Assembly (NCBI GenBank): GCA_016934535.1
Contig: JAFGSQ010000016.1
Coordinates: forward strand, 70,685 to 134,684
DNA length: 64,000 bases
Direction: 5' to 3'
DNA from: a candidate division WOR-3 bacterium
Lineage (GTDB): Bacteria > SDB-A
The translations under genes were made by a program, and so were the position numbers. Positions within the stretch are counted from its first letter, which is position 1. Each line of letters starts with the position of its first letter. Under the pieces are notes generated by a model. The model did not search any database. It saw only the letters and a list, made by a program, of their open reading frames with translations, and had not been told where the DNA came from. This document shows, piece by piece, positions 1 through 64,000 of the stretch.

Positions 1-356
1 CCGGTAAAATAGACTCAGATTTCGAAATACTGTCTGGAGACGACGGCCTGACTTTACCTTCCATGTCTGTTGGAGCTAAAGGCGTGATATCAGTGAGCGC
101 CAATGTAATTCCCTCCGAAGTTTCCAGAATGACCCGCTCTTTCGCTGAAAGAGACACTGAAACTGCTAGAATCATTCACATCAAATATTTCGAACTCACA
201 AAACTGCTTTTTGTAGAGACAAATCCGGTTCCCGTGAAGACGGCCATGAGGATGATGGGTTTGCCTTCGGGAGAGCTTAGACTTCCTCTTGGTGAAATGT
301 CCGAATCCCACAAGGTTTTACTGAGGAACGAACTTGAAAAACTTGACCTTTTATGA
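1..356 (+). CDS. dapA: 4-hydroxy-tetrahydrodipicolinate synthase, C-terminal part (5' end lies outside the window)
   Basis: The ORF runs open to the window edge. Its C-terminal motifs (GVISVSANVIP, NPVPVKTAMRMMGL) are typical of DapA, and lysC follows it directly. Confidence 0.8.
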   Translation, partial: GKIDSDFEILSGDDGLTLPSMSVGAKGVISVSANVIPSEVSRMTRSFAERDTETARIIHIKYFELTKLLFVETNPVPVKTAMRMMGLPSGELRLPLGEMSESHKVLLRNELEKLDLL

Positions 357-1570
357 GCGGAATTATAGTACAGAAATTCGGCGGGACAACTGTCGGCAGT
401 CCTGAAAAAATTAAACTCGTAGCCCGCGAAATTTCAGACATGGTCGACAAAGGATATAAAGTAACGGCAGTGGTTTCGGCCATGGGAGACCAAACTGATG
501 ATTTAATCACTTTAGCCCGTTCTGTTACAGAAAATCCGGACGCGAGAGAATTAGACATGCTCGTCACTGTCGGAGAAAGAATTTCAATTTCGCTTTTGTC
601 CATGGCTCTGAATAGTCTCGGCAAAGATGCTATTTCTTTCACCGGGAGCCAAGCGGGTGTAATAACTGACTGCAATCACTGCGAAGCCAGAATTCTCAGG
701 ATAACTCCGGGAAGAATCCTCGAGGCCTTGAATTCCGGTAAAATTGCCATAATCGCGGGTTTTCAGGGCGTCAGTGAAAAAAAAGAGATCACTACACTCG
801 GAAGAGGTGGATCGGACACTTCCGCGGTCGCTCTTGCGTGCGTGCTGGGAGCGGATTTCTGTGATATTTTCACAGATGTGGATGGTGTTTTCTGCTCAGA
901 TCCGAGAATACTGCCCAAAACAAAACTTATCGAACATATTTGCTATGATGAAATGATGGAAATGGCTTCGCTGGGAGCGAAAGTAGTCCACCCCAGGGCG
1001 GTCGAAATAGCATCCCGATACGATCTCGAAGTCAGAATCCGGAACATGGAGAATTATTTCAAAAAAGACTTCGGAGGTAAATTGACTCAAATAAAAAATG
1101 CCCCTATGTCCCTCGAAGCTGTCACCGTGAAAGGTTTGACGATAGATCACGAAGTGACTCTGATATCCGCCTCATTTAATGACGACCTCTGTCTTTCCTT
1201 CCTTCACTCCCTTTCTGAAAATAATGTGCCTGTCAGGAATTTCTTATATGAAAGCAAAGACGGATCGTTTTTACTTGAAGTCCTTATAAGCTCGAATTAT
1301 TTTGAAAAAGCAAAAAAGACGGCACAAACATACGGATGCTGCAGATTCGAATCGTGGGACAATTACTCGATGATAAGCCTCGTGGGAACCGGCAGCGGTA
1401 ACTCCCCCGAAGTAATGGAAAAACTCAGTTCCATACTTATAAAGAACGGTTCAGTCCTTAAAATGCTGTCGGCATCAGAAGTAAAAGTAAGCTTTTTGCT
1501 TGAAGAAAACAAGGCCGCCGCCGTGCTAAAAGAACTCGCTTCAGAATTCGGTCTTTTCGAAGAAGATTGA
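353..1570 (+). CDS. lysC: aspartate kinase
   Basis: The N-terminus (KFGGTTVGSPEKI) is an amino-acid kinase fold and the C-terminal half carries two ACT-like domains. Its start overlaps the dapA stop (ATGA). Confidence 0.9.
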   Translation: MSGIIVQKFGGTTVGSPEKIKLVAREISDMVDKGYKVTAVVSAMGDQTDDLITLARSVTENPDARELDMLVTVGERISISLLSMALNSLGKDAISFTGSQAGVITDCNHCEARILRITPGRILEALNSGKIAIIAGFQGVSEKKEITTLGRGGSDTSAVALACVLGADFCDIFTDVDGVFCSDPRILPKTKLIEHICYDEMMEMASLGAKVVHPRAVEIASRYDLEVRIRNMENYFKKDFGGKLTQIKNAPMSLEAVTVKGLTIDHEVTLISASFNDDLCLSFLHSLSENNVPVRNFLYESKDGSFLLEVLISSNYFEKAKKTAQTYGCCRFESWDNYSMISLVGTGSGNSPEVMEKLSSILIKNGSVLKMLSASEVKVSFLLEENKAAAVLKELASEFGLFEED

Positions 1571-1576
1571 CCGGAT

Positions 1577-1870
1577 TTATCTGGATTCGCCTTTCTCGGC
1601 CGTTTTGACTTGTTTCTTTTTCTGAATACTGATTATAAGACCCAGAGGTATCAAAACAACATATCCTGCAATTAATAGAATCGGCGCCAGAGTGATCGAG
1701 CCCTGTCTCAAAAATATATACCCGAACAAAACGGACACTATTCCCGCCGCTATTATAAGATAATTGTATATGTTCAGCCCCAAACCCTCGGTTGCCTGGT
1801 TTCTTTGAACTTTACCCGTATCTTTTGTGTCTTTGTCCTTCTTTTTTTCTTCAGTCTTCTTACTCGGCAT
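1577..1870 (-). CDS. small Lys-rich membrane protein (two predicted TM helices), unknown function
   Basis: The ORF has two hydrophobic segments and K-rich termini. I recognise no family for it. Confidence 0.4.
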   Translation of the reverse strand: MPSKKTEEKKKDKDTKDTGKVQRNQATEGLGLNIYNYLIIAAGIVSVLFGYIFLRQGSITLAPILLIAGYVVLIPLGLIISIQKKKQVKTAEKGESR

Positions 1871-1894
1871 ATTATCTCCTTCTTGCGTGCAGTT

Positions 1895-3565
1895 TCACTC
1901 GTTTAACGGAAGAATGCGCCCTCTCTGTATCGTCAGTAATTTATAGCTGAGGTGGCTTCCGGATTCGAGGGCTATCTGCCCTGATACGCCGGAATAAATC
2001 CTCAAAGAGATTATTGCATCTCCCAATTGTTTGGAATTCTCAAAAACTCTGTTCTGGGCGGCGACAAGAATGATTTTCATTGAATCGTAACCCAATCTTG
2101 CAACGCGACTGGGTTCTCTCCCGTATTGTTCGGTGTACCCGTTTACGAATTCAAGAGTTTCCGTGCCGTAATAACCTTTTCCAGGGAAAACCGATCCAAC
2201 TACCGCATCCTCTCCGTACCTTACTATTTCATCGTTGTTCCATAAAGAGGATCCCAGAAATCTGGCCTTGCAACCCATGAATCTTAGCGTCGGTGTAAGT
2301 TGGACGATTTCGCTCACGCTCGAAGATATGAAAACTGCGTCTGGTTCCTCTAAAATGATTTCAGACGAAATTCTTGAATAATCACTGGTACCTCTGGGGA
2401 AAGTCCAGGAACCGGCGATTTCTGCGTTAAGATTTGTAGCGTAATCCGAAAATTTCCTCAAATCGTCTTCGTAACCTTCTCCGCCAACAACGCACAATCT
2501 TCTATAACCCGCTGTTTCCACAGCCCATTGAGCCAAAACATAAAGTTCCTCATCCGTTTCTGGTTTGTTAAGTTGAAAAATATAATTACCGATTTCACCG
2601 ATTCCTTCCTGAGTCGCCGTCGGAGTCAACATTGGAACACCCGCCTCTTTACATATTTTCGCCACTTCAAATGAAGCCGAAGACAGCAAAGGACCTATGA
2701 TGGCAATGACTCCTTCTTCGTATATGAGTTTTTTGGCGCATTGGACCGCCTGTGAGGCTTCTCCATAAGAATCGTACACCAGAATTTCCATGTTGCTGCC
2801 CCTGAGCGCAAGTTTTACGCCATTTATGACCTCGGTGCTGTATTGAGCGTGTTGACCAGTCAGAGGCATTATTACGCCGACTAGCCTGGGATTGACACGG
2901 CGAAGGAAGGGCGGACTTCCGGTGGCCAGGGGAGAATCCGGGTGATTTTTTTTTAAAAGATCCCATATTCTCTCCGATTCCTGCTGATTTCCCTCGCTGA
3001 ACGCGGCTTTGGAGGCGAAATAAAGAATGTCCGGCGCGAGAGTCAGGGTTCTCTTTGCCTGGTATATTCCCATTAACTCTGCCGATGACAGATTCGCCGA
3101 AATCTCGTTTATTTTGTTTTGCGCTATGACCTTGTAAGGATCTTCGTTCGGTATCAAATCGTACATGTCAAGTATCGAGACAAAAGCCTCTTTGAAAGCC
3201 TGCTCGTCAGAATAAATCTGAGAGAGAAGCCGCAGAGCGGAAATTCTGTTTTTCTTGGGCAGATCGCCTGAAGAAGTAAGCCCGAGCAGTATTTCTTCCG
3301 AACCGGGCAGGTCTCCGAGCATGTATGAGCTAAGGGCGATCATGTATTCGGTCTCCTGCCTTGTGGAATCGGAAGGAGAGGAAGCCAGAATCTGTTTAAA
3401 AATTATTATGGCGTCGGAATATTCTCCGAGATCGTATTTTTCAAAAGCCATCCTGTTCAGATCTTCGATATACACTGACTCTTCTGTTCCGTCTCTCCGC
3501 AAAGTCGTACATGACAAAACGAGAAGAATCGAAAATCCCAAGGTGAGCAGGTGTTTTTTTTTCAC
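1895..3565 (-). CDS. lipoprotein with an N-terminal TPR-like region and a C-terminal type-I periplasmic-binding-protein fold (LivK/LpoA-like)
   Basis: It has a signal peptide with a lipobox (LVLSC). The N-terminal third is TPR-like helical, and the C-terminal part resembles Leu/Ile/Val-binding-protein / PBP1 folds. Confidence 0.6.
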   Translation of the reverse strand: MKKKHLLTLGFSILLVLSCTTLRRDGTEESVYIEDLNRMAFEKYDLGEYSDAIIIFKQILASSPSDSTRQETEYMIALSSYMLGDLPGSEEILLGLTSSGDLPKKNRISALRLLSQIYSDEQAFKEAFVSILDMYDLIPNEDPYKVIAQNKINEISANLSSAELMGIYQAKRTLTLAPDILYFASKAAFSEGNQQESERIWDLLKKNHPDSPLATGSPPFLRRVNPRLVGVIMPLTGQHAQYSTEVINGVKLALRGSNMEILVYDSYGEASQAVQCAKKLIYEEGVIAIIGPLLSSASFEVAKICKEAGVPMLTPTATQEGIGEIGNYIFQLNKPETDEELYVLAQWAVETAGYRRLCVVGGEGYEDDLRKFSDYATNLNAEIAGSWTFPRGTSDYSRISSEIILEEPDAVFISSSVSEIVQLTPTLRFMGCKARFLGSSLWNNDEIVRYGEDAVVGSVFPGKGYYGTETLEFVNGYTEQYGREPSRVARLGYDSMKIILVAAQNRVFENSKQLGDAIISLRIYSGVSGQIALESGSHLSYKLLTIQRGRILPLNE

Positions 3566-3774
3566 TTCTCTTTGACTGAAATTAATTCGTTCATTTCCTT
3601 AACTATCTGATCTACGTCGAGCCCGTGAGCCAAAAGGCCGTCTTTCAGAGATTCTCCTGCCGCCAGAACACAGCCAAGGCAATGGAGGTTGTACTTATGA
3701 AAAACTTCGAGAGTTTCAGGATATTTTTGAATTACTTCGGTTAGTTTTGTATCGGGCGTGATGACATCAGACAT
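3562..3774 (-). CDS. DUF1858-type small redox protein (hybrid-cluster-protein-associated disulfide domain family)
   Basis: It is 70 aa with a CLGC motif, and its overall pattern matches DUF1858 / ScdA-N-like small proteins. Confidence 0.5.
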   Translation of the reverse strand: MSDVITPDTKLTEVIQKYPETLEVFHKYNLHCLGCVLAAGESLKDGLLAHGLDVDQIVKEMNELISVKEK

Positions 3775-3856
3775 AATACCTCCGAATTATATTTTTTACT
3801 TTTTTTCCTCATTTATCAACTAAATATATCCGAAATAAGCCATAAAGCAAGCCCCT

Positions 3857-4504
3857 TTAAGGACAATCGAGCTTTTGAGCGACTGCACAGCAGTATCTTG
3901 ATATATCGCAACTTCCGCAAGCAGGTTTTCTGGCTTTGCAAATTTCTCTTCCGTGATCTCCGATTACGAACGAGAATTTTGTCATAATCTTTGCCGGAAT
4001 AACTTTAATGAGCTCGAATTCTATTTCGTCGGGAGTAAGACCTTCCGGCACAAGTCCCAACCGGGCGGTGACTCTGATAAAGTGCGTGTCTACAATTATT
4101 GCGGGTTTACCGAGATATTCTCCGATGAAAAGATTGGCCGTTTTCCTTCCCACACCGGGAATTTTAACCAGTTCATCCATATCCTCCGGAATTGAGCCTC
4201 TGAATTCTTTCACAATGAATGAGGCTGCATCTTTCAGCCTTCTGGATTTCATCTTGTACATTCCTACCGGCTTGAGCAGTTTCTCAAGAAACTCAATATC
4301 TGCCTTCGACAAATCCACAAGAGAGGGATATTTCCTGAAAAGCGTAGGTGTAATTGAATTGACCCTTGCGTCGAGAGTTTGCGCCGAGAGTATGCCTGAA
4401 AGAAGCAGTTCGTGCGGTTCCTTGTAAACAAGATGACAACCGGCTCCGGGATACAAATCAGACAGGCGCTCGAATATTTTTGAAATTCTCGATTCAACTT
4501 TCAT
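3857..4504 (-). CDS. nth: endonuclease III
   Basis: It has the HhH-GPD motif (VDTHFIRVTARLGL) and a C-terminal 4Fe-4S Cys cluster (Cx6CxxCx5C). I placed the start at the internal Met (MKVESRISKIF), which gives about 215 aa; the longer upstream extension looks non-coding. Confidence 0.85.
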   Translation of the reverse strand: MKVESRISKIFERLSDLYPGAGCHLVYKEPHELLLSGILSAQTLDARVNSITPTLFRKYPSLVDLSKADIEFLEKLLKPVGMYKMKSRRLKDAASFIVKEFRGSIPEDMDELVKIPGVGRKTANLFIGEYLGKPAIIVDTHFIRVTARLGLVPEGLTPDEIEFELIKVIPAKIMTKFSFVIGDHGREICKARKPACGSCDISRYCCAVAQKLDCP

Positions 4505-4631
4505 CTTTATCCTTTCAGAAATTAGAATGAACCTGACAGAACAGACCATCTGAATTAAAACATAAAATTTGTCACATGAAAACATCCTCAAACTCTGTTG
4601 ACTGTAATCTCCTCGTGTAATATATATTCTC

Positions 4632-5615
4632 GTGAATTCTGAAATACCTTTATACACCGCTCTTATGAAAAAAGGTTCTCTGGGTGAAACAACCGCCGAG
4701 TTAGAAAGAATACTCGAAAAATGCGAACTTTGTCCCAGAAAATGCGGTGTCAACAGGCTCAAGGGTGAAAAAGGATTCTGCAGGTCGGGAAACAAAGCTT
4801 TGATCTCCTCTTACGGGCCTCATTTCGGAGAAGAACCGTTTATCAGCGGGAAAAACGGTTCCGGGACCGTATTTTTCGCAAACTGCACTATGCGATGTGT
4901 TTATTGCCAAAACTATCAGATAAGTCAGAATTATTCCGATAGTGCGTCTCGATCAGTCGATGTATCTTTGGCTGAAATCATGCTTTCCCTTCAGCACACC
5001 GGCTGTGAAAACATCAATCTGGTAACTCCCACTCATTATTTACCTCAGATATCCGCTTCAATCTTAACCGCAGCCGAAAAGGGACTGATTCTGCCTCTGG
5101 TTTATAACTGCGGAGGTTATGAGAATCCTGACGTCATAAAACTTCTTGAGGGGATAATTGACATTTACATGCCCGACGTGAAATATTACGACGAATCACT
5201 GGCACAAAAATACTCCGGCGCACCCTTCTATTTTGAAAACGCGATTAAATCGCTCGAAGTAATGATAGAACAGACAGGCAATTTCACTGCAGGAAAGAAC
5301 GGAAAGGGCGCCAGGGGAGTTGTCTTGAGACATCTGGTCCTTCCGGGAAATTCAAGTGACAGTAAAAATATTCTGTCATCAGTGAAAGAAATAATTGGTG
5401 TAAATATCTGTCTCAGCATCATGTCACAGTACTATCCCTGCAATGTCGCAGGGCTGTATCCTGAACTTAACAGAACGCTGGGAAAAGACGAATATTCCGA
5501 GGTCGTGGATTTTGCCTGCGATCTGGGTTTTGATAATGTCTTCGCTCAGGATTTGAACGAATCTCCTTATATTTATAAACCGGACTTCAGGAAAGACAAG
5601 CCTTTTGAAACATGA
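4632..5615 (+). CDS. radical SAM protein, PflX-like (COG1313; pyruvate formate-lyase activating enzyme homolog family)
   Basis: It carries the CxxxCxxC radical-SAM motif (CTMRCVYC) preceded by an N-terminal CELCPRKC Cys motif typical of the PflX family. Confidence 0.75.
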   Translation: MNSEIPLYTALMKKGSLGETTAELERILEKCELCPRKCGVNRLKGEKGFCRSGNKALISSYGPHFGEEPFISGKNGSGTVFFANCTMRCVYCQNYQISQNYSDSASRSVDVSLAEIMLSLQHTGCENINLVTPTHYLPQISASILTAAEKGLILPLVYNCGGYENPDVIKLLEGIIDIYMPDVKYYDESLAQKYSGAPFYFENAIKSLEVMIEQTGNFTAGKNGKGARGVVLRHLVLPGNSSDSKNILSSVKEIIGVNICLSIMSQYYPCNVAGLYPELNRTLGKDEYSEVVDFACDLGFDNVFAQDLNESPYIYKPDFRKDKPFET

Positions 5616-5619
5616 TGAA

Positions 5620-5961
5620 TCAGGTTTCGTCTTCGGTTTTTTTCAGGCGAAAAAAAAGTGCCGCAGCATTGGCTGCGCAAAACACTGACGTCAAAGCTAT
5701 CCCCGCAATCCCTGAATACTCGAAAAACCTGTATGTCTCGGCTACTATCCAACCGAGTGCTCCAACGACTGCAAAATAAGCGAAATGTTCTTTGAGAATT
5801 TTCTCTTTTTTTGACAATCTTTTCCTGAGGATTTTCGGCTTTTTGTATGATTCTTTCTGTCCGAGCATTACACTCCAGCTTCCGAAAAATAACAAAAGAA
5901 TCCCTCCCGTTATTCTGCTCAATAATACAGTAACCATGGATTTTCTCCTTTTTCCGTGCAA
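5620..5961 (-). CDS. hypothetical membrane protein
   Basis: Its hydrophobic helices look more protein-like than the overlapping Arg-rich ORF in the other frame. Confidence 0.3.
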   Translation of the reverse strand: MHGKRRKSMVTVLLSRITGGILLLFFGSWSVMLGQKESYKKPKILRKRLSKKEKILKEHFAYFAVVGALGWIVAETYRFFEYSGIAGIALTSVFCAANAAALFFRLKKTEDET

Positions 5962-6046
5962 ATTCAGGCAAGTGTTTTGATATTCCGGACGAAACCTGTA
6001 TAATATATCAACACGAAAAGAGAAGCAACTTCAACCGGAAGAAAAC

Positions 6047-6820
6047 ATGAAAATCGCATCCTGGAATGTAAATTCGCTTAAAATGCGTGCCGAATACCTT
6101 CACATCTGGCTCGAAAAAAATGACGTCGATATCATCCTTCTTCAGGAGATAAAAACCACCGACGATAAATTTCCAGTCTCATTTTTTCAAGAAGTCGGCT
6201 ACAGATCATATTATTACGGTCAGAAATCATACAACGGAGTGGCGATCCTTTCAAAAATGACTTTGGAAAATGTCGTCAAGGGGCTTGACGGATATCTTGA
6301 AGAAGAAAAAAGGTTCATATCAGCACAGTTAGGTGATTTTGTCTTTGCCAGCGTTTACGTCCCCAACGGTAAGTCTCCCGAAGACCCGGCTTTTAAAATT
6401 AAGCTCTCTTTTCTCGAAAAACTGAAAAACCATCTGGTAGGCATTCCCAAACCAAATACTGTAGTCGGAGGCGATTTCAACGTGGCTGTTCGGGACATTG
6501 ACGTTTGGGATCCCGTTTACCTCGACGGCTCTATCTGTTTCCACAGTTCTGAAAGACAGAGAATGCAGGCTATTCTAGACAGCGGTTTTGTGGACTCTTT
6601 CGCGAAAACCCATCCCGACAAACAGTCATTCTCTTGGTGGGACTACCGCGACGGAGCTTTTCATAAGAATCACGGTATGAGGCTTGATTATATCCTTGTA
6701 TCCGAAAACCTGTCCGATAGGATCGTCTCAAGTTCTATAGACAGGGAATCGAGGAAAAAAGCGGGAGAGTTGAAACCTTCGGATCACTCTCCCGTTCTGA
6801 TTGAAATCAGGGAGCGATGA
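6047..6820 (+). CDS. xth: exodeoxyribonuclease III
   Basis: The N-terminus (MKIASWNVNSL), the catalytic D/N/H motifs and the C-terminal SDHSPV all match the Xth/APE1 family. Confidence 0.9.
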   Translation: MKIASWNVNSLKMRAEYLHIWLEKNDVDIILLQEIKTTDDKFPVSFFQEVGYRSYYYGQKSYNGVAILSKMTLENVVKGLDGYLEEEKRFISAQLGDFVFASVYVPNGKSPEDPAFKIKLSFLEKLKNHLVGIPKPNTVVGGDFNVAVRDIDVWDPVYLDGSICFHSSERQRMQAILDSGFVDSFAKTHPDKQSFSWWDYRDGAFHKNHGMRLDYILVSENLSDRIVSSSIDRESRKKAGELKPSDHSPVLIEIRER

Positions 6821-7316
6821 TTTCCAGAAGCGCTTCCGTCACTTTTGCCTGAATCTCTGCATTTTCAGGATTTGACAAGTGACTCGCTATCCATATAAAT
6901 TCGTCTTCGGTCATGGAGTACTTTCTGTAAATGTTTTTTTCGGATTCAGTAAAATTTCCCCCGACCGTTATGTTGTTGTAATTGTCTACGATTTCTTTAT
7001 TATTTGTTTTAAAAGCTGAATCCGCGAGTTGTTCATACGTTACTCCAAGACTGTCCAGATAATTTTTTCCCGCTTCCGCTCTCTGCTGTATAAGCGAGTT
7101 TATGTCTTTCGCGCACATAATATATCTTTCAGACATATCTTCAGTAATTATTCCGTCCGCCGGAGGCGTGAAGACTACGTCCATGGTGTCTACTGTGATG
7201 GTGTCTATTGCGCCGTTGACTCCTGCCAGGGTCGAGTCTCCTGAGTCACCGGGTTTTTGACTGCACGATAACAATGTTAAAACAGTCAGGATAACTGCTG
7301 TGTAAACTCTTTTCAC
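6807..7316 (-). CDS. hypothetical lipoprotein
   Basis: It has a signal peptide with a lipobox (LLSCS). I recognise no family. Confidence 0.5.
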   Translation of the reverse strand: MKRVYTAVILTVLTLLSCSQKPGDSGDSTLAGVNGAIDTITVDTMDVVFTPPADGIITEDMSERYIMCAKDINSLIQQRAEAGKNYLDSLGVTYEQLADSAFKTNNKEIVDNYNNITVGGNFTESEKNIYRKYSMTEDEFIWIASHLSNPENAEIQAKVTEALLEIIAP

Positions 7317-7362
7317 GATTCCTCCTTTTATAAACTATAAACTAAAAATTCGAATATGAAAT

Positions 7363-7818
7363 TTACCATATTTTGTTGAAAGAATCCATACATCCGAAAT
7401 ATTTTTCGTAATCAGGCCCTACGATAATAGTGACGTCGTGCATGCAGTTTTTCTTTATCTCGACGAGAGGAGGAGATATCGAGGAAGCCCGGCAAAGGAT
7501 TTTAGCGTTTCTGCCGGTTGAATCTTTTCTATCGACGACGAATGATCTGTCGAGTTCGGGTTCATACCAATTGTCAATCCTGATTACGTCGAATATGAAT
7601 AAAGTTTCGTTGAACAACACTCTTGTGGATTTTAGTGTGTCAGCGACGTATCTGCCGAGAGCGTCTTTTCCTGTTCCGTTAAGTATTTCAACCAGCACCG
7701 TGTCCTGCGGATACTGAGAATAATCTGCGTACGGATTTTCAGTTTGCAACCTGATTTTCGGAGGTTTGCTGCAGGACAGCAAAAGGATTAAAACAACTAT
7801 CGGTAAATTTTTTTTCAC
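7363..7818 (-). CDS. lipoprotein, possibly with a LytR_C-like domain
   Basis: It has a lipobox (LLSCS). The VLVEILNGTGKDALG...V pattern resembles the LytR C-terminal domain. Confidence 0.45.
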   Translation of the reverse strand: MKKNLPIVVLILLLSCSKPPKIRLQTENPYADYSQYPQDTVLVEILNGTGKDALGRYVADTLKSTRVLFNETLFIFDVIRIDNWYEPELDRSFVVDRKDSTGRNAKILCRASSISPPLVEIKKNCMHDVTIIVGPDYEKYFGCMDSFNKIW

Positions 7819-8738
7819 GCGGTTTCACCGTTTTTCAAAACAAAGTCTTTTAAATGGCAATGCGGACCCACGACGCAATTTTCGCCAATTTTTGTTTTTC
7901 CGGTCAGGTACGCGAAAGGGTGGATCACCGACCCCGCCCCTATATCAACCTCGTAATCGATGACAGTATTCTCTGGAGACGTTATTGTGACGCCTTTCTT
8001 CATCAGTTCGTTCATTTTGTCATTTCTTACCAAGGAGCTCAGAATTGAAAGTTCGGCCCTGTCGTTAGCTCCCTGAAATTCTGAAGAATCGCTGGCAATT
8101 GAATACATGACTCTCACTCTTTTCTTATTCAATATCCGGATCGTGTCGGTTAGATAATACTCTTTCTGATCGTTTTCCGGCTTCACTTCAGCGAGGGATT
8201 CAAACAGCATTTTCCTTTCGCAGATCATGATTCCAGTGTTGACAAGTTTTATAAGTTTTTCAGAATCGTTTGCATCTCTGGCTTCCCTGATGGCCGACAA
8301 ATTCTCGCCTTCAGTTATCAGTCTGCCGTACGAACCTGGTTTATCGAGCTTCATACCGAGAATAGAGGCAGTCGCTTTTTCGGACCGAAGAATAAAATCC
8401 TCCAGCGTTTTAGCTTTAACCAGAGGCACGTCTCCGTAAAGCACCAAAATTCTCATGGATCCTGAAAACATCTTTTCTGTCTGCAGAACTGCGTGACCGG
8501 TGCCCAGCTGTGGTTTCTGTTCGACAAATTCCAGGGGTCTTGATTTGAAAAATTCCATAATCAGATCGCCCCCTTTTCCGATTACAACCACCGTTTTATC
8601 AGGATGTAATCTATCCGCCTGATCCAAAACATAACAGAGCATAGGATATCCCGCCACTTCGAGCAGAGCTTTGGGTGTTTCCGACTTCATTCTTTTGCCT
8701 TCACCCGCGGCAAGTATTACAACGCCTAAGCCGTTCAT
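7815..8738 (-). CDS. glmU: GlmU-like UDP-GlcNAc pyrophosphorylase, truncated (uridyltransferase domain only, acetyltransferase beta-helix absent)
   Basis: The N-terminus (GVVILAAGEGKRMKS, LGTGHA, YGDVPL) is collinear with E. coli GlmU residues about 1-307. The ORF stops after about two hexapeptide turns, and the next gene is an unrelated lipoprotein. Confidence 0.8.
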   Translation of the reverse strand: MNGLGVVILAAGEGKRMKSETPKALLEVAGYPMLCYVLDQADRLHPDKTVVVIGKGGDLIMEFFKSRPLEFVEQKPQLGTGHAVLQTEKMFSGSMRILVLYGDVPLVKAKTLEDFILRSEKATASILGMKLDKPGSYGRLITEGENLSAIREARDANDSEKLIKLVNTGIMICERKMLFESLAEVKPENDQKEYYLTDTIRILNKKRVRVMYSIASDSSEFQGANDRAELSILSSLVRNDKMNELMKKGVTITSPENTVIDYEVDIGAGSVIHPFAYLTGKTKIGENCVVGPHCHLKDFVLKNGETA

Positions 8739-8739
8739 T

Positions 8740-9090
8740 CTAATTAATCAATCTGTTGTCGCCGTCAAATTTCAAGACAGTCATTTCAAAGCTGTCAATC
8801 TCTTCCATAGACAACAGCACCTCTGACATTATTATCAGCCTGTCGTTTGGGAGACCCAACCTCGCAGCAGCTCCGTTCAGCTTGACTTCACCCGAGAACG
8901 GCTCTTCCTCTATAATGTATGTTTGAAATCTTTCTCCGTTGTTGAGATTGGCGACGAGAACCATTTCACCCGGCATCAAAGACGCCTTTTTCAGTATTTC
9001 AGAATCAATTCCTATACTGCCGGTGTAAGCGAGGTTGGCCTCTGTCACTTTAAGCCCGTGTAGTTTGACTTTCACAAATCTCCTCAGCAT
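8740..9090 (-). CDS. panD: aspartate 1-decarboxylase
   Basis: It is 116 aa with the typical PanD sequence including the Gly-Ser self-cleavage site (TGSIGID). Confidence 0.9.
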   Translation of the reverse strand: MLRRFVKVKLHGLKVTEANLAYTGSIGIDSEILKKASLMPGEMVLVANLNNGERFQTYIIEEEPFSGEVKLNGAAARLGLPNDRLIIMSEVLLSMEEIDSFEMTVLKFDGDNRLIN

Positions 9091-9939
9091 TCATTTCTCC
9101 TTGCGGTCGATTATTTCGTTGTCAATGAGTCTCGTTTTACCCACAAAAGCCGCGACAACCAGCAACATCTTTCCTTCCGCTTTCCTGAGAGGTTCCAGGG
9201 TCAATGGATGGACGATTTCGGCGTAATCAGCTTCCGCTCCGTACCCGGACAAGACATCGAGCATGACCTTTTTTATTTTTAAAGGATCTTCTTCTCCGGT
9301 TTCAATTTCCTTTTTACCCGCCATAACTGCTTTTCTCAAGGACAATGCCTTTTCTCTGTTTTCGCCGGACAAATACCTGTTCCGTGAACTCATCGCCAAG
9401 CCGTCTTTTTCTCTGACAATAGGACACATTATAAGTTCGACACCTAATGCGAGGTCTTCGACCATGCGTTTTATTATCATAAATTGCTGATAATCTTTTT
9501 GCCCGAAAGCGGATACCGAAGGCTTGATTATCCCGAATAATCTCGCGACGACTGTTGTGACTCCTTTGAAATGACCCGGTCTTTTCAAACCACAAAGTCT
9601 TTCTGCTAAATTTCCAACTTCGACCGAGGTTGAAAATCCCTGCGGGTATATTTCTTTATCGTCGGGAATAAAAACATAATCACAGACGCCTTCAAGCATC
9701 TTCAAGTCGTTCTTCTCGTCTCTCGGATATCTTTCAAAATCCTCTCCAGGACAGAATTGCTTGGGATTGACATATATACTCGCCACCGCGGCGTGGCATC
9801 TATTTTCAATATGCCTGAATAGAGAAACATGACCCTCGTGAAGACTTCCCATTGTCGGAACAAAGCCCAGCCTCAAACCCTGTTTTTTGTAAAATTCCGA
9901 TATCTCCGTCATTTCAAAACGTTTTCTGACGACTTTCAA
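9091..9939 (-). CDS. panC: pantoate--beta-alanine ligase
   Basis: It has the PTMGSLHEGH HIGH-like motif and is PanC throughout. Confidence 0.9.
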   Translation of the reverse strand: MKVVRKRFEMTEISEFYKKQGLRLGFVPTMGSLHEGHVSLFRHIENRCHAAVASIYVNPKQFCPGEDFERYPRDEKNDLKMLEGVCDYVFIPDDKEIYPQGFSTSVEVGNLAERLCGLKRPGHFKGVTTVVARLFGIIKPSVSAFGQKDYQQFMIIKRMVEDLALGVELIMCPIVREKDGLAMSSRNRYLSGENREKALSLRKAVMAGKKEIETGEEDPLKIKKVMLDVLSGYGAEADYAEIVHPLTLEPLRKAEGKMLLVVAAFVGKTRLIDNEIIDRKEK

Positions 9940-10568
9940 CGGTAATCTCCTATGTTGTAAAATTTCAATCCTTCTCCAAAGTTTGAAATTTCCCTTATCA
10001 CGGCAGATGTGTCTTCGCCGTTTGATTCGTCGTAGCCGTTTATTACCATCATGTCCTGATTTGAAAGATTCAACAGGTAATCATCCATCGCCTTAAAAAG
10101 AGTTGAAAGATAATCTTTGCTGAGTTCTCTTTCGGAGATGAAACCTGATTTTGCAAGTTTGGCTTTGGCTAAAACAGGATCCGTTCGGATGTATACTATC
10201 AGATCCGGTTGGGGCAGGTTGTCGAGGAGAAGTGAAGACATATTGAGAAAAAGCGAATATTCATCGGAGTTCAGGGTACAGGATGCGTAAATTCTTCCTC
10301 TGTGCAAAGAAGCATCGGCGATGTAACATCCGCTGCCGAATATTTCAGGTTGAACGATTTTTTTAAGTATTTCTCTTCTTTCGAGAAGCAAAGAAACCTC
10401 GGCCGCAAAAGCGAAACTTCCCTCAGAAGAATAAAAATTCTTCAAAAAGGAATTCTGAGAAAAATCAGACCAATATATCCTGGCATCGAGTTCCTCCGAC
10501 AGTTTTCTGGCCAGACCGTATTTTCCAGAACAGGGCAATCCTTCCATAGAAATCATTTTAAAACGCAT
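9936..10568 (-). CDS. deoxynucleoside kinase family protein
   Basis: It has a P-loop (EGLPCSGKYG) and an ERR motif region like the dCK/dGK family, and its size is about 210 aa. Confidence 0.5.
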   Translation of the reverse strand: MRFKMISMEGLPCSGKYGLARKLSEELDARIYWSDFSQNSFLKNFYSSEGSFAFAAEVSLLLERREILKKIVQPEIFGSGCYIADASLHRGRIYASCTLNSDEYSLFLNMSSLLLDNLPQPDLIVYIRTDPVLAKAKLAKSGFISERELSKDYLSTLFKAMDDYLLNLSNQDMMVINGYDESNGEDTSAVIREISNFGEGLKFYNIGDYR

Positions 10569-10965
10569 CGATTTCCTTTCTCAATTGGTCTCTTTTCCTG
10601 AATGCGCACACTTCCACCTGGCCGACAACGCCGCCCAGGCTCGGTGAAGGTTTTTTCACTGTCACCTTTATCTCTTCAATTATGCTGAATTTTTCAAACA
10701 GAGATTCCATTATGCTCCTGGCAATCTTTTCAAGGAGGTTAAACCTGTTGTTCATGACCTCCTCTTTAACGGCCGTGTAAACTTTTCTGTAATCGAGTGT
10801 GTCCCTGAGATTGTCTGAAATCATTGCTTTATCAATATCAAGAATTATCTCCGCGTCTATTTCAATGTTTATTCCGTTGTTTCTTTCTACTTCAGCGTGT
10901 CCGTGATAAGCATAGAATTTCAGTTTTTTCAGCGAAATTCTATCCAGCATCGTTGCCCCTTTCAT
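10558..10965 (-). CDS. folB: dihydroneopterin aldolase
   Basis: The LKKLKFYAYHGHAEVERNNG sequence is the FolB signature. Confidence 0.8.
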   Translation of the reverse strand: MKGATMLDRISLKKLKFYAYHGHAEVERNNGINIEIDAEIILDIDKAMISDNLRDTLDYRKVYTAVKEEVMNNRFNLLEKIARSIMESLFEKFSIIEEIKVTVKKPSPSLGGVVGQVEVCAFRKRDQLRKEIDAF

Positions 10966-11001
10966 ATATTTCAGTTGTCTGATAGAATATCACAAAAGAA
11001 T

Positions 11002-11382
11002 ATGAATTCAAGAATTTTATCAATAGACCCGGGACGAAAAAAGTGCGGAGTTTCCATTTCAGACGAAACGTGCGTTATTTCCAGACCTTTGATGACTGTA
11101 GAAAGAGACAAGCTTTTCGAAATCCTCGCCAAGCTAATTGAAGAATACTGCGTCGCTGAAGTTGTTGTTGGCCAGACAATGACTCTTAACGGCCCATATA
11201 AACCTTCCGCTCGTCTCGCCGAAAAAATAAGAAAAGAATTCAGAATTAAAGTCTCTCTTTACGACGAGAACCTCTCAACAAAAAGAGCGAAAGAAATAAA
11301 ATCGAAAAAACACGGCGACGATGCGCTTTCTGCCGCCGTAATACTCCAGGATTATCTCAATGAAAATAATTCGGCAAAATAG
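11002..11382 (+). CDS. ruvX: Holliday junction resolvase-like protein RuvX/YqgF
   Basis: The N-terminus (ILSIDPGRKKCGVSISD) is YqgF-like. I placed the start at the internal ATG at 11002; the upstream extension of the ORF is unlikely to be coding. Confidence 0.85.
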   Translation: MNSRILSIDPGRKKCGVSISDETCVISRPLMTVERDKLFEILAKLIEEYCVAEVVVGQTMTLNGPYKPSARLAEKIRKEFRIKVSLYDENLSTKRAKEIKSKKHGDDALSAAVILQDYLNENNSAK

Positions 11383-12379
11383 GATTTTTTTCCCCTTTCC
11401 TTTTTTGGTTCAGCTGTTTTTTATATCTTGTAAAATGCTGAATTTATCTCAGAGCTTCACAGTTAACGGATCCGATTCAGTGATCTTCGAAATCAAAAGC
11501 GGTTCCTCCGTCGACGAAATAATGGACGATCTGGAAAAAAAAGGCGTTCTTCTCAGAAACGACAGGCAGTATTTCCTCAGATCCATAATCAGAAACGGCA
11601 AAGACAGATCAATTGCAAGCGGCAATTACCTTCTGCCCGTTCCTTCCAATCCCGAATCCCTGGCTTTGATTCTCGAAAGAGGTCCCGTTAAAAAATATGT
11701 CACAATACCTGAAGGTTTGACGATTGAACAGACGGCTTCCATTTTAAGCACAAAAGCAAATTGCGACAGCGCGGAATTTATCAAACTTTGCACTCAAACG
11801 GAAATGATATCCGCAGTATTTTCCGGAGACCGCTTCCGATCCGATCTACCCTCCTCTCTCGAAGGATTTCTTTTCCCGTCGACGTATGACTTCGGTTTCG
11901 GGGCATCTCCCGCCGAGGCCATACAAGAAATGGTTTTCCTTTATTTTACCGTCATCGATTCCGTTGAAAGACCTCAAATTATGATTTTGAACGATTACGA
12001 AGTCCTCATTCTCGCTTCCATGATTGAGAAAGAAGCCAAAGTTGATGAAGAAAGAGAAGTAATTTCTTCCGTTTACATCAATCGCCTTACAGCCGGAATG
12101 CCTCTTCAGTGTGACGCGACAATCCTTTACGCCTTGGGCGGACACAGAGAAAAAATATATTTCAGAGACCTTGAAATCAACTCTCCTTACAACACATATC
12201 TTTACAAGGGGCTTCCGCCGACACCGATATGCAATCCCGGAAAAAAATCCATTGAAGCGGCTTACTGTCCATCAGAAACAGATTATTTTTACTATGTGGC
12301 AAAAAAAGACGGAACACACATTTTTTCAAAAACTTACACCGAACATATAAGAGCTGTCAACAGCGTCAGAAACAATTGA
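11360..12379 (+). CDS. mltG: endolytic murein transglycosylase MltG (YceG family)
   Basis: It has an N-terminal TM segment and the YceG signature near the C-terminus (ILYALGG...YNTYLYKGLPPTPICNPG). Confidence 0.85.
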   Translation: MKIIRQNRIFFPFPFLVQLFFISCKMLNLSQSFTVNGSDSVIFEIKSGSSVDEIMDDLEKKGVLLRNDRQYFLRSIIRNGKDRSIASGNYLLPVPSNPESLALILERGPVKKYVTIPEGLTIEQTASILSTKANCDSAEFIKLCTQTEMISAVFSGDRFRSDLPSSLEGFLFPSTYDFGFGASPAEAIQEMVFLYFTVIDSVERPQIMILNDYEVLILASMIEKEAKVDEEREVISSVYINRLTAGMPLQCDATILYALGGHREKIYFRDLEINSPYNTYLYKGLPPTPICNPGKKSIEAAYCPSETDYFYYVAKKDGTHIFSKTYTEHIRAVNSVRNN

Positions 12380-12392
12380 ACGAGAGGCGGTC

Positions 12393-13955
12393 ATGTTTAT
12401 TCTCGGATCTGAACAAATAAAAGAGGCAGACAGAAAGGCGATCGAAGAGACGGGAATTCACCCTCTCGCGATGATGGAAAATGCCGGAAGAGCCGTGGCT
12501 GTCGCGGCAATAAATAATTGGAATTTACATGACTGCGATGAAGTCTTAATTCTAGCAGGAAAAGGGAACAACGGCGGTGACGCCTTGGTTTGCGCAAGGT
12601 TTTTAACCAATTTTGGGATCAAAACAAATGTTTTTTGTGTTTTCGATCCTTCTCTATTCTCAAAAGATGCGGAAATTCAGTACGGGATACTCAAAAGAAT
12701 CGGAATAACCTTGAATGAACTCTCTGTGTCAAATTTTAAAGAAAAATTTGAAGACAGTCTTTTTAACTCGCACCTTGTGATAGACGGAATTTTCGGGACG
12801 GGATTCAAAGGTCCGGTCACGGGTTTGCCTTCGGTTATCATTGATTCGGTCAACAAAGCTAAAAAGCCGGTACTTTCAATCGACATACCAAGCGGAGTCA
12901 ATTCTGACGACGGTTCTGTGAAAGGGACAGCCGTGAGAGCCAGTATCACAGTTACTTTCGCCTGCCCGAAAAAAGGACACTTCTCTATATCAGGAAAAGA
13001 ACATTCCGGAAGAATAATAGTCGCCGATATAGGATTACCAGGATCAATCGTCGAACAGCTTCACGATTCAGAACTCCTGACAACTGACTACGTCAGAAAA
13101 GTCATACCGGCCAGAAATGACACATGGCACAAGGGACAGTTCGGTAAAATACTCGTTGTCGGCGGGTCTGCATGCATGCCGGGAGCCCCTTTCCTCGCGG
13201 GCAAAGCGGCCTTCAAGACCGGAGCAGGTTTCGTCACTCTCGCCGTGCCGTCTGATATAATCGGCAATCCGTTCGGTTTTGAAGAGGCGACTTACTTCTG
13301 CGCGAACGACGGACCGTATCTGACCATGAAAGGTGCGAAAAGAATAATCGAACTGTCGGAGAATTACGACGCGGCCGTAATTGGTCCCGGCCTCGGCAGG
13401 GAAAAAGAAACCGCTTCAGCCGCCGCGGAAATACTGCTCGAATCAAAAATTCCGGCTGTCGTCGACGCTGACGCCCTGCATGCTGTTGTCCCTTTTCTGA
13501 AGAATGTCTCCGGGAGAAAACACACTGTGCTGACACCGCATTTAGGTGAATTCAGCGCTTTGACAGGACTCCCTACTGAAGAAATTAATAAGGATCCGGC
13601 CGGCCAAGTTCTGCGTTTTGCAGAAAAATACTCACTTACAATTCATTTGAAAGGTCCTCTCGGGAGAGTGACTTGCGGCAGTACATTGATGACCGCTGTG
13701 AATCCGGTGATGGAAAGCGCTCTCGCCACAGCTGGAAGCGGCGACGTTCTTTCGGGCATAATCGCCGCTCTCCTTGGAAAAACTTTTGACGCTTTCAAAA
13801 GCACCGGAGCAGGAGTTTTTATACACGCAGTATCCGGGATTATTGCGAGAGAAAAGTTTTATGCCGTTACTGCTTCCGACATTTACCGAAGTATTCCGGA
13901 CGCGATAAAAGCCGTCATAGAAAACAGAGACTTCGGATTTATAGATACAATTTAA
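12393..13955 (+). CDS. nnr: bifunctional NAD(P)H-hydrate epimerase / ADP-dependent dehydratase
   Basis: It has a YjeF-N domain (LAGKGNNGGDALV) and a YjeF-C carbohydrate-kinase domain (GSGDVLSG). Confidence 0.85.
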   Translation: MFILGSEQIKEADRKAIEETGIHPLAMMENAGRAVAVAAINNWNLHDCDEVLILAGKGNNGGDALVCARFLTNFGIKTNVFCVFDPSLFSKDAEIQYGILKRIGITLNELSVSNFKEKFEDSLFNSHLVIDGIFGTGFKGPVTGLPSVIIDSVNKAKKPVLSIDIPSGVNSDDGSVKGTAVRASITVTFACPKKGHFSISGKEHSGRIIVADIGLPGSIVEQLHDSELLTTDYVRKVIPARNDTWHKGQFGKILVVGGSACMPGAPFLAGKAAFKTGAGFVTLAVPSDIIGNPFGFEEATYFCANDGPYLTMKGAKRIIELSENYDAAVIGPGLGREKETASAAAEILLESKIPAVVDADALHAVVPFLKNVSGRKHTVLTPHLGEFSALTGLPTEEINKDPAGQVLRFAEKYSLTIHLKGPLGRVTCGSTLMTAVNPVMESALATAGSGDVLSGIIAALLGKTFDAFKSTGAGVFIHAVSGIIAREKFYAVTASDIYRSIPDAIKAVIENRDFGFIDTI

Positions 13956-15943
13956 TGAATTTTAGCAAAAACAGAAAATATTATTTCGTTTCAGCGTTTT
14001 TAGCCCTGGCGATACTGATCTTTTTTTCTTTTTTTTCAAAATCACTGCTTATAAAATCTGTCGACAAAATCCTTCGATCACGCGGAGTCGAAGCCTCACG
14101 GATCGCATTCCGGTTCCCTCTATTTTTTACTCTCAAAGACGTGAAATTTACAGAGGCAAACAGATTTGAAGGCGGATACGCGGAAGAAATTTCTTTCGCG
14201 CTTTCCCTACCGGATCCGGGAAAGATAAAGTTTTTATCTGTCGAAGATTTCCGAATTCCGTTTGCCAGCCGGATGAAAACAGGTGAAAGCGGAGATATTT
14301 CAGTTTCCGGCAGAAATATTCCTGACGAAATAAGACTGAAAAACGGGATCATAGAATTTTCAGGGCGTGAAATTATTGTGGATTCTTTTTCAGTGAAAAC
14401 GCAAGAAGATTCTCTCACGGGATATTTCAGTTCTTCTGGATCATTTTGCACTATTAACCTGCGTGATTCATCCGGAGTCTATCTTTTGTCAGCGCGGTCC
14501 AAAGACACTATAAAAATCTCTGAATACATGAACTTAAGCGGCTTCTCACTGAAAGCTGAAATTACAAGCGGTTCAATAAAAGGAAGCGTAAGAGGGAACT
14601 TTTCGACTTCGTTTTTCGGCGGGATCGAAACAACCTTAGAAGATAAAATCGAGATTGATTTTTCAGCTTCCCCCGCTGTCTTCTCACTTCCCAACAGAGG
14701 TGTTCGTGTCTCGACCAGTGAAGACTGTCTGATGATATCAGCCGACAGTTTCTTTTCACCGATCAAACCTCACGAAAAATTCGAGATAATATCATACAGC
14801 GTTTCCGGAAATTTGAGATTTTGCATAAAAGAAGGATTGTTCCTCGTAGATGCCGACTCTCTGAAAGTTTCAAACCTTCGGGTTCATTCACGTTTCATCT
14901 GCCGGGACACAGTGACTTTCAGCAGTTTGAACATACCATTGGCGCGGCTGTCGATTTCCTTTGATGACAGTTTAGTCGAAATTGACACTTTTGTCTTCGC
15001 TTTAGACAATTCTGATGTTTCGATCAACGGTTTTGTTGATTATTCCGACTCAGTGAGACTCCGGATTTCTTTCTGCGGAGAAAAAATCTCAGTCGAGGAC
15101 ATCATCAACTTTGTACCTGATGAACTTCTTCCGAATCTTTCCGGAATAAGCGGAAGAGGAGATTTCGATGTCTCGGGATATTTTTATTACGTTTCCTGCT
15201 TTCCAGAAAGCACAGATTTCGGCATCGGTTCTGTTTTCCGTGGAGTGTCAATAGATCACTTCGGACCGAAAATAGACATGGACACTTTTTCAAGACCTTT
15301 CGTCGCCACCGTCAGGATCGGTTCTTCGAAAGGTGAAAAGATAGCTCTCGGTATTCACAACCCGAATTTTGTGCCCATTGAAAATTTGCCCCAGTCTCTC
15401 ATCGGCGCCGTACTGGTTTGCGAAGACGGATCGTTTTTCAGCCACAGGGGATTCAGTCTTTTCCATATAAGAAGAGCCATGAGAGAAAACCTCAGCGCCG
15501 GCAGATACATAAGCGGCGGAAGCACTATAACGATGCAGTTGGCCAGAAATCTATTCCTGTCGGACGAAAGAAGCCTTTCAAGAAAACTCGAAGAAGCGGT
15601 GCTCACCTGGCAGTTGGAAAAACACCTCTCAAAGAAAAGAATACTTGAAATTTATCTGAATATTATCGAATTCGGTCCCGGAATCAGAGGAGTACAGGAG
15701 GCGTCAAAAGAATATTTCGGAACTGACGCCTCAAATCTTGATCCTCTTCAATCAGCGTATTTCGCCAGTATTATACCAAACCCCAGAAGATATTATCAGA
15801 TTCAATTCGAAAGAGGCTCCATCTCGCCGTACTGGCACCAGAAACTTGTCAGAATTATGGAACTGGAACTGGCAAGAAATTACATCGATTCAACCGCTTT
15901 CGACAGTTTCTCCGCAATTGATTTGGAATTCATTGATCGATAA
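13955..15943 (+). CDS. membrane protein with a large N-terminal beta-rich domain fused to a C-terminal GT51 peptidoglycan transglycosylase (MtgA-like) domain
   Basis: The C-terminal 200 aa carries the GT51 motifs EDGSFFSHRG, GGSTITMQLARN and RKLEEAVLTWQLEKHLSKKRILEIYLN. It has an N-terminal TM helix followed by a roughly 420-aa repetitive region of unknown function. Confidence 0.75.
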   Translation: MNFSKNRKYYFVSAFLALAILIFFSFFSKSLLIKSVDKILRSRGVEASRIAFRFPLFFTLKDVKFTEANRFEGGYAEEISFALSLPDPGKIKFLSVEDFRIPFASRMKTGESGDISVSGRNIPDEIRLKNGIIEFSGREIIVDSFSVKTQEDSLTGYFSSSGSFCTINLRDSSGVYLLSARSKDTIKISEYMNLSGFSLKAEITSGSIKGSVRGNFSTSFFGGIETTLEDKIEIDFSASPAVFSLPNRGVRVSTSEDCLMISADSFFSPIKPHEKFEIISYSVSGNLRFCIKEGLFLVDADSLKVSNLRVHSRFICRDTVTFSSLNIPLARLSISFDDSLVEIDTFVFALDNSDVSINGFVDYSDSVRLRISFCGEKISVEDIINFVPDELLPNLSGISGRGDFDVSGYFYYVSCFPESTDFGIGSVFRGVSIDHFGPKIDMDTFSRPFVATVRIGSSKGEKIALGIHNPNFVPIENLPQSLIGAVLVCEDGSFFSHRGFSLFHIRRAMRENLSAGRYISGGSTITMQLARNLFLSDERSLSRKLEEAVLTWQLEKHLSKKRILEIYLNIIEFGPGIRGVQEASKEYFGTDASNLDPLQSAYFASIIPNPRRYYQIQFERGSISPYWHQKLVRIMELELARNYIDSTAFDSFSAIDLEFIDR

Positions 15944-15946
15944 ATT

Positions 15947-16019
15947 TGCTGGGGGACAGAATCGAACTGTCCACACCGGGATTTTCAGTCCCGTGCTCTA
16001 CCTACTGAGCTACCCCAGC
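15947..16019 (-). tRNA. tRNA-Phe (anticodon GAA)
   Basis: The reverse complement, GCTGGGGTAGCTCAGTAGGTAGAGCACGGGACTGAAAATCCCGGTGTGGACAGTTCGATTCTGTCCCCCAGCA, folds as a cloverleaf with anticodon loop CTGAAAA. No CCA is encoded. Confidence 0.85.
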
Positions 16020-16114
16020 AAAAGAAAAACGATTCTATAACATAGCCGAATGATTGTCAATAATAATGAAACAAAAAAATGGACACCAAGCCTTAAAAAC
16101 TTTATCATCCCTGT

Positions 16115-17065
16115 ATGATTAGAATTTCGAGCGTTTTCGTTATCCCGGCTTCTTTGATTTTCCTTTGTTTGTCCTGCACACAGCCCGCAGATCCGTCATA
16201 TAAGGGTCCCGTAATTGAAAGTGTCAGCGGCCGCCATGTTTTCATTCTGTCGGAACCTTGTTCCCTCAAGATATATGTTTCCGACGAGAAACACTCTTCC
16301 ATAGAGATCAGATCTATTACAGGAGAAGACACCTCTCAATGGATGAATTCTTTTCCTTCCAATCAGGATTTCTACATGGAATTGAATCAACCGGACACGG
16401 GCTTCAACTCCGTAACACTGCAGGCGAGAAATCCTGATGAAATGACTTCTTCCTGGTCCGACCCGTTTATTTTTTTCGCGGCGGCGGACTCGCTTTATTT
16501 TTATGATGATTTCAACACACAGGACACATTTCTCGACACGTCCGTATGGACATTCGGCACGAGCGGCAACGCCGTAATAAAGATCGGCGACTGTGATCAA
16601 AGAAGGGCGGTTTTATTTTACGACCCTCTGATAGGTTCGAGCTGGATTACAGCCTACGCCTACATTCCGTTGGCGGATTCCGGTTCGATTTCATTTTCAG
16701 TTTTCATTCCTTCGTCTGCTTCTGCGGACGAAAGCAATTTACTGTCTTTCCGGACATTTCCCTATAACTGGGACTGGCCCTCCCGGGGAATGCATTTCGG
16801 GATAGTTTCAGATTCACTCTGCTACAAATACGGAACCACGTGGAACAAACTTGCTTCCATCCCCAGAGGGCAATGGAACGATATATCTGTTGTATACAGC
16901 TCCATGTCGAAAAAGTATTCTTTTTTAATTAATCAAACCCAACTGAATGTGCCCATTGATTTTGACGGTTCCGGCACGGACAACATTCTCTTCCAGATAC
17001 TTTGCCCGGATAACGCCTTCAGGGACAGTATTTGGCTTGACGACCTCTCTTTCAGGCTTCTTTGA
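16115..17065 (+). CDS. hypothetical lipoprotein (first gene of the dacB operon)
   Basis: It has a signal peptide with a lipobox (FLCLSC). I recognise no family. Confidence 0.5.
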   Translation: MIRISSVFVIPASLIFLCLSCTQPADPSYKGPVIESVSGRHVFILSEPCSLKIYVSDEKHSSIEIRSITGEDTSQWMNSFPSNQDFYMELNQPDTGFNSVTLQARNPDEMTSSWSDPFIFFAAADSLYFYDDFNTQDTFLDTSVWTFGTSGNAVIKIGDCDQRRAVLFYDPLIGSSWITAYAYIPLADSGSISFSVFIPSSASADESNLLSFRTFPYNWDWPSRGMHFGIVSDSLCYKYGTTWNKLASIPRGQWNDISVVYSSMSKKYSFLINQTQLNVPIDFDGSGTDNILFQILCPDNAFRDSIWLDDLSFRLL

Positions 17066-17103
17066 ATACCGATTCTTAATCTACTTCATGCGCTGTTTGT
17101 GTA

Positions 17104-18492
17104 TTGATTTACTCTCATCCATGGGATAAAATGCTCATTATGCTTAACCATCTTCTTGTGTTCTTTTTTCTCACTTCTGCCGTTAATTCGTCGAAAATTG
17201 ACGGCTTTATAAGATCTTTGGGACCAGTACATTCAGGTATTCATTGCGTCAACACTAAAACGGGTGAATCAGTTTATTCTTACAACCAGGATTTCCTGTT
17301 CGTGCCGGCTTCGGTTCAGAAACTTCTGACGGTAGCGGGATCGTTTTTCATACTCGGCACCGATTACAGATTTTCGACCTATCTCCTCTGCGATTCTATC
17401 AGATCCGACACCGTTTACAATCTCGTTTTAAGAGGATCGGGAGATCCTTCGTTAGATTTAAAATCCATAGAACTCCTCGTCAAACACCTGAAATCCATTG
17501 ACATTAATAATATTCAAGGAGATATTTGCACGTATTCACGCGATCTCGACACACTTCCTCTCGGCGTCGGCTGGATGTGGGACGAAGGTTATTACGCTTA
17601 CAGTGCGAGAATTTCGGCTTTGAGCTGCTGTGGGAATTACGTTACTGTCAAAGCTGCCGTGACTGATGGAAGGATAACTTATGACATAATGCCGAAATCT
17701 GACTTCGTCGAATTGGTAAATCTTCTCGCTCCGGGAACCGAAAACAAATACACCGTCGAAAGATACTTCGACGGAGAAATTAACATCATTGTACTCTCCG
17801 GTACTCTCAAAACCCCTATCGAGAGAACAGTGAATTTGGAAAGGCCGGACCTTTTCACGGGACACCTATTTATGAGAGCCGCAATCGAAAGCGGGATATC
17901 CTTCCAAGGAATGGTACGATCCATACAGACCCTGCCTGCAGTTTATGAAACGGCTGCTGTTTTTGTATCCCCGCCTCTTTTCGCCCTGTCAGACAGCATA
18001 TTGAATTACAGTCTCAATCTCTCGTCAGAACTATTGTTGAGAAAGATTGCCTCTCTGAACTCTTTGGGAGCGTCTTCTCTCGAAGGCATATCCCTCATTT
18101 TCCAGAAATTCAGTTATTTAGGCCTCTCAACGTCAGGTATTGTGTCAAAAGACGGTTGTGGTCTGTCGAGATACAATCTTCTTTCACCAAGATTCCTGAC
18201 TTCTCTTCTCTCTCTGATGTTAAAACAACCCGGTACGTCTAATCTTTTTTTCAATTGCCTTCCGATAATGGGCAGGGAGGGCACCGTGAACAACAGACTT
18301 CGCAGAATTTCTGAAGACAGAGCGAGAGCAAAAACTGGAACTTTGTCAGGCATATCAACTATAGCCGGCTACATTGTAACGAAAAGGCAGGACACTCTTT
18401 CTTTCGCTATTATGATGAATAATTTTTCTATATCCCAAAACCAGATAAAAAATGTTCAGGACAGTATTATCCTCGAACTGATGAACTACTGA
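17104..18492 (+). CDS. dacB: D-alanyl-D-alanine carboxypeptidase/endopeptidase, PBP4 (peptidase S13) family
   Basis: It has the SVQK (SxxK) and KTGT motifs and S13-like organisation throughout. Confidence 0.8.
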   Translation: MIYSHPWDKMLIMLNHLLVFFFLTSAVNSSKIDGFIRSLGPVHSGIHCVNTKTGESVYSYNQDFLFVPASVQKLLTVAGSFFILGTDYRFSTYLLCDSIRSDTVYNLVLRGSGDPSLDLKSIELLVKHLKSIDINNIQGDICTYSRDLDTLPLGVGWMWDEGYYAYSARISALSCCGNYVTVKAAVTDGRITYDIMPKSDFVELVNLLAPGTENKYTVERYFDGEINIIVLSGTLKTPIERTVNLERPDLFTGHLFMRAAIESGISFQGMVRSIQTLPAVYETAAVFVSPPLFALSDSILNYSLNLSSELLLRKIASLNSLGASSLEGISLIFQKFSYLGLSTSGIVSKDGCGLSRYNLLSPRFLTSLLSLMLKQPGTSNLFFNCLPIMGREGTVNNRLRRISEDRARAKTGTLSGISTIAGYIVTKRQDTLSFAIMMNNFSISQNQIKNVQDSIILELMNY

Positions 18493-18493
18493 A

Positions 18494-19669
18494 ATGAACT
18501 CACTGGTGCTTTTCGAGAAAGACAGAGACAATTTTTACCCCCTTTCCCTTTCAAGGCACGTATCGGATCTAATTACAGGTTATTTTACTTTTTCGGAGGG
18601 TTTCAGACGCCTGTACGATTTGTGCGAAATCACTTTATTATCTCCCGCTTACATGGAAGAACACCTCAGAGAATCTCATCCCGCTTTCCGAATTAACGAA
18701 GAACAGCAGTATTCCCTATATCTTCGCGCCTCTATTTTGCCCGAAAAAAAAATTAAAAAACAAATATCGTTGGACGGACCCGAAGAAGCCTTCACCTGCG
18801 AAGGAAGTGTTATCGGATTCAGAGGATCCCCTGACACTGCAAAAATGTTTTTTAAGGAAGGCTTGACCCCCAAAAACATGCCTGTCAGGGAAGTTGAAGC
18901 GCAGGTTTTCAATAGCGTGTGTGATATCGTCGAAGGCAATGCTTTGTCGCTTGAAAGAAATTTTACACGCGGAGCTCTGAACGGCGAGATAGCAGGAACG
19001 GCTAAACTCATATCGCCCGAAAAGATATTTGTCGGCGCAAATTCGACAGTTGAAGATTATGTTCTTATCGACGCGAGGAAAGGTCCCGTTCACATAAGCG
19101 AAGGAGTAGAAATTAAATCCCACAGCGTTGTGGCCGGTCCGGTTTACATAGGACATGGTACTCTTGTAAAACCATTCACTCACATACTCAACGGATGCAG
19201 TTTCGGTCCTCAGTGCAGACTGAGCGGAGAAATATCAAAATCGCTGTTTATCGGATACTCAAACAAACAGCACTCCGGTTTTTTGGGCAATTCATACGTT
19301 GGAGAGTGGGTCAATTTCGGAGCCGGAACGACAAACTCAAACCTCAAGAATAACTATTCCGAGATCACCGTGCATTATAAAGGTGAATTTCACCGGACAG
19401 GAATGACTTTTTTGGGCCTGCTCTGCGGAGACCACGTCAAAACAGCCATTGGCACTCTCTTCAACACAGGAACGACTGTAGGCTTGGGCGCCAACATCTT
19501 CAAACCAGGTTTGACGGATAAATGTATTCCATCTTTAAGCTGGGGACCCGGAGAAAAGTATTCATTTGACAAATTCCTGAAAACAGCTGAAACCGTCATG
19601 TCGAGGAGAGAAAGAAAATTGACGGATTCATACGGAGAAATGCTCGAACACATATTCATAAATTCATGA
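18494..19669 (+). CDS. hexapeptide-repeat (left-handed beta-helix) protein with a degenerate N-terminal nucleotidyltransferase-like domain; GlmU-like, possibly acetyltransferase
   Basis: The C-terminal third has hexapeptide repeats (GEWVNFGAGTTNSN...GLGANI). The N-terminus is a diverged sugar-nucleotidyltransferase fold lacking the GxGxR motif. It is translationally coupled to the PAP2 gene (ATGA). Confidence 0.6.
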   Translation: MNSLVLFEKDRDNFYPLSLSRHVSDLITGYFTFSEGFRRLYDLCEITLLSPAYMEEHLRESHPAFRINEEQQYSLYLRASILPEKKIKKQISLDGPEEAFTCEGSVIGFRGSPDTAKMFFKEGLTPKNMPVREVEAQVFNSVCDIVEGNALSLERNFTRGALNGEIAGTAKLISPEKIFVGANSTVEDYVLIDARKGPVHISEGVEIKSHSVVAGPVYIGHGTLVKPFTHILNGCSFGPQCRLSGEISKSLFIGYSNKQHSGFLGNSYVGEWVNFGAGTTNSNLKNNYSEITVHYKGEFHRTGMTFLGLLCGDHVKTAIGTLFNTGTTVGLGANIFKPGLTDKCIPSLSWGPGEKYSFDKFLKTAETVMSRRERKLTDSYGEMLEHIFINS

Positions 19670-20202
19670 AAATCCTTCTCCTGTCTTTTTTTTTTCTTTT
19701 TTGTTTTAACAGTTTGTGTTCATTCGACCCTGACCGTCGGGTAACCGAAACCGTAAGAAACAAACTCTCTTCTCCCTTGTCTCAAAATTTAATGGAATAT
19801 ACTACAAAACTCGGGGACGGCAGGACAGTTCTTCTAACTTCCACAGTCATGTCTTTTGGTGATGAAAAAATGAGAAGGTGCGGCGAGCTTTCGATGGCAT
19901 CTTTCGCCGTTTCCGGAATACTTACCGTCGGCATAAAATACGCTGTGAACAGACAAAGACCCAACGGCGGCACCAGCTCTTTCCCATCGGGTCATACTTC
20001 CACCGCTTTTTCCTGGGCCGCGGTTGTTTCCAGCGAATATCCTCAATACAGTATTCCGGTTTTCGCAGTCGCCGGATTAGTTGGTGTTTCGAGAATAGCT
20101 TTGGATAAGCACTGGACTTCCGATGTAATCGCAGGAGCAGTCATAGGATATTTTTCGGGTTTGTTTATCGAAAAGATTTCCTGCTGGATAACGGATTATT
20201 GA
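19666..20202 (+). CDS. PAP2-family phosphatase (membrane)
   Basis: It has the three PAP2 motifs: KYAVNRQRP, PSGHTS and SRIALDKHWTSD. Confidence 0.8.
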   Translation: MKILLLSFFFLFCFNSLCSFDPDRRVTETVRNKLSSPLSQNLMEYTTKLGDGRTVLLTSTVMSFGDEKMRRCGELSMASFAVSGILTVGIKYAVNRQRPNGGTSSFPSGHTSTAFSWAAVVSSEYPQYSIPVFAVAGLVGVSRIALDKHWTSDVIAGAVIGYFSGLFIEKISCWITDY

Positions 20203-21041
20203 AAAACCTCGCATATAAAAAATTCCTGCCTTATTTAATTGTAACAAGGCCGTTAAACCTTGTCATAATCGCCGCAGCAGTTTATTTGGGATTTGCAGTC
20301 ACTTCTAACGCTTTTGTGCCTTCTGTCCGCCAAACAATTTTATTCGTGCCAATTATCCTTCTAGCCGCCGCGGGATACTGCATCAACGATGTTCTTGACA
20401 TGAAAGAAGACAAAATCAACAAACCTGATCGAGTTCTCGTCAGAAAAGCCGTGTCTAAAAAGACTTGCACTATTTACGCCCTGGTACTTACAGCTTTTTC
20501 TGTTGCTATTTCTCTTCATGATATGACTCTTGCTGTCGTAAACACCACTTTGATAGTCTTCGTTCTAGCGTACAATTTTTTTCTTAAAAAAACACCCCTC
20601 GCAGGAAACTTTACGACGGCAATTCTTTCATCTTTCCCCGTAATTTGGGGAAGTTATATTGGAGGTACTGTAAATCTCGACATTATATATATCGCTGTCC
20701 TCGCCTTTATCCTTCACTTTACCCGTGAAATAGTAAAGGACATTGAAGATATCAAAGGAGACTCACTCGCAGGTAAAAACACAACGGCGGTCTTTTTCGG
20801 AGCAAAAATATCGGTTTTGCTCGCTTCTTTTCTGATTTTATTATCCTGTGTAATGGCGATTTTTGTTTTTACATATCTTTTTAGAATATCTGTCTGCTCA
20901 ACTTTTTCTTCCGCAATTGTTACTTTATCATTGATGTTCAGTTTGTTTGCTTTGTTGAGGGCAAAATTTCCGATTGCTTCAAAATCCATCAGAATCTCAA
21001 TGATTCTGTGTGTCTTCTGTCTGTTTTTCCTCTACTTATAA
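20199..21041 (+). CDS. UbiA-family integral membrane prenyltransferase (TTG start overlapping the PAP2 stop)
   Basis: It has the NDVLDMKEDKINKPDR Asp-rich motif (NDxxDxxxD) and a second D-rich motif (KDIEDIKGD). It is about 280 aa with 8-9 TM segments. Confidence 0.8.
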   Translation: MKNLAYKKFLPYLIVTRPLNLVIIAAAVYLGFAVTSNAFVPSVRQTILFVPIILLAAAGYCINDVLDMKEDKINKPDRVLVRKAVSKKTCTIYALVLTAFSVAISLHDMTLAVVNTTLIVFVLAYNFFLKKTPLAGNFTTAILSSFPVIWGSYIGGTVNLDIIYIAVLAFILHFTREIVKDIEDIKGDSLAGKNTTAVFFGAKISVLLASFLILLSCVMAIFVFTYLFRISVCSTFSSAIVTLSLMFSLFALLRAKFPIASKSIRISMILCVFCLFFLYL

Positions 21042-21047
21042 AAAAAA

Positions 21048-21067
21048 GGGACCGGATACCCGGTCCC
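21048..21067 (-). terminator. rho-independent terminator for the minus-strand three-lipoprotein operon
   Basis: A perfect hairpin (GGGACCGG-atac-CCGGTCCC) is flanked by an A8 run on the plus strand, which is a U8 run on the minus-strand transcript, directly after the stop of the 21089..22699 gene. Confidence 0.55.
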
Positions 21068-21088
21068 TGTAAACCCTAAAAGGATAAT

Positions 21089-22699
21089 TTACAAACCGAA
21101 CCAAACAAGCACTGCGTCGTAAATAGAAGCGATAGGTTCGTAATTAACCGCATCCCACTGCATGACTCTTCCTCCAAAACTAAAGGAAACAGATTTTATA
21201 TCCATCGACGGATTAGAATGAAAAACTCCAATCGGAGTTTCAGTCCATGGAACAGGTCCTATCCATTTGTAGATAACTGTAATATTTGGATCGGAAGTTC
21301 TTAGGTTTTCAACATAAGCTAATGCTGGATATACAGGTGGAATGTTATGAGTCATTTCAACATATAAAGTGTCCTGAGGAAGTCCGTATGTCGAAGCATA
21401 ACTGCTTGGAGCTGCTCCATCGAGTACCCAGTTTCCTGAACAATTCGTATAATATTCAACTCCCAGATATTTTTTTACAATAGTACCGCCAATACCGAAA
21501 GTATCAAGCTGATTAAAGAAATTCAAACCAAATGTCCACAACCTTCCACCGCAGTTAAGATAATCTTCAAGCGCCAGAGTATCTCTCGAAAAACCTGAAA
21601 TAAATGTACTCGGATCGTCGCGTACATAAATAACAAGCTTGGCGTTTTTGAGACTGTCTTTGGGTAAGACTCCACTATTTCTGTTAATGAATCTCACAGT
21701 TGTGTTGGGTCTTATTGTGTTGAAAAGGTCCACGTACCAGTTAAGATTATTATAAGTTTGGGTTGTTGCCATCAAAACGAGTATTTCTCCAGCATCAAGA
21801 TTCGGATTTATTGTTCTGAACGCTAAAGAATCTACGTTGCTTTGGACATGGGATGCATTTCTGCCCTGTAAATAAAAAACGTGCAATCCATCATTCAGGT
21901 TCTGGGTCACTGTAATAAACGAATCACCTGCTGTGTTCGGATTCATATCGGTCCATTCTGACCAGATGTCATTATCAATTTTATATCTATACCCGATAGG
22001 CATGTTCCATTCTGGATTGAGCGTATCAATTCTACTCCACCAGAACTGCAGGCCTTTCCATGACGGTGTGCTGTGATCAAGATAAAACATTACCGGTGTG
22101 TCTGTTTTGAACCAAAAATATGGCCTTGTTTCATCGTAATATTTTAGCAGACCAGAGTTTAAATCGTTTGCCATAGTGTCCGGTGGTACAATTTCTATCA
22201 CCGGTTTTTCACTATAAACACTCCATCCTCTTTGAGCTGGCATCGGATCTCTCATACCTTCGTCGTCGACAGCTCTGACGTAAAAATATCCCCTAAAATG
22301 CCATATCTCTCGGACATCGTAAAATGTGTCCGGTACTATTATTACCGTGTCAACAATTGTGTCGAGTACAATTAGCGAATCCGGGACATCGTCGACCGTA
22401 AGTTTCATCGTGTCGCTCGAAGCGAAAATCGAGTCCCAGCCTGTAATTTGGGAAGGATTGACTGAATCTCCTGACACAAACCATTCGTAATAAGCAACAA
22501 CTCCGTCTTCGTCTGTACCGTACCAATAAACCAGAGAAACAGCATTTATAGTGTCTATTCCGGGCGGTACATTGACGATGTAAGTTTCGGGCGGTTTGTT
22601 CTGATTAAGAGATCCAGTTGGGGCTGTGCTGCAACCCAACCAGAGTCCGGCGGCCAAAGCGGCCAGGACGAATAAAGTAGCAATAGTTGTTTTTCTCAT
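21089..22699 (-). CDS. large hypothetical lipoprotein (third gene of the three-lipoprotein operon)
   Basis: It has a lipobox (LWLGCS), is 536 aa and is rich in W/Y/N/D. I recognise no family. Confidence 0.55.
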   Translation of the reverse strand: MRKTTIATLFVLAALAAGLWLGCSTAPTGSLNQNKPPETYIVNVPPGIDTINAVSLVYWYGTDEDGVVAYYEWFVSGDSVNPSQITGWDSIFASSDTMKLTVDDVPDSLIVLDTIVDTVIIVPDTFYDVREIWHFRGYFYVRAVDDEGMRDPMPAQRGWSVYSEKPVIEIVPPDTMANDLNSGLLKYYDETRPYFWFKTDTPVMFYLDHSTPSWKGLQFWWSRIDTLNPEWNMPIGYRYKIDNDIWSEWTDMNPNTAGDSFITVTQNLNDGLHVFYLQGRNASHVQSNVDSLAFRTINPNLDAGEILVLMATTQTYNNLNWYVDLFNTIRPNTTVRFINRNSGVLPKDSLKNAKLVIYVRDDPSTFISGFSRDTLALEDYLNCGGRLWTFGLNFFNQLDTFGIGGTIVKKYLGVEYYTNCSGNWVLDGAAPSSYASTYGLPQDTLYVEMTHNIPPVYPALAYVENLRTSDPNITVIYKWIGPVPWTETPIGVFHSNPSMDIKSVSFSFGGRVMQWDAVNYEPIASIYDAVLVWFGL

Positions 22700-22714
22700 T
22701 TTCCCCCTCCTCGA

Positions 22715-23719
22715 TTACGGAGCCGCAAAATAATAAATCGAAGTGTGAAGAGCTATTCCGATAGCGGCCTGATACTGCGTTGACACATCGATGTATCCTC
22801 TTCTGCCCGACGGAGTGTGTCTTTGGAACCTTATTTCATAAACGTTGTTCTGTGCTCCTCTTATTTCGTCCATGATTCCCCAGACGCTCCCCATTGAAAG
22901 CTGATACTGATAATAGGCATCGGTGCCGAGAGACAACTGTTCGATGTTAGCCGTGTCGGGATTGTCACTGAACTTCAGAAAATATATCGGAACTCCTGCG
23001 GCGTTCGCGGCGTTTATCACAGCCTGTCTGTCTAATGGATCCTCATTATTAACACCGTCACCAAAAACTACTATACCTTTGTTTCCGCTCTGCCCCTGAA
23101 TCTCAGTTATCGCTCTATTTACGCCCCTGAACATTGCACTTCTCCCCCAATAGCTCGGGAAATCGGCTCCGGCTTCAAGAATCGTTATCGATTTCGTGAA
23201 ATCGGTTATGAGTGTGTCATAACTGTGGAATCCGATGATTGCTATGGAATCTCTGGGATCTTTCCAGTTTATGAAACGTTTGATGTATGTTGTTATGGTT
23301 GCATCGTAGGAGGCGACTGACGAAGACATGCTTCTCACAAGAACAATTGAATTGTAATCGTTTCCGCCAGTAGTGTTCAGCGTCCTCATAGTCATATCAT
23401 TGAAGAGAACGGCGTTAGTGTCTATGCTGCCGTCAGGTCTGTAAGACATTTCACGGACAGTGAAATTCGCTTTGTTGAGATTTTCGACGGATATATTTTC
23501 CTGCGTCTTAACGCTCACTCTCACTATTACGTCACCGCCCGAAAACTCGATGCCGAGAATCGAAGTTGTAATGCCTGTAGTCGAGCTGTCGTCTCTGTTT
23601 ATATAAGGAGGAATTGTTGGCGGTTGATCGATAACGCTTTTCGAGCAACCGGCGAAAACAGTCAAAAGCGAAATCAGAAACGTCAGAGATGTAAAAATTG
23701 TTCTGCCATTTATTTTCAT
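22715..23719 (-). CDS. lipoprotein with a vWA-like domain (degenerate MIDAS)
   Basis: It has a lipobox (FAGCS). The vWA-like alternation of strand and helix motifs is present (IVLVRSMSSS, IAIIGF, IVVFGDGVNN, VPIYFLKF), but the DxSxS Asp is replaced by Arg. Confidence 0.45.
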   Translation of the reverse strand: MKINGRTIFTSLTFLISLLTVFAGCSKSVIDQPPTIPPYINRDDSSTTGITTSILGIEFSGGDVIVRVSVKTQENISVENLNKANFTVREMSYRPDGSIDTNAVLFNDMTMRTLNTTGGNDYNSIVLVRSMSSSVASYDATITTYIKRFINWKDPRDSIAIIGFHSYDTLITDFTKSITILEAGADFPSYWGRSAMFRGVNRAITEIQGQSGNKGIVVFGDGVNNEDPLDRQAVINAANAAGVPIYFLKFSDNPDTANIEQLSLGTDAYYQYQLSMGSVWGIMDEIRGAQNNVYEIRFQRHTPSGRRGYIDVSTQYQAAIGIALHTSIYYFAAP

Positions 23720-23732
23720 CTGGTCCTCCGTA

Positions 23733-24677
23733 TTAATACACGTATCTGAGTTTGGGAACGGGTTGATAGTTCCAGCGGAAATAAATCACGGCTGAATCCA
23801 AATCACTTGCCGGAGGAGACATATATATGCTGTCTACGCTGATCTTCAGATACCGTTGCATCGTGCTCTGCAACCAAACAATGTCTCCCATGACGATAGG
23901 AGTTGTATACAAATACTGGTCTCCTATCGGAGCTATCCTAAGCTCAGCCCAGCTGGAATCAGAACCGACATTATAAATACCTGCTTGTTTTCCTCCGGAA
24001 AACGGCGGATTGAATGCGGAATTTATCTGAAGGAATGCGAGGGCTGTATCGGTTACAATAGTTGTATCGTAAACCCATAAAGTGTCAATGAATGTAGAGT
24101 CTATTATGAAAACGGTAGTGTCTATTCTGTCCAACGAGTCGCACGGATCGTACAGGTACACTTCGGCAATTGAGTGTAGCTGGGAATTTCCGAAACCGAT
24201 GACTTCAAATGTATTTTCATCCCATATCGCGGCAAAATTTCCGTTGAGTCCGTATGCGACCATGTGGGAAGAACCGGATTTTGTAGTTGTGCTGACCCTG
24301 CCGACTGTATCTGCGGACCAGACATTCCCGCTGCTCTCTCTCGAAAAAAGGACAGTATACGTACCAAGCTGTTGTGCGTCGTTGAGCGTCCAGCTGTTGA
24401 AATAAGTTGTGTCGCCGCTGACGACTTCGTATGCCGGGAATACAGTGTCTATAGTGTTCCCGAAAATTACTCTGTATCTTCTCGCCTGGGTTATTATGTC
24501 CCATGTGAATTTGACGCCTAGACCGTCGGTAGTAGTGCCCTGAGCGGCAAAATGGTAATCAATCACTATGGTGCCTTCGTGTCGCTTCCCTTCGTCCAAA
24601 GGAATAGTCGAACATCCCACGAATATGAACATCACCAGGAAAACGGCAGATAGTATAAACCCCGTTTTTCTAACCAT
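23733..24677 (-). CDS. hypothetical lipoprotein (first gene of the three-lipoprotein operon)
   Basis: It has a lipobox (FVGCS). I recognise no family. Confidence 0.5.
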   Translation of the reverse strand: MVRKTGFILSAVFLVMFIFVGCSTIPLDEGKRHEGTIVIDYHFAAQGTTTDGLGVKFTWDIITQARRYRVIFGNTIDTVFPAYEVVSGDTTYFNSWTLNDAQQLGTYTVLFSRESSGNVWSADTVGRVSTTTKSGSSHMVAYGLNGNFAAIWDENTFEVIGFGNSQLHSIAEVYLYDPCDSLDRIDTTVFIIDSTFIDTLWVYDTTIVTDTALAFLQINSAFNPPFSGGKQAGIYNVGSDSSWAELRIAPIGDQYLYTTPIVMGDIVWLQSTMQRYLKISVDSIYMSPPASDLDSAVIYFRWNYQPVPKLRYVY

Positions 24678-24856
24678 CAGCTTCCCTCCTTCCTGAAAGG
24701 CATACTATATGTTTTGAAACTCAAAATCATTTAATTAGTAAAATTATCAGCTGGTTCAACCAAAGTCAACATAAATTTGACCTTTAAAATGACAGTCTAA
24801 TCAATATTTATGAAATCTTTGTTGTTGGTTGATATTTACCGTGATAAAACATACGC

Positions 24857-25603
24857 ATGAAAATCAGCCTCGTCATACCCGTGTTCAATGAAACATCCAT
24901 CCTGAGAAGGACTCACCGTTCCGTGAAAGCCTTTTTAGATGATTTCGGACCCGGAGAAGCGGAAGGTATTTACGTCGACGACGGCAGTTCCGACGGATCA
25001 TTCGAAGTGCTCGAAAAACTTTGCCTGGGCTCTTCTCAGGTGTTCAAGCTGGTTCGGCATCATGTTAATTGCGGCCAGCACTGCGCCGTTCTCACGGGCA
25101 TGAGACGTTCCACCGGAGACCTTGTTCTCACTGCCGATGCAGACCTTCAGACTCCTCTTTGGAATTTTCAAACCCTATTGAATGCCATGGAAAGCGGAGA
25201 TTCCGTAATCTCGGGAATTAGAATAGACAGGACAGATCCGCTTCCTAGGAAAATCATTTCATTTTTTCTAAACGCTCAGCTTTCTTTCCTGTTCAGAAAC
25301 CGCATAAAAGACATCGGCTCGATGTTCAAGTGCTACCGGAAAAATGCCGTCCAAGATATTTTGAAAAATTCAAACAAAAACACTTTTGTGCCGGCTCTTG
25401 CTATGAAACTTGGATACACGATTAAAGAAGTTCCTGTCCGGCAGGAATCTCCCGTGAGAAAATCGCGATACGATTTGGCGAGACTGTCCAGGCTCTATCT
25501 CAGACTCGCTGTCGAAGTAGGATTACCGTGTCATTTGCTGATTTTTGCTTTTTCAGTTTTTATTATAATCTTTTTTGCGGAATTGGTTATCATGCTATTT
25601 TAA
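24857..25603 (+). CDS. GT2 polyprenyl-phosphate glycosyltransferase (GtrB/ArnC/Dpm1-like)
   Basis: It has the motifs VIPVFNE, DDGSSDGS and DADLQTP that are diagnostic of polyprenol-P sugar synthases, plus a C-terminal TM anchor. Confidence 0.8.
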   Translation: MKISLVIPVFNETSILRRTHRSVKAFLDDFGPGEAEGIYVDDGSSDGSFEVLEKLCLGSSQVFKLVRHHVNCGQHCAVLTGMRRSTGDLVLTADADLQTPLWNFQTLLNAMESGDSVISGIRIDRTDPLPRKIISFFLNAQLSFLFRNRIKDIGSMFKCYRKNAVQDILKNSNKNTFVPALAMKLGYTIKEVPVRQESPVRKSRYDLARLSRLYLRLAVEVGLPCHLLIFAFSVFIIIFFAELVIMLF

Positions 25604-25695
25604 AGAATTCTTAATATATATTGTTATGATTTTGGTCCGGTATACTATATGTCCTTTAATAATCAGTTCAATTAAATCGAAACTCAGGGGGCGGC

Positions 25696-27540
25696 GTGCG
25701 ATTTGATAAAAAATACGGATTTTTGCTTTCGTTTCTTTTTTTTATGTTGCTGAACGCGACTTTTTACCTGGCCACTGTAGCTCCGGGTCTGACGTTCATT
25801 GATTCCGGAGAACTTACCGCCTGCGGAGCGCTTTACGGCATTCCTCACCCGACGGGATATCCGCTATATTCGCTTTTTGTCAGAATTTTCATCTCTTTGA
25901 CTTCCGTTTTCAAAGTTGAAGCGGATATTGCTTCAAATCTGTTTTCGGTCCTCTGCGCCTGCCTGGCGGGCGCAGTTTTGTCTTCATCCCTGCATAGAAA
26001 AACCGGTTTTATTCCGGCCCTGATTTTAGACATTCTCCTTTGCTTTCATCCGATCGTGTGGTCGGCGGCTACAGAAACTGAGGTTTACGCTCTTACTCTC
26101 CTTCTTTCATCAACGCTTCTCGCCGTATTTTTGAACACTCCGAAAAAGAAATACTATCTTTCTTTCTCTTTACTTCTATCTTACATGTGCGGACTTTTTT
26201 TGGGAAATCATCTCATGATAGCCGGATTTGTATTACCTCTGCTCTTTTATTCAGCCCTGAGGCTCCAGAGAAAAAAAAGATTTTTCGCCTTTTTCGCCAT
26301 TGTCGCCGCTGCAGCAGGCGCCAGCATATATTTGACAATCTACTACAGGTCTATGTGCCCACCGCCCCTGGATTGGGGCGGGACTTCGCGAGGATTCACC
26401 CAGCTTTTTTATCACGTGACCGGAAAGCAATATCAGGTCTGGATGTTTTCAAAGGGTGCCCTCGGTTTCTTGTCCGCTCTTTCAAATCTTCTTAAATTTA
26501 TTTTCATAAATCCGTTCGCGCCTCTTTATCTTCTCGCAGTCCCCGGGATCATGCACCTTTACAGAAAAAACAGGCCTTTACTGTTCATTCTGCTGGCGTG
26601 CTTCGGTCTCAACCTTGCCTACGCTTCCTCATACAGCATACCGGACATATCAAGCTATATGATTCCTTCAGTAACGGTCATAGCGGTTCTCTGTGCTTTC
26701 GGATCATTTTGGCTTTTTTCAAAAAAATCCGCTCGGTTTTTTATCGCGGTGGTTTTGATCCTCGCCGTTTTTCCGATGTACAACGGATTCAGAAAAGAAG
26801 ACAAAACAGGTCTTTTTCTCGCCGAGGACTACGCTCTTTCCATACTCTCTTTTCTTCCGGAATCGTCGGTTTATCTCGTAAACTCCCCCGGGGCTCTCGC
26901 CTGGGAGGAAGTATCTCCGATCATATACTTTCAAAGCATTAAAATGCACAGAACAGACGTCACGGTAATCGACAAAGAACTTTTGCGGAGGTCGTGGTAT
27001 GTGATTTGGATAAACTCTGAAAATCCTGATCTTGCGGAATCATGGCCGAATGAGTACAACAGTTTCCTGCTTCTTCTGACCGCCTGGGAGAAAGGAGACG
27101 AAGTGGACACAGGCTCTCTTCAGAATGCTTTTGAAAATTTGATTTTTGCCCTTTACAGATACGGAAAAAGCCGTGGCGGATTTTTCATTTCCAATCCGCC
27201 TTCCGGAAAGTTCACGGCACATCCCGATCATGACCTGAGAAAATTATCCGAAGTCTCGTTTTTGCCTTACGGTTTTTTCTTCACGGACGACAGCTCGGCA
27301 GATGACTCGCATATTTGGAAATCACTGACCTTGAGGCCTGTTCCCGGAAATTTGTCCCGTAACGAAAGAGTCCTCATGATAACGGGAAACATCAAACAAT
27401 CCGCCTGGAGAAAGGTTTACAGAATCAATATGGAAAGCGGAGGGAAGTTCACTGAGAAGTCACTTCCCTACATCGAATTCATTATCAAGCTTGATCCGGA
27501 GGATACTCTGGCGTCTGGAATCATGAATCGGTTTTACTGA
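25696..27540 (+). CDS. DUF2723 / TMEM260-like polytopic membrane protein (GT-C fold, putative polyprenyl-P-sugar-dependent glycosyltransferase)
   Basis: The N-terminus (FIDSGELTACGALYGIPHPTGYPLYSL) is characteristic of DUF2723. It has about 11 TM helices followed by a soluble C-terminal domain of about 200 aa. Confidence 0.7.
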   Translation: MRFDKKYGFLLSFLFFMLLNATFYLATVAPGLTFIDSGELTACGALYGIPHPTGYPLYSLFVRIFISLTSVFKVEADIASNLFSVLCACLAGAVLSSSLHRKTGFIPALILDILLCFHPIVWSAATETEVYALTLLLSSTLLAVFLNTPKKKYYLSFSLLLSYMCGLFLGNHLMIAGFVLPLLFYSALRLQRKKRFFAFFAIVAAAAGASIYLTIYYRSMCPPPLDWGGTSRGFTQLFYHVTGKQYQVWMFSKGALGFLSALSNLLKFIFINPFAPLYLLAVPGIMHLYRKNRPLLFILLACFGLNLAYASSYSIPDISSYMIPSVTVIAVLCAFGSFWLFSKKSARFFIAVVLILAVFPMYNGFRKEDKTGLFLAEDYALSILSFLPESSVYLVNSPGALAWEEVSPIIYFQSIKMHRTDVTVIDKELLRRSWYVIWINSENPDLAESWPNEYNSFLLLLTAWEKGDEVDTGSLQNAFENLIFALYRYGKSRGGFFISNPPSGKFTAHPDHDLRKLSEVSFLPYGFFFTDDSSADDSHIWKSLTLRPVPGNLSRNERVLMITGNIKQSAWRKVYRINMESGGKFTEKSLPYIEFIIKLDPEDTLASGIMNRFY

Positions 27541-27784
27541 TTTTCGCCGCTTTCGCCATTTTGCTTTTAAGCCTGGCGGCCTTGTTTTTGTGATAGACAT
27601 TCTTCTTCGCCGACTTGTCTATCAGCGAATAGGCTTTAGAGAGATTTGCTTCCTTTTCCTTTATCTCTTTTGAAGTTTTGATTTTTTTAGATACGGTCTT
27701 CACCTGGCTTTTCATGGCGCGGTTTCTCAGGTTGCTTTTCTCGTTCTGCCTTATCCTTTTTTTCTGCGATGCATGTCTCGGCAA
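27521..27784 (-). CDS. rpsT: 30S ribosomal protein S20
   Basis: The Lys/Arg-rich 87-aa sequence (SQKKRIRQNEKSNLRNRAMKSQVKT...NKAARLKSK) matches the S20 pattern. Confidence 0.8.
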   Translation of the reverse strand: MPRHASQKKRIRQNEKSNLRNRAMKSQVKTVSKKIKTSKEIKEKEANLSKAYSLIDKSAKKNVYHKNKAARLKSKMAKAAKISKTDS

Positions 27785-27811
27785 TTTACCTCCTATTTAA
27801 AATTTTGAATA

Positions 27812-28540
27812 TTATAATTTAATTTCGTGTTTTGTCAAATTCATAAAATATTCTTTTTCCTTCCCGCTGAGAATCCTGTATTCTCCGGGTTTCATATTCC
27901 CCAACAGCACTGCGCCGTGACGCGTTCTGACAAGTCTTCGGACTGAAACCGAAAAAAAACCCAACATTTTTCTTATTTGCTTGTTGTATCCTGTCTTGAG
28001 AGTCAGTCTTATAATTCTTCCATCCGTTACGACTTTCTCAAACTTCATCAGCTTTCCTTCGATATCGATGCCTTCAACGCTTTTCACGATCTCTTCCCTG
28101 TTCAACTCTCTGTCAAGAGTAGCCTCGTATTCTTTATCGCAGCCGAACGACGGATGAGATGCTCTGTGAAGGAACTGACCGTCGTCACTGATTATCATCA
28201 GCCCTTCGCTCTCTGCGTCAAGCCTTCCCGCCCATTTCCATCCTATCCCGGAGGGGAGAAGGTTTATTACACTTTTTTTTCCGGGAGCGTGCGTGCAGAC
28301 GAATCCTATGGGTTTGCATAAAACGCCGTAGGAATATTTTTTATCAGGATCACCCGTGAGCTCTTTCCCGAAAACTTTTACTTTGTCGTGAGACAAAATG
28401 TTCTGCCCCAAAACGGCTTTTTTCCCGTTGACAAGTATTTTACCTTCCGAGATCAGAAAATCCGCTTTTCTTCTGCTCGCGACGAATCCCTCAATGACAA
28501 GAAAGCGGTTGAGCCTCAATTTATATTTCTCAGAATACAA
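27812..28540 (-). CDS. rRNA pseudouridine synthase (RsuA/RluB family)
   Basis: It has an N-terminal S4 domain and the catalytic motif GRLDAESEGLMIISDDG. Confidence 0.8.
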   Translation of the reverse strand: MYSEKYKLRLNRFLVIEGFVASRRKADFLISEGKILVNGKKAVLGQNILSHDKVKVFGKELTGDPDKKYSYGVLCKPIGFVCTHAPGKKSVINLLPSGIGWKWAGRLDAESEGLMIISDDGQFLHRASHPSFGCDKEYEATLDRELNREEIVKSVEGIDIEGKLMKFEKVVTDGRIIRLTLKTGYNKQIRKMLGFFSVSVRRLVRTRHGAVLLGNMKPGEYRILSGKEKEYFMNLTKHEIKL

Positions 28541-29202
28541 AACGGCGTCATTTCAGCACCCTGCCCCATGGGATTATCTTTCATCGCCGACGAGAGTCTT
28601 TTCCTGTCAATACCATCGGAAGCTCCGAGAACCCAACTGCCTCCTATATCGTTTATGTCCATGACGGCTACTTCCACAGCGAATTTGGAAGCCAGGGCGC
28701 GGGCGTTCTCTTCCGGATCCAAAGGACCTTTGATTACGCATTTGGTGTAAGGTTCGACAGGAGAAGTGAAAGCGGCGTCAACTGTCGCCGCCTGTTTGCC
28801 TGCCACCATGTAAAACATTCCCTTTTTCCCTAAAATTTTTGTGACACCGCCTGCCACCGCCGCTGCAATGATTCTAATAGCACCCGTTTCGTCTATGGCG
28901 CACTGCATGCTGGTCGGGCTCCTGAGTCCTATGCCGTAAGGGACTTTGCCGACCAATCTCCACATGACTCGGGCGAGAAATCCGACCTTTATCTCATCGA
29001 CAGGCACAGCCCTGCCCTGAGTTATCGCCAAAACGCTCTCAGCGATTACGAGGCAATCGCCTTTTTTAAGATGTCTTCCGGCGTACCTGTTGACGGCTTT
29101 ACTAATGTGCATCTTCTCCGTGATCAAATCTGTCTTTACAAGAAATCTTCTGTAGCCTTTTTTGGACTTTACTTCTTTAATATTTCCTGAAATTAATTTC
29201 AA
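28516..29202 (-). CDS. CofE-like (F420-0:gamma-glutamyl ligase family) domain protein
   Basis: Its motifs are collinear with the CofE fold: GDCLVIAESVLAITQGRA and DINDIGGSWVLGASDGID. Confidence 0.45.
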   Translation of the reverse strand: MKLISGNIKEVKSKKGYRRFLVKTDLITEKMHISKAVNRYAGRHLKKGDCLVIAESVLAITQGRAVPVDEIKVGFLARVMWRLVGKVPYGIGLRSPTSMQCAIDETGAIRIIAAAVAGGVTKILGKKGMFYMVAGKQAATVDAAFTSPVEPYTKCVIKGPLDPEENARALASKFAVEVAVMDINDIGGSWVLGASDGIDRKRLSSAMKDNPMGQGAEMTPFCILRNIN

Positions 29203-29699
29203 CTCTGTGCCGCGATTTCATCCATCGAAGGCAGGTCTTCGACAGAATTGAGCTGAAAAAATCTCAAAAATTCCTTTGTAGTCGAATAAAGAGTGGGTTT
29301 CCCGGGAGAATCAGCTCTCCCTGCCGCGTGGATCAGGTTCCTTTCCAACAGCGTTTTTACGGGGCTGTCACAGCTTACGCCTCTTATCTTTTCGATTTCG
29401 GCTTTCGTCACGGGTTGTCTGTAAGCTACCACAGCGAGGGTTTCCAAGGCTGACTGGGTAAGTCTGGATTCTCTTGTCCTGTCGAGTTTCGACACCAGCT
29501 CCGCGTACTGCGGTCTCGTGTACATCTGATAACCGCCGGCTATTTCCAGAATGTGAAAAGACCTTTTTGTAGAATCGTAGAAATCGTTAAGAAAAGTCAC
29601 TGCAGTTTTTATCTCCCTTATCTGTGCGTCGTCGATGATGTTTTTCAGTTTTTCCACTCCGACGGGCAATTCCGAGGTCATGAGGACGGCTTCGACCAT
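29199..29699 (-). CDS. scpB: segregation and condensation protein B
   Basis: It has the winged-helix ScpB pattern (EAVLMTSELPV..., KAEIEKIRGVS, LLERNLI). I placed the start at the internal Met; the upstream extension of the ORF is probably not coding. Confidence 0.6.
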   Translation of the reverse strand: MVEAVLMTSELPVGVEKLKNIIDDAQIREIKTAVTFLNDFYDSTKRSFHILEIAGGYQMYTRPQYAELVSKLDRTRESRLTQSALETLAVVAYRQPVTKAEIEKIRGVSCDSPVKTLLERNLIHAAGRADSPGKPTLYSTTKEFLRFFQLNSVEDLPSMDEIAAQS

Positions 29700-29901
29700 C
29701 CGTGAAATTTCAAGAATTCTATCTTCGCTTGTGTTATCCAAATTTCCTCCGTAAATGAAAGAATACAAATAGTATTTTACATTATTTGTGTCAATAAAAA
29801 AAATATTCATGCACGCTTTATGTGCTCAAATTTTCAGATTCCAAGATACTGAAAAATATTATTTCTCTTCATTTCGTAACATAAGAAAATATTTTATTTT
29901 A

Positions 29902-29916
29902 GGCACGCTTGTTGCT
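29902..29916 (+). promoter_or_regulatory. candidate sigma-54 (-24/-12) promoter
   Basis: The sequence aGGCACgcttgTTGCt matches TGGCAC-N5-TTGCW, about 80 nt upstream of the ATG at 29995. Confidence 0.5.
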
Positions 29917-29994
29917 AATTATGAAATAAAATGGAGTTGAATTTTGGACGGTAAAAGATTAGAATTTAACACAAATAAATGTAAGGAGGAAAAA

Positions 29995-30423
29995 ATGAAG
30001 AAACTGACGATGTTGGCGATTTTGACAGCTGTTTTGTTTTCCACTGCATGGGCTAAACCCGCTACATCGAGTGAAGTGACTTTCGACTGGGCGGCTCTTT
30101 TTGTCATTGAAAGCGGCATTGACGACGTTGAAGCAGACGACGACTGGCTTCTCGATAATGACAGAGACGGCGGCTATGTTTACGAGACTCTGGCTTCACT
30201 GGTTTTCAGCTGGGATGAAGTCTCGGGCGGAGACTGGAACATACAGTTCAGAGTTAACGACGCCAACGGTGACGATATTTGGTCTGACGTCTTCTATTTC
30301 GGTTCTTCCGATGATTACAAAATTCAGAAATGGGAATTTGACGTAGACTATACAGGTACTTACGACGTTTATGTCTATATAAACGGTTACGAATGGTACC
30401 ACGGAACTTTTGAATCCAAGTAA
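29995..30423 (+). CDS. small secreted acidic protein with EF-hand-like Asp-rich loops
   Basis: It has a signal peptide (MKKLTMLAILTAVLFSTAWA) and a strong RBS (AAGGAGG). The DNDRDGGYVYE and DANGDDIW loops resemble Ca-binding motifs. I placed the start at the second Met of the ORF. Confidence 0.55.
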   Translation: MKKLTMLAILTAVLFSTAWAKPATSSEVTFDWAALFVIESGIDDVEADDDWLLDNDRDGGYVYETLASLVFSWDEVSGGDWNIQFRVNDANGDDIWSDVFYFGSSDDYKIQKWEFDVDYTGTYDVYVYINGYEWYHGTFESK

Positions 30424-30429
30424 ATTTCT

Positions 30430-30454
30430 GGCGGCGCTCAGGCGCCGCCATTTT
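30430..30454. terminator. bidirectional rho-independent terminator between convergent genes
   Basis: A perfect hairpin (GGCGGCGC-tcag-GCGCCGCC) followed by ATTTT lies between the 29995..30423 gene and murA. Confidence 0.6.
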
Positions 30455-31733
30455 AAACTCTCTTAATTTTCAGGCCAAGATCAGACAATCTTCTGTCTAT
30501 GTTCTCGTAACCCCTGTCTATCTGATGGGCGTTGCTTATCACGCTTTTTCCTTCGGCAATTGAAGCCGCTATGAGAAGCGCCATCCCGGCTCTTATATCG
30601 GGACTCGACATGTATTGAGCCCTGAGTTTTGAAGGTCCTGTGATGACGGCTCTGTGTGGGTCGCAGAGAACTATTTTTGCACCCATCGACACGAGTTTGT
30701 CTACGAAGAACATCCTGCTTTCAAACATCTTCTCAAAAACAAGCACAGTTCCGCGCGAACCGGTTGCAGTGACAAGAGCAATGCTGGTAAGATCCGCCGG
30801 GAATCCGGGCCACGGACCGTCTGAAACCGTCGGTATCGCGTCTCCGAAATCAGTTTTTACGGCGAGTTCCTGGTTTTCAGGAACAGTGAGAATTCCGTCT
30901 TTGAACTCCGTTTCAATTCCGAGTTTTCTGAAACTTATCAAAACCGGTTCAACGTGATCTTTCTGAAGCGAGTCTATTTCAATTCTCCCGCCAGTAAGAG
31001 CCGCAAGAGCGACTACGCTGCCTGTTTCGATATAGTCGGGGCTTATTTCGGCCTCCGCTCCGTGAAGAGAGCCTTCACCCGTTATTTCAAGCCTGTTGGT
31101 TGAAATTCCCGATATAGAAGAACCCATTTTTACAAGCATTCCGCAAAGATCCTGAACGTGCGGTTCACACGCGGCGTTTTTTATCAAGGTCGTGCCTGAG
31201 GCGAGAGAAGCCGCCATCAAAGCGTTTTCAGTACCCGTCACGCTCGGTTCATCGAGGAAGATCTCCCGGCCCATGAGTTTCTTCTCTGCTTTGAGAACAT
31301 AAGCCGATCCGTCCCATTCTATTTTTGCCCCCATAGATCCCAGAGAAACGAAATGAGTGTCCAGTCTTCTTCTGCCTATCACATCTCCTCCCGGGGGAGG
31401 GAATCTCACGTATCCGTTGCGCGCCAAAAAAGGACCGGCCAGCAAAATGGATGCTCTTATCTTTGAACAGATTTCCGGATCGAGATCGAAATTGGTTATG
31501 CGGCGCGAATTCAATCTCAGCACGCCGTCTCCTTCCCATTCGCATTCTGCGCCTGCCAAACGAAGAAGATCTATCATGTACTGAACGTCTCTTATTACAG
31601 GCACATTTTTCAGCGTGACCTCTTCTTCAGTCAGGCAAGCCGCTGCGATCATAGGCAGAGCGGCGTTTTTGTTTCCTTTGGGTTTGAAAAAGCCTTCAAT
31701 CTTTGAAGGGCCTGTGATTTCGAATGAATCCAT
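30453..31733 (-). CDS. murA: UDP-N-acetylglucosamine 1-carboxyvinyltransferase
   Basis: It is MurA/EPSP-synthase fold throughout (KNAALPMIAA, LRLAGA). Confidence 0.9.
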   Translation of the reverse strand: MDSFEITGPSKIEGFFKPKGNKNAALPMIAAACLTEEEVTLKNVPVIRDVQYMIDLLRLAGAECEWEGDGVLRLNSRRITNFDLDPEICSKIRASILLAGPFLARNGYVRFPPPGGDVIGRRRLDTHFVSLGSMGAKIEWDGSAYVLKAEKKLMGREIFLDEPSVTGTENALMAASLASGTTLIKNAACEPHVQDLCGMLVKMGSSISGISTNRLEITGEGSLHGAEAEISPDYIETGSVVALAALTGGRIEIDSLQKDHVEPVLISFRKLGIETEFKDGILTVPENQELAVKTDFGDAIPTVSDGPWPGFPADLTSIALVTATGSRGTVLVFEKMFESRMFFVDKLVSMGAKIVLCDPHRAVITGPSKLRAQYMSSPDIRAGMALLIAASIAEGKSVISNAHQIDRGYENIDRRLSDLGLKIKRV

Positions 31734-32812
31734 TATGATTCACCGTTTTCGTGTTTTTCCAGATGGATAGTCTGGGTCGGATAGGCAAATTCAATTCCCG
31801 ATTCACTCAGAAGCTCGAATGTTTTTGAGTTGATCCTCTGTTTAACGTCCATGTACTTCAAATAATCTCCTCCTTCGATGAAATATATCGCTTCGAAAAC
31901 AAGCCCCCAATCGGAAAAAGAACCGAAATGAGATCTGTCGTATATCGATCCTTCGGTATCTTCAATAGCTTTTTTAATCAGATCAGGTATTTCTTTGAGC
32001 TTTGCGAGCTGAGTTTCGTATTTGACCTGAATATTGAAAACGACTCTCCTTCTTTCCATTTCCGAGTAGTTTTTTATCACTGATTCGGCGAGAAATGTGT
32101 TTGAAAAAATCAGTTTCTCCCCGCTTATACTGGTCAGTCGCGTGCTCTTAATGCCTATTCGTTCAACGATTCCTTTGAAATCCCCGACCGTTATGAAATC
32201 ACCTATGACAAAAGGTCTGTCGGTCACGATAACGAAATAGTTGAAAAGGTCTCTCAATACGGCTTGAGCGGCAAGAGCCACAGCCACTCCTCCGATTCCG
32301 AGACCTGCCAGAAGAGTGTTTATGTCGAAACCGAAATTGTCGAGGACGAACAATAATCCCGCGGACCAGAGGGCAACTTTGACAAAAGGCATTAGCGGGA
32401 TCTTGGCGGCGCCCGTTTTTGTATCTCCGTCGTAGGATCTTTTCAGGAAATAGGAAACCGCGAAAATCAGAAATCTGACAACGAGAATAATGGCTGCGAC
32501 TAAAGATGTTTTATCTATAACTCTGCAGACCGTTTCAGGAAAGGAAAGAAATCTGAGACCAGCATACAGAACCAGAAAATACAAGACAGGGAAAAAGTGC
32601 TTCTTCAGCGTCTCTGATAAAAAACCTCTGTTTTCGTCCTTTTTTCTGAATATTATTCTCGAGGAGACTGCAAGCAGCATTGAAAGGACAACAACAAAAG
32701 ACAGTGCTGAAAAATAAGCAAGAACCGGATTTCCGAAACAGTTTCGGTTCAAAAATTCAGTCAAATTTGTCTCTTTTGCAGTTTTCGAGAAGCGATTGTC
32801 TGATCTCTTCAA
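31733..32812 (-). CDS. mechanosensitive ion channel protein (MscS family)
   Basis: It has three or more N-terminal TM helices and the MscS beta-domain motif (GDFITVGDFKGIVERIGIKSTRL). The 5' end overlaps the add gene, so the start is uncertain. Confidence 0.75.
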   Translation of the reverse strand: MKRSDNRFSKTAKETNLTEFLNRNCFGNPVLAYFSALSFVVVLSMLLAVSSRIIFRKKDENRGFLSETLKKHFFPVLYFLVLYAGLRFLSFPETVCRVIDKTSLVAAIILVVRFLIFAVSYFLKRSYDGDTKTGAAKIPLMPFVKVALWSAGLLFVLDNFGFDINTLLAGLGIGGVAVALAAQAVLRDLFNYFVIVTDRPFVIGDFITVGDFKGIVERIGIKSTRLTSISGEKLIFSNTFLAESVIKNYSEMERRRVVFNIQVKYETQLAKLKEIPDLIKKAIEDTEGSIYDRSHFGSFSDWGLVFEAIYFIEGGDYLKYMDVKQRINSKTFELLSESGIEFAYPTQTIHLEKHENGES

Positions 32813-33929
32813 ATCCGGGTTTTATAATCTTGTATATCAGGTGGTTTCTCTGCCTGTAAGGTAAAAAAGCCGACTTCATCGCGTTTACAGTCAATTTTTC
32901 GAGGTCTTTCATCGTCAGTCCGTAATGCTCCACGGCTTTTAAAAATTCACCGCTCATCGTCGTCTCGCTCATCAGAGTGTTGTCCGTATTGACAAAAACC
33001 CTGTACTCCATTTCGTGAAAATGCTTAAAGGGATGTTTTTCGTAAGATTCCGCGGCTTTAGTCTGGACGTTCGAAGAAAGGCAGACTTCGAGGGGAATCC
33101 TGTGATCGAGAACGTAACTCGCCACGGATCCGATTTTCTCGACTTTTCCTTCCGGTGAAATAATCATGTCTTCGATAAGCTTAGTGCCGTGACCTATCCT
33201 GTGAGCTCCGCAGTATTGGAGAGCCTGCCAGATCGAATCTACTCCGAATCCTTCCCCCGCATGGATAGTGATGTTGAAATTGGCCTTTTTGCAGTAATTA
33301 AAGGCATCCAGATGTTCTTTTGCCGGATAACCGGCCTCTTCTCCCGCCAGATCGAAACCGACAACCCCCTTGTCCCTGAACCTGACGGCAAGCCTGGCTG
33401 TTTCAAGAGAGTCTTTTCTGTGCCTCATCGCGCAGATTATAAGACCCCATGAGCAATTGTACTTTTTGCCGGCTTCTTCGAATCCGGAGAGGACTGCATC
33501 GACTATTTCATCCTCGCCGAGGCCTTTTTCCGTGTGAAGAACCGGCGCGAATCTCAATTCGCTGTAAACCACGCCGTCTCTGACATTGTCCTCTATGACC
33601 TCAAAAGCTGCTCTTTGAAGATCTTCGGAAGTCTGAAGCACCGAAGTCGTAATGCCGAAACCCTCCAGATACAAGGAAAGGGATCCTCTTCTCGCTCCTC
33701 TTTGAAAATACGATCTGAGTTCTTCGGATTCGTAATGAGGAAGCTCGATGCCGTTCTTTTTTGCGAGCTCTATGATGGTCTGCGGTCTCAGGCTCCCGTC
33801 AATGTGCTGGTGCAGATCCACTTTGGGAAGAGCTCTGACAATGTCATAGGAGAGAATGCTTTTCGGATGAATTTCTTTCTTGCAGTCCTTGTCCCATGTT
33901 GAATAGTTGAAATTTCTCGTTTTGAACAT
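32757..33929 (-). CDS. add: adenosine deaminase
   Basis: It has the PKVDLHQHIDGS metal-binding motif, the HAGE motif and other ADA-family features. Confidence 0.8.
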   Translation of the reverse strand: MFKTRNFNYSTWDKDCKKEIHPKSILSYDIVRALPKVDLHQHIDGSLRPQTIIELAKKNGIELPHYESEELRSYFQRGARRGSLSLYLEGFGITTSVLQTSEDLQRAAFEVIEDNVRDGVVYSELRFAPVLHTEKGLGEDEIVDAVLSGFEEAGKKYNCSWGLIICAMRHRKDSLETARLAVRFRDKGVVGFDLAGEEAGYPAKEHLDAFNYCKKANFNITIHAGEGFGVDSIWQALQYCGAHRIGHGTKLIEDMIISPEGKVEKIGSVASYVLDHRIPLEVCLSSNVQTKAAESYEKHPFKHFHEMEYRVFVNTDNTLMSETTMSGEFLKAVEHYGLTMKDLEKLTVNAMKSAFLPYRQRNHLIYKIIKPGFEEIRQSLLENCKRDKFD

Positions 33930-33933
33930 TTTT

Positions 33934-34614
33934 TCACCTCAGTTTTTCTTTCGCCCATTCTGCCTCCTGACTTTCGGGATATGCGTCAATAACGTCCGCA
34001 AAAAATCTTTGCGATTCGGACTCTATACCGGTGGCAAGTTTGCACAAGCCGCACTTATACAAAGCCGAAGGCATGAAAGGACTCAGTGGATAATTGGCTC
34101 TGAAAAGCGAGTAATTCGAGAAAGCATCATCGTATTTTTTCTGGTTGAATTGCGACTCCGCCAGATAGAAAAGGGCGTCGGAATTTTTCAGGCTTGCCGG
34201 ATATAATCTCAAAAAATCAACGAAAGCCATCTCGGCTATATCATAATTTCCCCTGGAGAAATCCACCATTGCTCTCTCAAAAGCCTGCTCGGAAGCAGTT
34301 CTGTCCGTATCGGACATATTCTGGATCCTGTGAGTCAAAGCGTCCAGCTGGCTTTTCGAAAGCTGGAGCGCCTGCCTCAGAGCTTCGATTTTTTCGTTCA
34401 GATTCTGCAGGTTCTGAAGATAATAGGCGTCGTTTTCGCGCTGATAGTGAGATATGTCACTCGTCGTCGAGTCAAGTGAATTCACTTTTTCTTCCACTCT
34501 AACCAGCCTCTGGTCCATCTCTCTGACCGTGTCCCTGACATAGTCGAAATCCTTCTTGACCGAACAAGACAGGACAGACAAGCACAAAAAAGCCGGGAAG
34601 AAAGTCTTTTTCAT
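33934..34614 (-). CDS. cpoB: Tol-Pal system protein CpoB/YbgF (coiled coil + TPR lipoprotein)
   Basis: It has a lipobox, an N-terminal coiled coil and a C-terminal TPR domain, and it sits immediately downstream of pal. Confidence 0.7.
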   Translation of the reverse strand: MKKTFFPAFLCLSVLSCSVKKDFDYVRDTVREMDQRLVRVEEKVNSLDSTTSDISHYQRENDAYYLQNLQNLNEKIEALRQALQLSKSQLDALTHRIQNMSDTDRTASEQAFERAMVDFSRGNYDIAEMAFVDFLRLYPASLKNSDALFYLAESQFNQKKYDDAFSNYSLFRANYPLSPFMPSALYKCGLCKLATGIESESQRFFADVIDAYPESQEAEWAKEKLR

Positions 34615-35117
34615 ATCTGCCTCGAAGGCCTGAATTCAACTCTTCTGTTTTTTGCCCAGACGCTTTCGCCCGTTCCTACGGCCGCGGGTCTTTCACGCCC
34701 GTAAGAAACAGTAATCAGCCTGTCCGGTGCTATACCGTAATTTATCAGATAGGCTCGGCAGGCGTCGGCTCTTTTCTGGCCGAGTGCCAGGTTGTAATCT
34801 GAAGTTCCTCTTTCGTCGCAATGTCCTTCGAGTACGACTTTGACCGACGGGTATTTCTGCATTTCCCTCGCGTTTTGTGAAATTATATCGCGGGCGGAAG
34901 AGCTCAATTCAAATGAATTGTAATCGAAATACACAGTTTTCAGTACAATCAGGTCTTCGGGGGCCGTCGTTGCAATTGTGTCGTTTTCTCCGTTGAGACC
35001 GTTTAATGTCGTGTCGATGATAACCGTGTCGTCGTCGTTTCTTTTTGGCGTGCAGGAAAAAAGAACGGCAATTGAAATTACAATAAAAACCGCAATAGAT
35101 GAATCCTTTAATTTCAT
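34611..35117 (-). CDS. pal: peptidoglycan-associated lipoprotein
   Basis: It has a lipobox (LFSCT) and the OmpA-like domain (YFDYNSFEL...LEGHCDERGTSDYNLALGQKRA). Confidence 0.85.
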   Translation of the reverse strand: MKLKDSSIAVFIVISIAVLFSCTPKRNDDDTVIIDTTLNGLNGENDTIATTAPEDLIVLKTVYFDYNSFELSSSARDIISQNAREMQKYPSVKVVLEGHCDERGTSDYNLALGQKRADACRAYLINYGIAPDRLITVSYGRERPAAVGTGESVWAKNRRVEFRPSRQI

Positions 35118-35132
35118 GTTTCCTCCATTTTT

Positions 35133-36377
35133 TTATTTCGACCAGGCGGGCATTACACTTCCCGGAGAAGAAACTATTTCTCTCACGAAAGTGCCGTCGA
35201 AATTCATAGTGTAAAGTCTGTCGTTTCCCGACCTGTTGCTCGAAAAAACAACGTGAAGTCCGTCTGGAGACCACGAGGGATCTTCGTTGTCTCCGACAGC
35301 CGTCAGTTGTCTTAAATTGTCTCCAGAAGGTGAAACACTGAATATCTGGAAAGACCCTCCTCCCTGCATTCCGACAAAAAGTATCCTGTCTCCCCTCGGA
35401 GACCACGCCGGCGATGTGTTGTAGGAACCTGTGAAGGTGATCTGCCTCGCGTTGATGCCGTCTCTTCCCGAAACGTAGATCTGAGGTCCACCGGCTCTGT
35501 CGCTCGTGAAAGCGATTTCATTGCCGGAGGGCGACCACGTCGGAGAACACTCTATCGAATGTGCGGTAGTGACTCTTTTGAGGTTGTTGCCCGGAAGTTC
35601 GAGGACATATATGTCAGTATTTCCGTCGATGTTCATCGCGAAAGCCAACGAACTCCCGTCCGGTGAAAATTCACCTCCGACTTGCAGGTTACCGGAAACG
35701 GGGATGGGTTCAAGTTTGCCCTGTGCCAAAGTAACTATTTCGGGTTTTTCGCTGACGTATGAAGTAAAAAGCAAACCTCCTGATGAGTTCCAGAAAGGAG
35801 AAATGTTTATGGACCCGTTGCTGACAAAACTTTCGTCGTTGAAACCGTCGTAATCGCAGACACGAACGCCCGAGGTCGAGTGGCCTCTTCTCGTATAGGC
35901 TATCCTGGTAGTAAAAATACCCTTTTCGCCTGTCAGGGCCGCTACAATGTCGTCTGAAAACTCGTGAGAGATTTTCCTTATCTGATCGCGCGATCCCGTG
36001 TACGTATTCTCGAAAATCGCACTTTCTGAATACAGGTCAAGAAGAACTCCTTTTATCAGAATCTTCCCTCCTTCTTCGGAGATCGACGCGATGGCGATAG
36101 CTTCGGTTCCCGTCGCCTGAAGCTTACTCCACCTGGGAGGCAAAAGGTCGCCAATCGTCAAACCGGCTTCTTGCGGTGTGACTATGGAAAAATAAAGGCT
36201 GTAAAGAAGGTCGGAACCGACAATCTGCTGGGACTGAGTCGCCGTTCCTGAAAGTTCTCCGGAAGAAGTGAACGGCATGATTATTATGTCAATTTGCTCT
36301 TTTCCGTAAGCTGTTATTCCGACGTAGATGTCACTCTGTGACAAAAACAGGTTCAATATCAAATACAAAGCAAACAT
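35133..36377 (-). CDS. tolB: Tol-Pal system beta-propeller protein TolB
   Basis: It has repeated WSPDG / SPxWSP propeller motifs and an N-terminal TolB domain. Confidence 0.85.
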   Translation of the reverse strand: MFALYLILNLFLSQSDIYVGITAYGKEQIDIIIMPFTSSGELSGTATQSQQIVGSDLLYSLYFSIVTPQEAGLTIGDLLPPRWSKLQATGTEAIAIASISEEGGKILIKGVLLDLYSESAIFENTYTGSRDQIRKISHEFSDDIVAALTGEKGIFTTRIAYTRRGHSTSGVRVCDYDGFNDESFVSNGSINISPFWNSSGGLLFTSYVSEKPEIVTLAQGKLEPIPVSGNLQVGGEFSPDGSSLAFAMNIDGNTDIYVLELPGNNLKRVTTAHSIECSPTWSPSGNEIAFTSDRAGGPQIYVSGRDGINARQITFTGSYNTSPAWSPRGDRILFVGMQGGGSFQIFSVSPSGDNLRQLTAVGDNEDPSWSPDGLHVVFSSNRSGNDRLYTMNFDGTFVREIVSSPGSVMPAWSK

Positions 36378-36394
36378 CGCTGTCTCTCCCCTGA

Positions 36395-37039
36395 TTACTT
36401 GTGTTCAAAATAAAAATGGACGACGACGGAATTTCCGAACCTTTCTGGCAGCGGAGGAAGAGGTGAAGAATTTCTGACAGCTCTGAGACCAGCGAGGTCC
36501 AGCGCCGAGTTTCCCGAGCTCTCTTCTATCTCTGCCCCGGATATTTCCCCGTTCGAATTTATTGTGAATTTTATAGTCGCTTTTCTTATTTCCGCTCCGG
36601 CACCTAGAGGGTCGGAATAATACCTGGAAACTTTTCTGACTATTGACTTGATGTAGGGATCTTCAGGTCCGACGCCGGGAATGTTTACGGATATCGGATC
36701 GCTTCCTCCCGTCGCGACCGGCAGGACGTTCTGCTGATCGGTCTGTGTTACGTCGTCTTGCTGAATGACCGTTGTCTGGTTCTGGTTGTCTGTCTGCAGA
36801 AGCGGCTGTGTTTCTGCAGTACTACCCGTGTGGCTTTGCGTTCTATCGCTGGAGGCTACCAGATTGACTCTGTATCTTACAATCTCAGTGACCACTGTAA
36901 AATCACTCATTTTCACGAAAACTGCTCCTGCCAATAATGCAAAAACTGCGTGTGCCGCGAATGAAAACGAAAATCCCTTGAACGTGTCAGCGCTTGACCG
37001 TGTATACAAGTTCGACATTGTTAATCCCTGCCTTCGCAA
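36395..37039 (-). CDS. tolA: TolA/TonB-like energy transducer (TonB C-terminal domain)
   Basis: It has an N-terminal TM helix, a Pro/Gln/Thr-rich linker and a C-terminal TonB_C fold. It lies between tolR and tolB. Confidence 0.65.
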   Translation of the reverse strand: MRRQGLTMSNLYTRSSADTFKGFSFSFAAHAVFALLAGAVFVKMSDFTVVTEIVRYRVNLVASSDRTQSHTGSTAETQPLLQTDNQNQTTVIQQDDVTQTDQQNVLPVATGGSDPISVNIPGVGPEDPYIKSIVRKVSRYYSDPLGAGAEIRKATIKFTINSNGEISGAEIEESSGNSALDLAGLRAVRNSSPLPPLPERFGNSVVVHFYFEHK

Positions 37040-37433
37040 CTGCTCTGACGCAGTCGAGCACGTGTTTGTACATCGCCGAGGAATCAGCCTCTATGCTCAC
37101 CGGTGTCAAAGGATCGAGTGCCCTGAGACGGGGTATGAGGTCCTCGGCCGCTGAAAGAGTTTCACTCGAAACGGCTCTCTGACCAAGGTAAAGACCGAAA
37201 AAAATATTTCCGGTGCTGTCAATTGAAATGACGGAAGTTTTTAGGTCTTCGGGTACGACTTCCGAGCGGGCGCTGTCGCTCAAAACAGGCACACCGACAG
37301 AAGACCTCACCCTCTGTTCGTTTATAAGCGGGACGGTAATCATGAACATTATAAGCAGAGACATCGTTACGTCCACCAAACTGGTGACATTTATTCCGGA
37401 CATCGGTTTCAGTTCGTCGGAAACCGCCATCAT
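36987..37433 (-). CDS. tolR: biopolymer transport protein TolR/ExbD
   Basis: It has the ExbD/TolR pattern (INVTSLVDVTMSLLIMFMITVPL). Confidence 0.8.
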   Translation of the reverse strand: MMAVSDELKPMSGINVTSLVDVTMSLLIMFMITVPLINEQRVRSSVGVPVLSDSARSEVVPEDLKTSVISIDSTGNIFFGLYLGQRAVSSETLSAAEDLIPRLRALDPLTPVSIEADSSAMYKHVLDCVRAVAKAGINNVELVYTVKR

Positions 37434-37440
37434 TCACCTC

Positions 37441-38133
37441 TCATGAAATCATGCCCCAAACAAGGGATTTTTCAATTATTTCGTCCGAAAAATTTTCCAT
37501 TGATACTACCATGCTTCTAAGTTTGGAATTCAGTCCGTTGTAAAGCATCACGGCCGGAATGGCGACCAGCAATCCGACGATAGTCGTCACAAGAGCTGCC
37601 GCAACACCGGGGCCAATGGCTGAAATGTCGGTTGATTTGTGCTGTCCCATCGCCATGAAAGACAGCATTATGCCCCACACTGTACCCAGCAGGCCGAAAA
37701 AAGGCGCCACGGTAGTAGTAGTCGCGAGAAACGTTATTTTTCCCTCTAGCCTGTGCATTTCCTCTCTGACAAGTTTTTCCGAGAGCATTTTAATCTCTTC
37801 GAGTTTCGGTTTTGCCGGTACAGGGGCTTCGGGATTCGGAGTAAAAAAAAGTCTGTTGTGAAGGCCGATGAATATCCTTGCAAAAGGTGCCGGGTCGCCG
37901 ACGATAGTCAGATTTCCCATCATCTCTTTGGTTTTGATGTTGCCGAAAGTAGTTTCAAAACTGTTGTTGAGAGACGTCGCTTTTCTGAAAAGCAGAAACC
38001 TTTCAACCGCGATCGAAACCGTAAAAAAAGATATTATAAAAAGCGCGCCTAGGATCACCCAGGTGACGGGATCGTTTTTGGATATGCGTGCCGCGTTTTC
38101 GTACGACAGTGCCGAAAGGTAAATCAGGACCAT
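37441..38133 (-). CDS. tolQ: proton channel TolQ/ExbB (MotA/TolQ/ExbB family)
   Basis: It has three TM helices and the conserved motif APFFGLLGTVWGIMLSF. Confidence 0.85.
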   Translation of the reverse strand: MVLIYLSALSYENAARISKNDPVTWVILGALFIISFFTVSIAVERFLLFRKATSLNNSFETTFGNIKTKEMMGNLTIVGDPAPFARIFIGLHNRLFFTPNPEAPVPAKPKLEEIKMLSEKLVREEMHRLEGKITFLATTTTVAPFFGLLGTVWGIMLSFMAMGQHKSTDISAIGPGVAAALVTTIVGLLVAIPAVMLYNGLNSKLRSMVVSMENFSDEIIEKSLVWGMIS

Positions 38134-39104
38134 AATCCGGTTTTCTCCTTAACTTCTTTCATTGTTGACTTGGCCGTTTCGCGGGCTTTCCTGCTGCCCT
38201 CCGAAAGGATTTCCTTGACGTCAGGAATTCTTGAAAGCCACTTCTCCTTGTTTTCCCTGTAAGGTGCGAGTTCTTTTGCGAGGTTTTCAGCGAGTATTTT
38301 TTTACATTCGAAACAGCCGATGGAAGCTTTTATACATCCTTCTTTACAATATTCTATCTGCTGGGGTGTGGAAAGTAAACCGTGCAGGGAAAAAACGTTG
38401 CATTCGGTCGGTACACCGGGATCTGTTTTTTTCTGTCTTCGGGTATCCGTGACTGCCGTCGCCAGTTTTTTGTTAATTTCCTCCGGTGAGTCCGACAGGT
38501 AAATGCAGTTGCCCAGACTTTTCGACATTTTTAATTTTCCGTCCAGGCCGAGAATGACCGCTCCTTTACCTATAATCGGCTGAGGTTCGGGAAAAGTGTC
38601 ACCGAAAGTTGCGTTGAATTTTCTGACAATTTCCCTGCAGAGTTCGAGGTGAGGGAGCTGGTCTTTACCGACGGGGACAAGTTCCGATTTGTAGACAAGT
38701 ATGTCTGCAGCCATCAAAACCGGATAGTCGAGCAGTCCGACATTGACGTTGTCTGCGTTTTGAGCGACTTTGTCCTTGAAAGTAGGTACCCTTTCGCACC
38801 ACGAAAGAGGGGTGGCACAGTTGAGTATCCACGCAAGTTCCGTATGTTCGGGAACCATAGACTGAACCATCAGGACTGAGGTCTCGGGATTCAATCCCGC
38901 CGAAAGGTAGGAAACGGCGGCGTCCAGAACTCTACCTTGAAGCTCGCCGGGGTCATACCTGACGGTCATGGCGTGGTAATCCACTATTCCGTAGACACAG
39001 TCGTATTTATCCTGAATTCCTATCCATTGTTTCAGAGCTCCGAAATAATTGCCGACGTGGAGGTTTCCCGAGGGCTGGATTCCGGAAAAAACCTTTTTGC
39101 TCAA
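38124..39104 (-). CDS. trpS: tryptophan--tRNA ligase
   Basis: It has the class-I HIGH-like motif (GNLHVGNYFGAL) and KMSKS. Confidence 0.9.
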   Translation of the reverse strand: MSKKVFSGIQPSGNLHVGNYFGALKQWIGIQDKYDCVYGIVDYHAMTVRYDPGELQGRVLDAAVSYLSAGLNPETSVLMVQSMVPEHTELAWILNCATPLSWCERVPTFKDKVAQNADNVNVGLLDYPVLMAADILVYKSELVPVGKDQLPHLELCREIVRKFNATFGDTFPEPQPIIGKGAVILGLDGKLKMSKSLGNCIYLSDSPEEINKKLATAVTDTRRQKKTDPGVPTECNVFSLHGLLSTPQQIEYCKEGCIKASIGCFECKKILAENLAKELAPYRENKEKWLSRIPDVKEILSEGSRKARETAKSTMKEVKEKTGLWS

Positions 39105-39107
39105 AAT

Positions 39108-40148
39108 TCACCTCATTTTCTTTTGTTTTCCTGTGAAGAGTTGTCCGCACGCGGCTTGTATATCTTCTCCTTTGCTGAACCTTGTAGTTACTTCTACCCC
39201 TTCTTTTTTCAGGGCTTCCTGAAATCTCAGAAGTATTGCCGGCTCAGGTCTTTCGAAGCCTTTCTCTGCGCGGTTATAAGGGATCAGGTTCACTTTGCAA
39301 AGAACTCCATCAAGCAGTTCCGATAGTTTTCTCGCGTCCGAAGGTCCGTCGTTGAAACCTTTTATCAAAACGTATTCGAAAGTCACCTTCTTGTTCGTTA
39401 TATCCGTGTATTGCTTGACGGCGTCCATGAGAGCCGACAAAGTCCATTTCCTTGCCACAGGCATGATTTTCTTCCTGTCGGTATCGTTCGAAGCGTTCAG
39501 AGAAACAGCCAGTTTGTATTGTTTGGCGCTTTTTGCCAGAAATAGTATTCCCGGCACTACCCCCGCAGTGGAAACTGTGATTTTTCTCTGGCCGATCCCG
39601 AGCATTCTCTTGTCGTTAATCATGTCGCACGCAGCCATTGCTCCTTTGTAGTCGTAAAAAGGCTCCCCCATCCCCATCAGGACGACATTTGTAGGGTTCG
39701 CCTTTCCGGCGGACGCGGCGAGAAGAACCTGAACGGCTATCTCGTAAGGCGTCAGCTGTCTTACGAATCCCATTCCTCCTGTAGCGCAGAAAAGACATCC
39801 GTACGGGCAACCTATTCCGGTCGAAACGCACACGGTCGTCCTGCCCCCTTCTTTTATGAGAACGGTTTCCGCTTCATTTTTGTCCCAAAACTTCACTTTA
39901 TACTTTACCGTTTTATCACCGGATTTATTCATTTTTTCTATCTCCGGCAAGTAAATCTTTTCCCTGAGGTCTTCTCTGACGGAAGTCGGCAAATTGGACA
40001 TCGAAAGAGGATCCAGTGCCTTCTTTTTCCATATCCATTCGAGTATCTGACCTTCCCTGTAAGAAGGAAGCCCCTCTTTGTGACAATAATCGGAAAGATT
40101 GTCCGGAACAGGTTCCATGAACTTATGCTTTCTTTCTTCGGTGTTCAT
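39108..40148 (-). CDS. rlmN: 23S rRNA (adenine2503-C2)-methyltransferase / tRNA methyltransferase, radical SAM
   Basis: It has the radical SAM motif CPYGCLFC and the overall RlmN pattern (VCVSTGIGC, GMGEPF). Confidence 0.85.
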   Translation of the reverse strand: MNTEERKHKFMEPVPDNLSDYCHKEGLPSYREGQILEWIWKKKALDPLSMSNLPTSVREDLREKIYLPEIEKMNKSGDKTVKYKVKFWDKNEAETVLIKEGGRTTVCVSTGIGCPYGCLFCATGGMGFVRQLTPYEIAVQVLLAASAGKANPTNVVLMGMGEPFYDYKGAMAACDMINDKRMLGIGQRKITVSTAGVVPGILFLAKSAKQYKLAVSLNASNDTDRKKIMPVARKWTLSALMDAVKQYTDITNKKVTFEYVLIKGFNDGPSDARKLSELLDGVLCKVNLIPYNRAEKGFERPEPAILLRFQEALKKEGVEVTTRFSKGEDIQAACGQLFTGKQKKMR

Positions 40149-40588
40149 TCGACCGGATATCCGAGTTGTATCCAGGATTTAATCCCCCCGGACAGATTCA
40201 ACACTCTTATGAAATTCAATTCTTTCATGATTGTGGCCGCGCTCGAACTCCTCGCTCCGTGTTTGCAGTATAAAAGATAGAGACATTCCCTGGGAAAAGT
40301 ATCGATTATTTCCCTGAAATTCTCAGAACCGTAATTTACGTTTATCGAATTGGATATCCTGAAAGAATCGAATTCTTCGGGCCGTCTTACGTCTATAATA
40401 CGGACACTGCCGTCGGACAATCTCAGTATTTCCTGCGTCTGTTCGGGCGTGACGTCCATGTAAACGGTATCTCTGTTCAACAATTCGACACAGACAGATT
40501 CCATACTCATCCCTCTCCTCGCGTTACAGCTTGATAAAGTGATTCCGGTTGAAGATAAAACAATAATCCCTGCCAAATATTTTTTCAC
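40145..40588 (-). CDS. rhodanese-domain lipoprotein (sulfurtransferase-like)
   Basis: It has a lipobox (LSSCN), and the rhodanese active-site loop is CKHGARS. Confidence 0.65.
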   Translation of the reverse strand: MKKYLAGIIVLSSTGITLSSCNARRGMSMESVCVELLNRDTVYMDVTPEQTQEILRLSDGSVRIIDVRRPEEFDSFRISNSINVNYGSENFREIIDTFPRECLYLLYCKHGARSSSAATIMKELNFIRVLNLSGGIKSWIQLGYPVE

Positions 40589-40655
40589 AATAAACCTCTT
40601 ATCTGTAATTACTCCTTTTTTCTTATCTACATTCCAATGTATTGTTTTCAGAATC

Positions 40656-42425
40656 TCAGTAACGGTTGAATTTTCTGCTGAAAGTCGCCTGTCCTATCCT
40701 GGCGAGCACGAAATAACTTCCCGCCTGGATTCCCTCTCCAATATCCTCTGATAATAAGTGGTGTCCCTCCGAATACCTGCCTTCAGCGACGACATAGACG
40801 CTTCTTCCTGTGACGTCAAAAATCTTTACTGAAACGTCGGTCATCTCAGTGAGAGAGAATTCGACTCTCAACAATCCCTCCGAAAAGACGGACGCGAATT
40901 CCACCTGCGCCGGAACGACAGTGACAGGCATCTCTTCAACGGAATTAATTTCGTAAGACACGGTGTAGAATCCTTCCGGAGCCGTGTAGGGATCCCTTTC
41001 GGTCCTTCCGGAGGAGTCTGTCGCCTGGATAAAGTAATCAATAACAGCAGTGTCGTCGGCGACCGGTTGAGGCAAAATACACCAAAAACTGTCGGGAAAG
41101 CCGGTTACCCTCTCCATTGTCTCAAAATTTTCAAAAACGCTGTCTCCGTGGAACTTCCACGCGAAAAACACCTGATCGCTTATTACGCCTTCGCCGCTGT
41201 AATCATGGACGAGAGCGCGGATTCTCAGTTCGAAAGGATCTATACCGGGGTCGTGATCTACAAAAAGCATTCCGGGGTCGAAAATAGCCATAGTCCTGCA
41301 GTGGATGGCGTCTGTGGGTTCAAAACTGTAATCCGTATAACCTACTGCGTCGTAACCGGGCATCTCCCTCTCGTAAAAGTTGATCGCGGCAGTGTCGTAC
41401 AATGTATTGCCGGTCACCGGCACGTAGACTTTATTGTTGAGTATCAGGCTGTTGACGTAAGCGGCGTATATGCTATCAGGACAGTTGAGCCTGACGACCT
41501 CGTAATTTCTGCCGTAACAGTTTGTAAGAGTCGTAATGTAATTCGCGAGCTGATTGAGAGCGGCGTCGTCAACTCCGTTCCTTATGACGACAACTTTCTC
41601 TTCCGAAAGAAATTTAGCATAACAATCTATGTGATTTATGTAGCTTCCGAGCGGGTCGTTGAAAGTGTAATAGTTGGAAATTCCCCAGTAGGCGAGCATC
41701 AAAGCGTTGACCGAATCTACGGACAAAGACGGGTTGTCGTCTGAATATACGTTGTTGCTCGACATCGCTCTGCCGTGGCCGTCGCACATCATATTGCCGC
41801 CCGTGTGAGCGAGCATTGTTTTCCACAGTTTTATTCCGAGAGCCGGTGCGAGGTCCCAGTTGGACTCGTCGTCGTCTATCCTGCCGTGAGTGTATCTTCT
41901 GTTGTAGACGTGGTCTGAAATTCCCACTGAATCGTTTCCGTCGAAGACCGACCAGGGGCCGTAATCCCTCGTCCAGTAGCTGTTGGTTGGAGTCGAAACG
42001 AAAGTTACGTCGGAGAGAGAAATGCCGTGGCTCGTGAAAGCCGACTGGGCGGACGAGACGTTGTCCGTAAGACAGGTGACGTGGAGATCCTGAGCGAGAT
42101 CTGATATAAGATTCCACGGCAGTCCGACGGGATATCTTATGAGAACGGAAACCGCCGGTTCCCACTCGGCGCACATCCTGACGGGCGCGGCGGGAGGATC
42201 GGTCGGCACAACGGGATCTTTTCCCATGGAAGGATAATATTCAGGCAGAAGCGGTTTTAAAGGGCCTGGATCGTGAGGAGGATGATTGACAGACATTCCG
42301 TCGACGATTAGTTCGGCGAATTCTCCGGAAAACGGCCCTTCTTCATGTCCGGGTATCCAGGTATTCGCGGAAGTGAGTACAATTGTCAGAACGAATATTA
42401 AAAACATGTCACCTTCCTTTTTCAA
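40656..42425 (-). CDS. secreted agmatine deiminase / Porphyromonas-type peptidylarginine deiminase (PPAD) family enzyme with a T9SS-type C-terminal sorting domain
   Basis: It has a signal peptide and the guanidino-modifying motifs WTRDYGP, GGN..DG.G, HID and IHC (catalytic Cys). The last 75 aa or so (VSVKIFDVTGRSV...GSYFVLARIGQATFSRKF) match the Por secretion tail pattern. Confidence 0.65.
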   Translation of the reverse strand: MKKEGDMFLIFVLTIVLTSANTWIPGHEEGPFSGEFAELIVDGMSVNHPPHDPGPLKPLLPEYYPSMGKDPVVPTDPPAAPVRMCAEWEPAVSVLIRYPVGLPWNLISDLAQDLHVTCLTDNVSSAQSAFTSHGISLSDVTFVSTPTNSYWTRDYGPWSVFDGNDSVGISDHVYNRRYTHGRIDDDESNWDLAPALGIKLWKTMLAHTGGNMMCDGHGRAMSSNNVYSDDNPSLSVDSVNALMLAYWGISNYYTFNDPLGSYINHIDCYAKFLSEEKVVVIRNGVDDAALNQLANYITTLTNCYGRNYEVVRLNCPDSIYAAYVNSLILNNKVYVPVTGNTLYDTAAINFYEREMPGYDAVGYTDYSFEPTDAIHCRTMAIFDPGMLFVDHDPGIDPFELRIRALVHDYSGEGVISDQVFFAWKFHGDSVFENFETMERVTGFPDSFWCILPQPVADDTAVIDYFIQATDSSGRTERDPYTAPEGFYTVSYEINSVEEMPVTVVPAQVEFASVFSEGLLRVEFSLTEMTDVSVKIFDVTGRSVYVVAEGRYSEGHHLLSEDIGEGIQAGSYFVLARIGQATFSRKFNRY

Positions 42426-44496
42426 ATTCGGCTTCGAGCCGGTTCTTCAGAAAAAAGTTTCTGTTTGAAGATTTGTCGTTGGCGAGCGCAGTGTAAAGCG
42501 CCTTTTTGTCGCCTACGATTATAACAAGTTCTTTGCCCCTGGTCACCGCTGTGTAAAGAAGATCCCTGGCCAGCATCATGTAATGACTCGAATGAACAGC
42601 GACGACAACTGCCGGATACTCCGTTCCCTGTGATTTGTGAACTGTGACGGCGTAGCCCAGGACGAGATTATCTCTTTTTTCTTTTTCAATTTCAACGGTT
42701 TTGTAAGAGAAGTCTACTGTAAGAGAAAAATTATTTTTTGCGACTACGACGCCGGTGTCGCCATTGAAAATATCCAGATCATAATCGTTTGAAATCTGCA
42801 TCACTTTGTCCCCGGATGCCGGTCTTTCAGTCTTTCCGGGATTGAGAAGCTCCGCGAGTCTTGAATTCAGTTCCTTGGTTCCGGCTTCGCCTCCGTTGAC
42901 AGGGGTTATGACCTGAACGCAATGGGAGGTTCTCTTTCCGTATCTTTTTACGAGTTCTGTACCTGCTATCCTGCACACCTCTTCAGCAATTTCAATGAGG
43001 CTCCCTTTTTTGACAAAGACGAAATCTTTTCCGTTGAAAGAAGGCATTTTCCCCACGAGAATGTCTTTGGCCGCCGGTATGATGCCTCCCGTTGATTTCT
43101 GTCTGAACACTTCTTCGAGCCTTACGGCAGGTATGAAAGAGCAATTGACAATGTCCCTGAAAAAATTCCCCGGTCCTACAGGCGGTAGTTGGTCGGCGTC
43201 GCCTACAAAAATAAATCGGGTATTTCTACCCGCAGCCTGAAGAAGGCTCGCGGCGAGATATATGTCTATCATTGAGCTTTCGTCAACTATTATGAAAGTG
43301 TCGTCAATTCTGCTGTTCGAATTGTATTTGAACATGCCCGTGACCGGATTGTAATTCAACAATCTGTGAATTGTCCTGGCTTTGATTTTTGTCACTTCTT
43401 CGAGTCTCTTCGCCGCCCTTCCGGTAGGGGCGCAGAGCTCGATATTCCCTTTGAAGCTCTCTGCGATTTTCCTTATCAAAGTCGTTTTACCAGTTCCCGG
43501 TCCTCCGGTTATGACGCTGACGGCGAATGCCGATGCGTTTGACACTGCTTCTTTAAGAACAGGTAAAAATTCAGAAGATATGTTGAATTTTTCCGGACAA
43601 GCTCCGCTCTCGCCGAAAAGCCGGATTATCTCTTTGCAAGCCGTTTTTTCGGCTCTTTCGGTTGAAAACGTGTATACATATTTGACGCCCGAGAAATCCG
43701 CGCTTTTCAATGCCGCGGCGCCAAGCATATCACCGAGAACCGGCCTTATCTCAATCGCATCCGCCCCCGTGATCTTTGAAGTTGCGTCTATTAGTTCTTC
43801 AAGAGGTATACATGTGTGACCAAAAGCGATTGATTCGGACAATACGTGGTTCAAAGCCGATCTCAACCTGAAAGGCGAATTCTTCGCTATCCCCATTCCG
43901 AGTGCTATACCGTCCGCTTTTTTAAAACCAATGCCGCCGACTATTTCCGACAAAACGTAGGGATTGTTCTCGACGACTCCCGCGACATTGCCTGGTCCAA
44001 GTTCGCGGGCTATTTTCTCTGCGGTCTTCTGCCCGACACCGAATTTCGACAGATAAATGAGAACATTTCTCGCCTCGGCGTCTTTCTTCCATTCGCGATC
44101 AATTTCCTCGGCGGCTTTTTTTCTCAGACCTTTTATTTCACGGAGTTTTTCGGGATGATTATCTAGTACGAAGGCCGTTTTTTCGCCGAAGGCTTCCACT
44201 ACTTTTTCAGCCGTCTTTTTTCCAACTCCTTTTATTCTTCCTCCGCCAAGAAATGCCAAAATTCCTTTTTTTGAATTTATGTCTTCCGGAAAGGCTGATT
44301 TAACGGAAAATTGCCTGCCGAATTTCGGATGGACTGCCCATTCGCCCGTCAGCTTATACACTCTGCCCTGAGTCGGAACAGGTATGGATCCTGCGGCAAT
44401 GAATTCGGAGGAGTTTTTGAATTTGGCGACTGAAAACGTTCTGTCTCTGTTTTCGTATATAAGCTTGACGAGTTCGGCTCTGATTTCCATTCTCAA
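42409..44496 (-). CDS. recD2: RecD-like ATP-dependent DNA helicase (RecD2 family)
   Basis: It has N-terminal HhH repeats, the Walker A motif GGPGTGKTT, and helicase motifs through the C-terminus. Confidence 0.85.
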   Translation of the reverse strand: MRMEIRAELVKLIYENRDRTFSVAKFKNSSEFIAAGSIPVPTQGRVYKLTGEWAVHPKFGRQFSVKSAFPEDINSKKGILAFLGGGRIKGVGKKTAEKVVEAFGEKTAFVLDNHPEKLREIKGLRKKAAEEIDREWKKDAEARNVLIYLSKFGVGQKTAEKIARELGPGNVAGVVENNPYVLSEIVGGIGFKKADGIALGMGIAKNSPFRLRSALNHVLSESIAFGHTCIPLEELIDATSKITGADAIEIRPVLGDMLGAAALKSADFSGVKYVYTFSTERAEKTACKEIIRLFGESGACPEKFNISSEFLPVLKEAVSNASAFAVSVITGGPGTGKTTLIRKIAESFKGNIELCAPTGRAAKRLEEVTKIKARTIHRLLNYNPVTGMFKYNSNSRIDDTFIIVDESSMIDIYLAASLLQAAGRNTRFIFVGDADQLPPVGPGNFFRDIVNCSFIPAVRLEEVFRQKSTGGIIPAAKDILVGKMPSFNGKDFVFVKKGSLIEIAEEVCRIAGTELVKRYGKRTSHCVQVITPVNGGEAGTKELNSRLAELLNPGKTERPASGDKVMQISNDYDLDIFNGDTGVVVAKNNFSLTVDFSYKTVEIEKEKRDNLVLGYAVTVHKSQGTEYPAVVVAVHSSHYMMLARDLLYTAVTRGKELVIIVGDKKALYTALANDKSSNRNFFLKNRLEAEFEKGR

Positions 44497-45173
44497 AGCG
44501 ACGACGAGAGAAAATCCTTCATCGAATACAAACCGGCACTTCGTTCAGAAAACCAGAAAAGAGCCTCCAAAGCTCCCCTTGCAAAAACCTCTCTCGATAT
44601 CGCTCTGTGGTGGAATTCGATCATCTCTCCGGGTTTGGCGAAGTATATCCAGTGATCACCCGGTATGTCCGCCGCTCTGATCGAGTGTATCCTGGACGAT
44701 TCAATTCCCGCCGCATCAGCGAGCAGTAAAGCCGTTCCGCTCGGAGCGTCTTTCTTGGCCCGGTGGTGAGCTTCGACGATCTCGGTTTCGAAAGTTTTAA
44801 GGATTCGGAAATTATCCGCGAGAATTTTCTGAAGGAGGTTAATGCCTATTGACATGTTCGGAGAATAAAATACCGGTATTTTTACTGAAGCGTTTTTCAG
44901 AAAAGATTTCTGTTCGGGATTTAATCCTGTAGTCCCGGAAAAAAAAGGAGTTTGGTGTTTCAGCGAAATCTTGAGCGCGTTCTCAAATCCCGACGGTGAT
45001 GAAAAGTCGACCACCGCGTCTCCCGAAGAACTGTCTGTTAAAATATTTCCGGCGTCGTGGGCAGATACAAGAGAGAATCTCCTGTCTTCACTTATCAGTT
45101 CCGTCATGAGCTTGCCCATCTTTCCATCGGAACCGTTTAAAACAACTTTTATCTCTTCTTTCATACAGTTCAA
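44493..45173 (-). CDS. dapB: 4-hydroxy-tetrahydrodipicolinate reductase
   Basis: It has the EAHHRAKKDAPSGTA motif and an N-terminal NAD-binding region. Confidence 0.8.
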   Translation of the reverse strand: MNCMKEEIKVVLNGSDGKMGKLMTELISEDRRFSLVSAHDAGNILTDSSSGDAVVDFSSPSGFENALKISLKHQTPFFSGTTGLNPEQKSFLKNASVKIPVFYSPNMSIGINLLQKILADNFRILKTFETEIVEAHHRAKKDAPSGTALLLADAAGIESSRIHSIRAADIPGDHWIYFAKPGEMIEFHHRAISREVFARGALEALFWFSERSAGLYSMKDFLSSSL

Positions 45174-45937
45174 GTGACGAAACGCGCGAGCAATTCTTTA
45201 ACGGCGCTGAATTCTGTCGTGATAGCGGCAACTTTCATGTCTTTTTTCTCTTCGTCAATTTCCATCCTGTCGGACCGCTGAATGCTGTCCAAATAGGCGT
45301 TCCCTGTGGCGTCGTCGCTCGTCGGGCTCCATCCTTTGTAAGCTGTCTTCGGTTTGTACAATATGACTTTGGCTCCCCAGTCGCTCAATCCCTTTACGTA
45401 ATCTCCGGTTCTCGACGTCAAAATGATCACGTTTTCAGGTTTGATGGATTCTTTGTCAAAATGAGTAATGAGGAAAGAAGGATTCGGGATTTCAAGCCAG
45501 CCTTTTTCGAAAATTTTTATTTGCCTGTATATGTTTTTTATTTTTTTTTCGGCTATAAGATCTTCTATTGATTTCGGCTGAAAAGCTATGAAAGTGATTT
45601 TCAGATTTTTTATCATCCTTATATCTTTTAGTTGAGGAACTATGTCGTCAAAAAACCTGACGTGATTCATGTAATTTTTTCTGATTTCTTTGTTAATGCG
45701 CTGTTTCAAAGTGTCCCAATTGTCTTTTCCCAGCAGCCGGGTGCCGAGTATGTTGAAGGGAGGCCCTTTTCTCTTTTCCCTTATCAAAGCTTCTCTCATG
45801 GCCAAAAGTCTCGGAAACGTAATTGTTTTACCGAGTTCACTCGCCCTCTCCCACATCCTTTTATAAATGTAGGCGTATATCTTGTCTTCATTTATGAGCG
45901 TGTTTTCGAGTTCTATGAAGAGCCAGTACGTTCTCAT
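45170..45937 (-). CDS. hypothetical protein (possibly a degenerate HAD-like fold)
   Basis: I recognise no clear family. The N-terminal FIELENTL resembles HAD motif I with Asp replaced by Glu. Confidence 0.35.
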   Translation of the reverse strand: MRTYWLFIELENTLINEDKIYAYIYKRMWERASELGKTITFPRLLAMREALIREKRKGPPFNILGTRLLGKDNWDTLKQRINKEIRKNYMNHVRFFDDIVPQLKDIRMIKNLKITFIAFQPKSIEDLIAEKKIKNIYRQIKIFEKGWLEIPNPSFLITHFDKESIKPENVIILTSRTGDYVKGLSDWGAKVILYKPKTAYKGWSPTSDDATGNAYLDSIQRSDRMEIDEEKKDMKVAAITTEFSAVKELLARFVT

Positions 45938-46200
45938 TAAAACTGTTTAATCCTTGTTTTCGGTTAATTGGGCTTCATTTCGCAATCAGAACAACACAAA
46001 AATAAACATAACCCGGCTTAATAATGCAATATAATACAATCGTCACTATAATCCGCAATCACGCATTATAGCAGTTTTCATCCAATTTGTCAACAATGAC
46101 GGCTAAATTTTGATCTGTATATGTAAGTAAACGGCCCGGAACCCTGGGGACCCGAGCCGTTTTATTCAGAAATTATTATAAATCGCAGTTTTAGTGATTT

Positions 46201-46905
46201 TTAGTTTTTTGTCCAGACTTCAGATCCTGTTCCTTCAGATCCGTAAAATGCCCATATACCGTCATATCCGTCACCTGATTTTTTCATCAGAGAAATTCCT
46301 ACGGTACTCAAGGAACCGTCAGTCCAGGCACAAATCAGGAGGTTTCCGTCAGAGAAAGCTATGCCGTCATAGCTGAAACTGTCAAAAATCCATGAGATAG
46401 AGTAAATGTCGTCGTATTCCTGTATTTCGAGATCGCATGAATATACGGATTCGTCGGCGTTTGTCCCTGCAACATTATATGAACCGACAGGATTTGCTGT
46501 CTCCGAACTAAGAACGTACCTGAAATCATAATCAGTGTCGTGCATAGGCCCTTTGAAAGCATTTTCAAGACCTCTTATTCCGGATATTGTCGCCCAGTAC
46601 CCCTTGAGATTCTCACCTTCTACTTTATATATAACGGCACCGAGATCAGAATTGCTTTCGTCGGTGTAAGCCACGGCAAAGTAGTATCCGCTTTGGATTC
46701 CAACTCCGAAATAATATTCTTCCCCTCCGAAAAGCCAATTAACTTCGTATGCTCCTCCGTGTTCAATTATTTCGAGCTGGCCCTCGTATTCGTTTTCTCC
46801 GTTTGTGCCCCATATATCGTATGTGCCTTCCAAAGAAGCGGCTGTCAGCGAGCTATACGGCAATAAAAACAAAACGGCCGTTAAAATTCCAAACAAATCT
46901 TTCAT
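46201..46905 (-). CDS. secreted protein made of two tandem homologous domains of about 95 aa each
   Basis: It has a signal peptide. The repeat GTYDIWGTNGENEYEGQLEI... recurs as GSYNVAGTNADESVYSCDLEI... Confidence 0.5.
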   Translation of the reverse strand: MKDLFGILTAVLFLLPYSSLTAASLEGTYDIWGTNGENEYEGQLEIIEHGGAYEVNWLFGGEEYYFGVGIQSGYYFAVAYTDESNSDLGAVIYKVEGENLKGYWATISGIRGLENAFKGPMHDTDYDFRYVLSSETANPVGSYNVAGTNADESVYSCDLEIQEYDDIYSISWIFDSFSYDGIAFSDGNLLICAWTDGSLSTVGISLMKKSGDGYDGIWAFYGSEGTGSEVWTKN

Positions 46906-46921
46906 ATCAGTCCTCCCGCTG

Positions 46922-47386
46922 TTAAGGTTCAATTCCAAACCAGGAAGCAATCGTGCCTAAATTCTGATCAACCGCGTAGGCGACAAACTCAAGATTGCTC
47001 AAAAGGTCAGTTTTTGTCACTAGATGATAAGGCATTTCGACTTGCATAAAAAGATATCCCTCCTCAGAAAGTCCCAGTTTCAGCTGGTTCATCTGATAGT
47101 TGGCGAGGGCGACTTGTTTGAACGCGTCTGCAGGATAAGACGACGGGACTTCAAAAAGGGGTGTCATGATCAAGACCCATTTATCTTCGACAGTCAGAAT
47201 GCCAATGTTTATTGTTCCTCCCAGACTCGAAGAATAAGGCACGATCCAGGTGTTTTCATCGGGCATTTCATAAAAAATGCTGTCTGACTCAAGCCAGTTT
47301 GAAATCGGATGAGCAAACGACAATACCGGAACAAGTAAAAAGGCAAAGAAAAAAAATTTCATCAGCATCCCTCCTGATTTTTTCAA
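46922..47386 (-). CDS. hypothetical secreted protein (YbjN-like?)
   Basis: It has a signal peptide and is about 150 aa. It bears a weak resemblance to YbjN-type domains. Confidence 0.4.
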   Translation of the reverse strand: MKKSGGMLMKFFFFAFLLVPVLSFAHPISNWLESDSIFYEMPDENTWIVPYSSSLGGTINIGILTVEDKWVLIMTPLFEVPSSYPADAFKQVALANYQMNQLKLGLSEEGYLFMQVEMPYHLVTKTDLLSNLEFVAYAVDQNLGTIASWFGIEP

Positions 47387-47501
47387 GCAGAGTAATTCTC
47401 AAAAACATCAAACGCTACAAGTAACAAATCAATCGTAGTTAGATAATTATCCACAACACGGCGTAACTGTCAATCACAATGAGAGAAAGTCAATTTAAGT
47501 G

Positions 47502-47529
47502 TTGACAATCACATCAAAAAAAAATAAAA
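47502..47529 (+). promoter_or_regulatory. sigma-70-like promoter for tRNA-Val/thrS-infC-rpmI-rplT
   Basis: TTGACA, a 16-nt spacer and TAAAAT end about 17 nt before the tRNA 5' end. Confidence 0.45.
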
Positions 47530-47545
47530 TCCTTTCTTGAAAATA

Positions 47546-47623
47546 CGGGCGGTTAGCTCAGTTTGGTCAGAGCGCTTGCTTGACATGCAAGAGGCCACAG
47601 GTTCAAGTCCTGTATCGCCCACC
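47546..47623 (+). tRNA. tRNA-Val (anticodon GAC), CCA encoded
   Basis: It folds as a cloverleaf: a 7-bp acceptor stem GGGCGGT/ATCGCCC, anticodon loop TTGACAT, TPsiC loop TTCAAGT, and a 3' ACCA. Confidence 0.85.
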
Positions 47624-47653
47624 ATATTATTGCGGTAATCCGCCGTTTGTTCA

Positions 47654-49528
47654 ATGAAATTCAAGGAGATACGCATGAAGGCTTATGAATTATTGAAAAA
47701 AGACAATTACTCGGTTTTCTGCAAAGGAGAACCGGTAGACCTCGACGATGAAATCGCCGAAATAGACTCGTGTTCACCCCTGCCGTTTTCAGACGAAAGA
47801 TGCAGAAAGATTTTCTGGCATTCCTCGTCTCACGTCCTCGCTCAGGCAGTTTTGCGGCTTTTCCCCGGCACCAAACTCGGTGTTGGCCCGGCCGTTGAGG
47901 AAGGATTTTATTACGATTTCATCCCGCCGAAACCGTTCACTCCCGACGATCTTGCGGCCATAGAAAAAGAAATGCAGAAAATAATCTGTGAAAATCTTTT
48001 AGTAAAAAAAACAATGGTCGAGAAAAATGAATTGATAAAAATCTTGAAAAAGCAAGGGCAGGATCTGAAAATTGAACTCATCGATGAACTGGAAGGTCCG
48101 CTCAGTTATTATTCTCAGGGTGATTTCTTCGATCTTTGCAAGGGACCCCACTTGAGATCGACCGGATTCGTGGGGTACGTTAAGGTTCTCAGCGTCGCCG
48201 CGGCGTATTGGAAAGGCGACGAAAAAAATCTTTCGATGCAGAGAGTGTACGCAGTTGCTTTCCCGACAAAAGAACTTCTCGATGAACATCTTGAAAAGCT
48301 CGAGCAGGCGAAGCTCAGAGACCACAGAAAAATCGGAAAAGTCATGAACGTATTCAGCATAGAAGAAGAAGGAGGACAGGGACTGATCTACTGGCACGAA
48401 GCTGGAAGCGTAATAAGGGAAGAAATTGAAAACCTCTGGATAAACGAGCACAGGAGGCGCGGATACGGTTTTGTCAGGACTCCTCACATTGCAAGATCGG
48501 AATTGTGGAGACAATCGGGCCATCTCGATTATTACAGTGAAAACATGTTTTTCGTCGAAGACGGAGAATTCGTTTTAAAACCGATGAACTGTCCTGAACA
48601 TATTCTCATATTCAAAAAGAACAAGAAAAGCTACAAAGATCTTCCCTACAAAATGGCCGAACTGGGAACAGTATACAGAAAAGAAAGGTCCGGAGTGCTC
48701 CACGGAATGCTGAGGGTCAGAGGATTCACTCAGGATGACGCTCACATTTTCTGTACCGCCGATCAGATAGAACATGAAATAACCGGTGTTCTCAATCTGG
48801 CTCTCGGCTGGATAGAAAGATTCGGGTACGAAAAGTATTCGATCGAACTCAGTTTGAGGGATCCTTCGGAGACCGGGAAGTACGCGGGTGATGACCAGAG
48901 CTGGCAGATAGCTGAATCTGCACTCAAGACCGCCCTCGAAAAAAACGGCCTACCGTTCAAGGATATGCCCGGAGAAGCAGTTTTTTACGGCCCAAAAATT
49001 GATTTCAAACTGTTCGACGCCATAGGAAGATCATGGCAGGGGACCACCATACAGCTTGATTTCAACCTACCTAAAAGATTCAACCTCGTCTATATCGATT
49101 CGGAGGGCAAAGAACAGACGGTCATAATGATTCACCGTGCCATAATGGGATCTGTGGAGAGGTTCATCGGAGGTCTGATAGAACACTATTCGGGAAGATT
49201 CCCCTTCTGGCTTTCTCCGGAGCAGGTCAGGGTCATACCGATAACTCAGGATCAGCACGCCGCCGCTTTCGATCTTGTGAAATTGATGGAAAAAAACGGG
49301 ATCAGAAGTTCCGCTGACACGAGAAATGAAAAGATAGGTCACAAGATCAGAGACGCCGAAACTTCTCACGTCCCATTCATGGCTGTAATCGGCAAGAAGG
49401 AAATTCAGTCCGGATCCGTTTCTCTGAGAGAATCTCAGGGAAAAGAAATAGGCTTGCTGTCTTGCCAATCCCTGATAGAATTATCTATTGAACGCATTAA
49501 AGAGGGCAGAGCAAACTTAAAAAAATAA
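47654..49528 (+). CDS. thrS: threonine--tRNA ligase
   Basis: It has an N2 editing domain (HSSSHVLAQA), a class-II catalytic core and an anticodon-binding domain. Confidence 0.9.
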   Translation: MKFKEIRMKAYELLKKDNYSVFCKGEPVDLDDEIAEIDSCSPLPFSDERCRKIFWHSSSHVLAQAVLRLFPGTKLGVGPAVEEGFYYDFIPPKPFTPDDLAAIEKEMQKIICENLLVKKTMVEKNELIKILKKQGQDLKIELIDELEGPLSYYSQGDFFDLCKGPHLRSTGFVGYVKVLSVAAAYWKGDEKNLSMQRVYAVAFPTKELLDEHLEKLEQAKLRDHRKIGKVMNVFSIEEEGGQGLIYWHEAGSVIREEIENLWINEHRRRGYGFVRTPHIARSELWRQSGHLDYYSENMFFVEDGEFVLKPMNCPEHILIFKKNKKSYKDLPYKMAELGTVYRKERSGVLHGMLRVRGFTQDDAHIFCTADQIEHEITGVLNLALGWIERFGYEKYSIELSLRDPSETGKYAGDDQSWQIAESALKTALEKNGLPFKDMPGEAVFYGPKIDFKLFDAIGRSWQGTTIQLDFNLPKRFNLVYIDSEGKEQTVIMIHRAIMGSVERFIGGLIEHYSGRFPFWLSPEQVRVIPITQDQHAAAFDLVKLMEKNGIRSSADTRNEKIGHKIRDAETSHVPFMAVIGKKEIQSGSVSLRESQGKEIGLLSCQSLIELSIERIKEGRANLKK

Positions 49529-49535
49529 GGAGGTC

Positions 49536-50135
49536 ATTATCACGTCTTCGCCGAGAGGTTATAAAAGTGTTCAGGTCAATCATTCAATAAAGAGCCCGAC
49601 AGTGAGAGTTGTAGACGAAAACGGGAAATATGTGGGCATTATGGACATCAAAACAGCCGTCGACACCGCCATTGAAAGAGGCTACGATCTTGTGATGATA
49701 TCCGAAGCGGCCACTCCCCCCGTCTGCAAAATAATCGATTTCGGGAAATTCAAGTTTGACGAAAAAAAGAAACTCAAAGAAGCACAGCACAAACAGACAA
49801 CGATAAAAGTCAAAGAACTGAGGATGAGACCGGGAATAGACGAACACGACTATAAAGTAAAACTTGAAAAAGCCAAGTCCTTTCTCTCTCAGGGTAAAGA
49901 CGGGAAACAGACAAAATCCCCCCTATCTAACAAGAAAAACAAAGTGAAATTTATAGTCCGGCTTTTCGGACGAGAAATGGCTCACTCTGAACTCGGAATG
50001 GCCGTTCTTAATAAATTCATCGAGGATCTAAACGAAATTGGTACAGTTGAACAAAATCCGATTCAGGAAGGCCGGGTAATCAGCATGATTATCTCGCCTA
50101 AAAAAATGGAGGGCAAACAAAATGCCAAAAATTAA
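49536..50135 (+). CDS. infC: translation initiation factor IF-3 (probable non-AUG start)
   Basis: It is IF-3 N- and C-domains throughout (PPVCKIIDFGKFKF). The in-frame region upstream of the GTG at 49602 (QVNHSIKSPTVRVVDENG) aligns with the IF-3 N-terminus. A candidate ATT/ATC start lies just after AAGGAGG. Confidence 0.75.
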   Translation: MITSSPRGYKSVQVNHSIKSPTVRVVDENGKYVGIMDIKTAVDTAIERGYDLVMISEAATPPVCKIIDFGKFKFDEKKKLKEAQHKQTTIKVKELRMRPGIDEHDYKVKLEKAKSFLSQGKDGKQTKSPLSNKKNKVKFIVRLFGREMAHSELGMAVLNKFIEDLNEIGTVEQNPIQEGRVISMIISPKKMEGKQNAKN

Positions 50136-50319
50136 AACCAACAAATCTGCAGCAAAAAGGCTTAAAGTCACAAAAAACGGTAAAATAAAAAGATGGCAAT
50201 CGTTCACTGGGCATCTGAAAACGGGTAAAACCGCAGGCAGAAGAAGAAAACTCAGATCGTCAACTCTTGTTTCAAAGGCCAATCTCGCCAAAACAAAAAT
50301 GCTAATACCATACGCTTGA
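50122..50319 (+). CDS. rpmI: 50S ribosomal protein L35
   Basis: MPKIKTNKSAAKRLKVTKNGKIKR matches L35. Confidence 0.9.
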   Translation: MPKIKTNKSAAKRLKVTKNGKIKRWQSFTGHLKTGKTAGRRRKLRSSTLVSKANLAKTKMLIPYA

Positions 50320-50331
50320 GGAGGAAAGGAC

Positions 50332-50688
50332 ATGCCACGCGCAACAAACAATCCCGCATCGCGGTCGAGACATAAAAAAATACTGAAACTCGCGAAAGGT
50401 TTTTACGGAGTAAGGCATTCGAGGTTCAAATCAGCCAATCAAGCGGTGATGAGGGCTGGAATAAACGCCTTCGCAGACAGAAGAAAGAAAAAAAGAGATT
50501 TCAGAAGGCTCTGGATAACGAGAATATCCGCTTCCTGCCAGAACGAAGGCATCTCGTACTCGAAATTCATGTGCGGTTTGAGCAAAGCGGGTATTCAGGT
50601 GAACCGCAAGATAATTGCCGAAATCGCGGCGAAAGATTATGAAGCCTTCAGCGATCTGGTTAAAATCGCTCAAAAATCCCTTTCTTAG
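50332..50688 (+). CDS. rplT: 50S ribosomal protein L20
   Basis: The L20 pattern is present (RSRHKKILKLAKGFYG). Confidence 0.9.
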   Translation: MPRATNNPASRSRHKKILKLAKGFYGVRHSRFKSANQAVMRAGINAFADRRKKKRDFRRLWITRISASCQNEGISYSKFMCGLSKAGIQVNRKIIAEIAAKDYEAFSDLVKIAQKSLS

Positions 50689-51403
50689 GGCAACGGCTCT
50701 CTCAGCGCTGTTATTTTTTTCGGCGCCGTCCTGCTCGAAGGGAAAAACCGAAGATATTCTTTCCCAACCTGGCAATATCCAAAGATGGGCTAAGGGTCAA
50801 TGGAGCGAATACGAAATTCACAAGGGCGATAAAGAGTTCGTAGTCAGATATACAATCATCGGAAAAGACGACGCCGACACCGGGCTTTTCTGGATAGAGT
50901 CCGTCGTCAAAACACCTGAAGATTCATTTCTCTGGCAGGCGCTCGTTCCGGAGTATTTCATGGGTAATCCGAAAGAACTTGTCATTGTCGATTTGACTCA
51001 AAGCAGACTCGAAGCTCTCGCCATTCCGCTGGGGAAAAAATGCAACACGGATTTTCTAATAGGCTCTTTTGATCCTGAAAATTTAAAGAGACTCGGTTTC
51101 GAAACGGACTTCATAAATACTCCGGCGGGTAAATTCTATTCTCTTCATTGTCAGCTGATGATTGAAGACAAACCCGCGAGCGTATGGATAAGCAGTAAAG
51201 CTCCTATTTTCGGACTTATCACCTGGGAATCACAAAATGAGGTAAGGACTTTGATCAATTTCGGATACGACGGTAAATCTGTTCTTCCTCCCGACATAGT
51301 CAGAATGCAGATAGGACCTGCCGATTTTTCCAAACCCGTTTTCAGGAACAATCTGGTTACTTTCGTCAGCGACACAACCGGCTCAGTCGGAGATTCTCTT
51401 TGA
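50639..51403 (+). CDS. hypothetical secreted/lipoprotein
   Basis: It has a signal peptide with a lipobox (FSAPSCS). The start is uncertain because the ORF overlaps the rplT 3' end. Confidence 0.45.
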   Translation: MKPSAIWLKSLKNPFLRATALSALLFFSAPSCSKGKTEDILSQPGNIQRWAKGQWSEYEIHKGDKEFVVRYTIIGKDDADTGLFWIESVVKTPEDSFLWQALVPEYFMGNPKELVIVDLTQSRLEALAIPLGKKCNTDFLIGSFDPENLKRLGFETDFINTPAGKFYSLHCQLMIEDKPASVWISSKAPIFGLITWESQNEVRTLINFGYDGKSVLPPDIVRMQIGPADFSKPVFRNNLVTFVSDTTGSVGDSL

Positions 51404-51439
51404 CGGCAGTTTCCTACTCAAAAGTCAACTGGAGGTTTC

Positions 51440-51748
51440 ATGAACGGGGATAAACTTTCTCTGATTTCAGAAAAAATCGAACATCTTATTAGGAAGATTG
51501 AGTATCTGAAAAAGGAAAATGAGGCATTCAGGATAAAAGTAAATGAATCGGAAATAGACGAAAAATCACTCTACGCGAAGATCGATGAACTTGAAAACGA
51601 AATCAGCGCTCTGAAAACAACAGTCGAAGAAAAATCCGAAAAACTTCAATACCTGACCGGAAAAAACGACGAATTGACTGAAGCGGTGCAAAAAACTTCG
51701 GCCGTAATTGACGAAGTGCTTTTGAAACTCGAAGGAATTTCCGAATGA
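51440..51748 (+). CDS. coiled-coil protein, possibly ZapB-like cell-division factor
   Basis: It is 102 aa and almost entirely heptad coiled coil. It sits directly upstream of zapA. Confidence 0.4.
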   Translation: MNGDKLSLISEKIEHLIRKIEYLKKENEAFRIKVNESEIDEKSLYAKIDELENEISALKTTVEEKSEKLQYLTGKNDELTEAVQKTSAVIDEVLLKLEGISE

Positions 51749-51803
51749 AAAGGATTGACAGTTTATTTAGAAGCTTTATTATTTCGCCGTTTCCGGAGCC
51801 AAA

Positions 51804-52082
51804 ATGGACGACGGCGTCATAGAAACTGTCATTGACGGCAAAAAAATATCGCTAAAAGTTACCGAAAATCTGGACGTCGTAAAAAAGGCCATTGAAACAG
51901 TCAGAAAAGAACTCGCAGAAATAAAAAACGGTTCTCCCTCTCCAATATCCCGCGAAGATGCTTTCCTGCTCACAGCTCTCAACATCGCAGGCTATCTCAT
52001 CAAGGAAAGATCCCGGGAATTAAGTCAGATCGAAGAATTAAGCCCTGAACTGCTGGAAAAAATAGAAAAGGCTATCGGCTGA
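51804..52082 (+). CDS. zapA: cell division protein ZapA
   Basis: The N-terminal beta region (VIDGKKISLKV) and the LLTALNIAGYL helix are typical of ZapA. Confidence 0.65.
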   Translation: MDDGVIETVIDGKKISLKVTENLDVVKKAIETVRKELAEIKNGSPSPISREDAFLLTALNIAGYLIKERSRELSQIEELSPELLEKIEKAIG

Positions 52083-52083
52083 T

Positions 52084-52887
52084 TTATAAATAAGCTCTTT
52101 CGACATGTTTTATTTGTTCTCCCAGAAATCTTTCGGCTAATCCTATGAAGTTGGGCGGAATATCGCTCAGGAAAAATTTTTCCCATCCTTCTGATTTCTG
52201 CTCCGATAATATTTCATTGCTTTCGAGAGTCGCTTTCAAAAGAGACGAGACCTCATCAGCCGAGTCCACAAGTGAAACATGAGGACCGACCGCTTCTTTT
52301 ATTGTGTTTTTCAAAAGAGGATAATGAGTGCATCCAAGTACGAGCGTGTCTATATCATTGGCAGAGAGAGGCGACAGATATTGTCTCGCGGCAATCAGTG
52401 CCAGTTCAGTGTTCTCCCACCCCTCTTCTACTATAGGAACGAAAAGAGGGCACGCCTGTGTGAAAACCTTAACAGCGGAATCATTCTTTCTGATATGTTC
52501 CGTGTAAGCGCCGCTCGATATCGTCGCCGAAGTTCCTATCACACCGACCCTCGAGTTTGAAGTTTTACGGCAAGCCGCTTTAGCACCGGGTTCCAGCACT
52601 CCGATTATCGGGACACTGTAACTGCCTGAAATCTTGTCCAGTGCTATTGCCGAGACAGTATTGCAGGCGGCGATTATCACCTTTACGTCTTTAGAAAGAA
52701 GAAAGCCGACATCCTCCTGGGCAAATCTCATGATTGCCTCTCTCGACTTTGTTCCGTAAGGAACCCTTGCGGTGTCGCCGAAATAAATAATGTTTTCAGC
52801 CTTCAAAGCCTTTCTGACAGCTTTGACGACAGTTAGACCGCCCACTCCCGAATCGAATATGCCGATGGGTTTGTCTTTTATTCCCAC
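52084..52887 (-). CDS. murI: glutamate racemase
   Basis: It has [13 protein letters not shown] and the catalytic Cys motifs (AACNT, LGCTHYP). Confidence 0.9.
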
Positions 52888-53333
52888 TTTTTTCTCCTTA
52901 TGTCTCTTTCTACATCAGCTTTTTTTATGGCTTCCCTCTTATCGTACAATTTTTTTCCTCTCGCGACGCCTATTTCGATTTTGACCATGTTTTTCGTGTT
53001 GAAATATATCATGAGCGGAACGGCTGTCAGGCCCTCCTGCTCTATTTTGGCTTTCAGTCTGAATATCTCTTTTCTGTTCAGGAGAAGTTTTCTTTTTCTC
53101 ATGGGGTCCGGGACATAAGCGGATGATTTATCATAAACAGGTATAAGAACCGCCAGCAGATAGGCTTCCCCATCAATTATCCTCACGTAGCCTTCTCCGA
53201 GACTGCACGATCCTTCCCTGAGCGATTTTACTTCGGATCCTACGAGAGCTATTCCAGCTTCTATTTTATTCATAATAGTGTAATCGTGATATGCTCGTCT
53301 GTTTTTAGATATGATTTTTTTAACTTCACTCAT
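52878..53333 (-). CDS. smpB: SsrA-binding protein
   Basis: It has [10 protein letters not shown] and is SmpB throughout. Confidence 0.9.
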
Positions 53334-53601
53334 CGTTTTTTTCTTTTTTCCTGTATATAACTATTTTTCTGCCTATTACGCGTACTATTTCCGAAGAAGT
53401 TTTGGCAGATATCTCTTCGGCGGCTGTTTTGAGTTCTATCAGAGAATTCTTGTTTATCTCGATTTTGACCAATTCACGGGCGCTGAGAGCTTTCCCGATT
53501 TCTGTTATCAAAATTTCCGTGATGCCGGATTTACCGATACTGAAGATCGGTTTAAATTTTGATGCCGCCGAGATCAAATTCTTTCTTGTTTTCGCGTCCA
53601 T
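53326..53601 (-). CDS. CRM-domain RNA-binding protein YhbY
   Basis: It is about 90 aa with the GKSGITE motif of YhbY/CRS1. Confidence 0.7.
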
Positions 53602-53621
53602 CGATCAATCCTTCAAAGTTG

Positions 53622-54941
53622 TCACTTCAGATGGTTTTGCAAGTAAAGGTAATTAGGCGTCAGTCGGCCCCTGTGGGTTATTACTGCGTTCTTTATCTCG
53701 CCAGGCAATTCGAGGTTTTCAAAAGGAAGGTTAAAATCAGCTTCCGCGATTTCAGGAATAAACTTCATAAGAACACGGCTGAAAAAATTCGACGATTCGA
53801 GCGGAAGCTCGCTCGGAAGTATATCAACTGCGAGGATAACTATTCCTTCGCCTTCTATACCGTCAGAAATGTTCCCGTCGGAAGGGTTGTATACAAAAAC
53901 AGGATCGCCCGGACCTGTTGTTTTAACAGTTATCTCCACTCCACCGGCTATGTCGCAACTGACATCTCCTATCACTTTTAGTTTTCTGGATCCTGATTTC
54001 CAAAGCCTTTTGGCATTTTCTGACGTAAAAGTTCTGGGATATCTATCGTCCCAATAACTTCCGTTTACGAGCACCGATATTTCTCCGGAATATTTTTCGA
54101 AAACACATTCGTACTGTCCGGGATTTTCGTAATAATGATTCAGATCGAATTTAATCTTCGGATCTTTTCTGACAAAAAGATCCTCTTCCCTGAAAACCGT
54201 CTTGTAAACGTTACGCCTGGAATAATCTGCCGACGAGAGTTTCAGGAGTTCTTCCGGCGAAATTGATACGACGGGAAGAAGATCGAAAATTTCCTGAGCT
54301 CCCGACGAAACATTTCCATAACCCGTAAACGCTACCGTCAAAGGAGATATTATCTCCGGCAAACCGTCTTTTTTTATGGCTTCTCCGGCAAGTTTGACGT
54401 CGTTTTTAACTTCCTCAAGGTCTTTGTATTCCAACGCTCTTTTTATATTCCTGAAAGGAGTGCTTATCCCTTCGTATGAAAGCCTCTTTCCAAGAGCCCA
54501 CAAAGTGTCAATCGCACCGGCGAGTCCGGCGTATCTTCCAAAAAAGATGAGTCTTTTACCCTGATCGTCCTTTATGGTTTCGTAGTCAATCAGGGTTATG
54601 TTTTTCTTCAGTATTTCTTTGAGCATTTCCATGTTGTACTTCTGCCCTTTGATTACGTGGGCGAAAAACATGTAAACTTTTTCTTCAAGGAGATATTCAG
54701 GCTTGACTTCCTTTATCCCGAGGATCAGATCCGCTTCTATACCTGTGAAGTTATCTACCGATTCGGCTCCTACCTTCTCGTATTCTTCAACAGGGATAAT
54801 CCTGTCCCGCGATTTTTCGACAAAAACCTTCAATCCTGATTCGATCAGTTTTTTTACGTCGTTTGGCACGATAGGGCTTCTCTTTTCAAAAGGTCCCTTG
54901 TTCTCTCTTCTGATGCCGATTTTTTTCATATCATTCTCCAA
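53622..54941 (-). CDS. saccharopine dehydrogenase (L-lysine-forming) / lysine-ketoglutarate reductase family protein (AlaDH/PNT fold)
   Basis: The N-terminus is GIRRENKGPFEKRSPIVP, followed by ADLILGIK and RLIFFGRYAGLAGAIDTL. This is collinear with LKR domains. Confidence 0.55.
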   Translation of the reverse strand: MENDMKKIGIRRENKGPFEKRSPIVPNDVKKLIESGLKVFVEKSRDRIIPVEEYEKVGAESVDNFTGIEADLILGIKEVKPEYLLEEKVYMFFAHVIKGQKYNMEMLKEILKKNITLIDYETIKDDQGKRLIFFGRYAGLAGAIDTLWALGKRLSYEGISTPFRNIKRALEYKDLEEVKNDVKLAGEAIKKDGLPEIISPLTVAFTGYGNVSSGAQEIFDLLPVVSISPEELLKLSSADYSRRNVYKTVFREEDLFVRKDPKIKFDLNHYYENPGQYECVFEKYSGEISVLVNGSYWDDRYPRTFTSENAKRLWKSGSRKLKVIGDVSCDIAGGVEITVKTTGPGDPVFVYNPSDGNISDGIEGEGIVILAVDILPSELPLESSNFFSRVLMKFIPEIAEADFNLPFENLELPGEIKNAVITHRGRLTPNYLYLQNHLK

Positions 54942-55565
54942 TCAATTTAATCTCATTGCAAAGTCCTCAGGTATCCAGCCTTCGAGGCTTCCGAAATCAA
55001 CCTTCAACCAGATCCCTCTTTCATCCTTAAATTCAACAACGTCTCCGGGTTCAAGTTCCAGAGGATATGAAGAACCGTAAAGAGGCTGCTCTCTCAGGGG
55101 AATTTTTGACAATATAAAAGCTTTTTCCGTTCGGTGAATTCTATCGAGTTTACTTGAAGTTAAAAAAAACGGCAGGCTCAAAGTGAACACCAAAGCGGTG
55201 GCGATGGTGAGGTTTTTTCTCTGTTTGAAAAGGTTTGCAAGCGCGATCACGGAAGCCGAAACGACTAAAACCAGACCCGCCCACTTAAAAAGAGGTCTGA
55301 ACGGCAGAAAATAATACTCGGGTCTGATAATCAATTTTTTCCCGATTTTATCGTAGGATTTTTCAAGCGCGGACCTGGTTTCGCGATCGAATGGATTTCT
55401 CATAAAAACAGCGTAAAAATAACCCGCGGCTCTCTCGTAATCGCCGGAGTTGTACAACCGTGAACCTTCGGTGTACAAATTATTCTCTGTGCTCATCCGG
55501 ATGTGATCCGCACCGGTTCGTACGGTAAAAACGAAACTGCTAACAAATATAAATATTACAGTCAT
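54942..55565 (-). CDS. hypothetical membrane protein
   Basis: It has two TM segments and a TPR-like helical stretch. I recognise no family. Confidence 0.4.
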   Translation of the reverse strand: MTVIFIFVSSFVFTVRTGADHIRMSTENNLYTEGSRLYNSGDYERAAGYFYAVFMRNPFDRETRSALEKSYDKIGKKLIIRPEYYFLPFRPLFKWAGLVLVVSASVIALANLFKQRKNLTIATALVFTLSLPFFLTSSKLDRIHRTEKAFILSKIPLREQPLYGSSYPLELEPGDVVEFKDERGIWLKVDFGSLEGWIPEDFAMRLN

Positions 55566-55660
55566 TTCTTCTCTTTCATTATTGTGTAATCAGGTCCTTG
55601 GAAACACAGGCATTATATAGGAATTGACTCTTTAAATCCATCACAAAGAACTATAAACGC

Positions 55661-56686
55661 TTGTCTGAAAAGAACAAGTGGTATAAAATTCAAAACATGG
55701 ATTTTAACCGAGCAAGTCAAATATCCGGCGGCTTTTCCGGAAAAGCGGTTGTCGTAATAGGCGACGTCATGCTTGACGAGTATATCTGGGGCAATGTCGA
55801 CAGGATATCTCCCGAAGCTCCCGTCCCAGTTGTCGATGTAGTGAAAGAATCATACCAGCTGGGCGGAGCGGCAAATGTCGCTCATAACTTAAAAGCCCTC
55901 GGCGCCGAGGTTATTCCTGTCGGAACGATAGGCCGTGACACGGCGGGAGAAAAGCTAGCGGAAATTTTGGCATCTCTATCAATATCCTGCGACGGAATTT
56001 TTAGAGAAAAAGACAGAAACACAACTCAGAAAACAAGAATAATTGCCCACTCTCAGCAAGTCGTAAGAGTTGACAGAGAGAAAAGATCGGCCATAACACG
56101 AAGCACTTCCGAAGCTGTAATCGGATTTGTCGAAAAAACAATACCGCGTTGTGATGCTGTTTTGTTTGAGGATTACGACAAAGGACTTCTCGGAGGCGAA
56201 CTGGTGAAAATCATTTTAAACGTCGCTTCTTCAAATTTGAAACCTGTATTCGTCGATCCGAAATTCGACAATTTTTTTGAATACAGAAACGTTAAATTAT
56301 TCAAGCCGAACCAGAAAGAATTGTCGAAAGCAACCGGCTTGAAATGCTCGACGGAGGAAGAAATCCGGATAGCAGTGTCGGTCGTCATAGACAGAATCGG
56401 ATGTGATTTTCTTCTACTGACTTTGGGTGAAAAAGGAATGCGTGTCTTTTTCAGGGACAAAAGAGAACCCCTGATAATACCGACCAAAGCGAGAGAAGTT
56501 TACGACGTCAGCGGCGCTGGGGACACAGTGATAAGCGCCGTATGCCTTTCTCTTCTATCCGGAGCGGACATCGAAGAATCAGCCGTCATCGGAAGCCACG
56601 CAGCCGCTGTCCAGCTGAAAAAGATCGGCGCGCAAACCGTCAATGTTAATGAGATTCTGGAAAGTTTTAAAAAACACGAAGATTAA
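55661..56686 (+). CDS. hldA: D-glycero-beta-D-manno-heptose 7-phosphate kinase (RfaE domain I / HldA)
   Basis: It is a PfkB-family sugar kinase with the RfaE-I N-terminus (KAVVVIGDVMLDEYIWG..ISPEAPVPVV). Confidence 0.8.
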   Translation: MSEKNKWYKIQNMDFNRASQISGGFSGKAVVVIGDVMLDEYIWGNVDRISPEAPVPVVDVVKESYQLGGAANVAHNLKALGAEVIPVGTIGRDTAGEKLAEILASLSISCDGIFREKDRNTTQKTRIIAHSQQVVRVDREKRSAITRSTSEAVIGFVEKTIPRCDAVLFEDYDKGLLGGELVKIILNVASSNLKPVFVDPKFDNFFEYRNVKLFKPNQKELSKATGLKCSTEEEIRIAVSVVIDRIGCDFLLLTLGEKGMRVFFRDKREPLIIPTKAREVYDVSGAGDTVISAVCLSLLSGADIEESAVIGSHAAAVQLKKIGAQTVNVNEILESFKKHED

Positions 56687-56695
56687 AACACCAAG

Positions 56696-57193
56696 ATGAG
56701 AGACAACATATATGTTTTCGGAAAAGACAACAGTGAAATTCGTGAATTTTTAGAACATGCTTCCCTGTCGGGAAAAACAGTCTTTACCAACGGCTGTTTC
56801 GACATAATTCACTTAGGCCACGTAGAAGTTTTAAGGTATTGTAAAACCTTTGGGAGCACACTGTTAGTTGGTCTCAACAGCGACGAATCAATCCGGAGAC
56901 TTAAAGGCGACAAGAGACCTATTCTGATCGAATCTGAAAGAGCTTCGCTTCTGCGTGCCGTAAGATACGTCGATTGCGTTATTATTTTCGGAGAAGACAC
57001 TCCGTTTGAATTAGTAAATTTCGTCAAACCTGACGTAATTGTCAAGGGAGGCGATTACACTCCGGAAACGGTCGTAGGAAGCGGTGTGGCATCAGAGACC
57101 CATATTTTCCCTCTCGTCGAAGGAGCGGGCACTTCAAAAATCATTGACAAGATAATCAAAAGGTACTGCGAAAGGAGAATTGATGAGAATTGA
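56696..57193 (+). CDS. hldC: D-glycero-beta-D-manno-heptose 1-phosphate adenylyltransferase (RfaE domain II / HldC)
   Basis: It has the cytidylyltransferase motif (TNGCFDIIHLGH), and it directly follows the kinase gene. Confidence 0.8.
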   Translation: MRDNIYVFGKDNSEIREFLEHASLSGKTVFTNGCFDIIHLGHVEVLRYCKTFGSTLLVGLNSDESIRRLKGDKRPILIESERASLLRAVRYVDCVIIFGEDTPFELVNFVKPDVIVKGGDYTPETVVGSGVASETHIFPLVEGAGTSKIIDKIIKRYCERRIDEN

Positions 57194-57488
57194 AGAGCAT
57201 CCTGTGATTGACTTTAAAAGAAAAAATAAGATTCATTTCTTTTTTGAGGACAAAAAAATAGAAGCTTACGAAGGAGAAACCGTTGCTGCCGCTCTGATAG
57301 CCAGCGGAAATATCACTTTCAGGATCACAGACAAGCACGACCGGCCGAGAGGACTTTTCTGCAGTGTGGGAAAATGCGCGAGTTGTCTTATGGTAGTCGA
57401 CGGAAAACCAAACGTGATGACATGTGTAACTCCTGTCAGAGAAGGCATGCTCGTTAAAAGACAGAAAGGAAAAGGAGACCTGACTTGA
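57180..57488 (+). CDS. small [2Fe-2S] subunit (HcnA / sarcosine-oxidase-alpha-N-like) of a heteromeric dehydrogenase
   Basis: It is 102 aa with a Cys cluster (CSVGKCASCLMVVDGKPNVMTC) as in HcnA/OoxA N-termini. Confidence 0.6.
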   Translation: MMRIEEHPVIDFKRKNKIHFFFEDKKIEAYEGETVAAALIASGNITFRITDKHDRPRGLFCSVGKCASCLMVVDGKPNVMTCVTPVREGMLVKRQKGKGDLT

Positions 57489-58585
57489 AATTCCGCACTG
57501 ACGTAGCAATAATCGGAGGCGGCCCCGCGGGACTTTCCGCCGCTCATGAGGCATCTGCATACGGAATGAAAGTCGACGTCTTCGACGACAATTTCATTCT
57601 CGGCGGCCAGCTGATCAAGCAGACGCACAAATTTTTCGGGTCTAAAGAGCATCTTTGCGGCTTCAGAGGAATAGACATAGCTGAAATTCTCATAGACAAC
57701 TGCAAAAAAAACGGCGTATCCATACATACAGAAGCTTGCGCCACCGGCATATACGGAAATACAATAGGAATAGCTTATCCTGACAGTTTTGAAGAAATAG
57801 AAGCCAAGGCGATCGTCGTAGCTACGGGAGCATCAGAAAATTCGATAAACTTCGTCAACAACGACTTGCCTGGCATATATGGCGCAGGCGCTATACAGAC
57901 TCTCATGAACGTTTTCGGTGTAAAACCTGCAAAACGGGTTTTAATGATAGGATCGGGCAACATAGGGCTCATTGTTTCTTACCAGCTCATCCAGGCCGGA
58001 GTTGAAATCGCGGCCGTCGTCGAAGCCCTCCCCCGTGTCGGAGGTTACCTCGTTCACTCTGCAAAGCTTCGCAGAACAGGAGTTCCAATTCTCACAAAAC
58101 ACACGATTGTGAAAGCCGAAGGCGACGGTGAAAAAGGAGTAAATGCCGCAATAGTTTCTGAAATTGACAGGAATTTTAATCCTGTCGCAGGAACCGAGAA
58201 AAAATTCGAGGTTGATTCGATATGTTTGGCCGTCGGACTGACGCCTCTTTCAGACCTTCTCGAACTGGCCGGCTGCAGAATGAAAATTGTTCCAGAGTTG
58301 GGAGGAAAACTCGCCGTTCACGACGAATATATGACGACGACGAGAAAAGACGTGTTTTTATGCGGTGACGTATCCGGCATCGAGGAAGCCGTCACTGCAA
58401 CTCTTGAAGGCAAACTCGCCGGATTATCCGCGGCTCTGTCGATTTCGCGGGAAAGACATGATGAAATTCAAAAATCGCGAGAAAGCATATTAGAGCAATT
58501 GAGGATTTTCAGAGACGGCCCTTTCGGAGAAAAAGCGAGAGTTGGAAATTCAAAATTAATCGGAGAGTTTATAAATGAAAAATAA
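57485..58585 (+). CDS. FAD/NAD(P)-binding pyridine nucleotide-disulfide oxidoreductase-type subunit (HcnB / PDH1-alpha-like)
   Basis: It has two Rossmann dinucleotide motifs: DVAIIGGGPAGLSAA and KRVLMIGSGNIGL. Confidence 0.65.
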   Translation: MKFRTDVAIIGGGPAGLSAAHEASAYGMKVDVFDDNFILGGQLIKQTHKFFGSKEHLCGFRGIDIAEILIDNCKKNGVSIHTEACATGIYGNTIGIAYPDSFEEIEAKAIVVATGASENSINFVNNDLPGIYGAGAIQTLMNVFGVKPAKRVLMIGSGNIGLIVSYQLIQAGVEIAAVVEALPRVGGYLVHSAKLRRTGVPILTKHTIVKAEGDGEKGVNAAIVSEIDRNFNPVAGTEKKFEVDSICLAVGLTPLSDLLELAGCRMKIVPELGGKLAVHDEYMTTTRKDVFLCGDVSGIEEAVTATLEGKLAGLSAALSISRERHDEIQKSRESILEQLRIFRDGPFGEKARVGNSKLIGEFINEK

Positions 58586-59084
58586 TGTTTCAAACGACGG
58601 ATTACCCTGCCGCGATTCTCTGGCTAATTCTTTTCCTGACAAAAATGCGCTCGCCGTTTCAGCAAAAGCAGTCATAGAATGCTTTCAGGAAATACCCTGC
58701 AATCCATGCGTTGGAGCTTGTCCGCGAGGAGCCATATCCATTGCCGAAGGAATAAACGGAATACCGTCAATAGACCACACTTTGTGCAACGGCTGTTCAC
58801 TCTGCGTGTATCAATGCCCCGGACTGGCGATCTTCGTCGTTGGTTTAGACAGGAAAGACCCCGCGAAGGGTTTTGTTTCTCTTCCGTACGAATTTCTGCC
58901 GGTACCTGAAAAAGACGACATTGTTGACGTCCTCGACAGAGAAGGCAAAGTCATATCAGAGGGAAAAATTCTCAAGGTTAACAAGTCAAAAGCCACAGAC
59001 AGAACTTCAGTCGTAACGGTCGAAGTTCCTTCGAACTTGCTTGACAAAGCCAGATTCATCAAGACTAAAAGAGGCTCAAAATGA
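58575..59084 (+). CDS. 4Fe-4S dicluster ferredoxin-like subunit
   Basis: It has two CxxCxxC-type Cys clusters: CNPCVGACP and CNGCSLCVYQCP. Confidence 0.6.
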   Translation: MKNNVSNDGLPCRDSLANSFPDKNALAVSAKAVIECFQEIPCNPCVGACPRGAISIAEGINGIPSIDHTLCNGCSLCVYQCPGLAIFVVGLDRKDPAKGFVSLPYEFLPVPEKDDIVDVLDREGKVISEGKILKVNKSKATDRTSVVTVEVPSNLLDKARFIKTKRGSK

Positions 59085-59398
59085 AAGACATGAAAATAAT
59101 CTGCAGGTGTCAGGACGTCACTGAGCAGGAAATAGTAGACGCGATAAGAAAGTACAACCTCACAAGCGTTGACGAAGTGAAAAGACTTACGAGAGCCGGT
59201 ATGGGGCATTGCCAGGGCAAAACCTGCAGAAAACTCGTAGAACAGATATTGTTTAGGGAAAACGGCTTTTTATCCGATGAAGACACCTGGTCCATCTCGA
59301 GACCTCCTGTCAAAAGCATTCCCGTTAAGTTCCTCGCGGAATCGGAAGAGCCGTTTGACGCCGTTGTGGCGAGAGGAAGAGGAGGCCAGCATGGCTGA
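59081..59398 (+). CDS. BFD-like [2Fe-2S]-binding subunit
   Basis: CRCQDV...GHCQGKTC is the BFD-like [2Fe-2S] motif. Confidence 0.6.
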   Translation: MKDMKIICRCQDVTEQEIVDAIRKYNLTSVDEVKRLTRAGMGHCQGKTCRKLVEQILFRENGFLSDEDTWSISRPPVKSIPVKFLAESEEPFDAVVARGRGGQHG

Positions 59399-60545
59399 TT
59401 TTCCGAAAACGGCCGACTGCGTCATAATCGGCGGAGGAATAATAGGCGCTTCCATTGCCTACGAACTCTCAAAAAAGAACATCAAAAATATAGTCGTCGT
59501 GGAAAAAAACACTGTCGGATCCGGAAGCACTGGAAGATGCGGCGGAGGAATAAGGGCTCAGTGGTCCACGCCGGAAAATGTCAAACTGGCGATGGCATCC
59601 GTGAAAAGATTCAGAGAACTCGAAGAAGAACTCGCCTCGGTCACCGAATACGAAGAAGGCGGTTATCTGATACTCGCTCACTCCGACACCGAAATGAATC
59701 AGTTCAGGGAAAACGTCCTGATGCAGAAAAAACACGGCCTCGAGGTCGAAATCCTCACTGCCGAAGAAACAAAAAAAATAGTCCCTCTCATCAACACGGA
59801 AAAAATAACAGGCGCCACGTGGTGTTCGACGGACGGATCGATAAATCCTTTTCTTATAAATTTTGCGTACATGAAAAATGCCATGGACAAAGGGGTTTCA
59901 CTTTTCACAAGAACCGAGGTTCTGTCGATTAAAACCGGCGATTCAAAGATAACCGGAGTCTCCACCACGAGAGGTGAAATATCCTCTCCCGTTGTCGTCA
60001 ACGCCGCCGGAGGATATGCCGGATTCGTCGGATCCACAGCCGGACTCAACTTGCCTCTGACTCCACACAGACATGAAATTCTTGCCACGGAACAGGTCAA
60101 CCGATTTTTCAGAAACATGATAATGTCTTTCGAATACAACATATATTTCAGGCAGGTCAAGGACGGCGGCATCGTCGGCGGACAAACAAATCCCGGAGAA
60201 AAACCCGGAACCGAAGTCAATTCCGGCATCGCTTTCCTCAAAGAGATGTCCGTTAAACTCAATCATTTCATTCCGGCGCTGGGAAACGTCAAAATTCTCA
60301 GGCAATGGGCCGGACTTTACTGCATGAGCCCTGATGCACAACCGATACTCGGCGAAATCAGCGGTCTCGCCGGTTATTTTCACGCCTGCGGTTTCTCAGG
60401 ACACGGATTGATGCTCGCTCCGAGAGTCTCGGTTCTAATGGCAAACACGATAACGGACCCTTCTTTCTCGGACCCCGATCTTGAAAGACTCGGAATTGAC
60501 AGGTTCGAGAAGGGAATCGTCGCTCATGAAAAGTCGGTGGTATGA
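59391..60545 (+). CDS. FAD-dependent oxidoreductase, DAO family (sarcosine oxidase beta / HcnC / PDH1-beta-like)
   Basis: It has the N-terminal Rossmann motif (DCVIIGGGIIGASIAYEL) and DAO-family features through its length. I placed the start at the ATG at 59391, which overlaps the stop of the preceding gene (ATGGCTGA). Confidence 0.7.
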   Translation: MADFPKTADCVIIGGGIIGASIAYELSKKNIKNIVVVEKNTVGSGSTGRCGGGIRAQWSTPENVKLAMASVKRFRELEEELASVTEYEEGGYLILAHSDTEMNQFRENVLMQKKHGLEVEILTAEETKKIVPLINTEKITGATWCSTDGSINPFLINFAYMKNAMDKGVSLFTRTEVLSIKTGDSKITGVSTTRGEISSPVVVNAAGGYAGFVGSTAGLNLPLTPHRHEILATEQVNRFFRNMIMSFEYNIYFRQVKDGGIVGGQTNPGEKPGTEVNSGIAFLKEMSVKLNHFIPALGNVKILRQWAGLYCMSPDAQPILGEISGLAGYFHACGFSGHGLMLAPRVSVLMANTITDPSFSDPDLERLGIDRFEKGIVAHEKSVV

Positions 60546-60892
60546 GAGAGACACACAGAAAGAAAAAAGTTGAGGAAACGATAGCCAAGGAAATAGCCAA
60601 AATCCTTAATTCATTCACCAGAAAAAACAATCTGTCCATGTCCACAGTTACGGGAGTTCTCGTTGACTCCGCTTTGCAAAATGCGAAAATCAGAGTGAGC
60701 GTCTTCGGCTCCACTGACGAACAGGCGAAAACTGTCGAATCTCTCAACGCGAATAAAAAAACGCTTAGATACCTTCTCGCCCAGAATATCAGGATCAAAT
60801 ACATGCCGGACATCCATTTTATTCAAGATCAAAGCAGGGAGATAATTGAAAAAATCGAATCATTGATGAAAGAAGAAAACGATGACAATTGA
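60542..60892 (+). CDS. rbfA: ribosome-binding factor A
   Basis: It has the KH-like RbfA pattern (VTGVLVDSALQNAKIRVSVFGS). Confidence 0.8.
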   Translation: MRETHRKKKVEETIAKEIAKILNSFTRKNNLSMSTVTGVLVDSALQNAKIRVSVFGSTDEQAKTVESLNANKKTLRYLLAQNIRIKYMPDIHFIQDQSREIIEKIESLMKEENDDN

Positions 60893-61835
60893 AAAAGTTT
60901 CTGACAAGCCCTCTTTTTTCGAAGGAACCGATCTCACTTCAATAAAATCAGCCGACGTTTACACGCACTCTTCACCCGACGGTGACGCAATAGGTTCAGC
61001 TCTGGCCATGCAAAGCATTTTCGAAAGCATCGGCATTAAAACAAGAGTGTTCTGCGAAGGACCTTTCCCAAGGAAATACTCTTTTTTACCTGTAGTGAGA
61101 TTTCATAAAAAGTTCCCGGAAATTTTTTCCGAATCGGCGTTTTTCGTAGACTGCGGAGACGTAAAAAGACTGGGAAACACTTTTTCAGACATTCTTAAAT
61201 ATTATAGTTTAAAGATAAACATAGACCATCATGTCGACAATAAACTTTTCGGGGACATAAACATAGTTGACCCTAACGCTTCTTCAACGGCCGAATTGAT
61301 AGCGAGCGTGATAGGAACAAACAGTATTGATCTTCAGACGGCAGAATACCTTTACATCGGTATACTCTCCGACACTTACGGTTTTTCAACTTCCAGCGTG
61401 TCTTCGAAAACTTTTATGATCGCTTCCTCCCTCATAGAAAAGGGAATAAATTCGAACAGGATATGGAAAGAGATTTTCAGACTGCCCTCCGACACTCTGC
61501 TTTTTTACGCCGAGGTTCTCAGAACTTCGGAAACAGACAACGACATTATTTACTGTAAAGTGACCAAAGACCTGATGGATGATTACTCGGTTTCTGAAGA
61601 AGACACGGAAGGATTGGCCAATTATCTTCTACAGCTTAAAGACATAGACACAGTAGTTCTTTTAAGGGAGAGAAACGGTTCCACGAGACTCAGTTTCAGA
61701 TCTTCCGGAAACAAAGACGTCGGCGAACTGTCGAGAAAACTCGGCGGCGGCGGTCACAAACTCGCTTCCGGAGCGATAATAGAACATGATTTAACGCGAG
61801 CTCTTTCAATAGTAAAAAACACGCTCAAAGTCTGA
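60882..61835 (+). CDS. nrnA: DHH-family bifunctional oligoribonuclease / pAp phosphatase
   Basis: It has the DHH motifs (HSSPDGDAIGS, NIDHH) and the DHHA1 GGGGH motif. Confidence 0.75.
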   Translation: MTIEKVSDKPSFFEGTDLTSIKSADVYTHSSPDGDAIGSALAMQSIFESIGIKTRVFCEGPFPRKYSFLPVVRFHKKFPEIFSESAFFVDCGDVKRLGNTFSDILKYYSLKINIDHHVDNKLFGDINIVDPNASSTAELIASVIGTNSIDLQTAEYLYIGILSDTYGFSTSSVSSKTFMIASSLIEKGINSNRIWKEIFRLPSDTLLFYAEVLRTSETDNDIIYCKVTKDLMDDYSVSEEDTEGLANYLLQLKDIDTVVLLRERNGSTRLSFRSSGNKDVGELSRKLGGGGHKLASGAIIEHDLTRALSIVKNTLKV

Positions 61836-61854
61836 CGAAATTCAAGGAGGAAAC

Positions 61855-62664
61855 ATGAACACCTTAGGTATAGTACTGTCAACTTCCGTTGTAGGAGCAC
61901 TCGGACTCTGCTTTGGCATTGTCCTCAGCGCAGCCGCAAAAAAATTCAAAGTGGAAACAGACCCCAGAGTGGAACAGATTCTAAAACTCCTCCCGGGAGC
62001 CAATTGCGGTGCCTGCGGCGCTCCGGGATGCTCGGCTTACGCCAAGGGAGTTGTCGAAGGCAAATATCAACCTTCCGGATGCATACCCGGAGCCGGGGTT
62101 ACAGCGGAAAAAATCGCAAAGATTCTCGGGGTCAACGCTGAGACGGAAACCAAAAAAACAGCTTTCCTTCTCTGCGGAGGCGACAGGGAACAATCTCCCG
62201 ACATAGGAAAATACCAGGGCTTCATGACGTGCAGAGCGGCAAATCTCGTCATTGCCGGGATGAAATCGTGTGTTTACGGGTGTATAGGTTTCGGCGACTG
62301 CGTGTCGGTTTGCCCTTTCAACGCAATCAAAATGGGAGCAAAGGGCTTGCCTGAAATTGACGCGGAAAAATGCACGGGTTGCGGAAAATGCGTCGAAGCA
62401 TGCCCGAAAGGCGTTCTGAAACTTTTCGAATCAACTGTCCCAATAGTAATAAGATGCTCTAATCCGGAAAAGCTCAAAAATGTAAAAGATGTCTGCAAAG
62501 TCGGTTGCATCGCCTGTTCACTCTGTGTAAGGAAATCTCCCGAAAATTCACTCGAGATGAACGCCAATCTGCCCCGACTAAGGGTAAATTACCCAACAGA
62601 CAAATCTCTCTGGCTTGAAGCGATAAAAGCATGTCCCTCAAAATGCATCACTGAGGGCGTATAA
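61855..62664 (+). CDS. RnfB-like membrane-anchored polyferredoxin (stand-alone; no other rnf genes in the window)
   Basis: It has an N-terminal TM helix, the Cys-rich segment GANCGACGAPGCSAYA typical of RnfB, and then multiple 4Fe-4S CxxCxxCxxxCP motifs. Confidence 0.65.
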   Translation: MNTLGIVLSTSVVGALGLCFGIVLSAAAKKFKVETDPRVEQILKLLPGANCGACGAPGCSAYAKGVVEGKYQPSGCIPGAGVTAEKIAKILGVNAETETKKTAFLLCGGDREQSPDIGKYQGFMTCRAANLVIAGMKSCVYGCIGFGDCVSVCPFNAIKMGAKGLPEIDAEKCTGCGKCVEACPKGVLKLFESTVPIVIRCSNPEKLKNVKDVCKVGCIACSLCVRKSPENSLEMNANLPRLRVNYPTDKSLWLEAIKACPSKCITEGV

Positions 62665-62665
62665 T

Positions 62666-63451
62666 ATGTTCAGATTATTGTTGGACCTGGGACCATTTAA
62701 AATATACAGTTACGGTTTCTTGCAGTTCCTCGCTTTCCTGGCCGGTATACTTCTTGCGACAAAGCGTGCCAAAAAACGCGGTGTGGACACTAACGTGGTT
62801 TACGATCTCGCGTTCTGGATACTTGTCGGCGGAATACTGGGGGGAAGATTGTGGTACGTGTTAGAGCATTTCGGATACTTCAGAGAAAACTTCTGGGAAG
62901 TTTTACAGGTTTGGCACGGTGGGATGGTAATATACGGCGGTTTGTTCCTGGGTTTTCTGACCGGTTTTATTTACATCAAAAAAAATAAACTCGGTTTCTT
63001 AAAAATAGCCGACATAGTTTCGCCCTCGATCACACTAGGACTTTTCATTGGCAGAATAGGCTGTTTTATGAACGGCTGCTGTTACGGAGTGGAAAGCGAC
63101 AGATTCGGCATTCTCTTTCATGACTATTCAAATTGCAATCTGATACCAGATGCGCCCGTTGGAACCAAAGTTATCCCGACACAGCTCATCATGTCTGCTT
63201 CCGCTCTCTTTCTTACTTTTTTCCTTCTTCTGATAGATAAAAGGAATAAAATTGTTGGAGCCGTTTTTTCCTGGCTCATGATTTTGTACGGCGTTCACAG
63301 GTTTTCAATAGATTTTCTGAGACACTACGAAGGATCGGCTCTGATTTTCAGACATCTCAGCCTTTCACAGGTGTTCAGCCTGCTTCTTGTCCTTACCGGC
63401 ACTGTCTTTCTGTTTTTTCTAAACTCCAAAAACAAAAAAACGGCACCTTGA
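62666..63451 (+). CDS. lgt: prolipoprotein diacylglyceryl transferase
   Basis: It has the Lgt signature region (YGFLQFLAFLAGILLA, HGGMVIYGG, GRIGCFMNGCCYG). Confidence 0.85.
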   Translation: MFRLLLDLGPFKIYSYGFLQFLAFLAGILLATKRAKKRGVDTNVVYDLAFWILVGGILGGRLWYVLEHFGYFRENFWEVLQVWHGGMVIYGGLFLGFLTGFIYIKKNKLGFLKIADIVSPSITLGLFIGRIGCFMNGCCYGVESDRFGILFHDYSNCNLIPDAPVGTKVIPTQLIMSASALFLTFFLLLIDKRNKIVGAVFSWLMILYGVHRFSIDFLRHYEGSALIFRHLSLSQVFSLLLVLTGTVFLFFLNSKNKKTAP

Positions 63452-63888
63452 ACTACATTGACGCAGTAATAATCACGGCCGTGGCCGCAGCTTTTGTCAC
63501 TGGGGCGGTTCTTGGAATAGTCAGGCTTGTTTTTTATCTCCTGGGTCTTCTTTTAGGAGCCATTGCCGCTTCGTATGTGGAGGCTTCCCTGCCATACAGC
63601 CCATGGGTGGTTCGTATTGTTTCAATTTCCGTCTGGATCCTTGTCAGTTTTTCCAGCGGTGCCCTGGGATGGATGCTTCAGAAAAAACTCAGGAACTTCG
63701 GCGTCTCATTTCTGGACAGGCTGTGGGGATCGTTGTTTTCAATAATTTCAGTATCTTTTGCTCTCACTGTCGTTTTATTGTACGTAAAATCAATATATCC
63801 GCCTGCGTCAGTTGTCATTGACAATTCATTCGCGGCGGATTTTCTTTTTTCCTCCACTCGATCAGTATTTTCAAGTTTTAACAGGTAG
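63448..63888 (+). CDS. cvpA: CvpA-family membrane protein
   Basis: It has four TM helices and a CvpA-like N-terminus (NYIDAVIITAVAAAFVTGAVLGIVR). Confidence 0.5.
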   Translation: MNYIDAVIITAVAAAFVTGAVLGIVRLVFYLLGLLLGAIAASYVEASLPYSPWVVRIVSISVWILVSFSSGALGWMLQKKLRNFGVSFLDRLWGSLFSIISVSFALTVVLLYVKSIYPPASVVIDNSFAADFLFSSTRSVFSSFNR

Positions 63889-64000
63889 ATTTGAAAACCA
63901 GTATTTAATTTTCCGGACCACTGGCGTTTCAAGAATATTAATTTGCACGGATTGATTTTTTGTCTTTCGATTCACGCCCCTCTTGTCATTTTTCCGGTCT

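What the first reader, a model, noticed from the sequence alone, without database searches (positions are those of the whole stretch)
7815..8738. glmU is truncated to a uridyltransferase-only protein, and a separate GlmU-like hexapeptide protein sits in the PBP4 operon
The 307-aa product is collinear with E. coli GlmU residues 1 to about 307 and then stops after about two turns of the left-handed beta-helix. It therefore lacks the whole GlcN-1-P acetyltransferase active site, and the next gene is an unrelated lipoprotein with no remnant LbH coding in any frame. Elsewhere, at 18494..19669, a 391-aa protein combines a degenerate nucleotidyltransferase-like N-domain with a full LbH acetyltransferase-like domain. 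The two GlmU activities may be split between two proteins, or the organism may use an alternative route to UDP-GlcNAc.
Basis: seen in the sequence. Interest (0 to 1): 0.6.

Follow-up and report, generated by a model that had tools for sequence, protein, structure and literature searches.

The report
Naturally split two-protein GlmU enzyme
In this uncultured WOR-3 bacterium, the normally fused enzyme that makes the cell-wall precursor UDP-GlcNAc is divided: a shortened GlmU keeps only the uridyl-transfer half, and an archaeal-like "alternative GlmU" in a cell-wall operon most likely supplies the acetyl-transfer half. The arrangement is real and conserved, but it is a variant of split-GlmU arrangements already reported.

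Summary
ORF 7815..8738(-) encodes a 307-aa GlmU that matches the GlmU profile only over positions 3-302 of 452. It keeps every uridyltransferase residue, the helical arm and about three turns of the beta-helix, and ends before the acetyltransferase site.

It is not an assembly artefact. All six closest homologues are 306-307 aa. Three genomes show the same 4-bp overlap with the downstream lipoprotein gene. No C-domain remnant exists in any frame.

ORF 18494..19669(+) is a full member of NCBIfam TIGR03991 ("alt_bact_glmU"). Its beta-helix keeps the catalytic Glu/His/Asn and the acetyl-CoA loop of GlmU and archaeal ST0452. Its N-domain has a nucleotidyltransferase-like fold but none of the canonical motifs, and it is further degenerated in this clade. 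All three resolvable genomes of the clade carry both genes, and MurA in the window shows that UDP-GlcNAc is needed.

Best reading: a two-protein GlmU, with acetylation by alt-GlmU and uridylylation by the truncated GlmU. N-only GlmUs and split GlmUs are already published, and TIGR03991 is a curated family. What is new is this particular pairing and the pseudo-enzyme N-domain. I could not search the rest of the genome, and no biochemistry exists. Interest is moderate.

The parts
7815..8738 (-). Truncated glmU (307 aa): GlcNAc-1-P uridyltransferase only.
   Evidence: TIGR01173 at 305.9 bits, profile positions 3-302 of 452. All uridyltransferase residues are invariant in alignment A1. Best PDB hits are GlmUs, including the engineered E. 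coli Tr331, 1fwy/1fxj.
8061..8738 (-). Uridyltransferase (Rossmann-like) domain, residues 1-226.
   Evidence: AF2 pLDDT is mostly above 90. R16, K23, Q74, G79, T80, D103, Y137, G138, E152, N167, E193, N225 are invariant in A4.
7992..8060 (-). Long helical arm, residues 227-249.
   Evidence: Helix 227-247 in the model. It aligns with the arm of E. coli GlmU.
7818..7991 (-). Left-handed beta-helix stub, residues 250-307, about three turns. Probably the trimerisation element.
   Evidence: Pfam Hexapep hit at 266-296. The model has 8-9 short strands with pLDDT 59-69. Within-clade identity is 53%, against 57% for the catalytic domain. Translation checked.
7363..7818 (-). 151-aa lipoprotein gene translationally coupled to glmU (GTGA overlap). 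It is unrelated to GlmU.
   Evidence: The same 4-bp overlap occurs in L002 and L076. Weak LytR_C hit below cutoff.
18494..19669 (+). alt-GlmU (TIGR03991), 391 aa: proposed GlcN-1-P N-acetyltransferase with a pseudo-nucleotidyltransferase N-domain.
   Evidence: TIGR03991 at 324.9 bits, cutoff 225.3, covering 3-388 of profile 394. AF2 pLDDT 93.8. Foldseek best match is ST0452 at TM 0.64.
18494..18973 (+). alt-GlmU N-domain, residues 1-160: nucleotidyltransferase-like fold without catalytic motifs.
   Evidence: Pfam NTP_transf_4. No GxGTR loop or PK motif. No profile similarity to the GlmU N-domain, E = 0.31. Only 9 of 22 family-conserved positions are kept.
18986..19528 (+). alt-GlmU left-handed beta-helix acetyltransferase domain, residues 165-345. 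The catalytic His260 codon is at 19271-19273.
   Evidence: phmmer against ST0452 (2ggo/5z09), E = 3e-19, with H308 matching H260. hhalign against the GlmU C-domain gives probability 98.4, with E349/H363/N377 matching E246/H260/N274. Invariant columns in A2 and A3. Translation checked.
19529..19669 (+). alt-GlmU C-terminal helical tail, residues 346-391, with invariant W350, R371, R372.
17104..18492 (+). PBP4 (D-Ala-D-Ala carboxypeptidase/endopeptidase), immediately upstream of alt-GlmU in the same operon.
   Evidence: Peptidase_S13 at 1.4e-64. TIGR00666 at 193 bits. Adjacency is conserved in L002.
19666..20202 (+). PAP2 phosphatase (undecaprenyl-diphosphatase-like), overlapping alt-GlmU by 4 bp.
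30453..31733 (-). MurA, the first committed consumer of UDP-GlcNAc. It shows the product is required.
   Evidence: TIGR01072 at 459.4 bits, cutoff 392.7.

Best explanation
The last two steps of UDP-GlcNAc synthesis, normally done by one fused GlmU, are carried out here by two separately encoded proteins of different ancestry.

- **Step 1 (inferred):** the 391-aa alt-GlmU (TIGR03991), as a beta-helix trimer, transfers acetyl from acetyl-CoA to GlcN-1-P. It uses His260 as the general base, as His363 of E. coli GlmU and His308 of ST0452 do.
- **Its N-domain (inferred):** this domain keeps a nucleotidyltransferase-like fold but is a pseudo-enzyme and does not uridylylate.
- **Step 2 (strongly inferred from complete residue conservation and from the active engineered E. 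coli Tr331):** the 307-aa truncated GlmU converts GlcNAc-1-P + UTP to UDP-GlcNAc. It keeps about three beta-helix turns under selection, probably to stay trimeric.
- **Downstream:** the product feeds MurA and peptidoglycan synthesis.

The truncated gene is a stable, selected gene. It is not a pseudogene or an assembly error.
For: **Truncated GlmU**
- It matches only the first two-thirds of the GlmU profile.
- R18, K25, Q76, G81, T82, D105, Y139, G140, E154, N169, E195, T199, N227 (E. coli numbering) are invariant or nearly so.
- The closest solved relatives are GlmUs, including the uridyltransferase-only construct 1fwy/1fxj.
- Tr331 has uridyltransferase activity only (PMC4358021, citing Pompeo 2001).
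- Six homologues are 306-307 aa and form one clade.
- Synteny and the 4-bp overlap are identical in L002 and L076.
- The stub is 53% conserved, against 57% for the catalytic domain.
- There is no C-domain remnant.

**alt-GlmU**
- It scores above the TIGR03991 cutoff.
- Its LbH aligns to the ST0452 acetyltransferase domain at E = 3e-19 and to the GlmU C-domain at probability 98.4. The mapping is E349/H363/N377/G379-A380-G381 to E246/H260/N274/G276-A277-G278.
- These residues are invariant across 66 family members.
- The N-domain has no GxGTR loop or PK motif and no profile similarity to the GlmU N-domain.
- The clade keeps only 9-12 of 22 family-conserved N-domain positions, but 57-64 of 72 in the C part.

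**Co-occurrence and context**
- Both genes occur in the window, in CAYNIW01 (L002/L007) and in JAFGIG01 (L006/L076).
- alt-GlmU sits in a PBP4/PAP2 envelope operon, and MurA is in the window.
Against: - No enzymology exists for any TIGR03991 protein in the literature I could search.
- NCBIfam itself names the family bifunctional, as a hypothetical equivalog.
- The GlcN-1-P phosphate ligands R333 and K351 of E. coli GlmU are not conserved (L232, S248), and Y366 is F263. The sugar-phosphate substrate is therefore inferred, not shown.
- The N-domain is well conserved in most of the family (about 20 of 22 positions), so it has some function. A non-canonical nucleotidyltransferase activity cannot be formally excluded.
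- I could not examine the rest of the genome. A full-length glmU, a NagU/UAP-type enzyme or a GNA1-type route elsewhere is not excluded.
- Co-occurrence rests on only three genomes.
Confidence: 0.68

Rival explanations
1. alt-GlmU is truly bifunctional, as its NCBIfam name says. It makes UDP-GlcNAc alone, using a non-canonical nucleotidyltransferase N-domain. The truncated GlmU would then be a redundant or condition-specific second uridyltransferase, as NagU and GlmU are in S. aureus.
For: - TIGR03991 is annotated as diphosphorylase/acetyltransferase.
- The whole protein superposes on bifunctional ST0452.
- The N-domain is conserved in most family members, about 20 of 22 positions.
- Redundant uridyltransferases are documented.
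Against: - The family lacks the Gly-rich loop with catalytic Arg and the PK lysine.
- By secondary-structure correspondence, the segment equivalent to Q76-T82 is missing, and the position after beta-4 is NGR where GlmU has GD (inference).
- Profile comparison with the GlmU N-domain finds nothing.
- In this clade the N-domain has lost about half of the family-conserved residues, while the truncated GlmU keeps all catalytic residues.
- In Bacteroidetes a separate monofunctional uridyltransferase was shown to be essential in Capnocytophaga canimorsus, and monofunctional orthologues occur in 30 of 45 genera.
Confidence: 0.12
2. GlcNAc-1-P reaches the truncated GlmU by another route: salvage of environmental GlcNAc (auxotrophy, as proposed for Capnocytophaga), or a eukaryote-like route via GlcN-6-P acetylation and a mutase. 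alt-GlmU would then acetylate a different amino sugar for a surface glycan.
For: - Renzi et al. read monofunctional GlmU in Bacteroidetes as GlcNAc auxotrophy.
- The phosphate-binding residues R333 and K351 are not conserved in alt-GlmU.
- ST0452 also acts on GalN-1-P (my own knowledge of the ST0452 literature, not tested here).
- No glmS, glmM or nag genes are in the window.
Against: - alt-GlmU's closest characterised relatives by sequence and fold are GlcN-1-P acetyltransferase domains.
- It is embedded in a peptidoglycan operon, PBP4 and PAP2, downstream of MltG and a transglycosylase.
- It co-occurs with the truncated GlmU.
- Absence of glm/nag genes from 64 kb says nothing about the genome.
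Confidence: 0.15
3. The short glmU is a pseudogene, frameshift or misassembly of a normal bifunctional gene.
For: A single MAG contig, taken alone, cannot exclude this.
Against: - The same 306-307-aa length occurs in six homologues at 47-63% identity.
- One relative is seen on 24 or more independently assembled contigs.
- The GTGA overlap with the next gene is conserved in three genomes.
- No C-domain remnant exists in any frame.
- All catalytic residues are intact and the stub is conserved.
Confidence: 0.02

Closest known systems
E. coli GlmU-Tr331 (engineered truncation; PDB 1fwy/1fxj; Brown 1999, Pompeo 2001)
   Same: It is a GlmU N-terminal domain plus helical arm plus partial beta-helix, without the acetyltransferase site. 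It aligns over residues 4-303 at E = 7e-48. It has uridyltransferase activity only.
   Different: Tr331 is a laboratory construct of 331 aa. The window protein is a natural, conserved gene ending about 19 residues earlier, near E. coli residue 312.
GlmUCc (Ccan_15070) of Capnocytophaga canimorsus and its monofunctional orthologues in Bacteroidetes (PMC4358021)
   Same: It is a natural monofunctional GlcNAc-1-P uridyltransferase in an FCB-group bacterium.
   Different: C. canimorsus lacks the acetyltransferase activity and is a GlcNAc auxotroph. Here a candidate acetyltransferase (alt-GlmU) is present and co-inherited. I could not obtain the GlmUCc sequence for a direct comparison.
Truncated and separately encoded GlmU halves reported with NagU (bioRxiv 10.64898/2026.06.23.733835)
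   Same: The preprint reports N-only GlmU (Polystyrenella longa, with an 'unidentified acetyltransferase'), C-only GlmU, and both halves as separate genes (Wujia chipingensis).
   Different: Those cases were found in NagU-containing species, and their halves are fragments of canonical GlmU. Here the acetyltransferase partner belongs to a different, archaeal-like family (TIGR03991) with its own vestigial N-domain. No NagU is evident, although the full genome was not searched.
ST0452 / MJ1101 archaeal bifunctional sugar-1-P nucleotidylyltransferase/acetyltransferase (TIGR03992; PDB 2ggo, 5z09)
   Same: It is the best structural match to alt-GlmU over the full length, TM 0.64. The acetyltransferase domain aligns at E = 3e-19 with the catalytic His conserved.
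   Different: ST0452 has an active N-domain with the canonical signature. alt-GlmU lacks that signature and scores 97 bits against a cutoff of 292 for TIGR03992.
GMPPA in the GMPPA/GMPPB complex (PDB 7d72)
   Same: It also combines a nucleotidyltransferase-like domain with an LbH. According to the literature as I recall it (not tested here), its transferase domain is catalytically inactive and acts as a regulator. It appears among the fold hits.
   Different: This is only an analogy for a pseudo-enzyme N-domain. The match is weak (TM 0.37), and the GMPPA LbH is not an acetyltransferase.

Membership tests
Canonical bifunctional GlmU (TIGR01173) | N-terminal uridyltransferase domain with the L-x2-G-x-G-T-x-M-x4-P-K signature and the catalytic, sugar-binding and metal-binding residues. 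| tested here: met
   The signature reads LAAGEGKRMKSETPK. R18, K25, Q76, G81, T82, D105, E154, N169 and N227 equivalents are all present.
Canonical bifunctional GlmU (TIGR01173) | C-terminal LbH acetyltransferase active site (E. coli R333, E349, K351, H363, Y366, N377, and others). | tested here: not met
   The protein ends at about E. coli residue 312. No remnant lies downstream.
Canonical bifunctional GlmU (TIGR01173) | Whole-protein score at or above the curated cutoff. | tested here: not met
   305.9 bits against a cutoff of 366.85.
Monofunctional GlcNAc-1-P uridyltransferase (Tr331-like or GlmUCc-like) | Intact uridyltransferase residues and no acetyltransferase domain. | tested here: met
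Monofunctional GlcNAc-1-P uridyltransferase (Tr331-like or GlmUCc-like) | [quoted passage not shown] | not testable with these tools
   This needs an enzyme assay or complementation.
TIGR03991 alt_bact_glmU (for ORF 18494..19669) | Full-length match above the curated cutoff. | tested here: met
   324.9 bits against a cutoff of 225.3, covering protein 3-388 and profile 3-394 of 394.
TIGR03991 alt_bact_glmU (for ORF 18494..19669) | Acetyltransferase catalytic core: general-base His, Glu, Asn and the acetyl-CoA loop. | tested here: met
   E246, H260, N274 and G276-A277-G278 align to E. coli E349, H363, N377 and 379-381, and to ST0452 H308. They are invariant in 66 sequences.
TIGR03991 alt_bact_glmU (for ORF 18494..19669) | Diphosphorylase (nucleotidyltransferase) activity, as implied by the family name. 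| tested here: not met
   At sequence level there is no GxGTR loop, no PK lysine and no profile similarity to the GlmU N-domain. The window clade keeps 9-12 of 22 family-conserved N-domain positions. Actual activity is not testable here.
Archaeal bifunctional GlmU (TIGR03992; ST0452/MJ1101) | Score above cutoff, with both domains matching. | tested here: not met
   97.2 bits against a cutoff of 292.1, and only residues 183-335 match. The fold is similar over the full length.

The most novel reading that the evidence does not exclude
TIGR03991 proteins may be the 'unidentified acetyltransferase' that partners N-only GlmUs. Their conserved but non-catalytic N-domain would be a pseudo-enzyme module, either an allosteric sensor of a nucleotide sugar or a docking surface for the monofunctional uridyltransferase.

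In this WOR-3 clade the system would have evolved by reciprocal degeneration of two non-orthologous GlmU-type enzymes. The canonical GlmU lost its acetyltransferase half. The archaeal-like enzyme's N-domain decayed further. The result is an obligate two-protein GlmU, and possibly a physical complex in which the retained three-turn beta-helix stub matters.
Probability: 0.2. Interest if true: 0.6.

Novelty: new variant of a known kind. Interest (0 to 1): 0.4.

Why it matters
GlmU is treated as a universally essential, fused antibacterial target. Its apparent absence or truncation has been read as GlcNAc auxotrophy in Bacteroidetes (PMC4358021).

This locus shows that an N-only GlmU is stably co-inherited with a TIGR03991 protein whose acetyltransferase site is intact and whose transferase-like domain is vestigial. 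That gives three things:
- a concrete candidate for the 'unidentified acetyltransferase' invoked for N-only GlmU species;
- a caution against inferring amino-sugar auxotrophy, or bifunctionality, from annotation alone in FCB-group and candidate-phylum genomes;
- a simple experiment, complementation with the pair of genes versus each gene alone.

It does not reveal a new kind of pathway. The chemistry is the known GlmU chemistry, redistributed over two proteins.

Tried and rejected
1. **Frameshift or pseudogene:** rejected on comparative grounds.
2. **Split gene with the C-half as the next ORF:** rejected. The next ORF is a lipoprotein, and no LbH signal lies downstream.
3. **Whole-genome co-occurrence test:** I spent the single genome-contig scan on a concatenated query. 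The tool used six exact peptide patterns and mostly retrieved cyanobacterial GlmUs sharing 'ENDQKEYY'. It gave two clade genomes and a sample of N-only GlmUs, but no systematic co-occurrence. The window's own genome was not in the collection.
4. **Profile alignment of the alt N-domain to the GlmU N-domain, to map catalytic positions:** no significant alignment in global or local mode. The mapping after beta-4 (NGR versus GD) therefore rests only on the order of secondary-structure elements.
6. **Context of distant alt-GlmU homologues** (P0203, P0207, P0151, P0176, P0237): no conserved neighbourhood and no nearby glmU, glmM or glmS. This was uninformative.
7. **Literature searches** for TIGR03991, NTP_transf_4, PF13562 and 'GlmU-like' with Bacteroidetes: no papers.
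8. **Naming the taxa of the closest full-length GlmUs:** source names were truncated or absent.
9. **glmS, glmM or nag genes in the window:** none found. This says nothing about the genome as a whole.
Full report
**What is at the coordinates**

ORF 7815..8738 on the minus strand encodes a 307-aa protein. Pfam finds an NTP-transferase domain and one hexapeptide hit at residues 266-296. NCBIfam's GlmU equivalog model TIGR01173 matches at 305.9 bits, below its cutoff of 366.85, because only profile positions 3-302 of 452 are covered. Ten other GlmU models behave the same way. E. coli GlmU, fetched as L001, aligns by tblastn over residues 4-314.

In a 15-sequence alignment the protein ends at about E. 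coli residue 312. All residues known to bind UTP, Mg2+ and GlcNAc-1-P are invariant or nearly so: R18, K25, Q76, G81, T82, D105, Y139, G140, E154, N169, E195, T199 and N227. The assignment of roles to these residues is established knowledge of the GlmU structures.

An AlphaFold model (pLDDT 86.8) shows a confident Rossmann-like domain and the long helical arm (227-247). After that come 8-9 short strands, about three beta-helix turns, at lower confidence as expected for an element that normally packs in a trimer.

**The truncation is real and selected**

- The glmU stop overlaps the GTG start of the next gene by 4 bp (GTGA). That gene is a 151-aa lipoprotein with only a sub-threshold LytR_C hit.
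- tblastn with the C-terminal 150 residues of E. coli GlmU and five other full-length GlmUs finds nothing significant downstream in the glmU orientation. The only hit in 64 kb is the alt-GlmU gene at 19094-19498.
- The identical protein is present in both NCBI and Logan assemblies.
- The closest homologues (47-63% identity) are all 306-307 aa. The one listed at 291 aa has a 307-aa cluster mate, so that is a start-codon call.
- The relative P0004 was found on 24 or more contigs, and P0003 in MAG GCA_016929715.1. Both have the same gene order, panC-panD-glmU(307)-lipoprotein(151), and the same 4-bp overlap.
- Within the clade, the beta-helix stub is nearly as conserved as the catalytic domain (53% against 57% mean pairwise identity). 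This argues that the stub is functional. The most plausible role is trimerisation, by analogy with trimeric E. coli Tr331 (inference).
- In a neighbour-joining tree of the uridyltransferase domain (no support values), the six short proteins form one clade.
- A second set of 323-338-aa GlmUs (one member is named Deltaproteobacteria RBG_13_43_22) forms a separate clade, sister to normal 453-aa GlmUs.
- The genome scan also turned up 253-aa and 342-aa N-only GlmUs directly upstream of glmS in Thermodesulfobacteriota.

Loss of the GlmU C-domain has therefore happened repeatedly.

**The second protein**

ORF 18494..19669(+) starts 1 nt after PBP4 (Peptidase_S13, TIGR00666). It overlaps a PAP2 phosphatase gene by 4 bp, and that gene in turn overlaps a UbiA-family gene. 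Upstream on the same strand are ruvX, mltG, a YjeF-type gene, a transglycosylase-domain protein and a lipoprotein.

The protein is a full-length member of TIGR03991 "alt_bact_glmU" (324.9 bits, cutoff 225.3), which is a hypothetical-equivalog model. The family is widespread in the FCB group and some other lineages, judging from source names: Bacteroidota, Melioribacteraceae, Rhodothermaceae, Marinimicrobia, Zixibacteria, Latescibacteria, WOR-3, Margulisiibacteriota and Saganbacteria.

Its beta-helix domain aligns to the acetyltransferase domain of archaeal ST0452 at E = 3e-19, with ST0452 His308 opposite His260. It aligns to the GlmU C-domain by profile-profile comparison at probability 98.4. 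The mapping is E349 to E246, H363 to H260, N377 to N274, and G379-A380-G381 to G276-A277-G278. These positions are invariant in 66 family members. Three differences stand out: Y366 is Phe263, and the phosphate ligands R333 and K351 are Leu232 and Ser248, with Lys249 adjacent. The exact sugar-phosphate substrate is therefore inferred, not shown.

**The N-domain of alt-GlmU**

The AlphaFold model is confident (pLDDT 93.8) and superposes over its whole length on ST0452 (TM 0.64). The N-domain therefore has a nucleotidyltransferase-like fold.

At sequence level, however, the family reads I-x-I-F-E-D-x4-N-F-x-P-L-x3-R-P-V where canonical enzymes have L-A-G-G-x-G-T-R-L...P-K. Profile comparison with the GlmU N-domain finds nothing (E = 0.31).

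I compared the order of secondary-structure elements in the two models. The segment carrying Q76-T82 appears to be absent. The residues after beta-4 are N-G-R in the family (R-A-S in the window) where GlmU has the metal-binding G-D. This is my inference, not a computed superposition.

The window clade has diverged further. It keeps 9-12 of the 22 N-domain positions that are at least 80% conserved in the other 62 sequences (mean 19.9, sd 3.1). It keeps 57-64 of 72 in the acetyltransferase part (mean 68.3, sd 4.6). So the N-domain is best described as a pseudo-enzyme domain. In most of the family it retains some unknown, constrained role, and that role is relaxed in this clade. I cannot explain the relaxation.

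**Putting it together**

- Both genes are present in every genome of the clade that I could resolve: the window; CAYNIW01, where they lie about 10 kb apart on one contig in conserved synteny; and JAFGIG01, contigs 140 and 76.
- MurA is encoded in the window (TIGR01072, 459 bits), along with a Glu racemase, DapB, PBP4, MltG and a transglycosylase. The organism therefore makes peptidoglycan and needs UDP-GlcNAc.

The simplest account is a two-protein GlmU: alt-GlmU acetylates GlcN-1-P, and the truncated GlmU uridylylates GlcNAc-1-P. I put this at about 0.68. The uridyltransferase assignment is much firmer than the acetyltransferase substrate or the inactivity of the alt N-domain.

**Rivals**

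- **alt-GlmU is truly bifunctional and the truncated GlmU is redundant (about 0.12).** The missing motifs and the clade-specific decay argue against this.
- **GlcNAc-1-P comes from salvage or a eukaryote-like route, and alt-GlmU acts on another sugar (about 0.15).** This is possible because the genome could not be searched. The peptidoglycan operon context and the closest characterised relatives argue against it.
- **Artefact or pseudogene (about 0.02).** Effectively excluded.

**Comparison with what is known**

- Engineered E. coli Tr331 (PDB 1fwy/1fxj) is a uridyltransferase-only GlmU.
- Renzi et al. (PMC4358021) characterised a natural monofunctional uridyltransferase in Capnocytophaga. They found monofunctional orthologues in 30 of 45 Bacteroidetes genera and read this as auxotrophy.
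- A 2026 preprint (10.64898/2026.06.23.733835) reports N-only, C-only and separately encoded GlmU halves. For N-only species it explicitly invokes an "unidentified acetyltransferase".
- I found no paper on TIGR03991, NTP_transf_4 or PF13562.

The phenomenon of a split or truncated GlmU is therefore known, and both protein families are catalogued. What appears new is the specific pairing of an N-only canonical GlmU that retains a selected beta-helix stub with an archaeal-like TIGR03991 acetyltransferase carrying a vestigial transferase domain. The evidence that the NCBIfam "bifunctional" label is probably wrong, for this clade at least, also appears new. I rate it a new variant of a known kind, with interest 0.4.

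**Limits**

- No access to the rest of the genome.
- Co-occurrence rests on three genomes.
- No residue-level structural superposition.
- No biochemistry.

Noticed in passing
window 18494-18973 (alt-GlmU N-domain): The window clade has replaced about half of the N-domain residues that are strongly conserved in the rest of the TIGR03991 family: D9K, P22H, K36G, R51P, N78-G79-R80 to R-A-S, W143C, D156N. The acetyltransferase part stays near family level. Why the N-domain is conserved elsewhere and relaxed here is unexplained.
   Followed up: partly
window 20199-21041 (+): This UbiA-family prenyltransferase overlaps the PAP2 gene by 4 bp. Its best NCBIfam hits are archaeal-type prenyltransferase and geranylgeranylglycerol-phosphate geranylgeranyltransferase models (139.7 and 131.7 bits, both below cutoff). 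This could point to ether-lipid or polyprenyl chemistry linked to the envelope operon.
   Followed up: no
window 7363-7818 (-): This 151-aa lipoprotein is translationally coupled to the truncated glmU by a GTGA overlap, and the arrangement is conserved in L002 and L076. It has only a sub-threshold LytR_C hit (21.3 bits, cutoff 22.2). The following 169-aa gene (6807-7316) has no family hit at all.
   Followed up: partly
L014 2989-4017 and L046 2980-3741: Thermodesulfobacteriota MAGs carry N-only GlmUs of 342 aa and 253 aa directly upstream of glmS. A 323-338-aa clade (P0011, P0077 and others) is separate from the 307-aa clade in the tree. C-domain loss is therefore recurrent, and their acetyltransferase partner is unknown.
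   Followed up: partly
window 21089-24677 (-) and 24857-27540 (+): Three consecutive large proteins (536, 334 and 314 aa) have no Pfam hit. They sit next to a GT2 glycosyltransferase and a 614-aa TMEM260-like protein (protein O-mannosyltransferase-like). This may be a surface-protein glycosylation cluster.
   Followed up: no
window 13955-15943 (+): This 662-aa protein has a peptidoglycan transglycosylase domain only at residues 469-616, with no transpeptidase domain. Its N-terminal 450 residues are unannotated.
   Followed up: no
L002 / L007 (CAYNIW010000002.1): This MAG is labelled 'uncultured Desulfuromonadaceae bacterium', yet it is syntenic with the WOR-3 window across more than 20 kb and shares 59-67% identical proteins. 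The taxonomic label looks wrong. P0126, named 'Desulfuromonas sp. SDB', may be a similar case.
   Followed up: no
window 40656-42425 (-): This 589-aa protein has a Porphyromonas-type peptidyl-arginine/agmatine deiminase domain (PAD_porph, 1.7e-28) covering only residues 84-380. The flanking regions are unannotated.
   Followed up: no

What the first reader, a model, noticed from the sequence alone, without database searches (positions are those of the whole stretch)
13955..15943. Peptidoglycan glycosyltransferase (GT51) domain fused to the C-terminus of a ~440-aa beta-rich membrane-anchored domain
Monofunctional transglycosylases (MtgA) are normally about 240 aa with only an N-terminal anchor. 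Here the GT51 catalytic motifs (EDGSFFSHRG, GGSTITMQ, RKLEEAVLTWQLE...) occupy only the last 200 aa or so. They are preceded by a long repetitive, Ser/Phe/Asp-rich region after a single TM helix. That region resembles neither a PBP transpeptidase nor any domain I recognise, though it may be AsmA/TamB-like. The gene follows mltG and nnr and precedes the PBP4 operon.
Basis: seen in the sequence. Interest (0 to 1): 0.6.

Follow-up and report, generated by a model that had tools for sequence, protein, structure and literature searches.

The report
AsmA-like lipid-groove domain fused to peptidoglycan polymerase
This is a real single gene in which a cell-wall glycan-polymerising enzyme (GT51) sits at the end of a roughly 400-residue domain related to the bacterial lipid-bridge proteins AsmA/TamB; relatives are common in gut Bacteroides, and I found no paper describing the combination.

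Summary
The ORF at 13955..15943 (+), 662 aa, is real. It has one N-terminal transmembrane helix, a beta-rich region of about 400 aa, and a C-terminal GT51 domain (Pfam Transgly E=2.5e-50) in which both catalytic glutamates are invariant. It is not an assembly artefact: the same layout occurs in five other protein clusters from independent contigs.

No library recognises the N-domain directly. The evidence that it is AsmA-like is:
- an exhaustive profile search hit a true AsmA/YhdP protein (E=3e-5);
- profile-profile comparisons link it to AsmA through Bacteroidota relatives (93-96% probability, E of 3e-7 or lower), while reversed-sequence controls give 0.6% or less;
- an AlphaFold model (pLDDT 81) shows a TM helix followed by about 27 amphipathic strands;
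- its only high-probability PDB matches are the Atg2 and Vps13 Chorein-N lipid-transfer domains, though with weak E-values.

The "repetitive" claim fails at sequence level. The WOR-3 form is very rare in sequence space. The architecture, however, spans WOR-3, Fermentibacterota and Bacteroidota, with clusters of thousands of Bacteroides sequences named only "biosynthetic peptidoglycan transglycosylase".

The role of the domain is inferred, not shown. My best guess is that its groove holds the polyprenyl tails of lipid II for the polymerase.

The parts
13955..15943 (+). Whole gene: 662-aa bitopic protein made of a TM anchor, an AsmA-like beta-groove domain and a GT51 glycosyltransferase. It is identical to NCBI MBN2363146.1, 'transglycosylase domain-containing protein [candidate division WOR-3 bacterium]'.
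13979..14053 (+). N-terminal transmembrane anchor (residues ~9-33), preceded by KNRK, which suggests an N-in topology.
   Evidence: Only hydrophobic segment with KD>1.6. Helix 7-42 in the model.
14033..14287 (+). Region just after the anchor (residues 27-111) that aligns with the N-terminus of AsmA-family proteins, which the literature calls Chorein-N.
   Evidence: hhalign of the merged N-domain alignment (window as master) against AsmA alignment A4: 95.8%, E=7.3e-9. 90.2% with the TM helix removed; reversed control 0.6%. Top Foldseek hits are the Atg2 and Vps13 N-terminal domains.
14081..15262 (+). Beta-rich periplasmic domain (residues 43-436): about 27 strands arranged as successive hairpins, with one I/F/V/L-rich face and one S/R/D-rich face.
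   Evidence: AF2 model with pLDDT 81.3. Amphipathicity z=3.5. No Pfam or PDB sequence hit.
14951..15184 (+). Most conserved part of the N-domain (residues 333-410), including the helix at 380-386 and the motif VPDELLPNLSGISGRGDFD. P388 is invariant, and L391 and G402 nearly invariant, across 20 family members. This part matches true AsmA/YhdP proteins.
   Evidence: hmmsearch hit to P0007 at E=3e-5. hhalign 84.5%. Invariant columns. YhdP sub-threshold hit at the same position in L039.
15314..15805 (+). GT51 peptidoglycan glycosyltransferase domain (residues 454-617), closest to the monofunctional MtgA type.
   Evidence: PF00912 E=2.5e-50. TIGR02070 172.5 bits. PDB 2oqo E=3.3e-30.
15422..15424 (+). 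Codon for Glu490, the motif-1 catalytic glutamate (EDGSFFSH).
   Evidence: Invariant in the 20-sequence alignment A6.
15593..15595 (+). Codon for Glu547, the motif-3 glutamate (RKLEE).
   Evidence: R543, K544 and E547 are invariant in A6.
10897..13955 (+). Conserved upstream block ruvX - mltG (YceG) - nnr (YjeF_N+Carb_kinase), co-directional with the fusion gene and abutting or overlapping it.
   Evidence: The same block precedes the orthologues in L001, L002, L084/L085 and L086.
16115..21041 (+). Downstream co-directional genes: 316-aa unassigned ORF, PBP4/DacB (S13), sugar nucleotidyltransferase, PAP2 phosphatase, UbiA prenyltransferase. This block is conserved only in the closest relatives.
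   Evidence: P0004 and P0005 have a HAD hydrolase here instead.

Best explanation
The gene encodes an inner-membrane-anchored, catalytically competent peptidoglycan glycosyltransferase (GT51, MtgA-like, no transpeptidase). Its usual short linker between the TM helix and the catalytic domain is replaced by an AsmA-like module of about 400 residues: a Chorein-N-type start followed by an amphipathic beta-groove. The parts supported here are the architecture, its conservation, the intact GT51 motifs and the AsmA-like homology and fold. The mechanism is inferred. The module rises from the TM anchor as a hydrophobic groove, as in AsmA/TamB/YhdP, and the GT51 domain is attached within about 25 residues of its distal end. 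Both GT51 substrates, lipid II and the growing chain, carry undecaprenyl tails. I therefore propose that the groove shelters those polyprenyl tails and feeds or holds substrate for the polymerase, so that glycan polymerisation takes place on a protein rail rather than at the bilayer surface. MltG, encoded in the same conserved gene block, would then cut or terminate the strands.
For: Real and conserved fusion: six protein clusters share the layout, with N-domains only 21-46% identical, and all carry C-terminal Transgly. They lie on independent contigs. GT51 is intact: Pfam E=2.5e-50, TIGR02070 is the best NCBIfam model, and E490, R543, K544 and E547 are invariant in 20 sequences. AsmA-like N-domain: an exhaustive search of 1.84e9 proteins returned a true AsmA/YhdP/DUF748 protein at E=3e-5, with hhalign at 84.5%. 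The WOR-3 N-domain against the Bacteroidota N-domain gives 93.1%, E=3.1e-7 over 165 columns. The Bacteroidota N-domain against AsmA gives 95.3%, E=2.2e-8 over 329 columns starting at the TM helix. The merged alignment with the window as master gives 95.8%, E=7.3e-9. Reversed controls give 0.6% or less. Relatives show recurrent sub-threshold DUF748, AsmA and YhdP hits at co-linear positions. Fold: the AF2 model has pLDDT 81.3. Its strand layout is 96% identical over residues 1-320 to a model made without AsmA sequences. The strands are amphipathic, z=3.5. The only high-probability PDB hits are the Atg2 and Vps13 N-terminal lipid-transfer domains, which the literature treats as homologues of the AsmA Chorein-N region (PMC10345924). 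Context: mltG is always two genes upstream, and PAP2 and UbiA genes lie downstream.
Against: The WOR-3 family profile on its own does not match the AsmA alignment better than its reversed control (E 0.027 against 0.041), so the link is transitive. No Pfam AsmA-clan model reaches its threshold on any member. Foldseek E-values are all above 1e-3 and TM-scores are only 0.16-0.32. The confident model used an alignment that contained AsmA sequences, so it is partly circular. I could not obtain coordinates, so the hydrophobicity of the groove, its length and the position of GT51 relative to it were not measured. Full-length modelling failed, with pLDDT 36.7. Nothing here shows binding of lipid II or any other lipid. 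GT51 domains normally work with their jaw region in the membrane. Gene neighbourhoods are not conserved in Bacteroidota.
Confidence: 0.45

Rival explanations
1. Spacer, scaffold or regulatory domain. The AsmA-like module does not handle the enzyme's substrate. It lies along or near the inner membrane, or bends, so that GT51 still works at the bilayer. Its job is to position, oligomerise or regulate the polymerase, for example by contacting the sacculus, an outer-membrane partner or the MltG/PBP4 machinery. This would be analogous to the non-catalytic UB2H and ODD domains of class A PBPs.
For: GT51 enzymes are known to need membrane contact (established knowledge). Class A PBPs carry accessory regulatory domains. 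The conserved mltG linkage fits a protein-complex role. The best-conserved part of the N-domain lies next to GT51 (residues 380-455), as expected for an interdomain or partner interface.
Against: Every characterised member of the AsmA-like/RBG fold is a lipid-groove protein (PMC10345924). The strands are strongly amphipathic with an I/F/V/L face, and such a face would need to be covered by lipid or protein. Keeping about 400 residues of groove across phyla is an expensive way to make a spacer.
Confidence: 0.3
2. Phospholipid bridge coupled to wall synthesis. The N-domain is a working AsmA-type glycerophospholipid conduit toward the outer membrane. The GT51 domain is attached so that outer-membrane lipid supply and peptidoglycan growth are physically coupled at the same sites, or so that the bridge is anchored in the sacculus through the glycan strand it makes.
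For: Homology to AsmA/YhdP proteins. [quoted passage not shown] The architecture is found in FCB-group lineages, which I take to be diderm; that is outside knowledge and was not tested here.
Against: At about 400 residues the groove is shorter than those of the established transporters TamB, YhdP and YdbH. No C-terminal outer-membrane-docking element exists, because the chain continues straight into GT51 and ends 45 residues after it. Bacteroidota already have TamB and several longer AsmA-like proteins (PMC12045153).
Confidence: 0.15
3. Artefact or pseudo-fusion. Two separate genes, an unknown membrane protein and a short MtgA, were joined by a sequencing, assembly or frameshift error, or the N-terminal part is not translated.
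For: None found.
Against: There is a single uninterrupted frame with a start codon coupled to the upstream stop. The identical architecture occurs in independent assemblies from different studies and phyla, with N-domains diverged to 21% identity yet co-linear. No internal TM helix or start context precedes the GT51 domain. Composition is uniform across the junction.
Confidence: 0.02

Closest known systems
MtgA, the monofunctional biosynthetic peptidoglycan transglycosylase (TIGR02070; GT51; e.g. E. coli MtgA, S. aureus MGT, PDB 3VMQ/3HZS)
   Same: It has the same catalytic domain and motifs and no transpeptidase domain. It has an N-terminal membrane anchor. TIGR02070 is the best-scoring NCBIfam model (172.5 bits), and S. 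aureus MGT structures match residues 469-650.
   Different: MtgA is about 240 aa, with the GT domain directly after the TM helix. Here about 420 residues of beta-rich domain intervene. The score is below the TIGR02070 equivalog cut-off (182.65). Motif 2 reads GGSTITMQ rather than the usual GGSTITQQ.
[quoted passage not shown]
   Same: It has an N-terminal inner-membrane helix. The region after the anchor aligns to the AsmA N-terminus. A long run of amphipathic beta-strands follows. The ...LP..L...L.G.G... motif region is shared with AsmA/YhdP proteins. The top fold matches are the Atg2 and Vps13 Chorein-N domains.
   Different: It is shorter (about 400 aa, against 570-1270 aa for the E. coli paralogues). 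No Pfam clan model reaches its threshold. There is no C-terminal outer-membrane-docking segment; the chain ends in an enzyme domain instead. No AsmA-like protein described in the papers I could search carries a catalytic domain.
Long 'biosynthetic peptidoglycan transglycosylase' proteins of Bacteroidota, about 620-650 aa (e.g. B. ovatus WP_254009321.1, B. xylanisolvens WP_212134410.1, Tenuifilaceae MDY0200019.1, Chitinophaga WP_291942653.1)
   Same: They have the same three-part layout. The C-terminal half of the N-domain and the junction to GT51 are homologous (hhalign 93.1%, E=3.1e-7, co-linear). The GT51 subtype is the same (GGSTITMQ, LEEA..W..E).
   Different: Overall identity is only about 20%. 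The first roughly 280 residues of the N-domain are not alignable with confidence. Gene neighbourhoods differ. The WOR-3-type subfamily is tiny, with six clusters among billions of proteins, whereas the Bacteroides clusters have thousands of members.
Class A PBPs with accessory non-catalytic domains (PBP1b UB2H, PBP1a ODD)
   Same: A GT51 enzyme carries an extra non-catalytic domain that is presumed to tune where or when it polymerises.
   Different: In those proteins the accessory domains are inserted after or within the GT-TP module and bind the lipoprotein activators LpoA and LpoB. Here the extra domain lies between the TM helix and GT51, has an unrelated beta-groove fold, and there is no TP domain.

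Membership tests
GT51 peptidoglycan glycosyltransferase (Pfam PF00912 Transgly) | Significant match to the family model above the curated threshold | tested here: met
   170.8 bits against a cut-off of 27, E=2.5e-50, residues 469-616. PDB GT51 domains match at E down to 3.3e-30.
GT51 peptidoglycan glycosyltransferase (Pfam PF00912 Transgly) | Catalytic motifs: motif 1 E-D-x-x-F-x-x-H-x-G with the catalytic Glu; motif 2 G-G-S-T-I-T-x-Q; motif 3 R-K-x-x-E | tested here: met
   E490-D-G-S-F-F-S-H-R-G, G521-G-S-T-I-T-M-Q and R543-K-L-E-E547 are present. The key residues are invariant across 20 family members.
GT51 peptidoglycan glycosyltransferase (Pfam PF00912 Transgly) | Polymerises lipid II into glycan strands | not testable with these tools
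   Needs an enzyme assay with lipid II and moenomycin inhibition.
MtgA equivalog (NCBIfam TIGR02070, monofunctional biosynthetic peptidoglycan transglycosylase) | Score at or above the curated equivalog cut-off | tested here: not met
   172.5 bits against a cut-off of 182.65. It is the best NCBIfam model but falls below threshold.
MtgA equivalog (NCBIfam TIGR02070, monofunctional biosynthetic peptidoglycan transglycosylase) | Monofunctional: no transpeptidase domain | tested here: met
   No transpeptidase hit in Pfam or NCBIfam. The protein ends 45 residues after the GT51 match.
MtgA equivalog (NCBIfam TIGR02070, monofunctional biosynthetic peptidoglycan transglycosylase) | Protein of about 240 aa with the GT domain immediately after the N-terminal TM helix | tested here: not met
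   662 aa, with about 420 residues between the TM helix (9-33) and the start of GT51 (454).
AsmA-like clan (Pfam CL0401; AsmA, DUF748, YhdP, TamB) | N-terminal alpha-helical inner-membrane anchor (PMC10345924) | tested here: met
   Single hydrophobic segment at 9-33. Helix 7-42 in the model.
AsmA-like clan (Pfam CL0401; AsmA, DUF748, YhdP, TamB) | Match to a clan family model above the curated threshold | tested here: not met
   The six WOR-3-type N-domains give no Pfam hit even at E up to 10. Bacteroidota and other relatives give only sub-threshold DUF748, AsmA or YhdP hits; the best is 32.9 bits against a cut-off of 50.
AsmA-like clan (Pfam CL0401; AsmA, DUF748, YhdP, TamB) | Chorein-N-type region directly after the anchor, homologous to AsmA, VPS13 and ATG2 N-termini (PMC6791001, PMC10345924) | tested here: inconclusive
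   Residues 27-111 align to AsmA positions 32-129 at 95.8%, E=7.3e-9, but only in an alignment merged with Bacteroidota relatives. Without the TM helix the figure is 90.2%, and the reversed control gives 0.6%. Foldseek's best hits are Atg2-N and Vps13-N with probability 0.98-1.0, but E is 2.5e-3 or higher and TM-scores are at most 0.32. The WOR-3 profile alone is not significant.
AsmA-like clan (Pfam CL0401; AsmA, DUF748, YhdP, TamB) | Elongated beta-taco with a continuous hydrophobic groove | tested here: inconclusive
AsmA-like clan (Pfam CL0401; AsmA, DUF748, YhdP, TamB) | [quoted passage not shown] | not testable with these tools
   Needs lipid-binding or transfer assays and localisation. 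The C-terminus here is a GT51 domain rather than a docking segment.

The most novel reading that the evidence does not exclude
The AsmA-like groove is a dedicated conduit for lipid II. It lifts undecaprenyl-linked precursor and the nascent chain some 10 nm off the inner membrane to a GT51 domain positioned at the sacculus, so that glycan polymerisation happens off-membrane. The 10 nm figure is my estimate from about 27 strands at roughly 4-5 angstroms each; it was not measured. If correct, this would be the first non-glycerophospholipid cargo for an AsmA/bridge-like lipid-transfer fold. It would also be a new spatial mode of peptidoglycan synthesis, operating in WOR-3, Fermentibacterota and abundant gut Bacteroides.
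Probability: 0.2. Interest if true: 0.85.

Novelty: new variant of a known kind. Interest (0 to 1): 0.62.

Why it matters
GT51 polymerases and AsmA-like lipid bridges are both central, actively studied parts of the Gram-negative envelope, and so far they have been treated as separate systems. A conserved covalent fusion of the two suggests that an AsmA-type groove can serve a polyprenyl-lipid-dependent enzyme. This bears on two open questions: what the small AsmA paralogues do, and which lipids the fold can carry. It also points to an unrecognised variant of peptidoglycan synthesis. The same architecture is present in thousands of Bacteroides sequences currently labelled simply as MtgA-like transglycosylases, so the idea can be tested directly in a genetically tractable gut bacterium. 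It may also affect how moenomycin-type GT51 inhibitors or envelope-targeting strategies apply to that group.

Tried and rejected
1. Direct library recognition of the N-domain. Pfam at E up to 10 on six members, NCBIfam, and PDB sequence searches with a single sequence and a profile all found nothing.
2. Word-indexed homologue searches with the N-domain found only 3-4 clusters.
3. AF2 on the full-length protein with a 3-sequence alignment gave pLDDT 36.7, which is unusable.
5. The WOR-3 profile against the AsmA alignment directly gave E=0.027, no better than its reversed control, so I did not use it as evidence.
7. Internal sequence repeats: none by BLASTP or by profile self-alignment.
8. The genome-contig scan with the divergent alignment failed for lack of a conserved stretch. 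With the close alignment it returned only the two known relatives.
9. The metagenome scan keyed on GT51 motifs returned mostly generic GT51 genes and no new WOR-3-type member, but it did reveal the Bacteroidota relatives.
10. Conserved gene neighbourhood across the broad family: not found.
11. Five literature searches and four targeted paper look-ups found no description of an AsmA-GT51 fusion.
12. Hits P0006 (a low-complexity repeat protein) and the ApoB100, porin, beta-galactosidase and amine-oxidase fold hits were dismissed as beta-rich background with low probability.


Full report
OBSERVATION. The window contains an uninterrupted ORF at 13955..15943 on the + strand, encoding 662 aa. Its ATG overlaps the stop codon of the upstream gene (TAATG). 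Base composition is even across the gene. Pfam places a Transgly (GT51) domain at residues 469-616 (E=2.5e-50, 170.8 bits). NCBIfam's best model is the monofunctional transglycosylase TIGR02070, covering residues 454-617 at 172.5 bits, just under its equivalog cut-off of 182.65. Solved GT51 domains match the same stretch; Aquifex PBP1a 2oqo gives E=3.3e-30, and S. aureus MGT structures match residues 469-650. Nothing in Pfam, NCBIfam or PDB sequences matches residues 1-450.

A hydropathy scan finds one hydrophobic segment, at about residues 9-33. Residues 30-450 are enriched in Ser, Phe and Asp: 15.2%, 9.7% and 7.6%, against 9.9%, 6.0% and 5.3% in neighbouring proteins. RuvX, YceG/MltG and YjeF_N+Carb_kinase (Nnr) lie upstream. 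Downstream come an unassigned 316-aa ORF and then a Peptidase_S13 PBP4. The one descriptive claim that fails is "repetitive". Self-BLASTP finds no internal repeat, and the profile self-alignment gives 0.2% probability for any off-diagonal match.

IS THE FUSION REAL? Yes. The exact protein is in NCBI as MBN2363146.1, from a candidate division WOR-3 MAG. A search with only the N-terminal 455 residues found two further proteins, 43-46% identical and 653 and 656 aa long, both with C-terminal Transgly. An exhaustive HMMER scan of 1.84 billion representative proteins with the N-domain profile added P0004 (681 aa), P0005 (689 aa) and P0008 (650 aa). All three have the same C-terminal GT51 domain, and their N-domains are only 21-25% identical to the window's. 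These proteins come from independent contigs and samples. P0008 is from Candidatus Fermentibacteraceae. An assembly or frameshift artefact is therefore excluded.

The gene block ruvX-mltG-nnr-fusion is conserved in all WOR-3-type loci with enough flank: L001, L002, L084/L085 and L086. The downstream genes vary, and the Fermentibacteraceae locus has a different context, DPBB_1 followed by pyrF.

WHAT IS THE N-DOMAIN? In sequence space it is extremely rare. Only six proteins among 1.84e9 representatives reached E of 0.001 or lower. One of the weak hits was informative. P0007 (974 aa, E=3e-5, profile positions 279-401) is a true AsmA-clan protein, matching Pfam YhdP at 6.9e-33, AsmA at 1.7e-24 and DUF748 at 1.1e-20. 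hhalign gave 84.5% probability over 78 columns centred on the motif VP.ELLP.L.G..G.G.(F/I)D.

A metagenome scan keyed on the family's GT51 motifs returned 80 GT51 loci. About twenty of them have the same layout: a TM helix, then 370-470 residues, then a C-terminal GT51 domain. Exact-sequence look-ups show what these are. They include Bacteroides thetaiotaomicron, B. ovatus and B. xylanisolvens proteins in 90%-identity clusters of 2,000-5,000 members. They also include Bacteroidales, Tenuifilaceae and Chitinophaga proteins. The sources name them only "biosynthetic peptidoglycan transglycosylase", "transglycosylase domain-containing protein" or "penicillin-binding protein".

The N-termini of these relatives give repeated, co-linear but sub-threshold hits to AsmA-clan models: DUF748 at 2.6e-8, 1e-5, 4.7e-4 and 0.013; AsmA at 0.022 and 0.11; YhdP at 0.025.

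Profile-profile comparisons connect the groups:
- WOR-3 N-domain against Bacteroidota N-domain: 93.1%, E=3.1e-7, 165 co-linear columns ending at the GT51 junction.
- Bacteroidota N-domain against an alignment of 19 annotated AsmA proteins: 95.3%, E=2.2e-8, 329 columns starting at the TM helix.
- A merged 20-sequence N-domain alignment with the window protein as master, against AsmA: 95.8%, E=7.3e-9, window residues 27-111 aligned to AsmA 32-129.

Reversing the query alignments drops every one of these to 0.6% or less. Removing the TM helix still leaves 90.2%, E=1.5e-6. The WOR-3 profile alone against AsmA (E=0.027) is no better than its reversed control (E=0.041). The assignment therefore rests on transitive homology through the Bacteroidota relatives, plus the P0007 hit.

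STRUCTURE. A full-length AlphaFold2 run with three sequences failed, at pLDDT 36.7. A run on residues 1-455 used the six family N-domains plus the N-terminal 470 residues of eleven AsmA proteins. It gave mean pLDDT 81.3 and pTM 0.65: a helix at 7-42, then about 27 beta-strands in successive hairpins, with a short helix at 380-386.

That alignment contained AsmA sequences, so the fold is not fully independent of the hypothesis. The strands alternate hydrophobic and polar residues more than within-strand shuffles do (z=3.5; 1 of 2000 shuffles reached the observed value).

HOW IT PROBABLY WORKS. The parts supported here are these. It is a bitopic inner-membrane protein. Its catalytic domain retains every GT51 motif, and both glutamates (E490, E547) are invariant across 20 diverged family members. 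An AsmA-like module sits between the anchor and the enzyme.

The rest is inferred. All characterised AsmA-like/RBG proteins use their groove to shield lipid tails (PMC10345924), and both GT51 substrates are undecaprenyl-linked lipids. The GT51 domain starts only about 25 residues after the last strand, so it sits at the distal end of the module. The most economical reading is that the groove holds the polyprenyl tails of lipid II and the nascent chain and presents them to the polymerase. MltG, always two genes upstream, is known as a glycan-strand endolytic terminase and is a plausible partner. The PAP2 phosphatase and UbiA prenyltransferase genes downstream are compatible with a context of polyprenyl-phosphate metabolism, but only in the closest relatives.

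I give this reading 0.45. The rivals are:
- an inert scaffold or regulatory domain, with GT51 still acting at the membrane (0.30);
- a true phospholipid bridge physically coupled to wall synthesis (0.15);
- an artefact (0.02).

COMPARISON WITH WHAT IS KNOWN. The C-terminal domain is a member of GT51. It works like MtgA but fails the MtgA equivalog test on score and on architecture. The N-domain works like, and is probably homologous to, the AsmA-like clan. It fails the formal Pfam thresholds, so I file it as "AsmA-like" rather than as a member of any named family. The inventories of AsmA-like proteins that I checked do not mention a transglycosylase fusion. I looked at the E. coli inventory directly (PMC10345924) and at the F. 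johnsoniae one including its supplementary table (PMC12045153). The P. aeruginosa paper (PMC10900882) appeared only in a keyword search, which found zero occurrences of 'transglycosylase' in it. Levine's Chorein-N survey has no occurrence of transglycosylase or peptidoglycan. The only Bacteroides paper that surfaced calls BT_1195 simply a predicted mtgA homologue (PMC10861873), and I did not verify that BT_1195 is the long form. Absence from the open-access library searched is not proof that the fusion is undescribed.

VERDICT. The specific WOR-3 protein is a divergent member of a broad family, spanning the FCB group, that is annotated but apparently uncharacterised. This is a new variant of known kinds: a known enzyme joined to a known lipid-groove fold in an unreported combination. 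Interest is moderate to high at 0.62. A specialist in envelope biogenesis would find the combination surprising, and it is directly testable in Bacteroides. The mechanism remains inferential, and the fold evidence is weaker than I would like.

Noticed in passing
L056:1192-2967 (+), metagenome contig Ga0209393_1003287: This is a different N-terminal fusion to GT51. A 592-aa ORF has a polytopic Wzy_C/O-antigen-ligase-like domain (PF04932, E=3.3e-18, residues 113-253) followed by a C-terminal Transgly domain (E=5.5e-53). So GT51 domains are fused to more than one kind of lipid-linked-glycan module.
   Followed up: no
window 16115-17065 (+): A 316-aa ORF lies between the fusion gene and PBP4. It has no Pfam match and a hydrophobic N-terminus ending ...LCLSC, so it may be a lipoprotein or secreted protein. 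A syntenic 313-aa ORF exists in L002 (10042-10983). In the P0004 and P0005 loci a HAD-family hydrolase occupies this position instead.
   Followed up: partly
window 18494-21041 (+): Three tightly packed or overlapping genes follow PBP4: a sugar nucleotidyltransferase with hexapeptide repeats (NTP_transf_4+Hexapep), a PAP2 phosphatase (178 aa) and a UbiA prenyltransferase (280 aa). PAP2 and UbiA act on polyprenyl or lipid phosphates, which may be relevant to recycling of the undecaprenyl-PP released by GT51. The block is syntenic in L002.
   Followed up: partly
L002 (CAYNIW010000002.1) and P0004 (KQC12577.1): These relatives are labelled 'uncultured Desulfuromonadaceae' and 'Desulfuromonas sp. 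SDB'. Yet they share 36-54% identity and the ruvX-mltG-nnr-fusion synteny with the WOR-3 window. The taxonomic labels of these MAGs look doubtful, possibly through mis-binning.
   Followed up: no
window 13953-13957: The stop codon of nnr and the start codon of the fusion gene overlap (TAATG). In P0004 and P0005 the two genes overlap by 7 and 29 nt. This suggests translational coupling of an NAD(P)HX-repair enzyme with a cell-wall polymerase, which is an odd but conserved pairing.
   Followed up: partly
window 25696-27540 (+) and 40656-42425 (-): There is a 614-aa protein with a TMEM260-like O-mannosyltransferase-type domain (E=1.8e-15), and a 589-aa protein with a Porphyromonas-type peptidyl-arginine/agmatine deiminase domain (E=1.7e-28). 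Neither is related to the finding.
   Followed up: no
L060:1717-3423, L074:1774-3420 (metagenome loci): These are GT51 proteins of 549-569 aa with a TM helix and about 370 residues before the catalytic domain. They show no detectable AsmA-clan signal in Pfam. Their cluster has 63 members, named 'hypothetical protein'. It is unclear whether their N-domains are further diverged AsmA-like modules or something else.
   Followed up: partly

What the first reader, a model, noticed from the sequence alone, without database searches (positions are those of the whole stretch)
24857..27540. Candidate periplasmic glycosylation module: GtrB/Dpm1-type polyprenyl-P-sugar synthase plus a DUF2723/TMEM260-like GT-C membrane protein
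The GT2 gene carries the DADLQTP/DDGSSDGS signature of enzymes that load a sugar onto polyprenyl phosphate (ArnC, GtrB, Dpm1). Only 93 nt downstream is a 614-aa polytopic membrane protein whose N-terminus is characteristic of DUF2723. This family is homologous to eukaryotic TMEM260 O-mannosyltransferases and distantly to PMT/ArnT GT-C enzymes, which use polyprenyl-P-sugars on the outer face of the membrane. The two-gene arrangement, lipid-sugar synthase plus GT-C transferase, is the classical logic of ArnC/ArnT, GtrB/GtrC and Ppm1/Pmt. No bacterial DUF2723 protein is functionally characterised, so this could be an undescribed protein or glycan mannosylation/glycosylation system of the cell envelope.
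Basis: partly seen in the sequence, partly recalled or inferred. Interest (0 to 1): 0.8.

Follow-up and report, generated by a model that had tools for sequence, protein, structure and literature searches.

The report
Bacterial TMEM260-like protein glycosylation gene pair
A WOR-3 bacterium carries a two-gene operon (a lipid-sugar synthase plus a bacterial relative of the human O-mannosyltransferase TMEM260) next to lipoprotein genes packed with the Bacteroidota O-glycosylation motif, which makes it a testable candidate for a still-missing bacterial protein-glycosylating enzyme.

Summary
24857..25603 (+) encodes a 248-aa GT2 and 25696..27540 (+) a 614-aa PF11028/GT117 membrane protein. The organism is a candidate division WOR-3 bacterium.

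The GT2 groups by sequence and by predicted fold only with the polyprenyl-phosphate glycosyltransferases ArnC, DPMS and GtrB. It keeps their DADLQ motif and both lipid-phosphate arginines, but it ends after one membrane helix.

The GT2-GT117 pairing occurs only in this small clade (4 loci) and in none of 79 more distant GT117 loci.

New lead: two of the three divergently adjacent lipoprotein genes carry the Bacteroidota O-glycosylation sequon D-S/T-hydrophobic at 5-6 times expectation (z about 7.5). The sequon positions are conserved in orthologues at 50% identity. The transferase for that sequon is unidentified in the literature.

The sugar, the acceptor and the functional coupling of the two genes are all inferred, not shown.

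The parts
24857..25603 (+). GT2 polyprenyl-phosphate glycosyltransferase (ArnC/GtrB/DPMS type), 248 aa. Cytoplasmic GT-A domain, amphipathic juxtamembrane helices and a single C-terminal membrane helix (about residues 217-248).
   Evidence: PF00535 E 2.9e-21. ArnC structures E about 1e-28 over query 2-245 = ArnC 9-253. AF2 pLDDT 92.9. Foldseek ranks 1-25 are only ArnC, DPMS and GtrB. All family-invariant residues are present. One membrane helix is predicted.
25136..25153 (+). DADLQT motif of the GT2 (D94-A-D96-L-Q98-T99), the DXD metal/base motif of Pren-P glycosyltransferases.
   Evidence: Aligns to ArnC 100-DADLQN-105. The same motif is described for GtrB and PfDPMS, with the first Asp proposed as catalytic base (paper 10.1101/2025.01.29.634835). 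R122 and R131 align to the ArnC UndP-binding residues R128 and R137.
25604..25695 (+). 92-nt spacer between the two genes, with AGGGGG upstream of the GTG start.
   Evidence: Sequence. No terminator-like site lies in the spacer. In the orthologous locus L082 the two genes overlap by 14 nt.
25696..27540 (+). GT117 (TMEM260-like, DUF2723) GT-C membrane glycosyltransferase, 614 aa. About 11 membrane helices, N-terminus cytoplasmic, periplasmic C-terminal alpha/beta plus helical domain.
25798..25869 (+). Sugar-recognition motif in the first periplasmic loop: I35-D36-S-G-E39-L ... I49-P-H51-P-T-G-Y-P-L-Y58.
   Evidence: D36 equals TMEM260 D52 and H51 equals H67. Both are essential in the human enzyme. 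Both are invariant in 27 homologues and in 13 Bacteroidota homologues.
26797..27540 (+). Periplasmic domain (residues 368-614). Five-stranded alpha/beta part with the W403-E404 position and the invariant I-D-K-E428-L-L-R431-R432-S-W-Y motif, then three C-terminal helices (557-613).
   Evidence: Secondary structure of the model. hhalign places TMEM260 D441 (the catalytic base) one column from E404, and E466 on E428. No TPR Pfam hit in this protein, although many homologues have one.
24678..24856 (.). Divergent intergenic region shared with the lipoprotein genes. Contains a conserved AAAGTCAA[CT]A.AAAT element.
   Evidence: Alignment of window, L001 and L082. No sigma-70-like site was called here.
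23733..24677 (-). Candidate acceptor: 314-aa lipoprotein with no known family and 11 D-[ST]-[AILVMT] sequons.
   Evidence: Lipobox FVGC. 11 observed against 1.8 expected, z 7.7. Control motifs are at expectation. 9 of 11 sequon columns are kept in all three orthologues at 50% identity. No Pfam or PDB hit.
22715..23719 (-). 334-aa lipoprotein with a weak VWA-like hit. Sequons are not enriched in the window copy.
   Evidence: TIGR03436 VWA E 8.3e-9, below cut-off. 3 observed against 1.6 expected. The L082 orthologue has 7 against 1.7.
21089..22699 (-). Candidate acceptor: 536-aa lipoprotein with no known family and 13 D-[ST]-[AILVMT] sequons.
   Evidence: Lipobox LGC. 13 observed against 2.3 expected, z 7.6. 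Controls are at expectation. 8 of 13 sequon columns are kept in all three orthologues. No Pfam or PDB hit.

Best explanation
The two genes form an operon for periplasmic protein O-glycosylation.

Step 1 (inferred from homology): on the cytoplasmic face, the GT2 transfers one sugar from a nucleotide sugar to polyprenyl phosphate. D94 acts as base, D96/Q98 hold the metal, and R122/R131 hold the lipid phosphate.

Step 2 (inferred; no flippase identified): the lipid-linked sugar is flipped to the periplasmic face.

Step 3 (inferred from homology to human TMEM260): the GT117 GT-C enzyme binds the lipid-sugar at the membrane-periplasm interface through D36, H51 and Y246. Its periplasmic domain holds an extended stretch of an exported protein and transfers the sugar to a Ser/Thr hydroxyl with inversion. 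The acidic residue at W403-E404 is the probable base.

Step 4 (inference from sequence statistics): the most likely acceptors are D-S/T-hydrophobic sequons, which are very dense in the divergently transcribed lipoproteins at 23733..24677 and 21089..22699.

Shown here: the folds, the conserved catalytic residues, the topology, the gene arrangement and the sequon statistics. Not shown: any enzymatic activity, the identity of the sugar, or the acceptor.
For: GT2: sequence and fold match only Pren-P glycosyltransferases. DADLQ, R122 and R131 are conserved.

Coupling: same strand, 92-nt spacer without a terminator. There is a 14-nt overlap in L082. The pair is kept at 42-58% identity. The GT117/rpsT convergent arrangement exists without the GT2 in L007 and L033, so the GT2 is a clade-specific addition next to GT117.

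Protein acceptor: TMEM260 grips an extended peptide with the homologous domain. E428 equals E466, which contacts the -1 residue of the acceptor. Many homologues carry TPRs.

Sequons: z 7.6-7.7 in two neighbouring lipoproteins, with six control motifs at expectation. Sequon columns are conserved with S/T and hydrophobic swaps. Exported proteins of the window score 2.56 times expectation against 1.12 for cytoplasmic ones and 0.94 for E. coli exported proteins.
Against: No adjacent GT2 was found in 79 more distant GT117 loci, and there is no conserved partner gene at all. Linkage is therefore not a family property.

Within the clade, flanking housekeeping genes (rpsT, a pseudouridine synthase, scpB) are equally syntenic. 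Conservation of the pair is thus weak independent evidence.

No flippase was recognised among the genes adjoining the operon; the rest of the window was not screened for one.

The GT2 lacks the second membrane helix and the C-terminal beta-hairpin that build the ArnC/GtrB tetramer. Its C-terminus differs in every orthologue.

The TMEM260 residues R264 and R355 are not conserved. The equivalent of D441 is only assigned to within one column.

The window protein has no recognisable TPR.

The sequon link is statistical only. A small sample of Bacteroidota loci, where this glycosylation is known, showed no enrichment in exported proteins (1.02).
Confidence: 0.5

Rival explanations
1. Same chemistry, non-protein acceptor. 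The pair works like ArnC/ArnT or GtrB/GtrC and decorates lipid A, LPS core, peptidoglycan or another envelope glycan with a single sugar.
For: ArnC is the closest characterised relative of the GT2. ArnT is among the top fold matches of the GT-C protein. The window protein has no TPR hit. The window encodes diderm envelope functions: heptose pathway-like genes, Tol-Pal/OmpA in the relative, and PBPs.
Confidence: 0.2
2. The two genes are neighbours but not partners. The GT2 supplies a lipid-sugar to a different transferase encoded elsewhere, and GT117 uses a donor made by an unlinked synthase, as it must in most lineages.
For: 79 of 83 GT117 loci have no GT2 within 6 kb. Synteny in the clade extends to unrelated housekeeping genes. 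The GT2 C-terminus is not conserved.
Against: The genes share a strand and have no intervening terminator. Their ORFs overlap in L082. The GT2 was added precisely upstream of GT117 in an otherwise older GT117/rpsT context. This is the only ArnC-like GT2 and the only GT117 in the 64 kb.
Confidence: 0.2
3. The GT117 protein is catalytically inactive here, serving as a structural or chaperone-like membrane protein.
For: R264 and R355 of TMEM260 are not conserved, and the catalytic-base position is not exactly aligned.
Against: About 50 invariant columns across 27 homologues include D36, E39, H51, Y246, D317 and the DKELLRRSWY motif. The model is of high confidence. The family has 9,473 representatives at E<=1e-30 with full-length matches.
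Confidence: 0.03

Closest known systems
Human TMEM260 (CAZy GT117), ER protein O-mannosyltransferase for IPT domains (PMC10214176; preprint 10.64898/2026.03.17.711096; PDB 9RQL/9RQM/9RQN)
   Same: Homologous over about 400 residues. Same order of parts: 11-helix GT-C core, sugar-recognition motif with D52/H67 (D36/H51), donor-loading loop Tyr (Y246), then an alpha/beta luminal domain carrying the VD-x-E-hh-x-x-x-WY motif.
   Different: Bacterial, with the active site in the periplasm. No TPR hit in this protein. R264 and R355 are not conserved. A bacterial-specific invariant Arg-Arg (R431/R432) and an IPD motif (I315-P316-D317) are present. The TMEM260 acceptor sequon (GP..[GA]GG..[ST]) is absent from the window. 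The donor is presumably undecaprenyl-P-sugar rather than Dol-P-Man, and the sugar is unknown.
ArnC/ArnT (Und-P-L-Ara4FN synthase plus GT-C lipid A transferase)
   Same: The GT2 is closest to ArnC in sequence and fold, with the same DADLQ motif and arginines. The logic of a lipid-sugar synthase plus a GT-C enzyme is the same.
   Different: Not an ArnC equivalog (112.6 against 529 bits). One membrane helix and no C-terminal beta-hairpin. The GT-C partner belongs to a different family (GT117, not GT83). No ArnA/B/D/E/F-like genes were found among the neighbours scanned.
GtrA/GtrB/GtrC-type three-component glycosylation systems, including CsbB/GtcA/YfhO and the S. mutans PgfS/PgfM protein O-glycosylation machinery (own knowledge for the latter two)
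   Same: A GtrB-like GT2 makes Und-P-monosaccharide and a polytopic GT-C enzyme uses it outside the membrane. PgfS is the second-best NCBIfam match of the GT2 (E 3.4e-26).
   Different: No GtrA-like flippase gene was seen next to the pair. The GT-C enzyme is of the TMEM260 family, which has not been described in any such system.
Dpm1/PMT (eukaryotes) and Ppm1/Pmt (Actinobacteria) protein O-mannosylation
   Different: Different GT-C family (GT39 against GT117) and no MIR domain. The GT2 is nearer to UDP-sugar enzymes (ArnC) than to DPMS.
General O-glycosylation system of Bacteroidota (sequon D-S/T-A/I/L/V/M/T; review PMC12871550)
   Same: The same three-residue sequon is specifically over-represented and positionally conserved in exported proteins here. 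The transferase for the core glycan is undiscovered, and the review suggests looking for homologues of the eukaryotic O-mannosylation system.
   Different: The organism is WOR-3, not Bacteroidota. No glycoproteomic data exist. Presence of GT117 in the model Bacteroidota was not established here. The current model assumes en bloc transfer of a core disaccharide rather than a single sugar from Pren-P.

Membership tests
GT117 / TMEM260-like (PF11028) | Match to PF11028 above the gathering score | tested here: met
   57.7 bits against 24.2, E 1.8e-15.
GT117 / TMEM260-like (PF11028) | Sequence homology to human TMEM260 beyond the Pfam region | tested here: met
   phmmer E 3.2e-11 over query 21-438 = TMEM260 37-476. 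hhalign probability 99.9, E 1.4e-34, 401 columns.
GT117 / TMEM260-like (PF11028) | GT-C fold with about 11 membrane helices | tested here: met
GT117 / TMEM260-like (PF11028) | Sugar-recognition motif residues D52 and H67 | tested here: met
   D36 and H51, invariant in alignments A1 and A4. Their function in the human enzyme is described.
GT117 / TMEM260-like (PF11028) | Donor-loading loop R264 and Y267, and R355 in TMH10 | tested here: inconclusive
   Y267 equals Y246 (invariant). R264 aligns to G243, with K244 adjacent (K/R/W in homologues). R355 aligns to the variable S320.
GT117 / TMEM260-like (PF11028) | Catalytic base D441 in the luminal Rossmann-like domain | tested here: inconclusive
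   hhalign puts D441 on W403, and the nearly invariant acidic column (E404; D in most homologues) is one position on. phmmer puts it on A400, inside a clade-specific 5-residue insertion. Superposition on 9RQM is needed.
GT117 / TMEM260-like (PF11028) | C-terminal TPR domain | tested here: not met
   No TPR family at E<=1 in the window protein, which has only three helices at 557-613. Homologues such as P0010 have clear TPR hits.
GT117 / TMEM260-like (PF11028) | Transfers mannose from Dol-P-Man to Ser/Thr of proteins | not testable with these tools
   Needs biochemistry or glycoproteomics.
Polyprenyl-phosphate glycosyltransferases (ArnC/GtrB/DPMS) | GT-A fold GT2 domain with the DADLQ metal/base motif | tested here: met
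   PF00535. D94-A-D96-L-Q98 aligned to ArnC 100-104. Invariant in A5.
Polyprenyl-phosphate glycosyltransferases (ArnC/GtrB/DPMS) | Arginines that bind the lipid phosphate (ArnC R128, R137) | tested here: met
   R122 and R131, invariant in A5.
Polyprenyl-phosphate glycosyltransferases (ArnC/GtrB/DPMS) | Juxtamembrane amphipathic helices plus a membrane anchor | tested here: met
   The alignment runs through ArnC residue 253, which covers the JM helices and TM1. Model helices at 129-146, 207-220 and 223-247. One membrane helix at 217-248. Fold ranks 1-25 are only ArnC, DPMS and GtrB.
Polyprenyl-phosphate glycosyltransferases (ArnC/GtrB/DPMS) | Two membrane helices and the C-terminal beta-hairpin that form the ArnC/GtrB tetramer | tested here: not met
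   The protein ends at residue 248, after the equivalent of TM1. Five close homologues are 244-250 aa, so this is not an artefact.
ArnC proper (NF007986 equivalog) | Score above the curated equivalog cut-off | tested here: not met
   112.6 bits against 529. The sugar is therefore not assignable.
Lipid-sugar synthase plus GT-C periplasmic glycosylation module | Synthase and GT-C genes in one operon, conserved across relatives | tested here: inconclusive
   Met in the window and in L001, L002, L082 and L083. Absent in 79 distant loci.
Lipid-sugar synthase plus GT-C periplasmic glycosylation module | Dedicated small flippase (GtrA, ArnE/F type) | tested here: inconclusive
   None among the genes flanking the pair. 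The rest of the window was not searched exhaustively for such proteins.
Bacteroidota-type general O-glycosylation | D-S/T-(A/I/L/V/M/T) sequon used on non-cytoplasmic proteins | tested here: inconclusive
   The sequence signature is strong, but there is no glycoproteomic evidence.
Bacteroidota-type general O-glycosylation | LFG-type locus (metG-wzx-glycosyltransferases) and membership of the phylum Bacteroidota | not tested
   The organism is named WOR-3. Only 64 kb of the genome was available.

The most novel reading that the evidence does not exclude
Bacterial GT117 (DUF2723) enzymes are the long-sought transferases that put the first sugar on the D-S/T-hydrophobic sequon of exported proteins. 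They would use a polyprenyl-P-monosaccharide donor, as eukaryotic O-mannosylation does. This sequon-directed O-glycosylation would then extend beyond Bacteroidota to WOR-3 and other FCB lineages. The window would be the rare case where donor synthase, transferase and heavily sequon-laden substrates are encoded side by side. The bacterial-specific R431/R432 next to E428 (equal to human E466, which touches the -1 residue of the acceptor) would read the sequon's Asp.
Probability: 0.2. Interest if true: 0.9.

Novelty: new variant of a known kind. Interest (0 to 1): 0.62.

Why it matters
TMEM260 was recognised as a human O-mannosyltransferase only in 2023, and its structure appeared as a preprint in 2026. 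Its bacterial relatives form a very large family (23,692 representatives at 50% identity) with no characterised member in the searchable literature.

This locus gives a minimal, clonable system: donor synthase, transferase and candidate substrates within 6.5 kb. It could be used to find out what bacterial GT117 enzymes do.

If the sequon lead holds, it would name a candidate for the undiscovered transferase of the Bacteroidota O-glycosylation pathway, which a 2025 review lists as an open problem. It would also show that this pathway is older and wider than one phylum.

If the lead fails, the locus remains an ordinary variation on the ArnC/ArnT and GtrB/GtrC theme.

Tried and rejected
- **TMEM260 acceptor sequon.** I searched all window ORFs for P-x5-P-x3-G-P-x2-[GA]-G-G-x2-[ST] and relaxed forms and found none.
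- **GT2 next to distant GT117 genes.** tblastn at E 1e-5 and an ArnC-like profile at E 1e-3 gave only four weak, non-adjacent hits (L006, L025, L035, L069).
- **Pfam census of 74 upstream and 66 downstream neighbours.** No conserved partner. The commonest were GlnE (20), DUF1844 (8) and DUF4837 (8).
- **Promoter/terminator scan of the operon.** At background level and not informative for this phylum.
- **Pfam, NCBIfam and PDB sequence searches of the three lipoproteins.** Nothing beyond a weak VWA hit.
- **Last homologue search, using a Bacteroidota GT117 profile.** It was meant to find named model species. It returned only MAGs labelled 'Bacteroidota bacterium', so presence in Bacteroides, Tannerella, Porphyromonas or Flavobacterium is undecided.
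- **Fold search against afdb50.** The library was not available. The solved TMEM260 structure is not in the fold libraries, so no residue-level superposition was possible.
- **Coyne 2013 (PMC3656502).** Not held.
- **Literature searches for DUF2723, GT117, PF11028, and TMEM260 with bacteria or Bacteroid*.** No bacterial study was found.
- **Pseudogene or assembly-artefact reading of the short GT2.** Rejected, because five homologues share the 244-250 aa length.
Full report
**Observation.** The window holds two co-directional ORFs exactly as described: 24857..25603 (+, 248 aa) and 25696..27540 (+, 614 aa). A 92-nt spacer without a terminator-like hairpin separates them. The first is a GT2 (PF00535, E 2.9e-21). 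The second matches PF11028, TMEM260-like, formerly DUF2723 (E 1.8e-15). An identical 614-aa protein is on record as a DUF2723 protein of a candidate division WOR-3 bacterium. The window contains only one protein of each kind.

**The GT2.** By sequence, its nearest solved relatives are three ArnC entries (E about 1e-28, aligned over residues 2-245 to ArnC 9-253). Next come Pyrococcus DPMS (5e-10) and Synechocystis GtrB (3e-6). The best NCBIfam models are ArnC, PgfS, a haloarchaeal dolichyl-phosphate hexose transferase and PpgS. All of these are lipid-phosphate sugar synthases, and all scores fall far below the equivalog cut-offs (ArnC 112.6 against 529 bits).

An AF2 model (pLDDT 92.9) finds only ArnC, DPMS and GtrB in Foldseek ranks 1-25. 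Soluble-acceptor GT2s appear only from rank 26.

The ArnC structural paper names D100-A-D102-L-Q104 as the metal/base motif and R128/R137 as the undecaprenyl-phosphate ligands. The window protein has D94-A-D96-L-Q98, R122 and R131 at the aligned positions. These residues are invariant in 33 homologues.

The protein differs from ArnC and GtrB in stopping after the first membrane helix. It lacks TM2 and the C-terminal beta-hairpin that builds their tetramer. Five close homologues share the 244-250 aa length, so this is real. The C-terminus is in fact different in every orthologue: one membrane helix here, none plus a 150-aa tail in L082, and two plus a tail in L083. The sugar cannot be assigned.

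**The 614-aa protein.** phmmer finds a single solved relative, human TMEM260 (9rql, E 3.2e-11). A profile of 27 homologues aligns to TMEM260 residues 38-474 with probability 99.9 (E 1.4e-34, 401 columns).

The TMEM260 papers show that D52 and H67 (sugar-recognition motif), R264 and Y267 (donor-loading loop), R355 and D441 (catalytic base in the luminal Rossmann-like domain) matter for activity. Their status here is:
- D52, H67 and Y267 correspond to D36, H51 and Y246. All three are invariant in 27 homologues and in 13 Bacteroidota homologues.
- R264 and R355 are not conserved.
- D441 falls within one column of a nearly invariant acidic position (E404, D in most homologues). The window's clade has a 5-residue insertion next to it, so the assignment needs a structural superposition.
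- E466, which touches the residue before the glycosylated Thr in the human ternary complex, equals the invariant E428 in the motif I-D-K-E-L-L-R-R-S-W-Y. The two arginines of that motif are specific to the bacterial proteins.

Lys and Arg cluster in alternate loops, and the conserved polar residues lie in the loops without them. The N-terminus is therefore cytoplasmic, and the active site and residues 368-614 are periplasmic. The window protein has no recognisable TPR, unlike many homologues.

**Is the pairing conserved?** Only locally. Relatives at 58% identity (L001, L002) and at 42-44% identity (L082, L083) have a GT2 directly upstream. In L082 it overlaps the GT117 start by 14 nt.

In these loci the three lipoprotein genes, the UbiA gene (PAP2 as well in L001), rpsT and other housekeeping genes are equally syntenic where the contigs reach that far. 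Conservation of the pair is therefore not independent evidence.

In 79 more distant GT117 loci, none has an adjacent GT2 within 6 kb. These loci are at 27-34% identity and come from WOR-3, Zixibacteria, TA06, Edwardsbacteria, Ignavibacteria, Bacteroidota, Gemmatimonadota and others. A Pfam census of their flanking genes shows no conserved partner.

The convergent GT117/rpsT arrangement also exists in another WOR-3 locus (L007) and a TA06 locus (L033), both without the GT2. This suggests that the GT2 and the lipoprotein genes were added next to an older GT117 position.

The family is very large: 23,692 representatives at E<=1e-3, with full-length matches.

Three lipoprotein genes (21089..24677, minus strand) are transcribed divergently from the operon. 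I counted the Bacteroidota O-glycosylation sequon D-[ST]-[AILVMT], as defined.
- The 314-aa protein has 11 sequons where residue shuffles give 1.8 (z 7.7).
- The 536-aa protein has 13 against 2.3 (z 7.6).

Control motifs all sit at or close to expectation in these two proteins (largest deviation z 2.4, for D-[AG]-Phi in the 536-aa protein). The controls used Glu or Asn instead of Asp, a non-hydrophobic third residue, reversed order, shifted spacing, or Ala/Gly instead of Ser/Thr. The orthologues in L001 and L082 are equally enriched.

Nine of the 11 sequon columns in the 314-aa protein, and 8 of 13 in the 536-aa protein, are kept in all three orthologues at about 50% identity. Ser/Thr and hydrophobic residues are exchanged within them, which is the pattern expected if the sequon itself is under selection.

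Pooled observed/expected ratios, using a crude signal-peptide heuristic, are:

| Set | Class | Obs/exp |
|---|---|---|
| Window | exported | 2.56 |
| Window | cytoplasmic | 1.12 |
| E. coli K-12, 100 kb | exported | 0.94 |
| Other WOR-3 loci | exported | 1.97 |
| Zixibacteria/TA06 group | exported | 2.21 |
| Ignavibacteria group | exported | 1.47 |
| Bacteroidota loci | exported | 1.02 |
| Bacteroidota loci | membrane | 1.60 |

In the 77 distant loci, the gene just downstream of GT117 is sequon-enriched (1.96). The genes at positions -1 and +2 are not (0.93 and 0.81). This is suggestive only.

A 2025 review states that the transferase, the flippase and the ligase for the conserved core glycan of this system 'remain undiscovered'. 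It also says the pathway resembles eukaryotic O-mannosylation, so homologues of that system should be sought. No paper in the library mentions TMEM260 together with Bacteroid*.

**Interpretation.** The best-supported reading is a two-gene operon for periplasmic protein O-glycosylation: a lipid-phosphate sugar synthase and a TMEM260-family transferase. The neighbouring sequon-dense lipoproteins are the likely substrates. Folds, catalytic residues, topology and gene order are shown. Activity, sugar, flipping, acceptor and coupling are inferred.

The main rivals are a non-protein acceptor (ArnT-like) and mere adjacency without partnership. The broader idea, that GT117 is the missing sequon transferase of FCB bacteria, is not excluded but rests on circumstantial evidence. 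I could not establish that model Bacteroidota carry GT117. The sequon enrichment was also not seen in the small Bacteroidota sample.

**Comparison and novelty.** The logic is that of ArnC/ArnT, GtrB/GtrC, Dpm1/PMT and similar systems, so this is not a new kind of system. What is new:
- the GT-C partner comes from the TMEM260 family, which has no studied bacterial member;
- the synthase is a truncated single-helix variant;
- the pair is physically associated with sequon-rich lipoproteins in a phylum where sequon-directed O-glycosylation has not been described.

I rate it a new variant of a known kind, of moderate to good interest. The interest lies mainly in the short, direct experiment the locus offers.

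Noticed in passing
window 6807..7316, 7363..7818, 13955..15943, 17104..18492 and other exported proteins; loci L005-L058 (WOR-3), L003/L016/L024/L033 (Zixibacteria/TA06/Edwardsbacteria): Beyond the two neighbouring lipoproteins, exported proteins of this organism and of other WOR-3, Zixibacteria and TA06 loci carry the D-[ST]-[AILVMT] sequon at about twice expectation. Cytoplasmic proteins and E. coli exported proteins do not. This hints at sequon-directed O-glycosylation outside Bacteroidota.
   Followed up: partly
window 18494..21041 (+): Three genes overlapping by 4 nt each: a sugar nucleotidyltransferase-like protein (NTP_transf_4 plus Hexapep), a PAP2 phosphatase, and a UbiA prenyltransferase. 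The best NCBIfam models for the UbiA protein are archaeal-type GGGP/DGGGP synthases (E 1e-40, below cut-off). The arrangement is conserved in L001. It could be a polyprenyl-phosphate or ether-lipid pathway.
   Followed up: no
L082 6878..8014; L083 3..908: The GT2 orthologues have unrelated C-termini. The L082 protein (378 aa) has no predicted membrane helix and a roughly 150-aa soluble tail. The L083 protein has two membrane helices plus a tail. The window protein has one helix and no tail.
   Followed up: partly
window 27521..27540 and 27811..27838: The 3' end of the GT117 gene overlaps the 3' end of rpsT by 20 nt, in convergent orientation. A perfect TTGACA-16-TATAAT promoter consensus lies upstream of rpsT. 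The same GT117/rpsT arrangement occurs in L007 and L033.
   Followed up: partly
loci L021, L026, L037, L039, L041, L045, L053, L063, L069, L073, L077, L081 and others: In 20 of 74 distant loci (Bacteroidota and Ignavibacteria), the GT117 gene lies directly downstream of glnE (glutamine synthetase adenylyltransferase), often with a 4-nt overlap.
   Followed up: no
window 24678..24856: A short element, AAAGTCAA[CT]A.AAAT, is conserved between window, L001 and L082 in the divergent intergenic region between the lipoprotein gene and the GT2. It may be a shared regulatory site.
   Followed up: no
L002 (CAYNIW010000002.1): The closest relative locus (58% identity, same gene order) is labelled 'uncultured Desulfuromonadaceae bacterium', while the identical and similar proteins are labelled WOR-3. 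This is probably a taxonomic mislabel of the bin.
   Followed up: no
window 40656..42425 (-): A 589-aa protein with an N-terminal hydrophobic segment and a Porphyromonas-type peptidyl-arginine deiminase domain (PF04371, E 1.7e-28).
   Followed up: no
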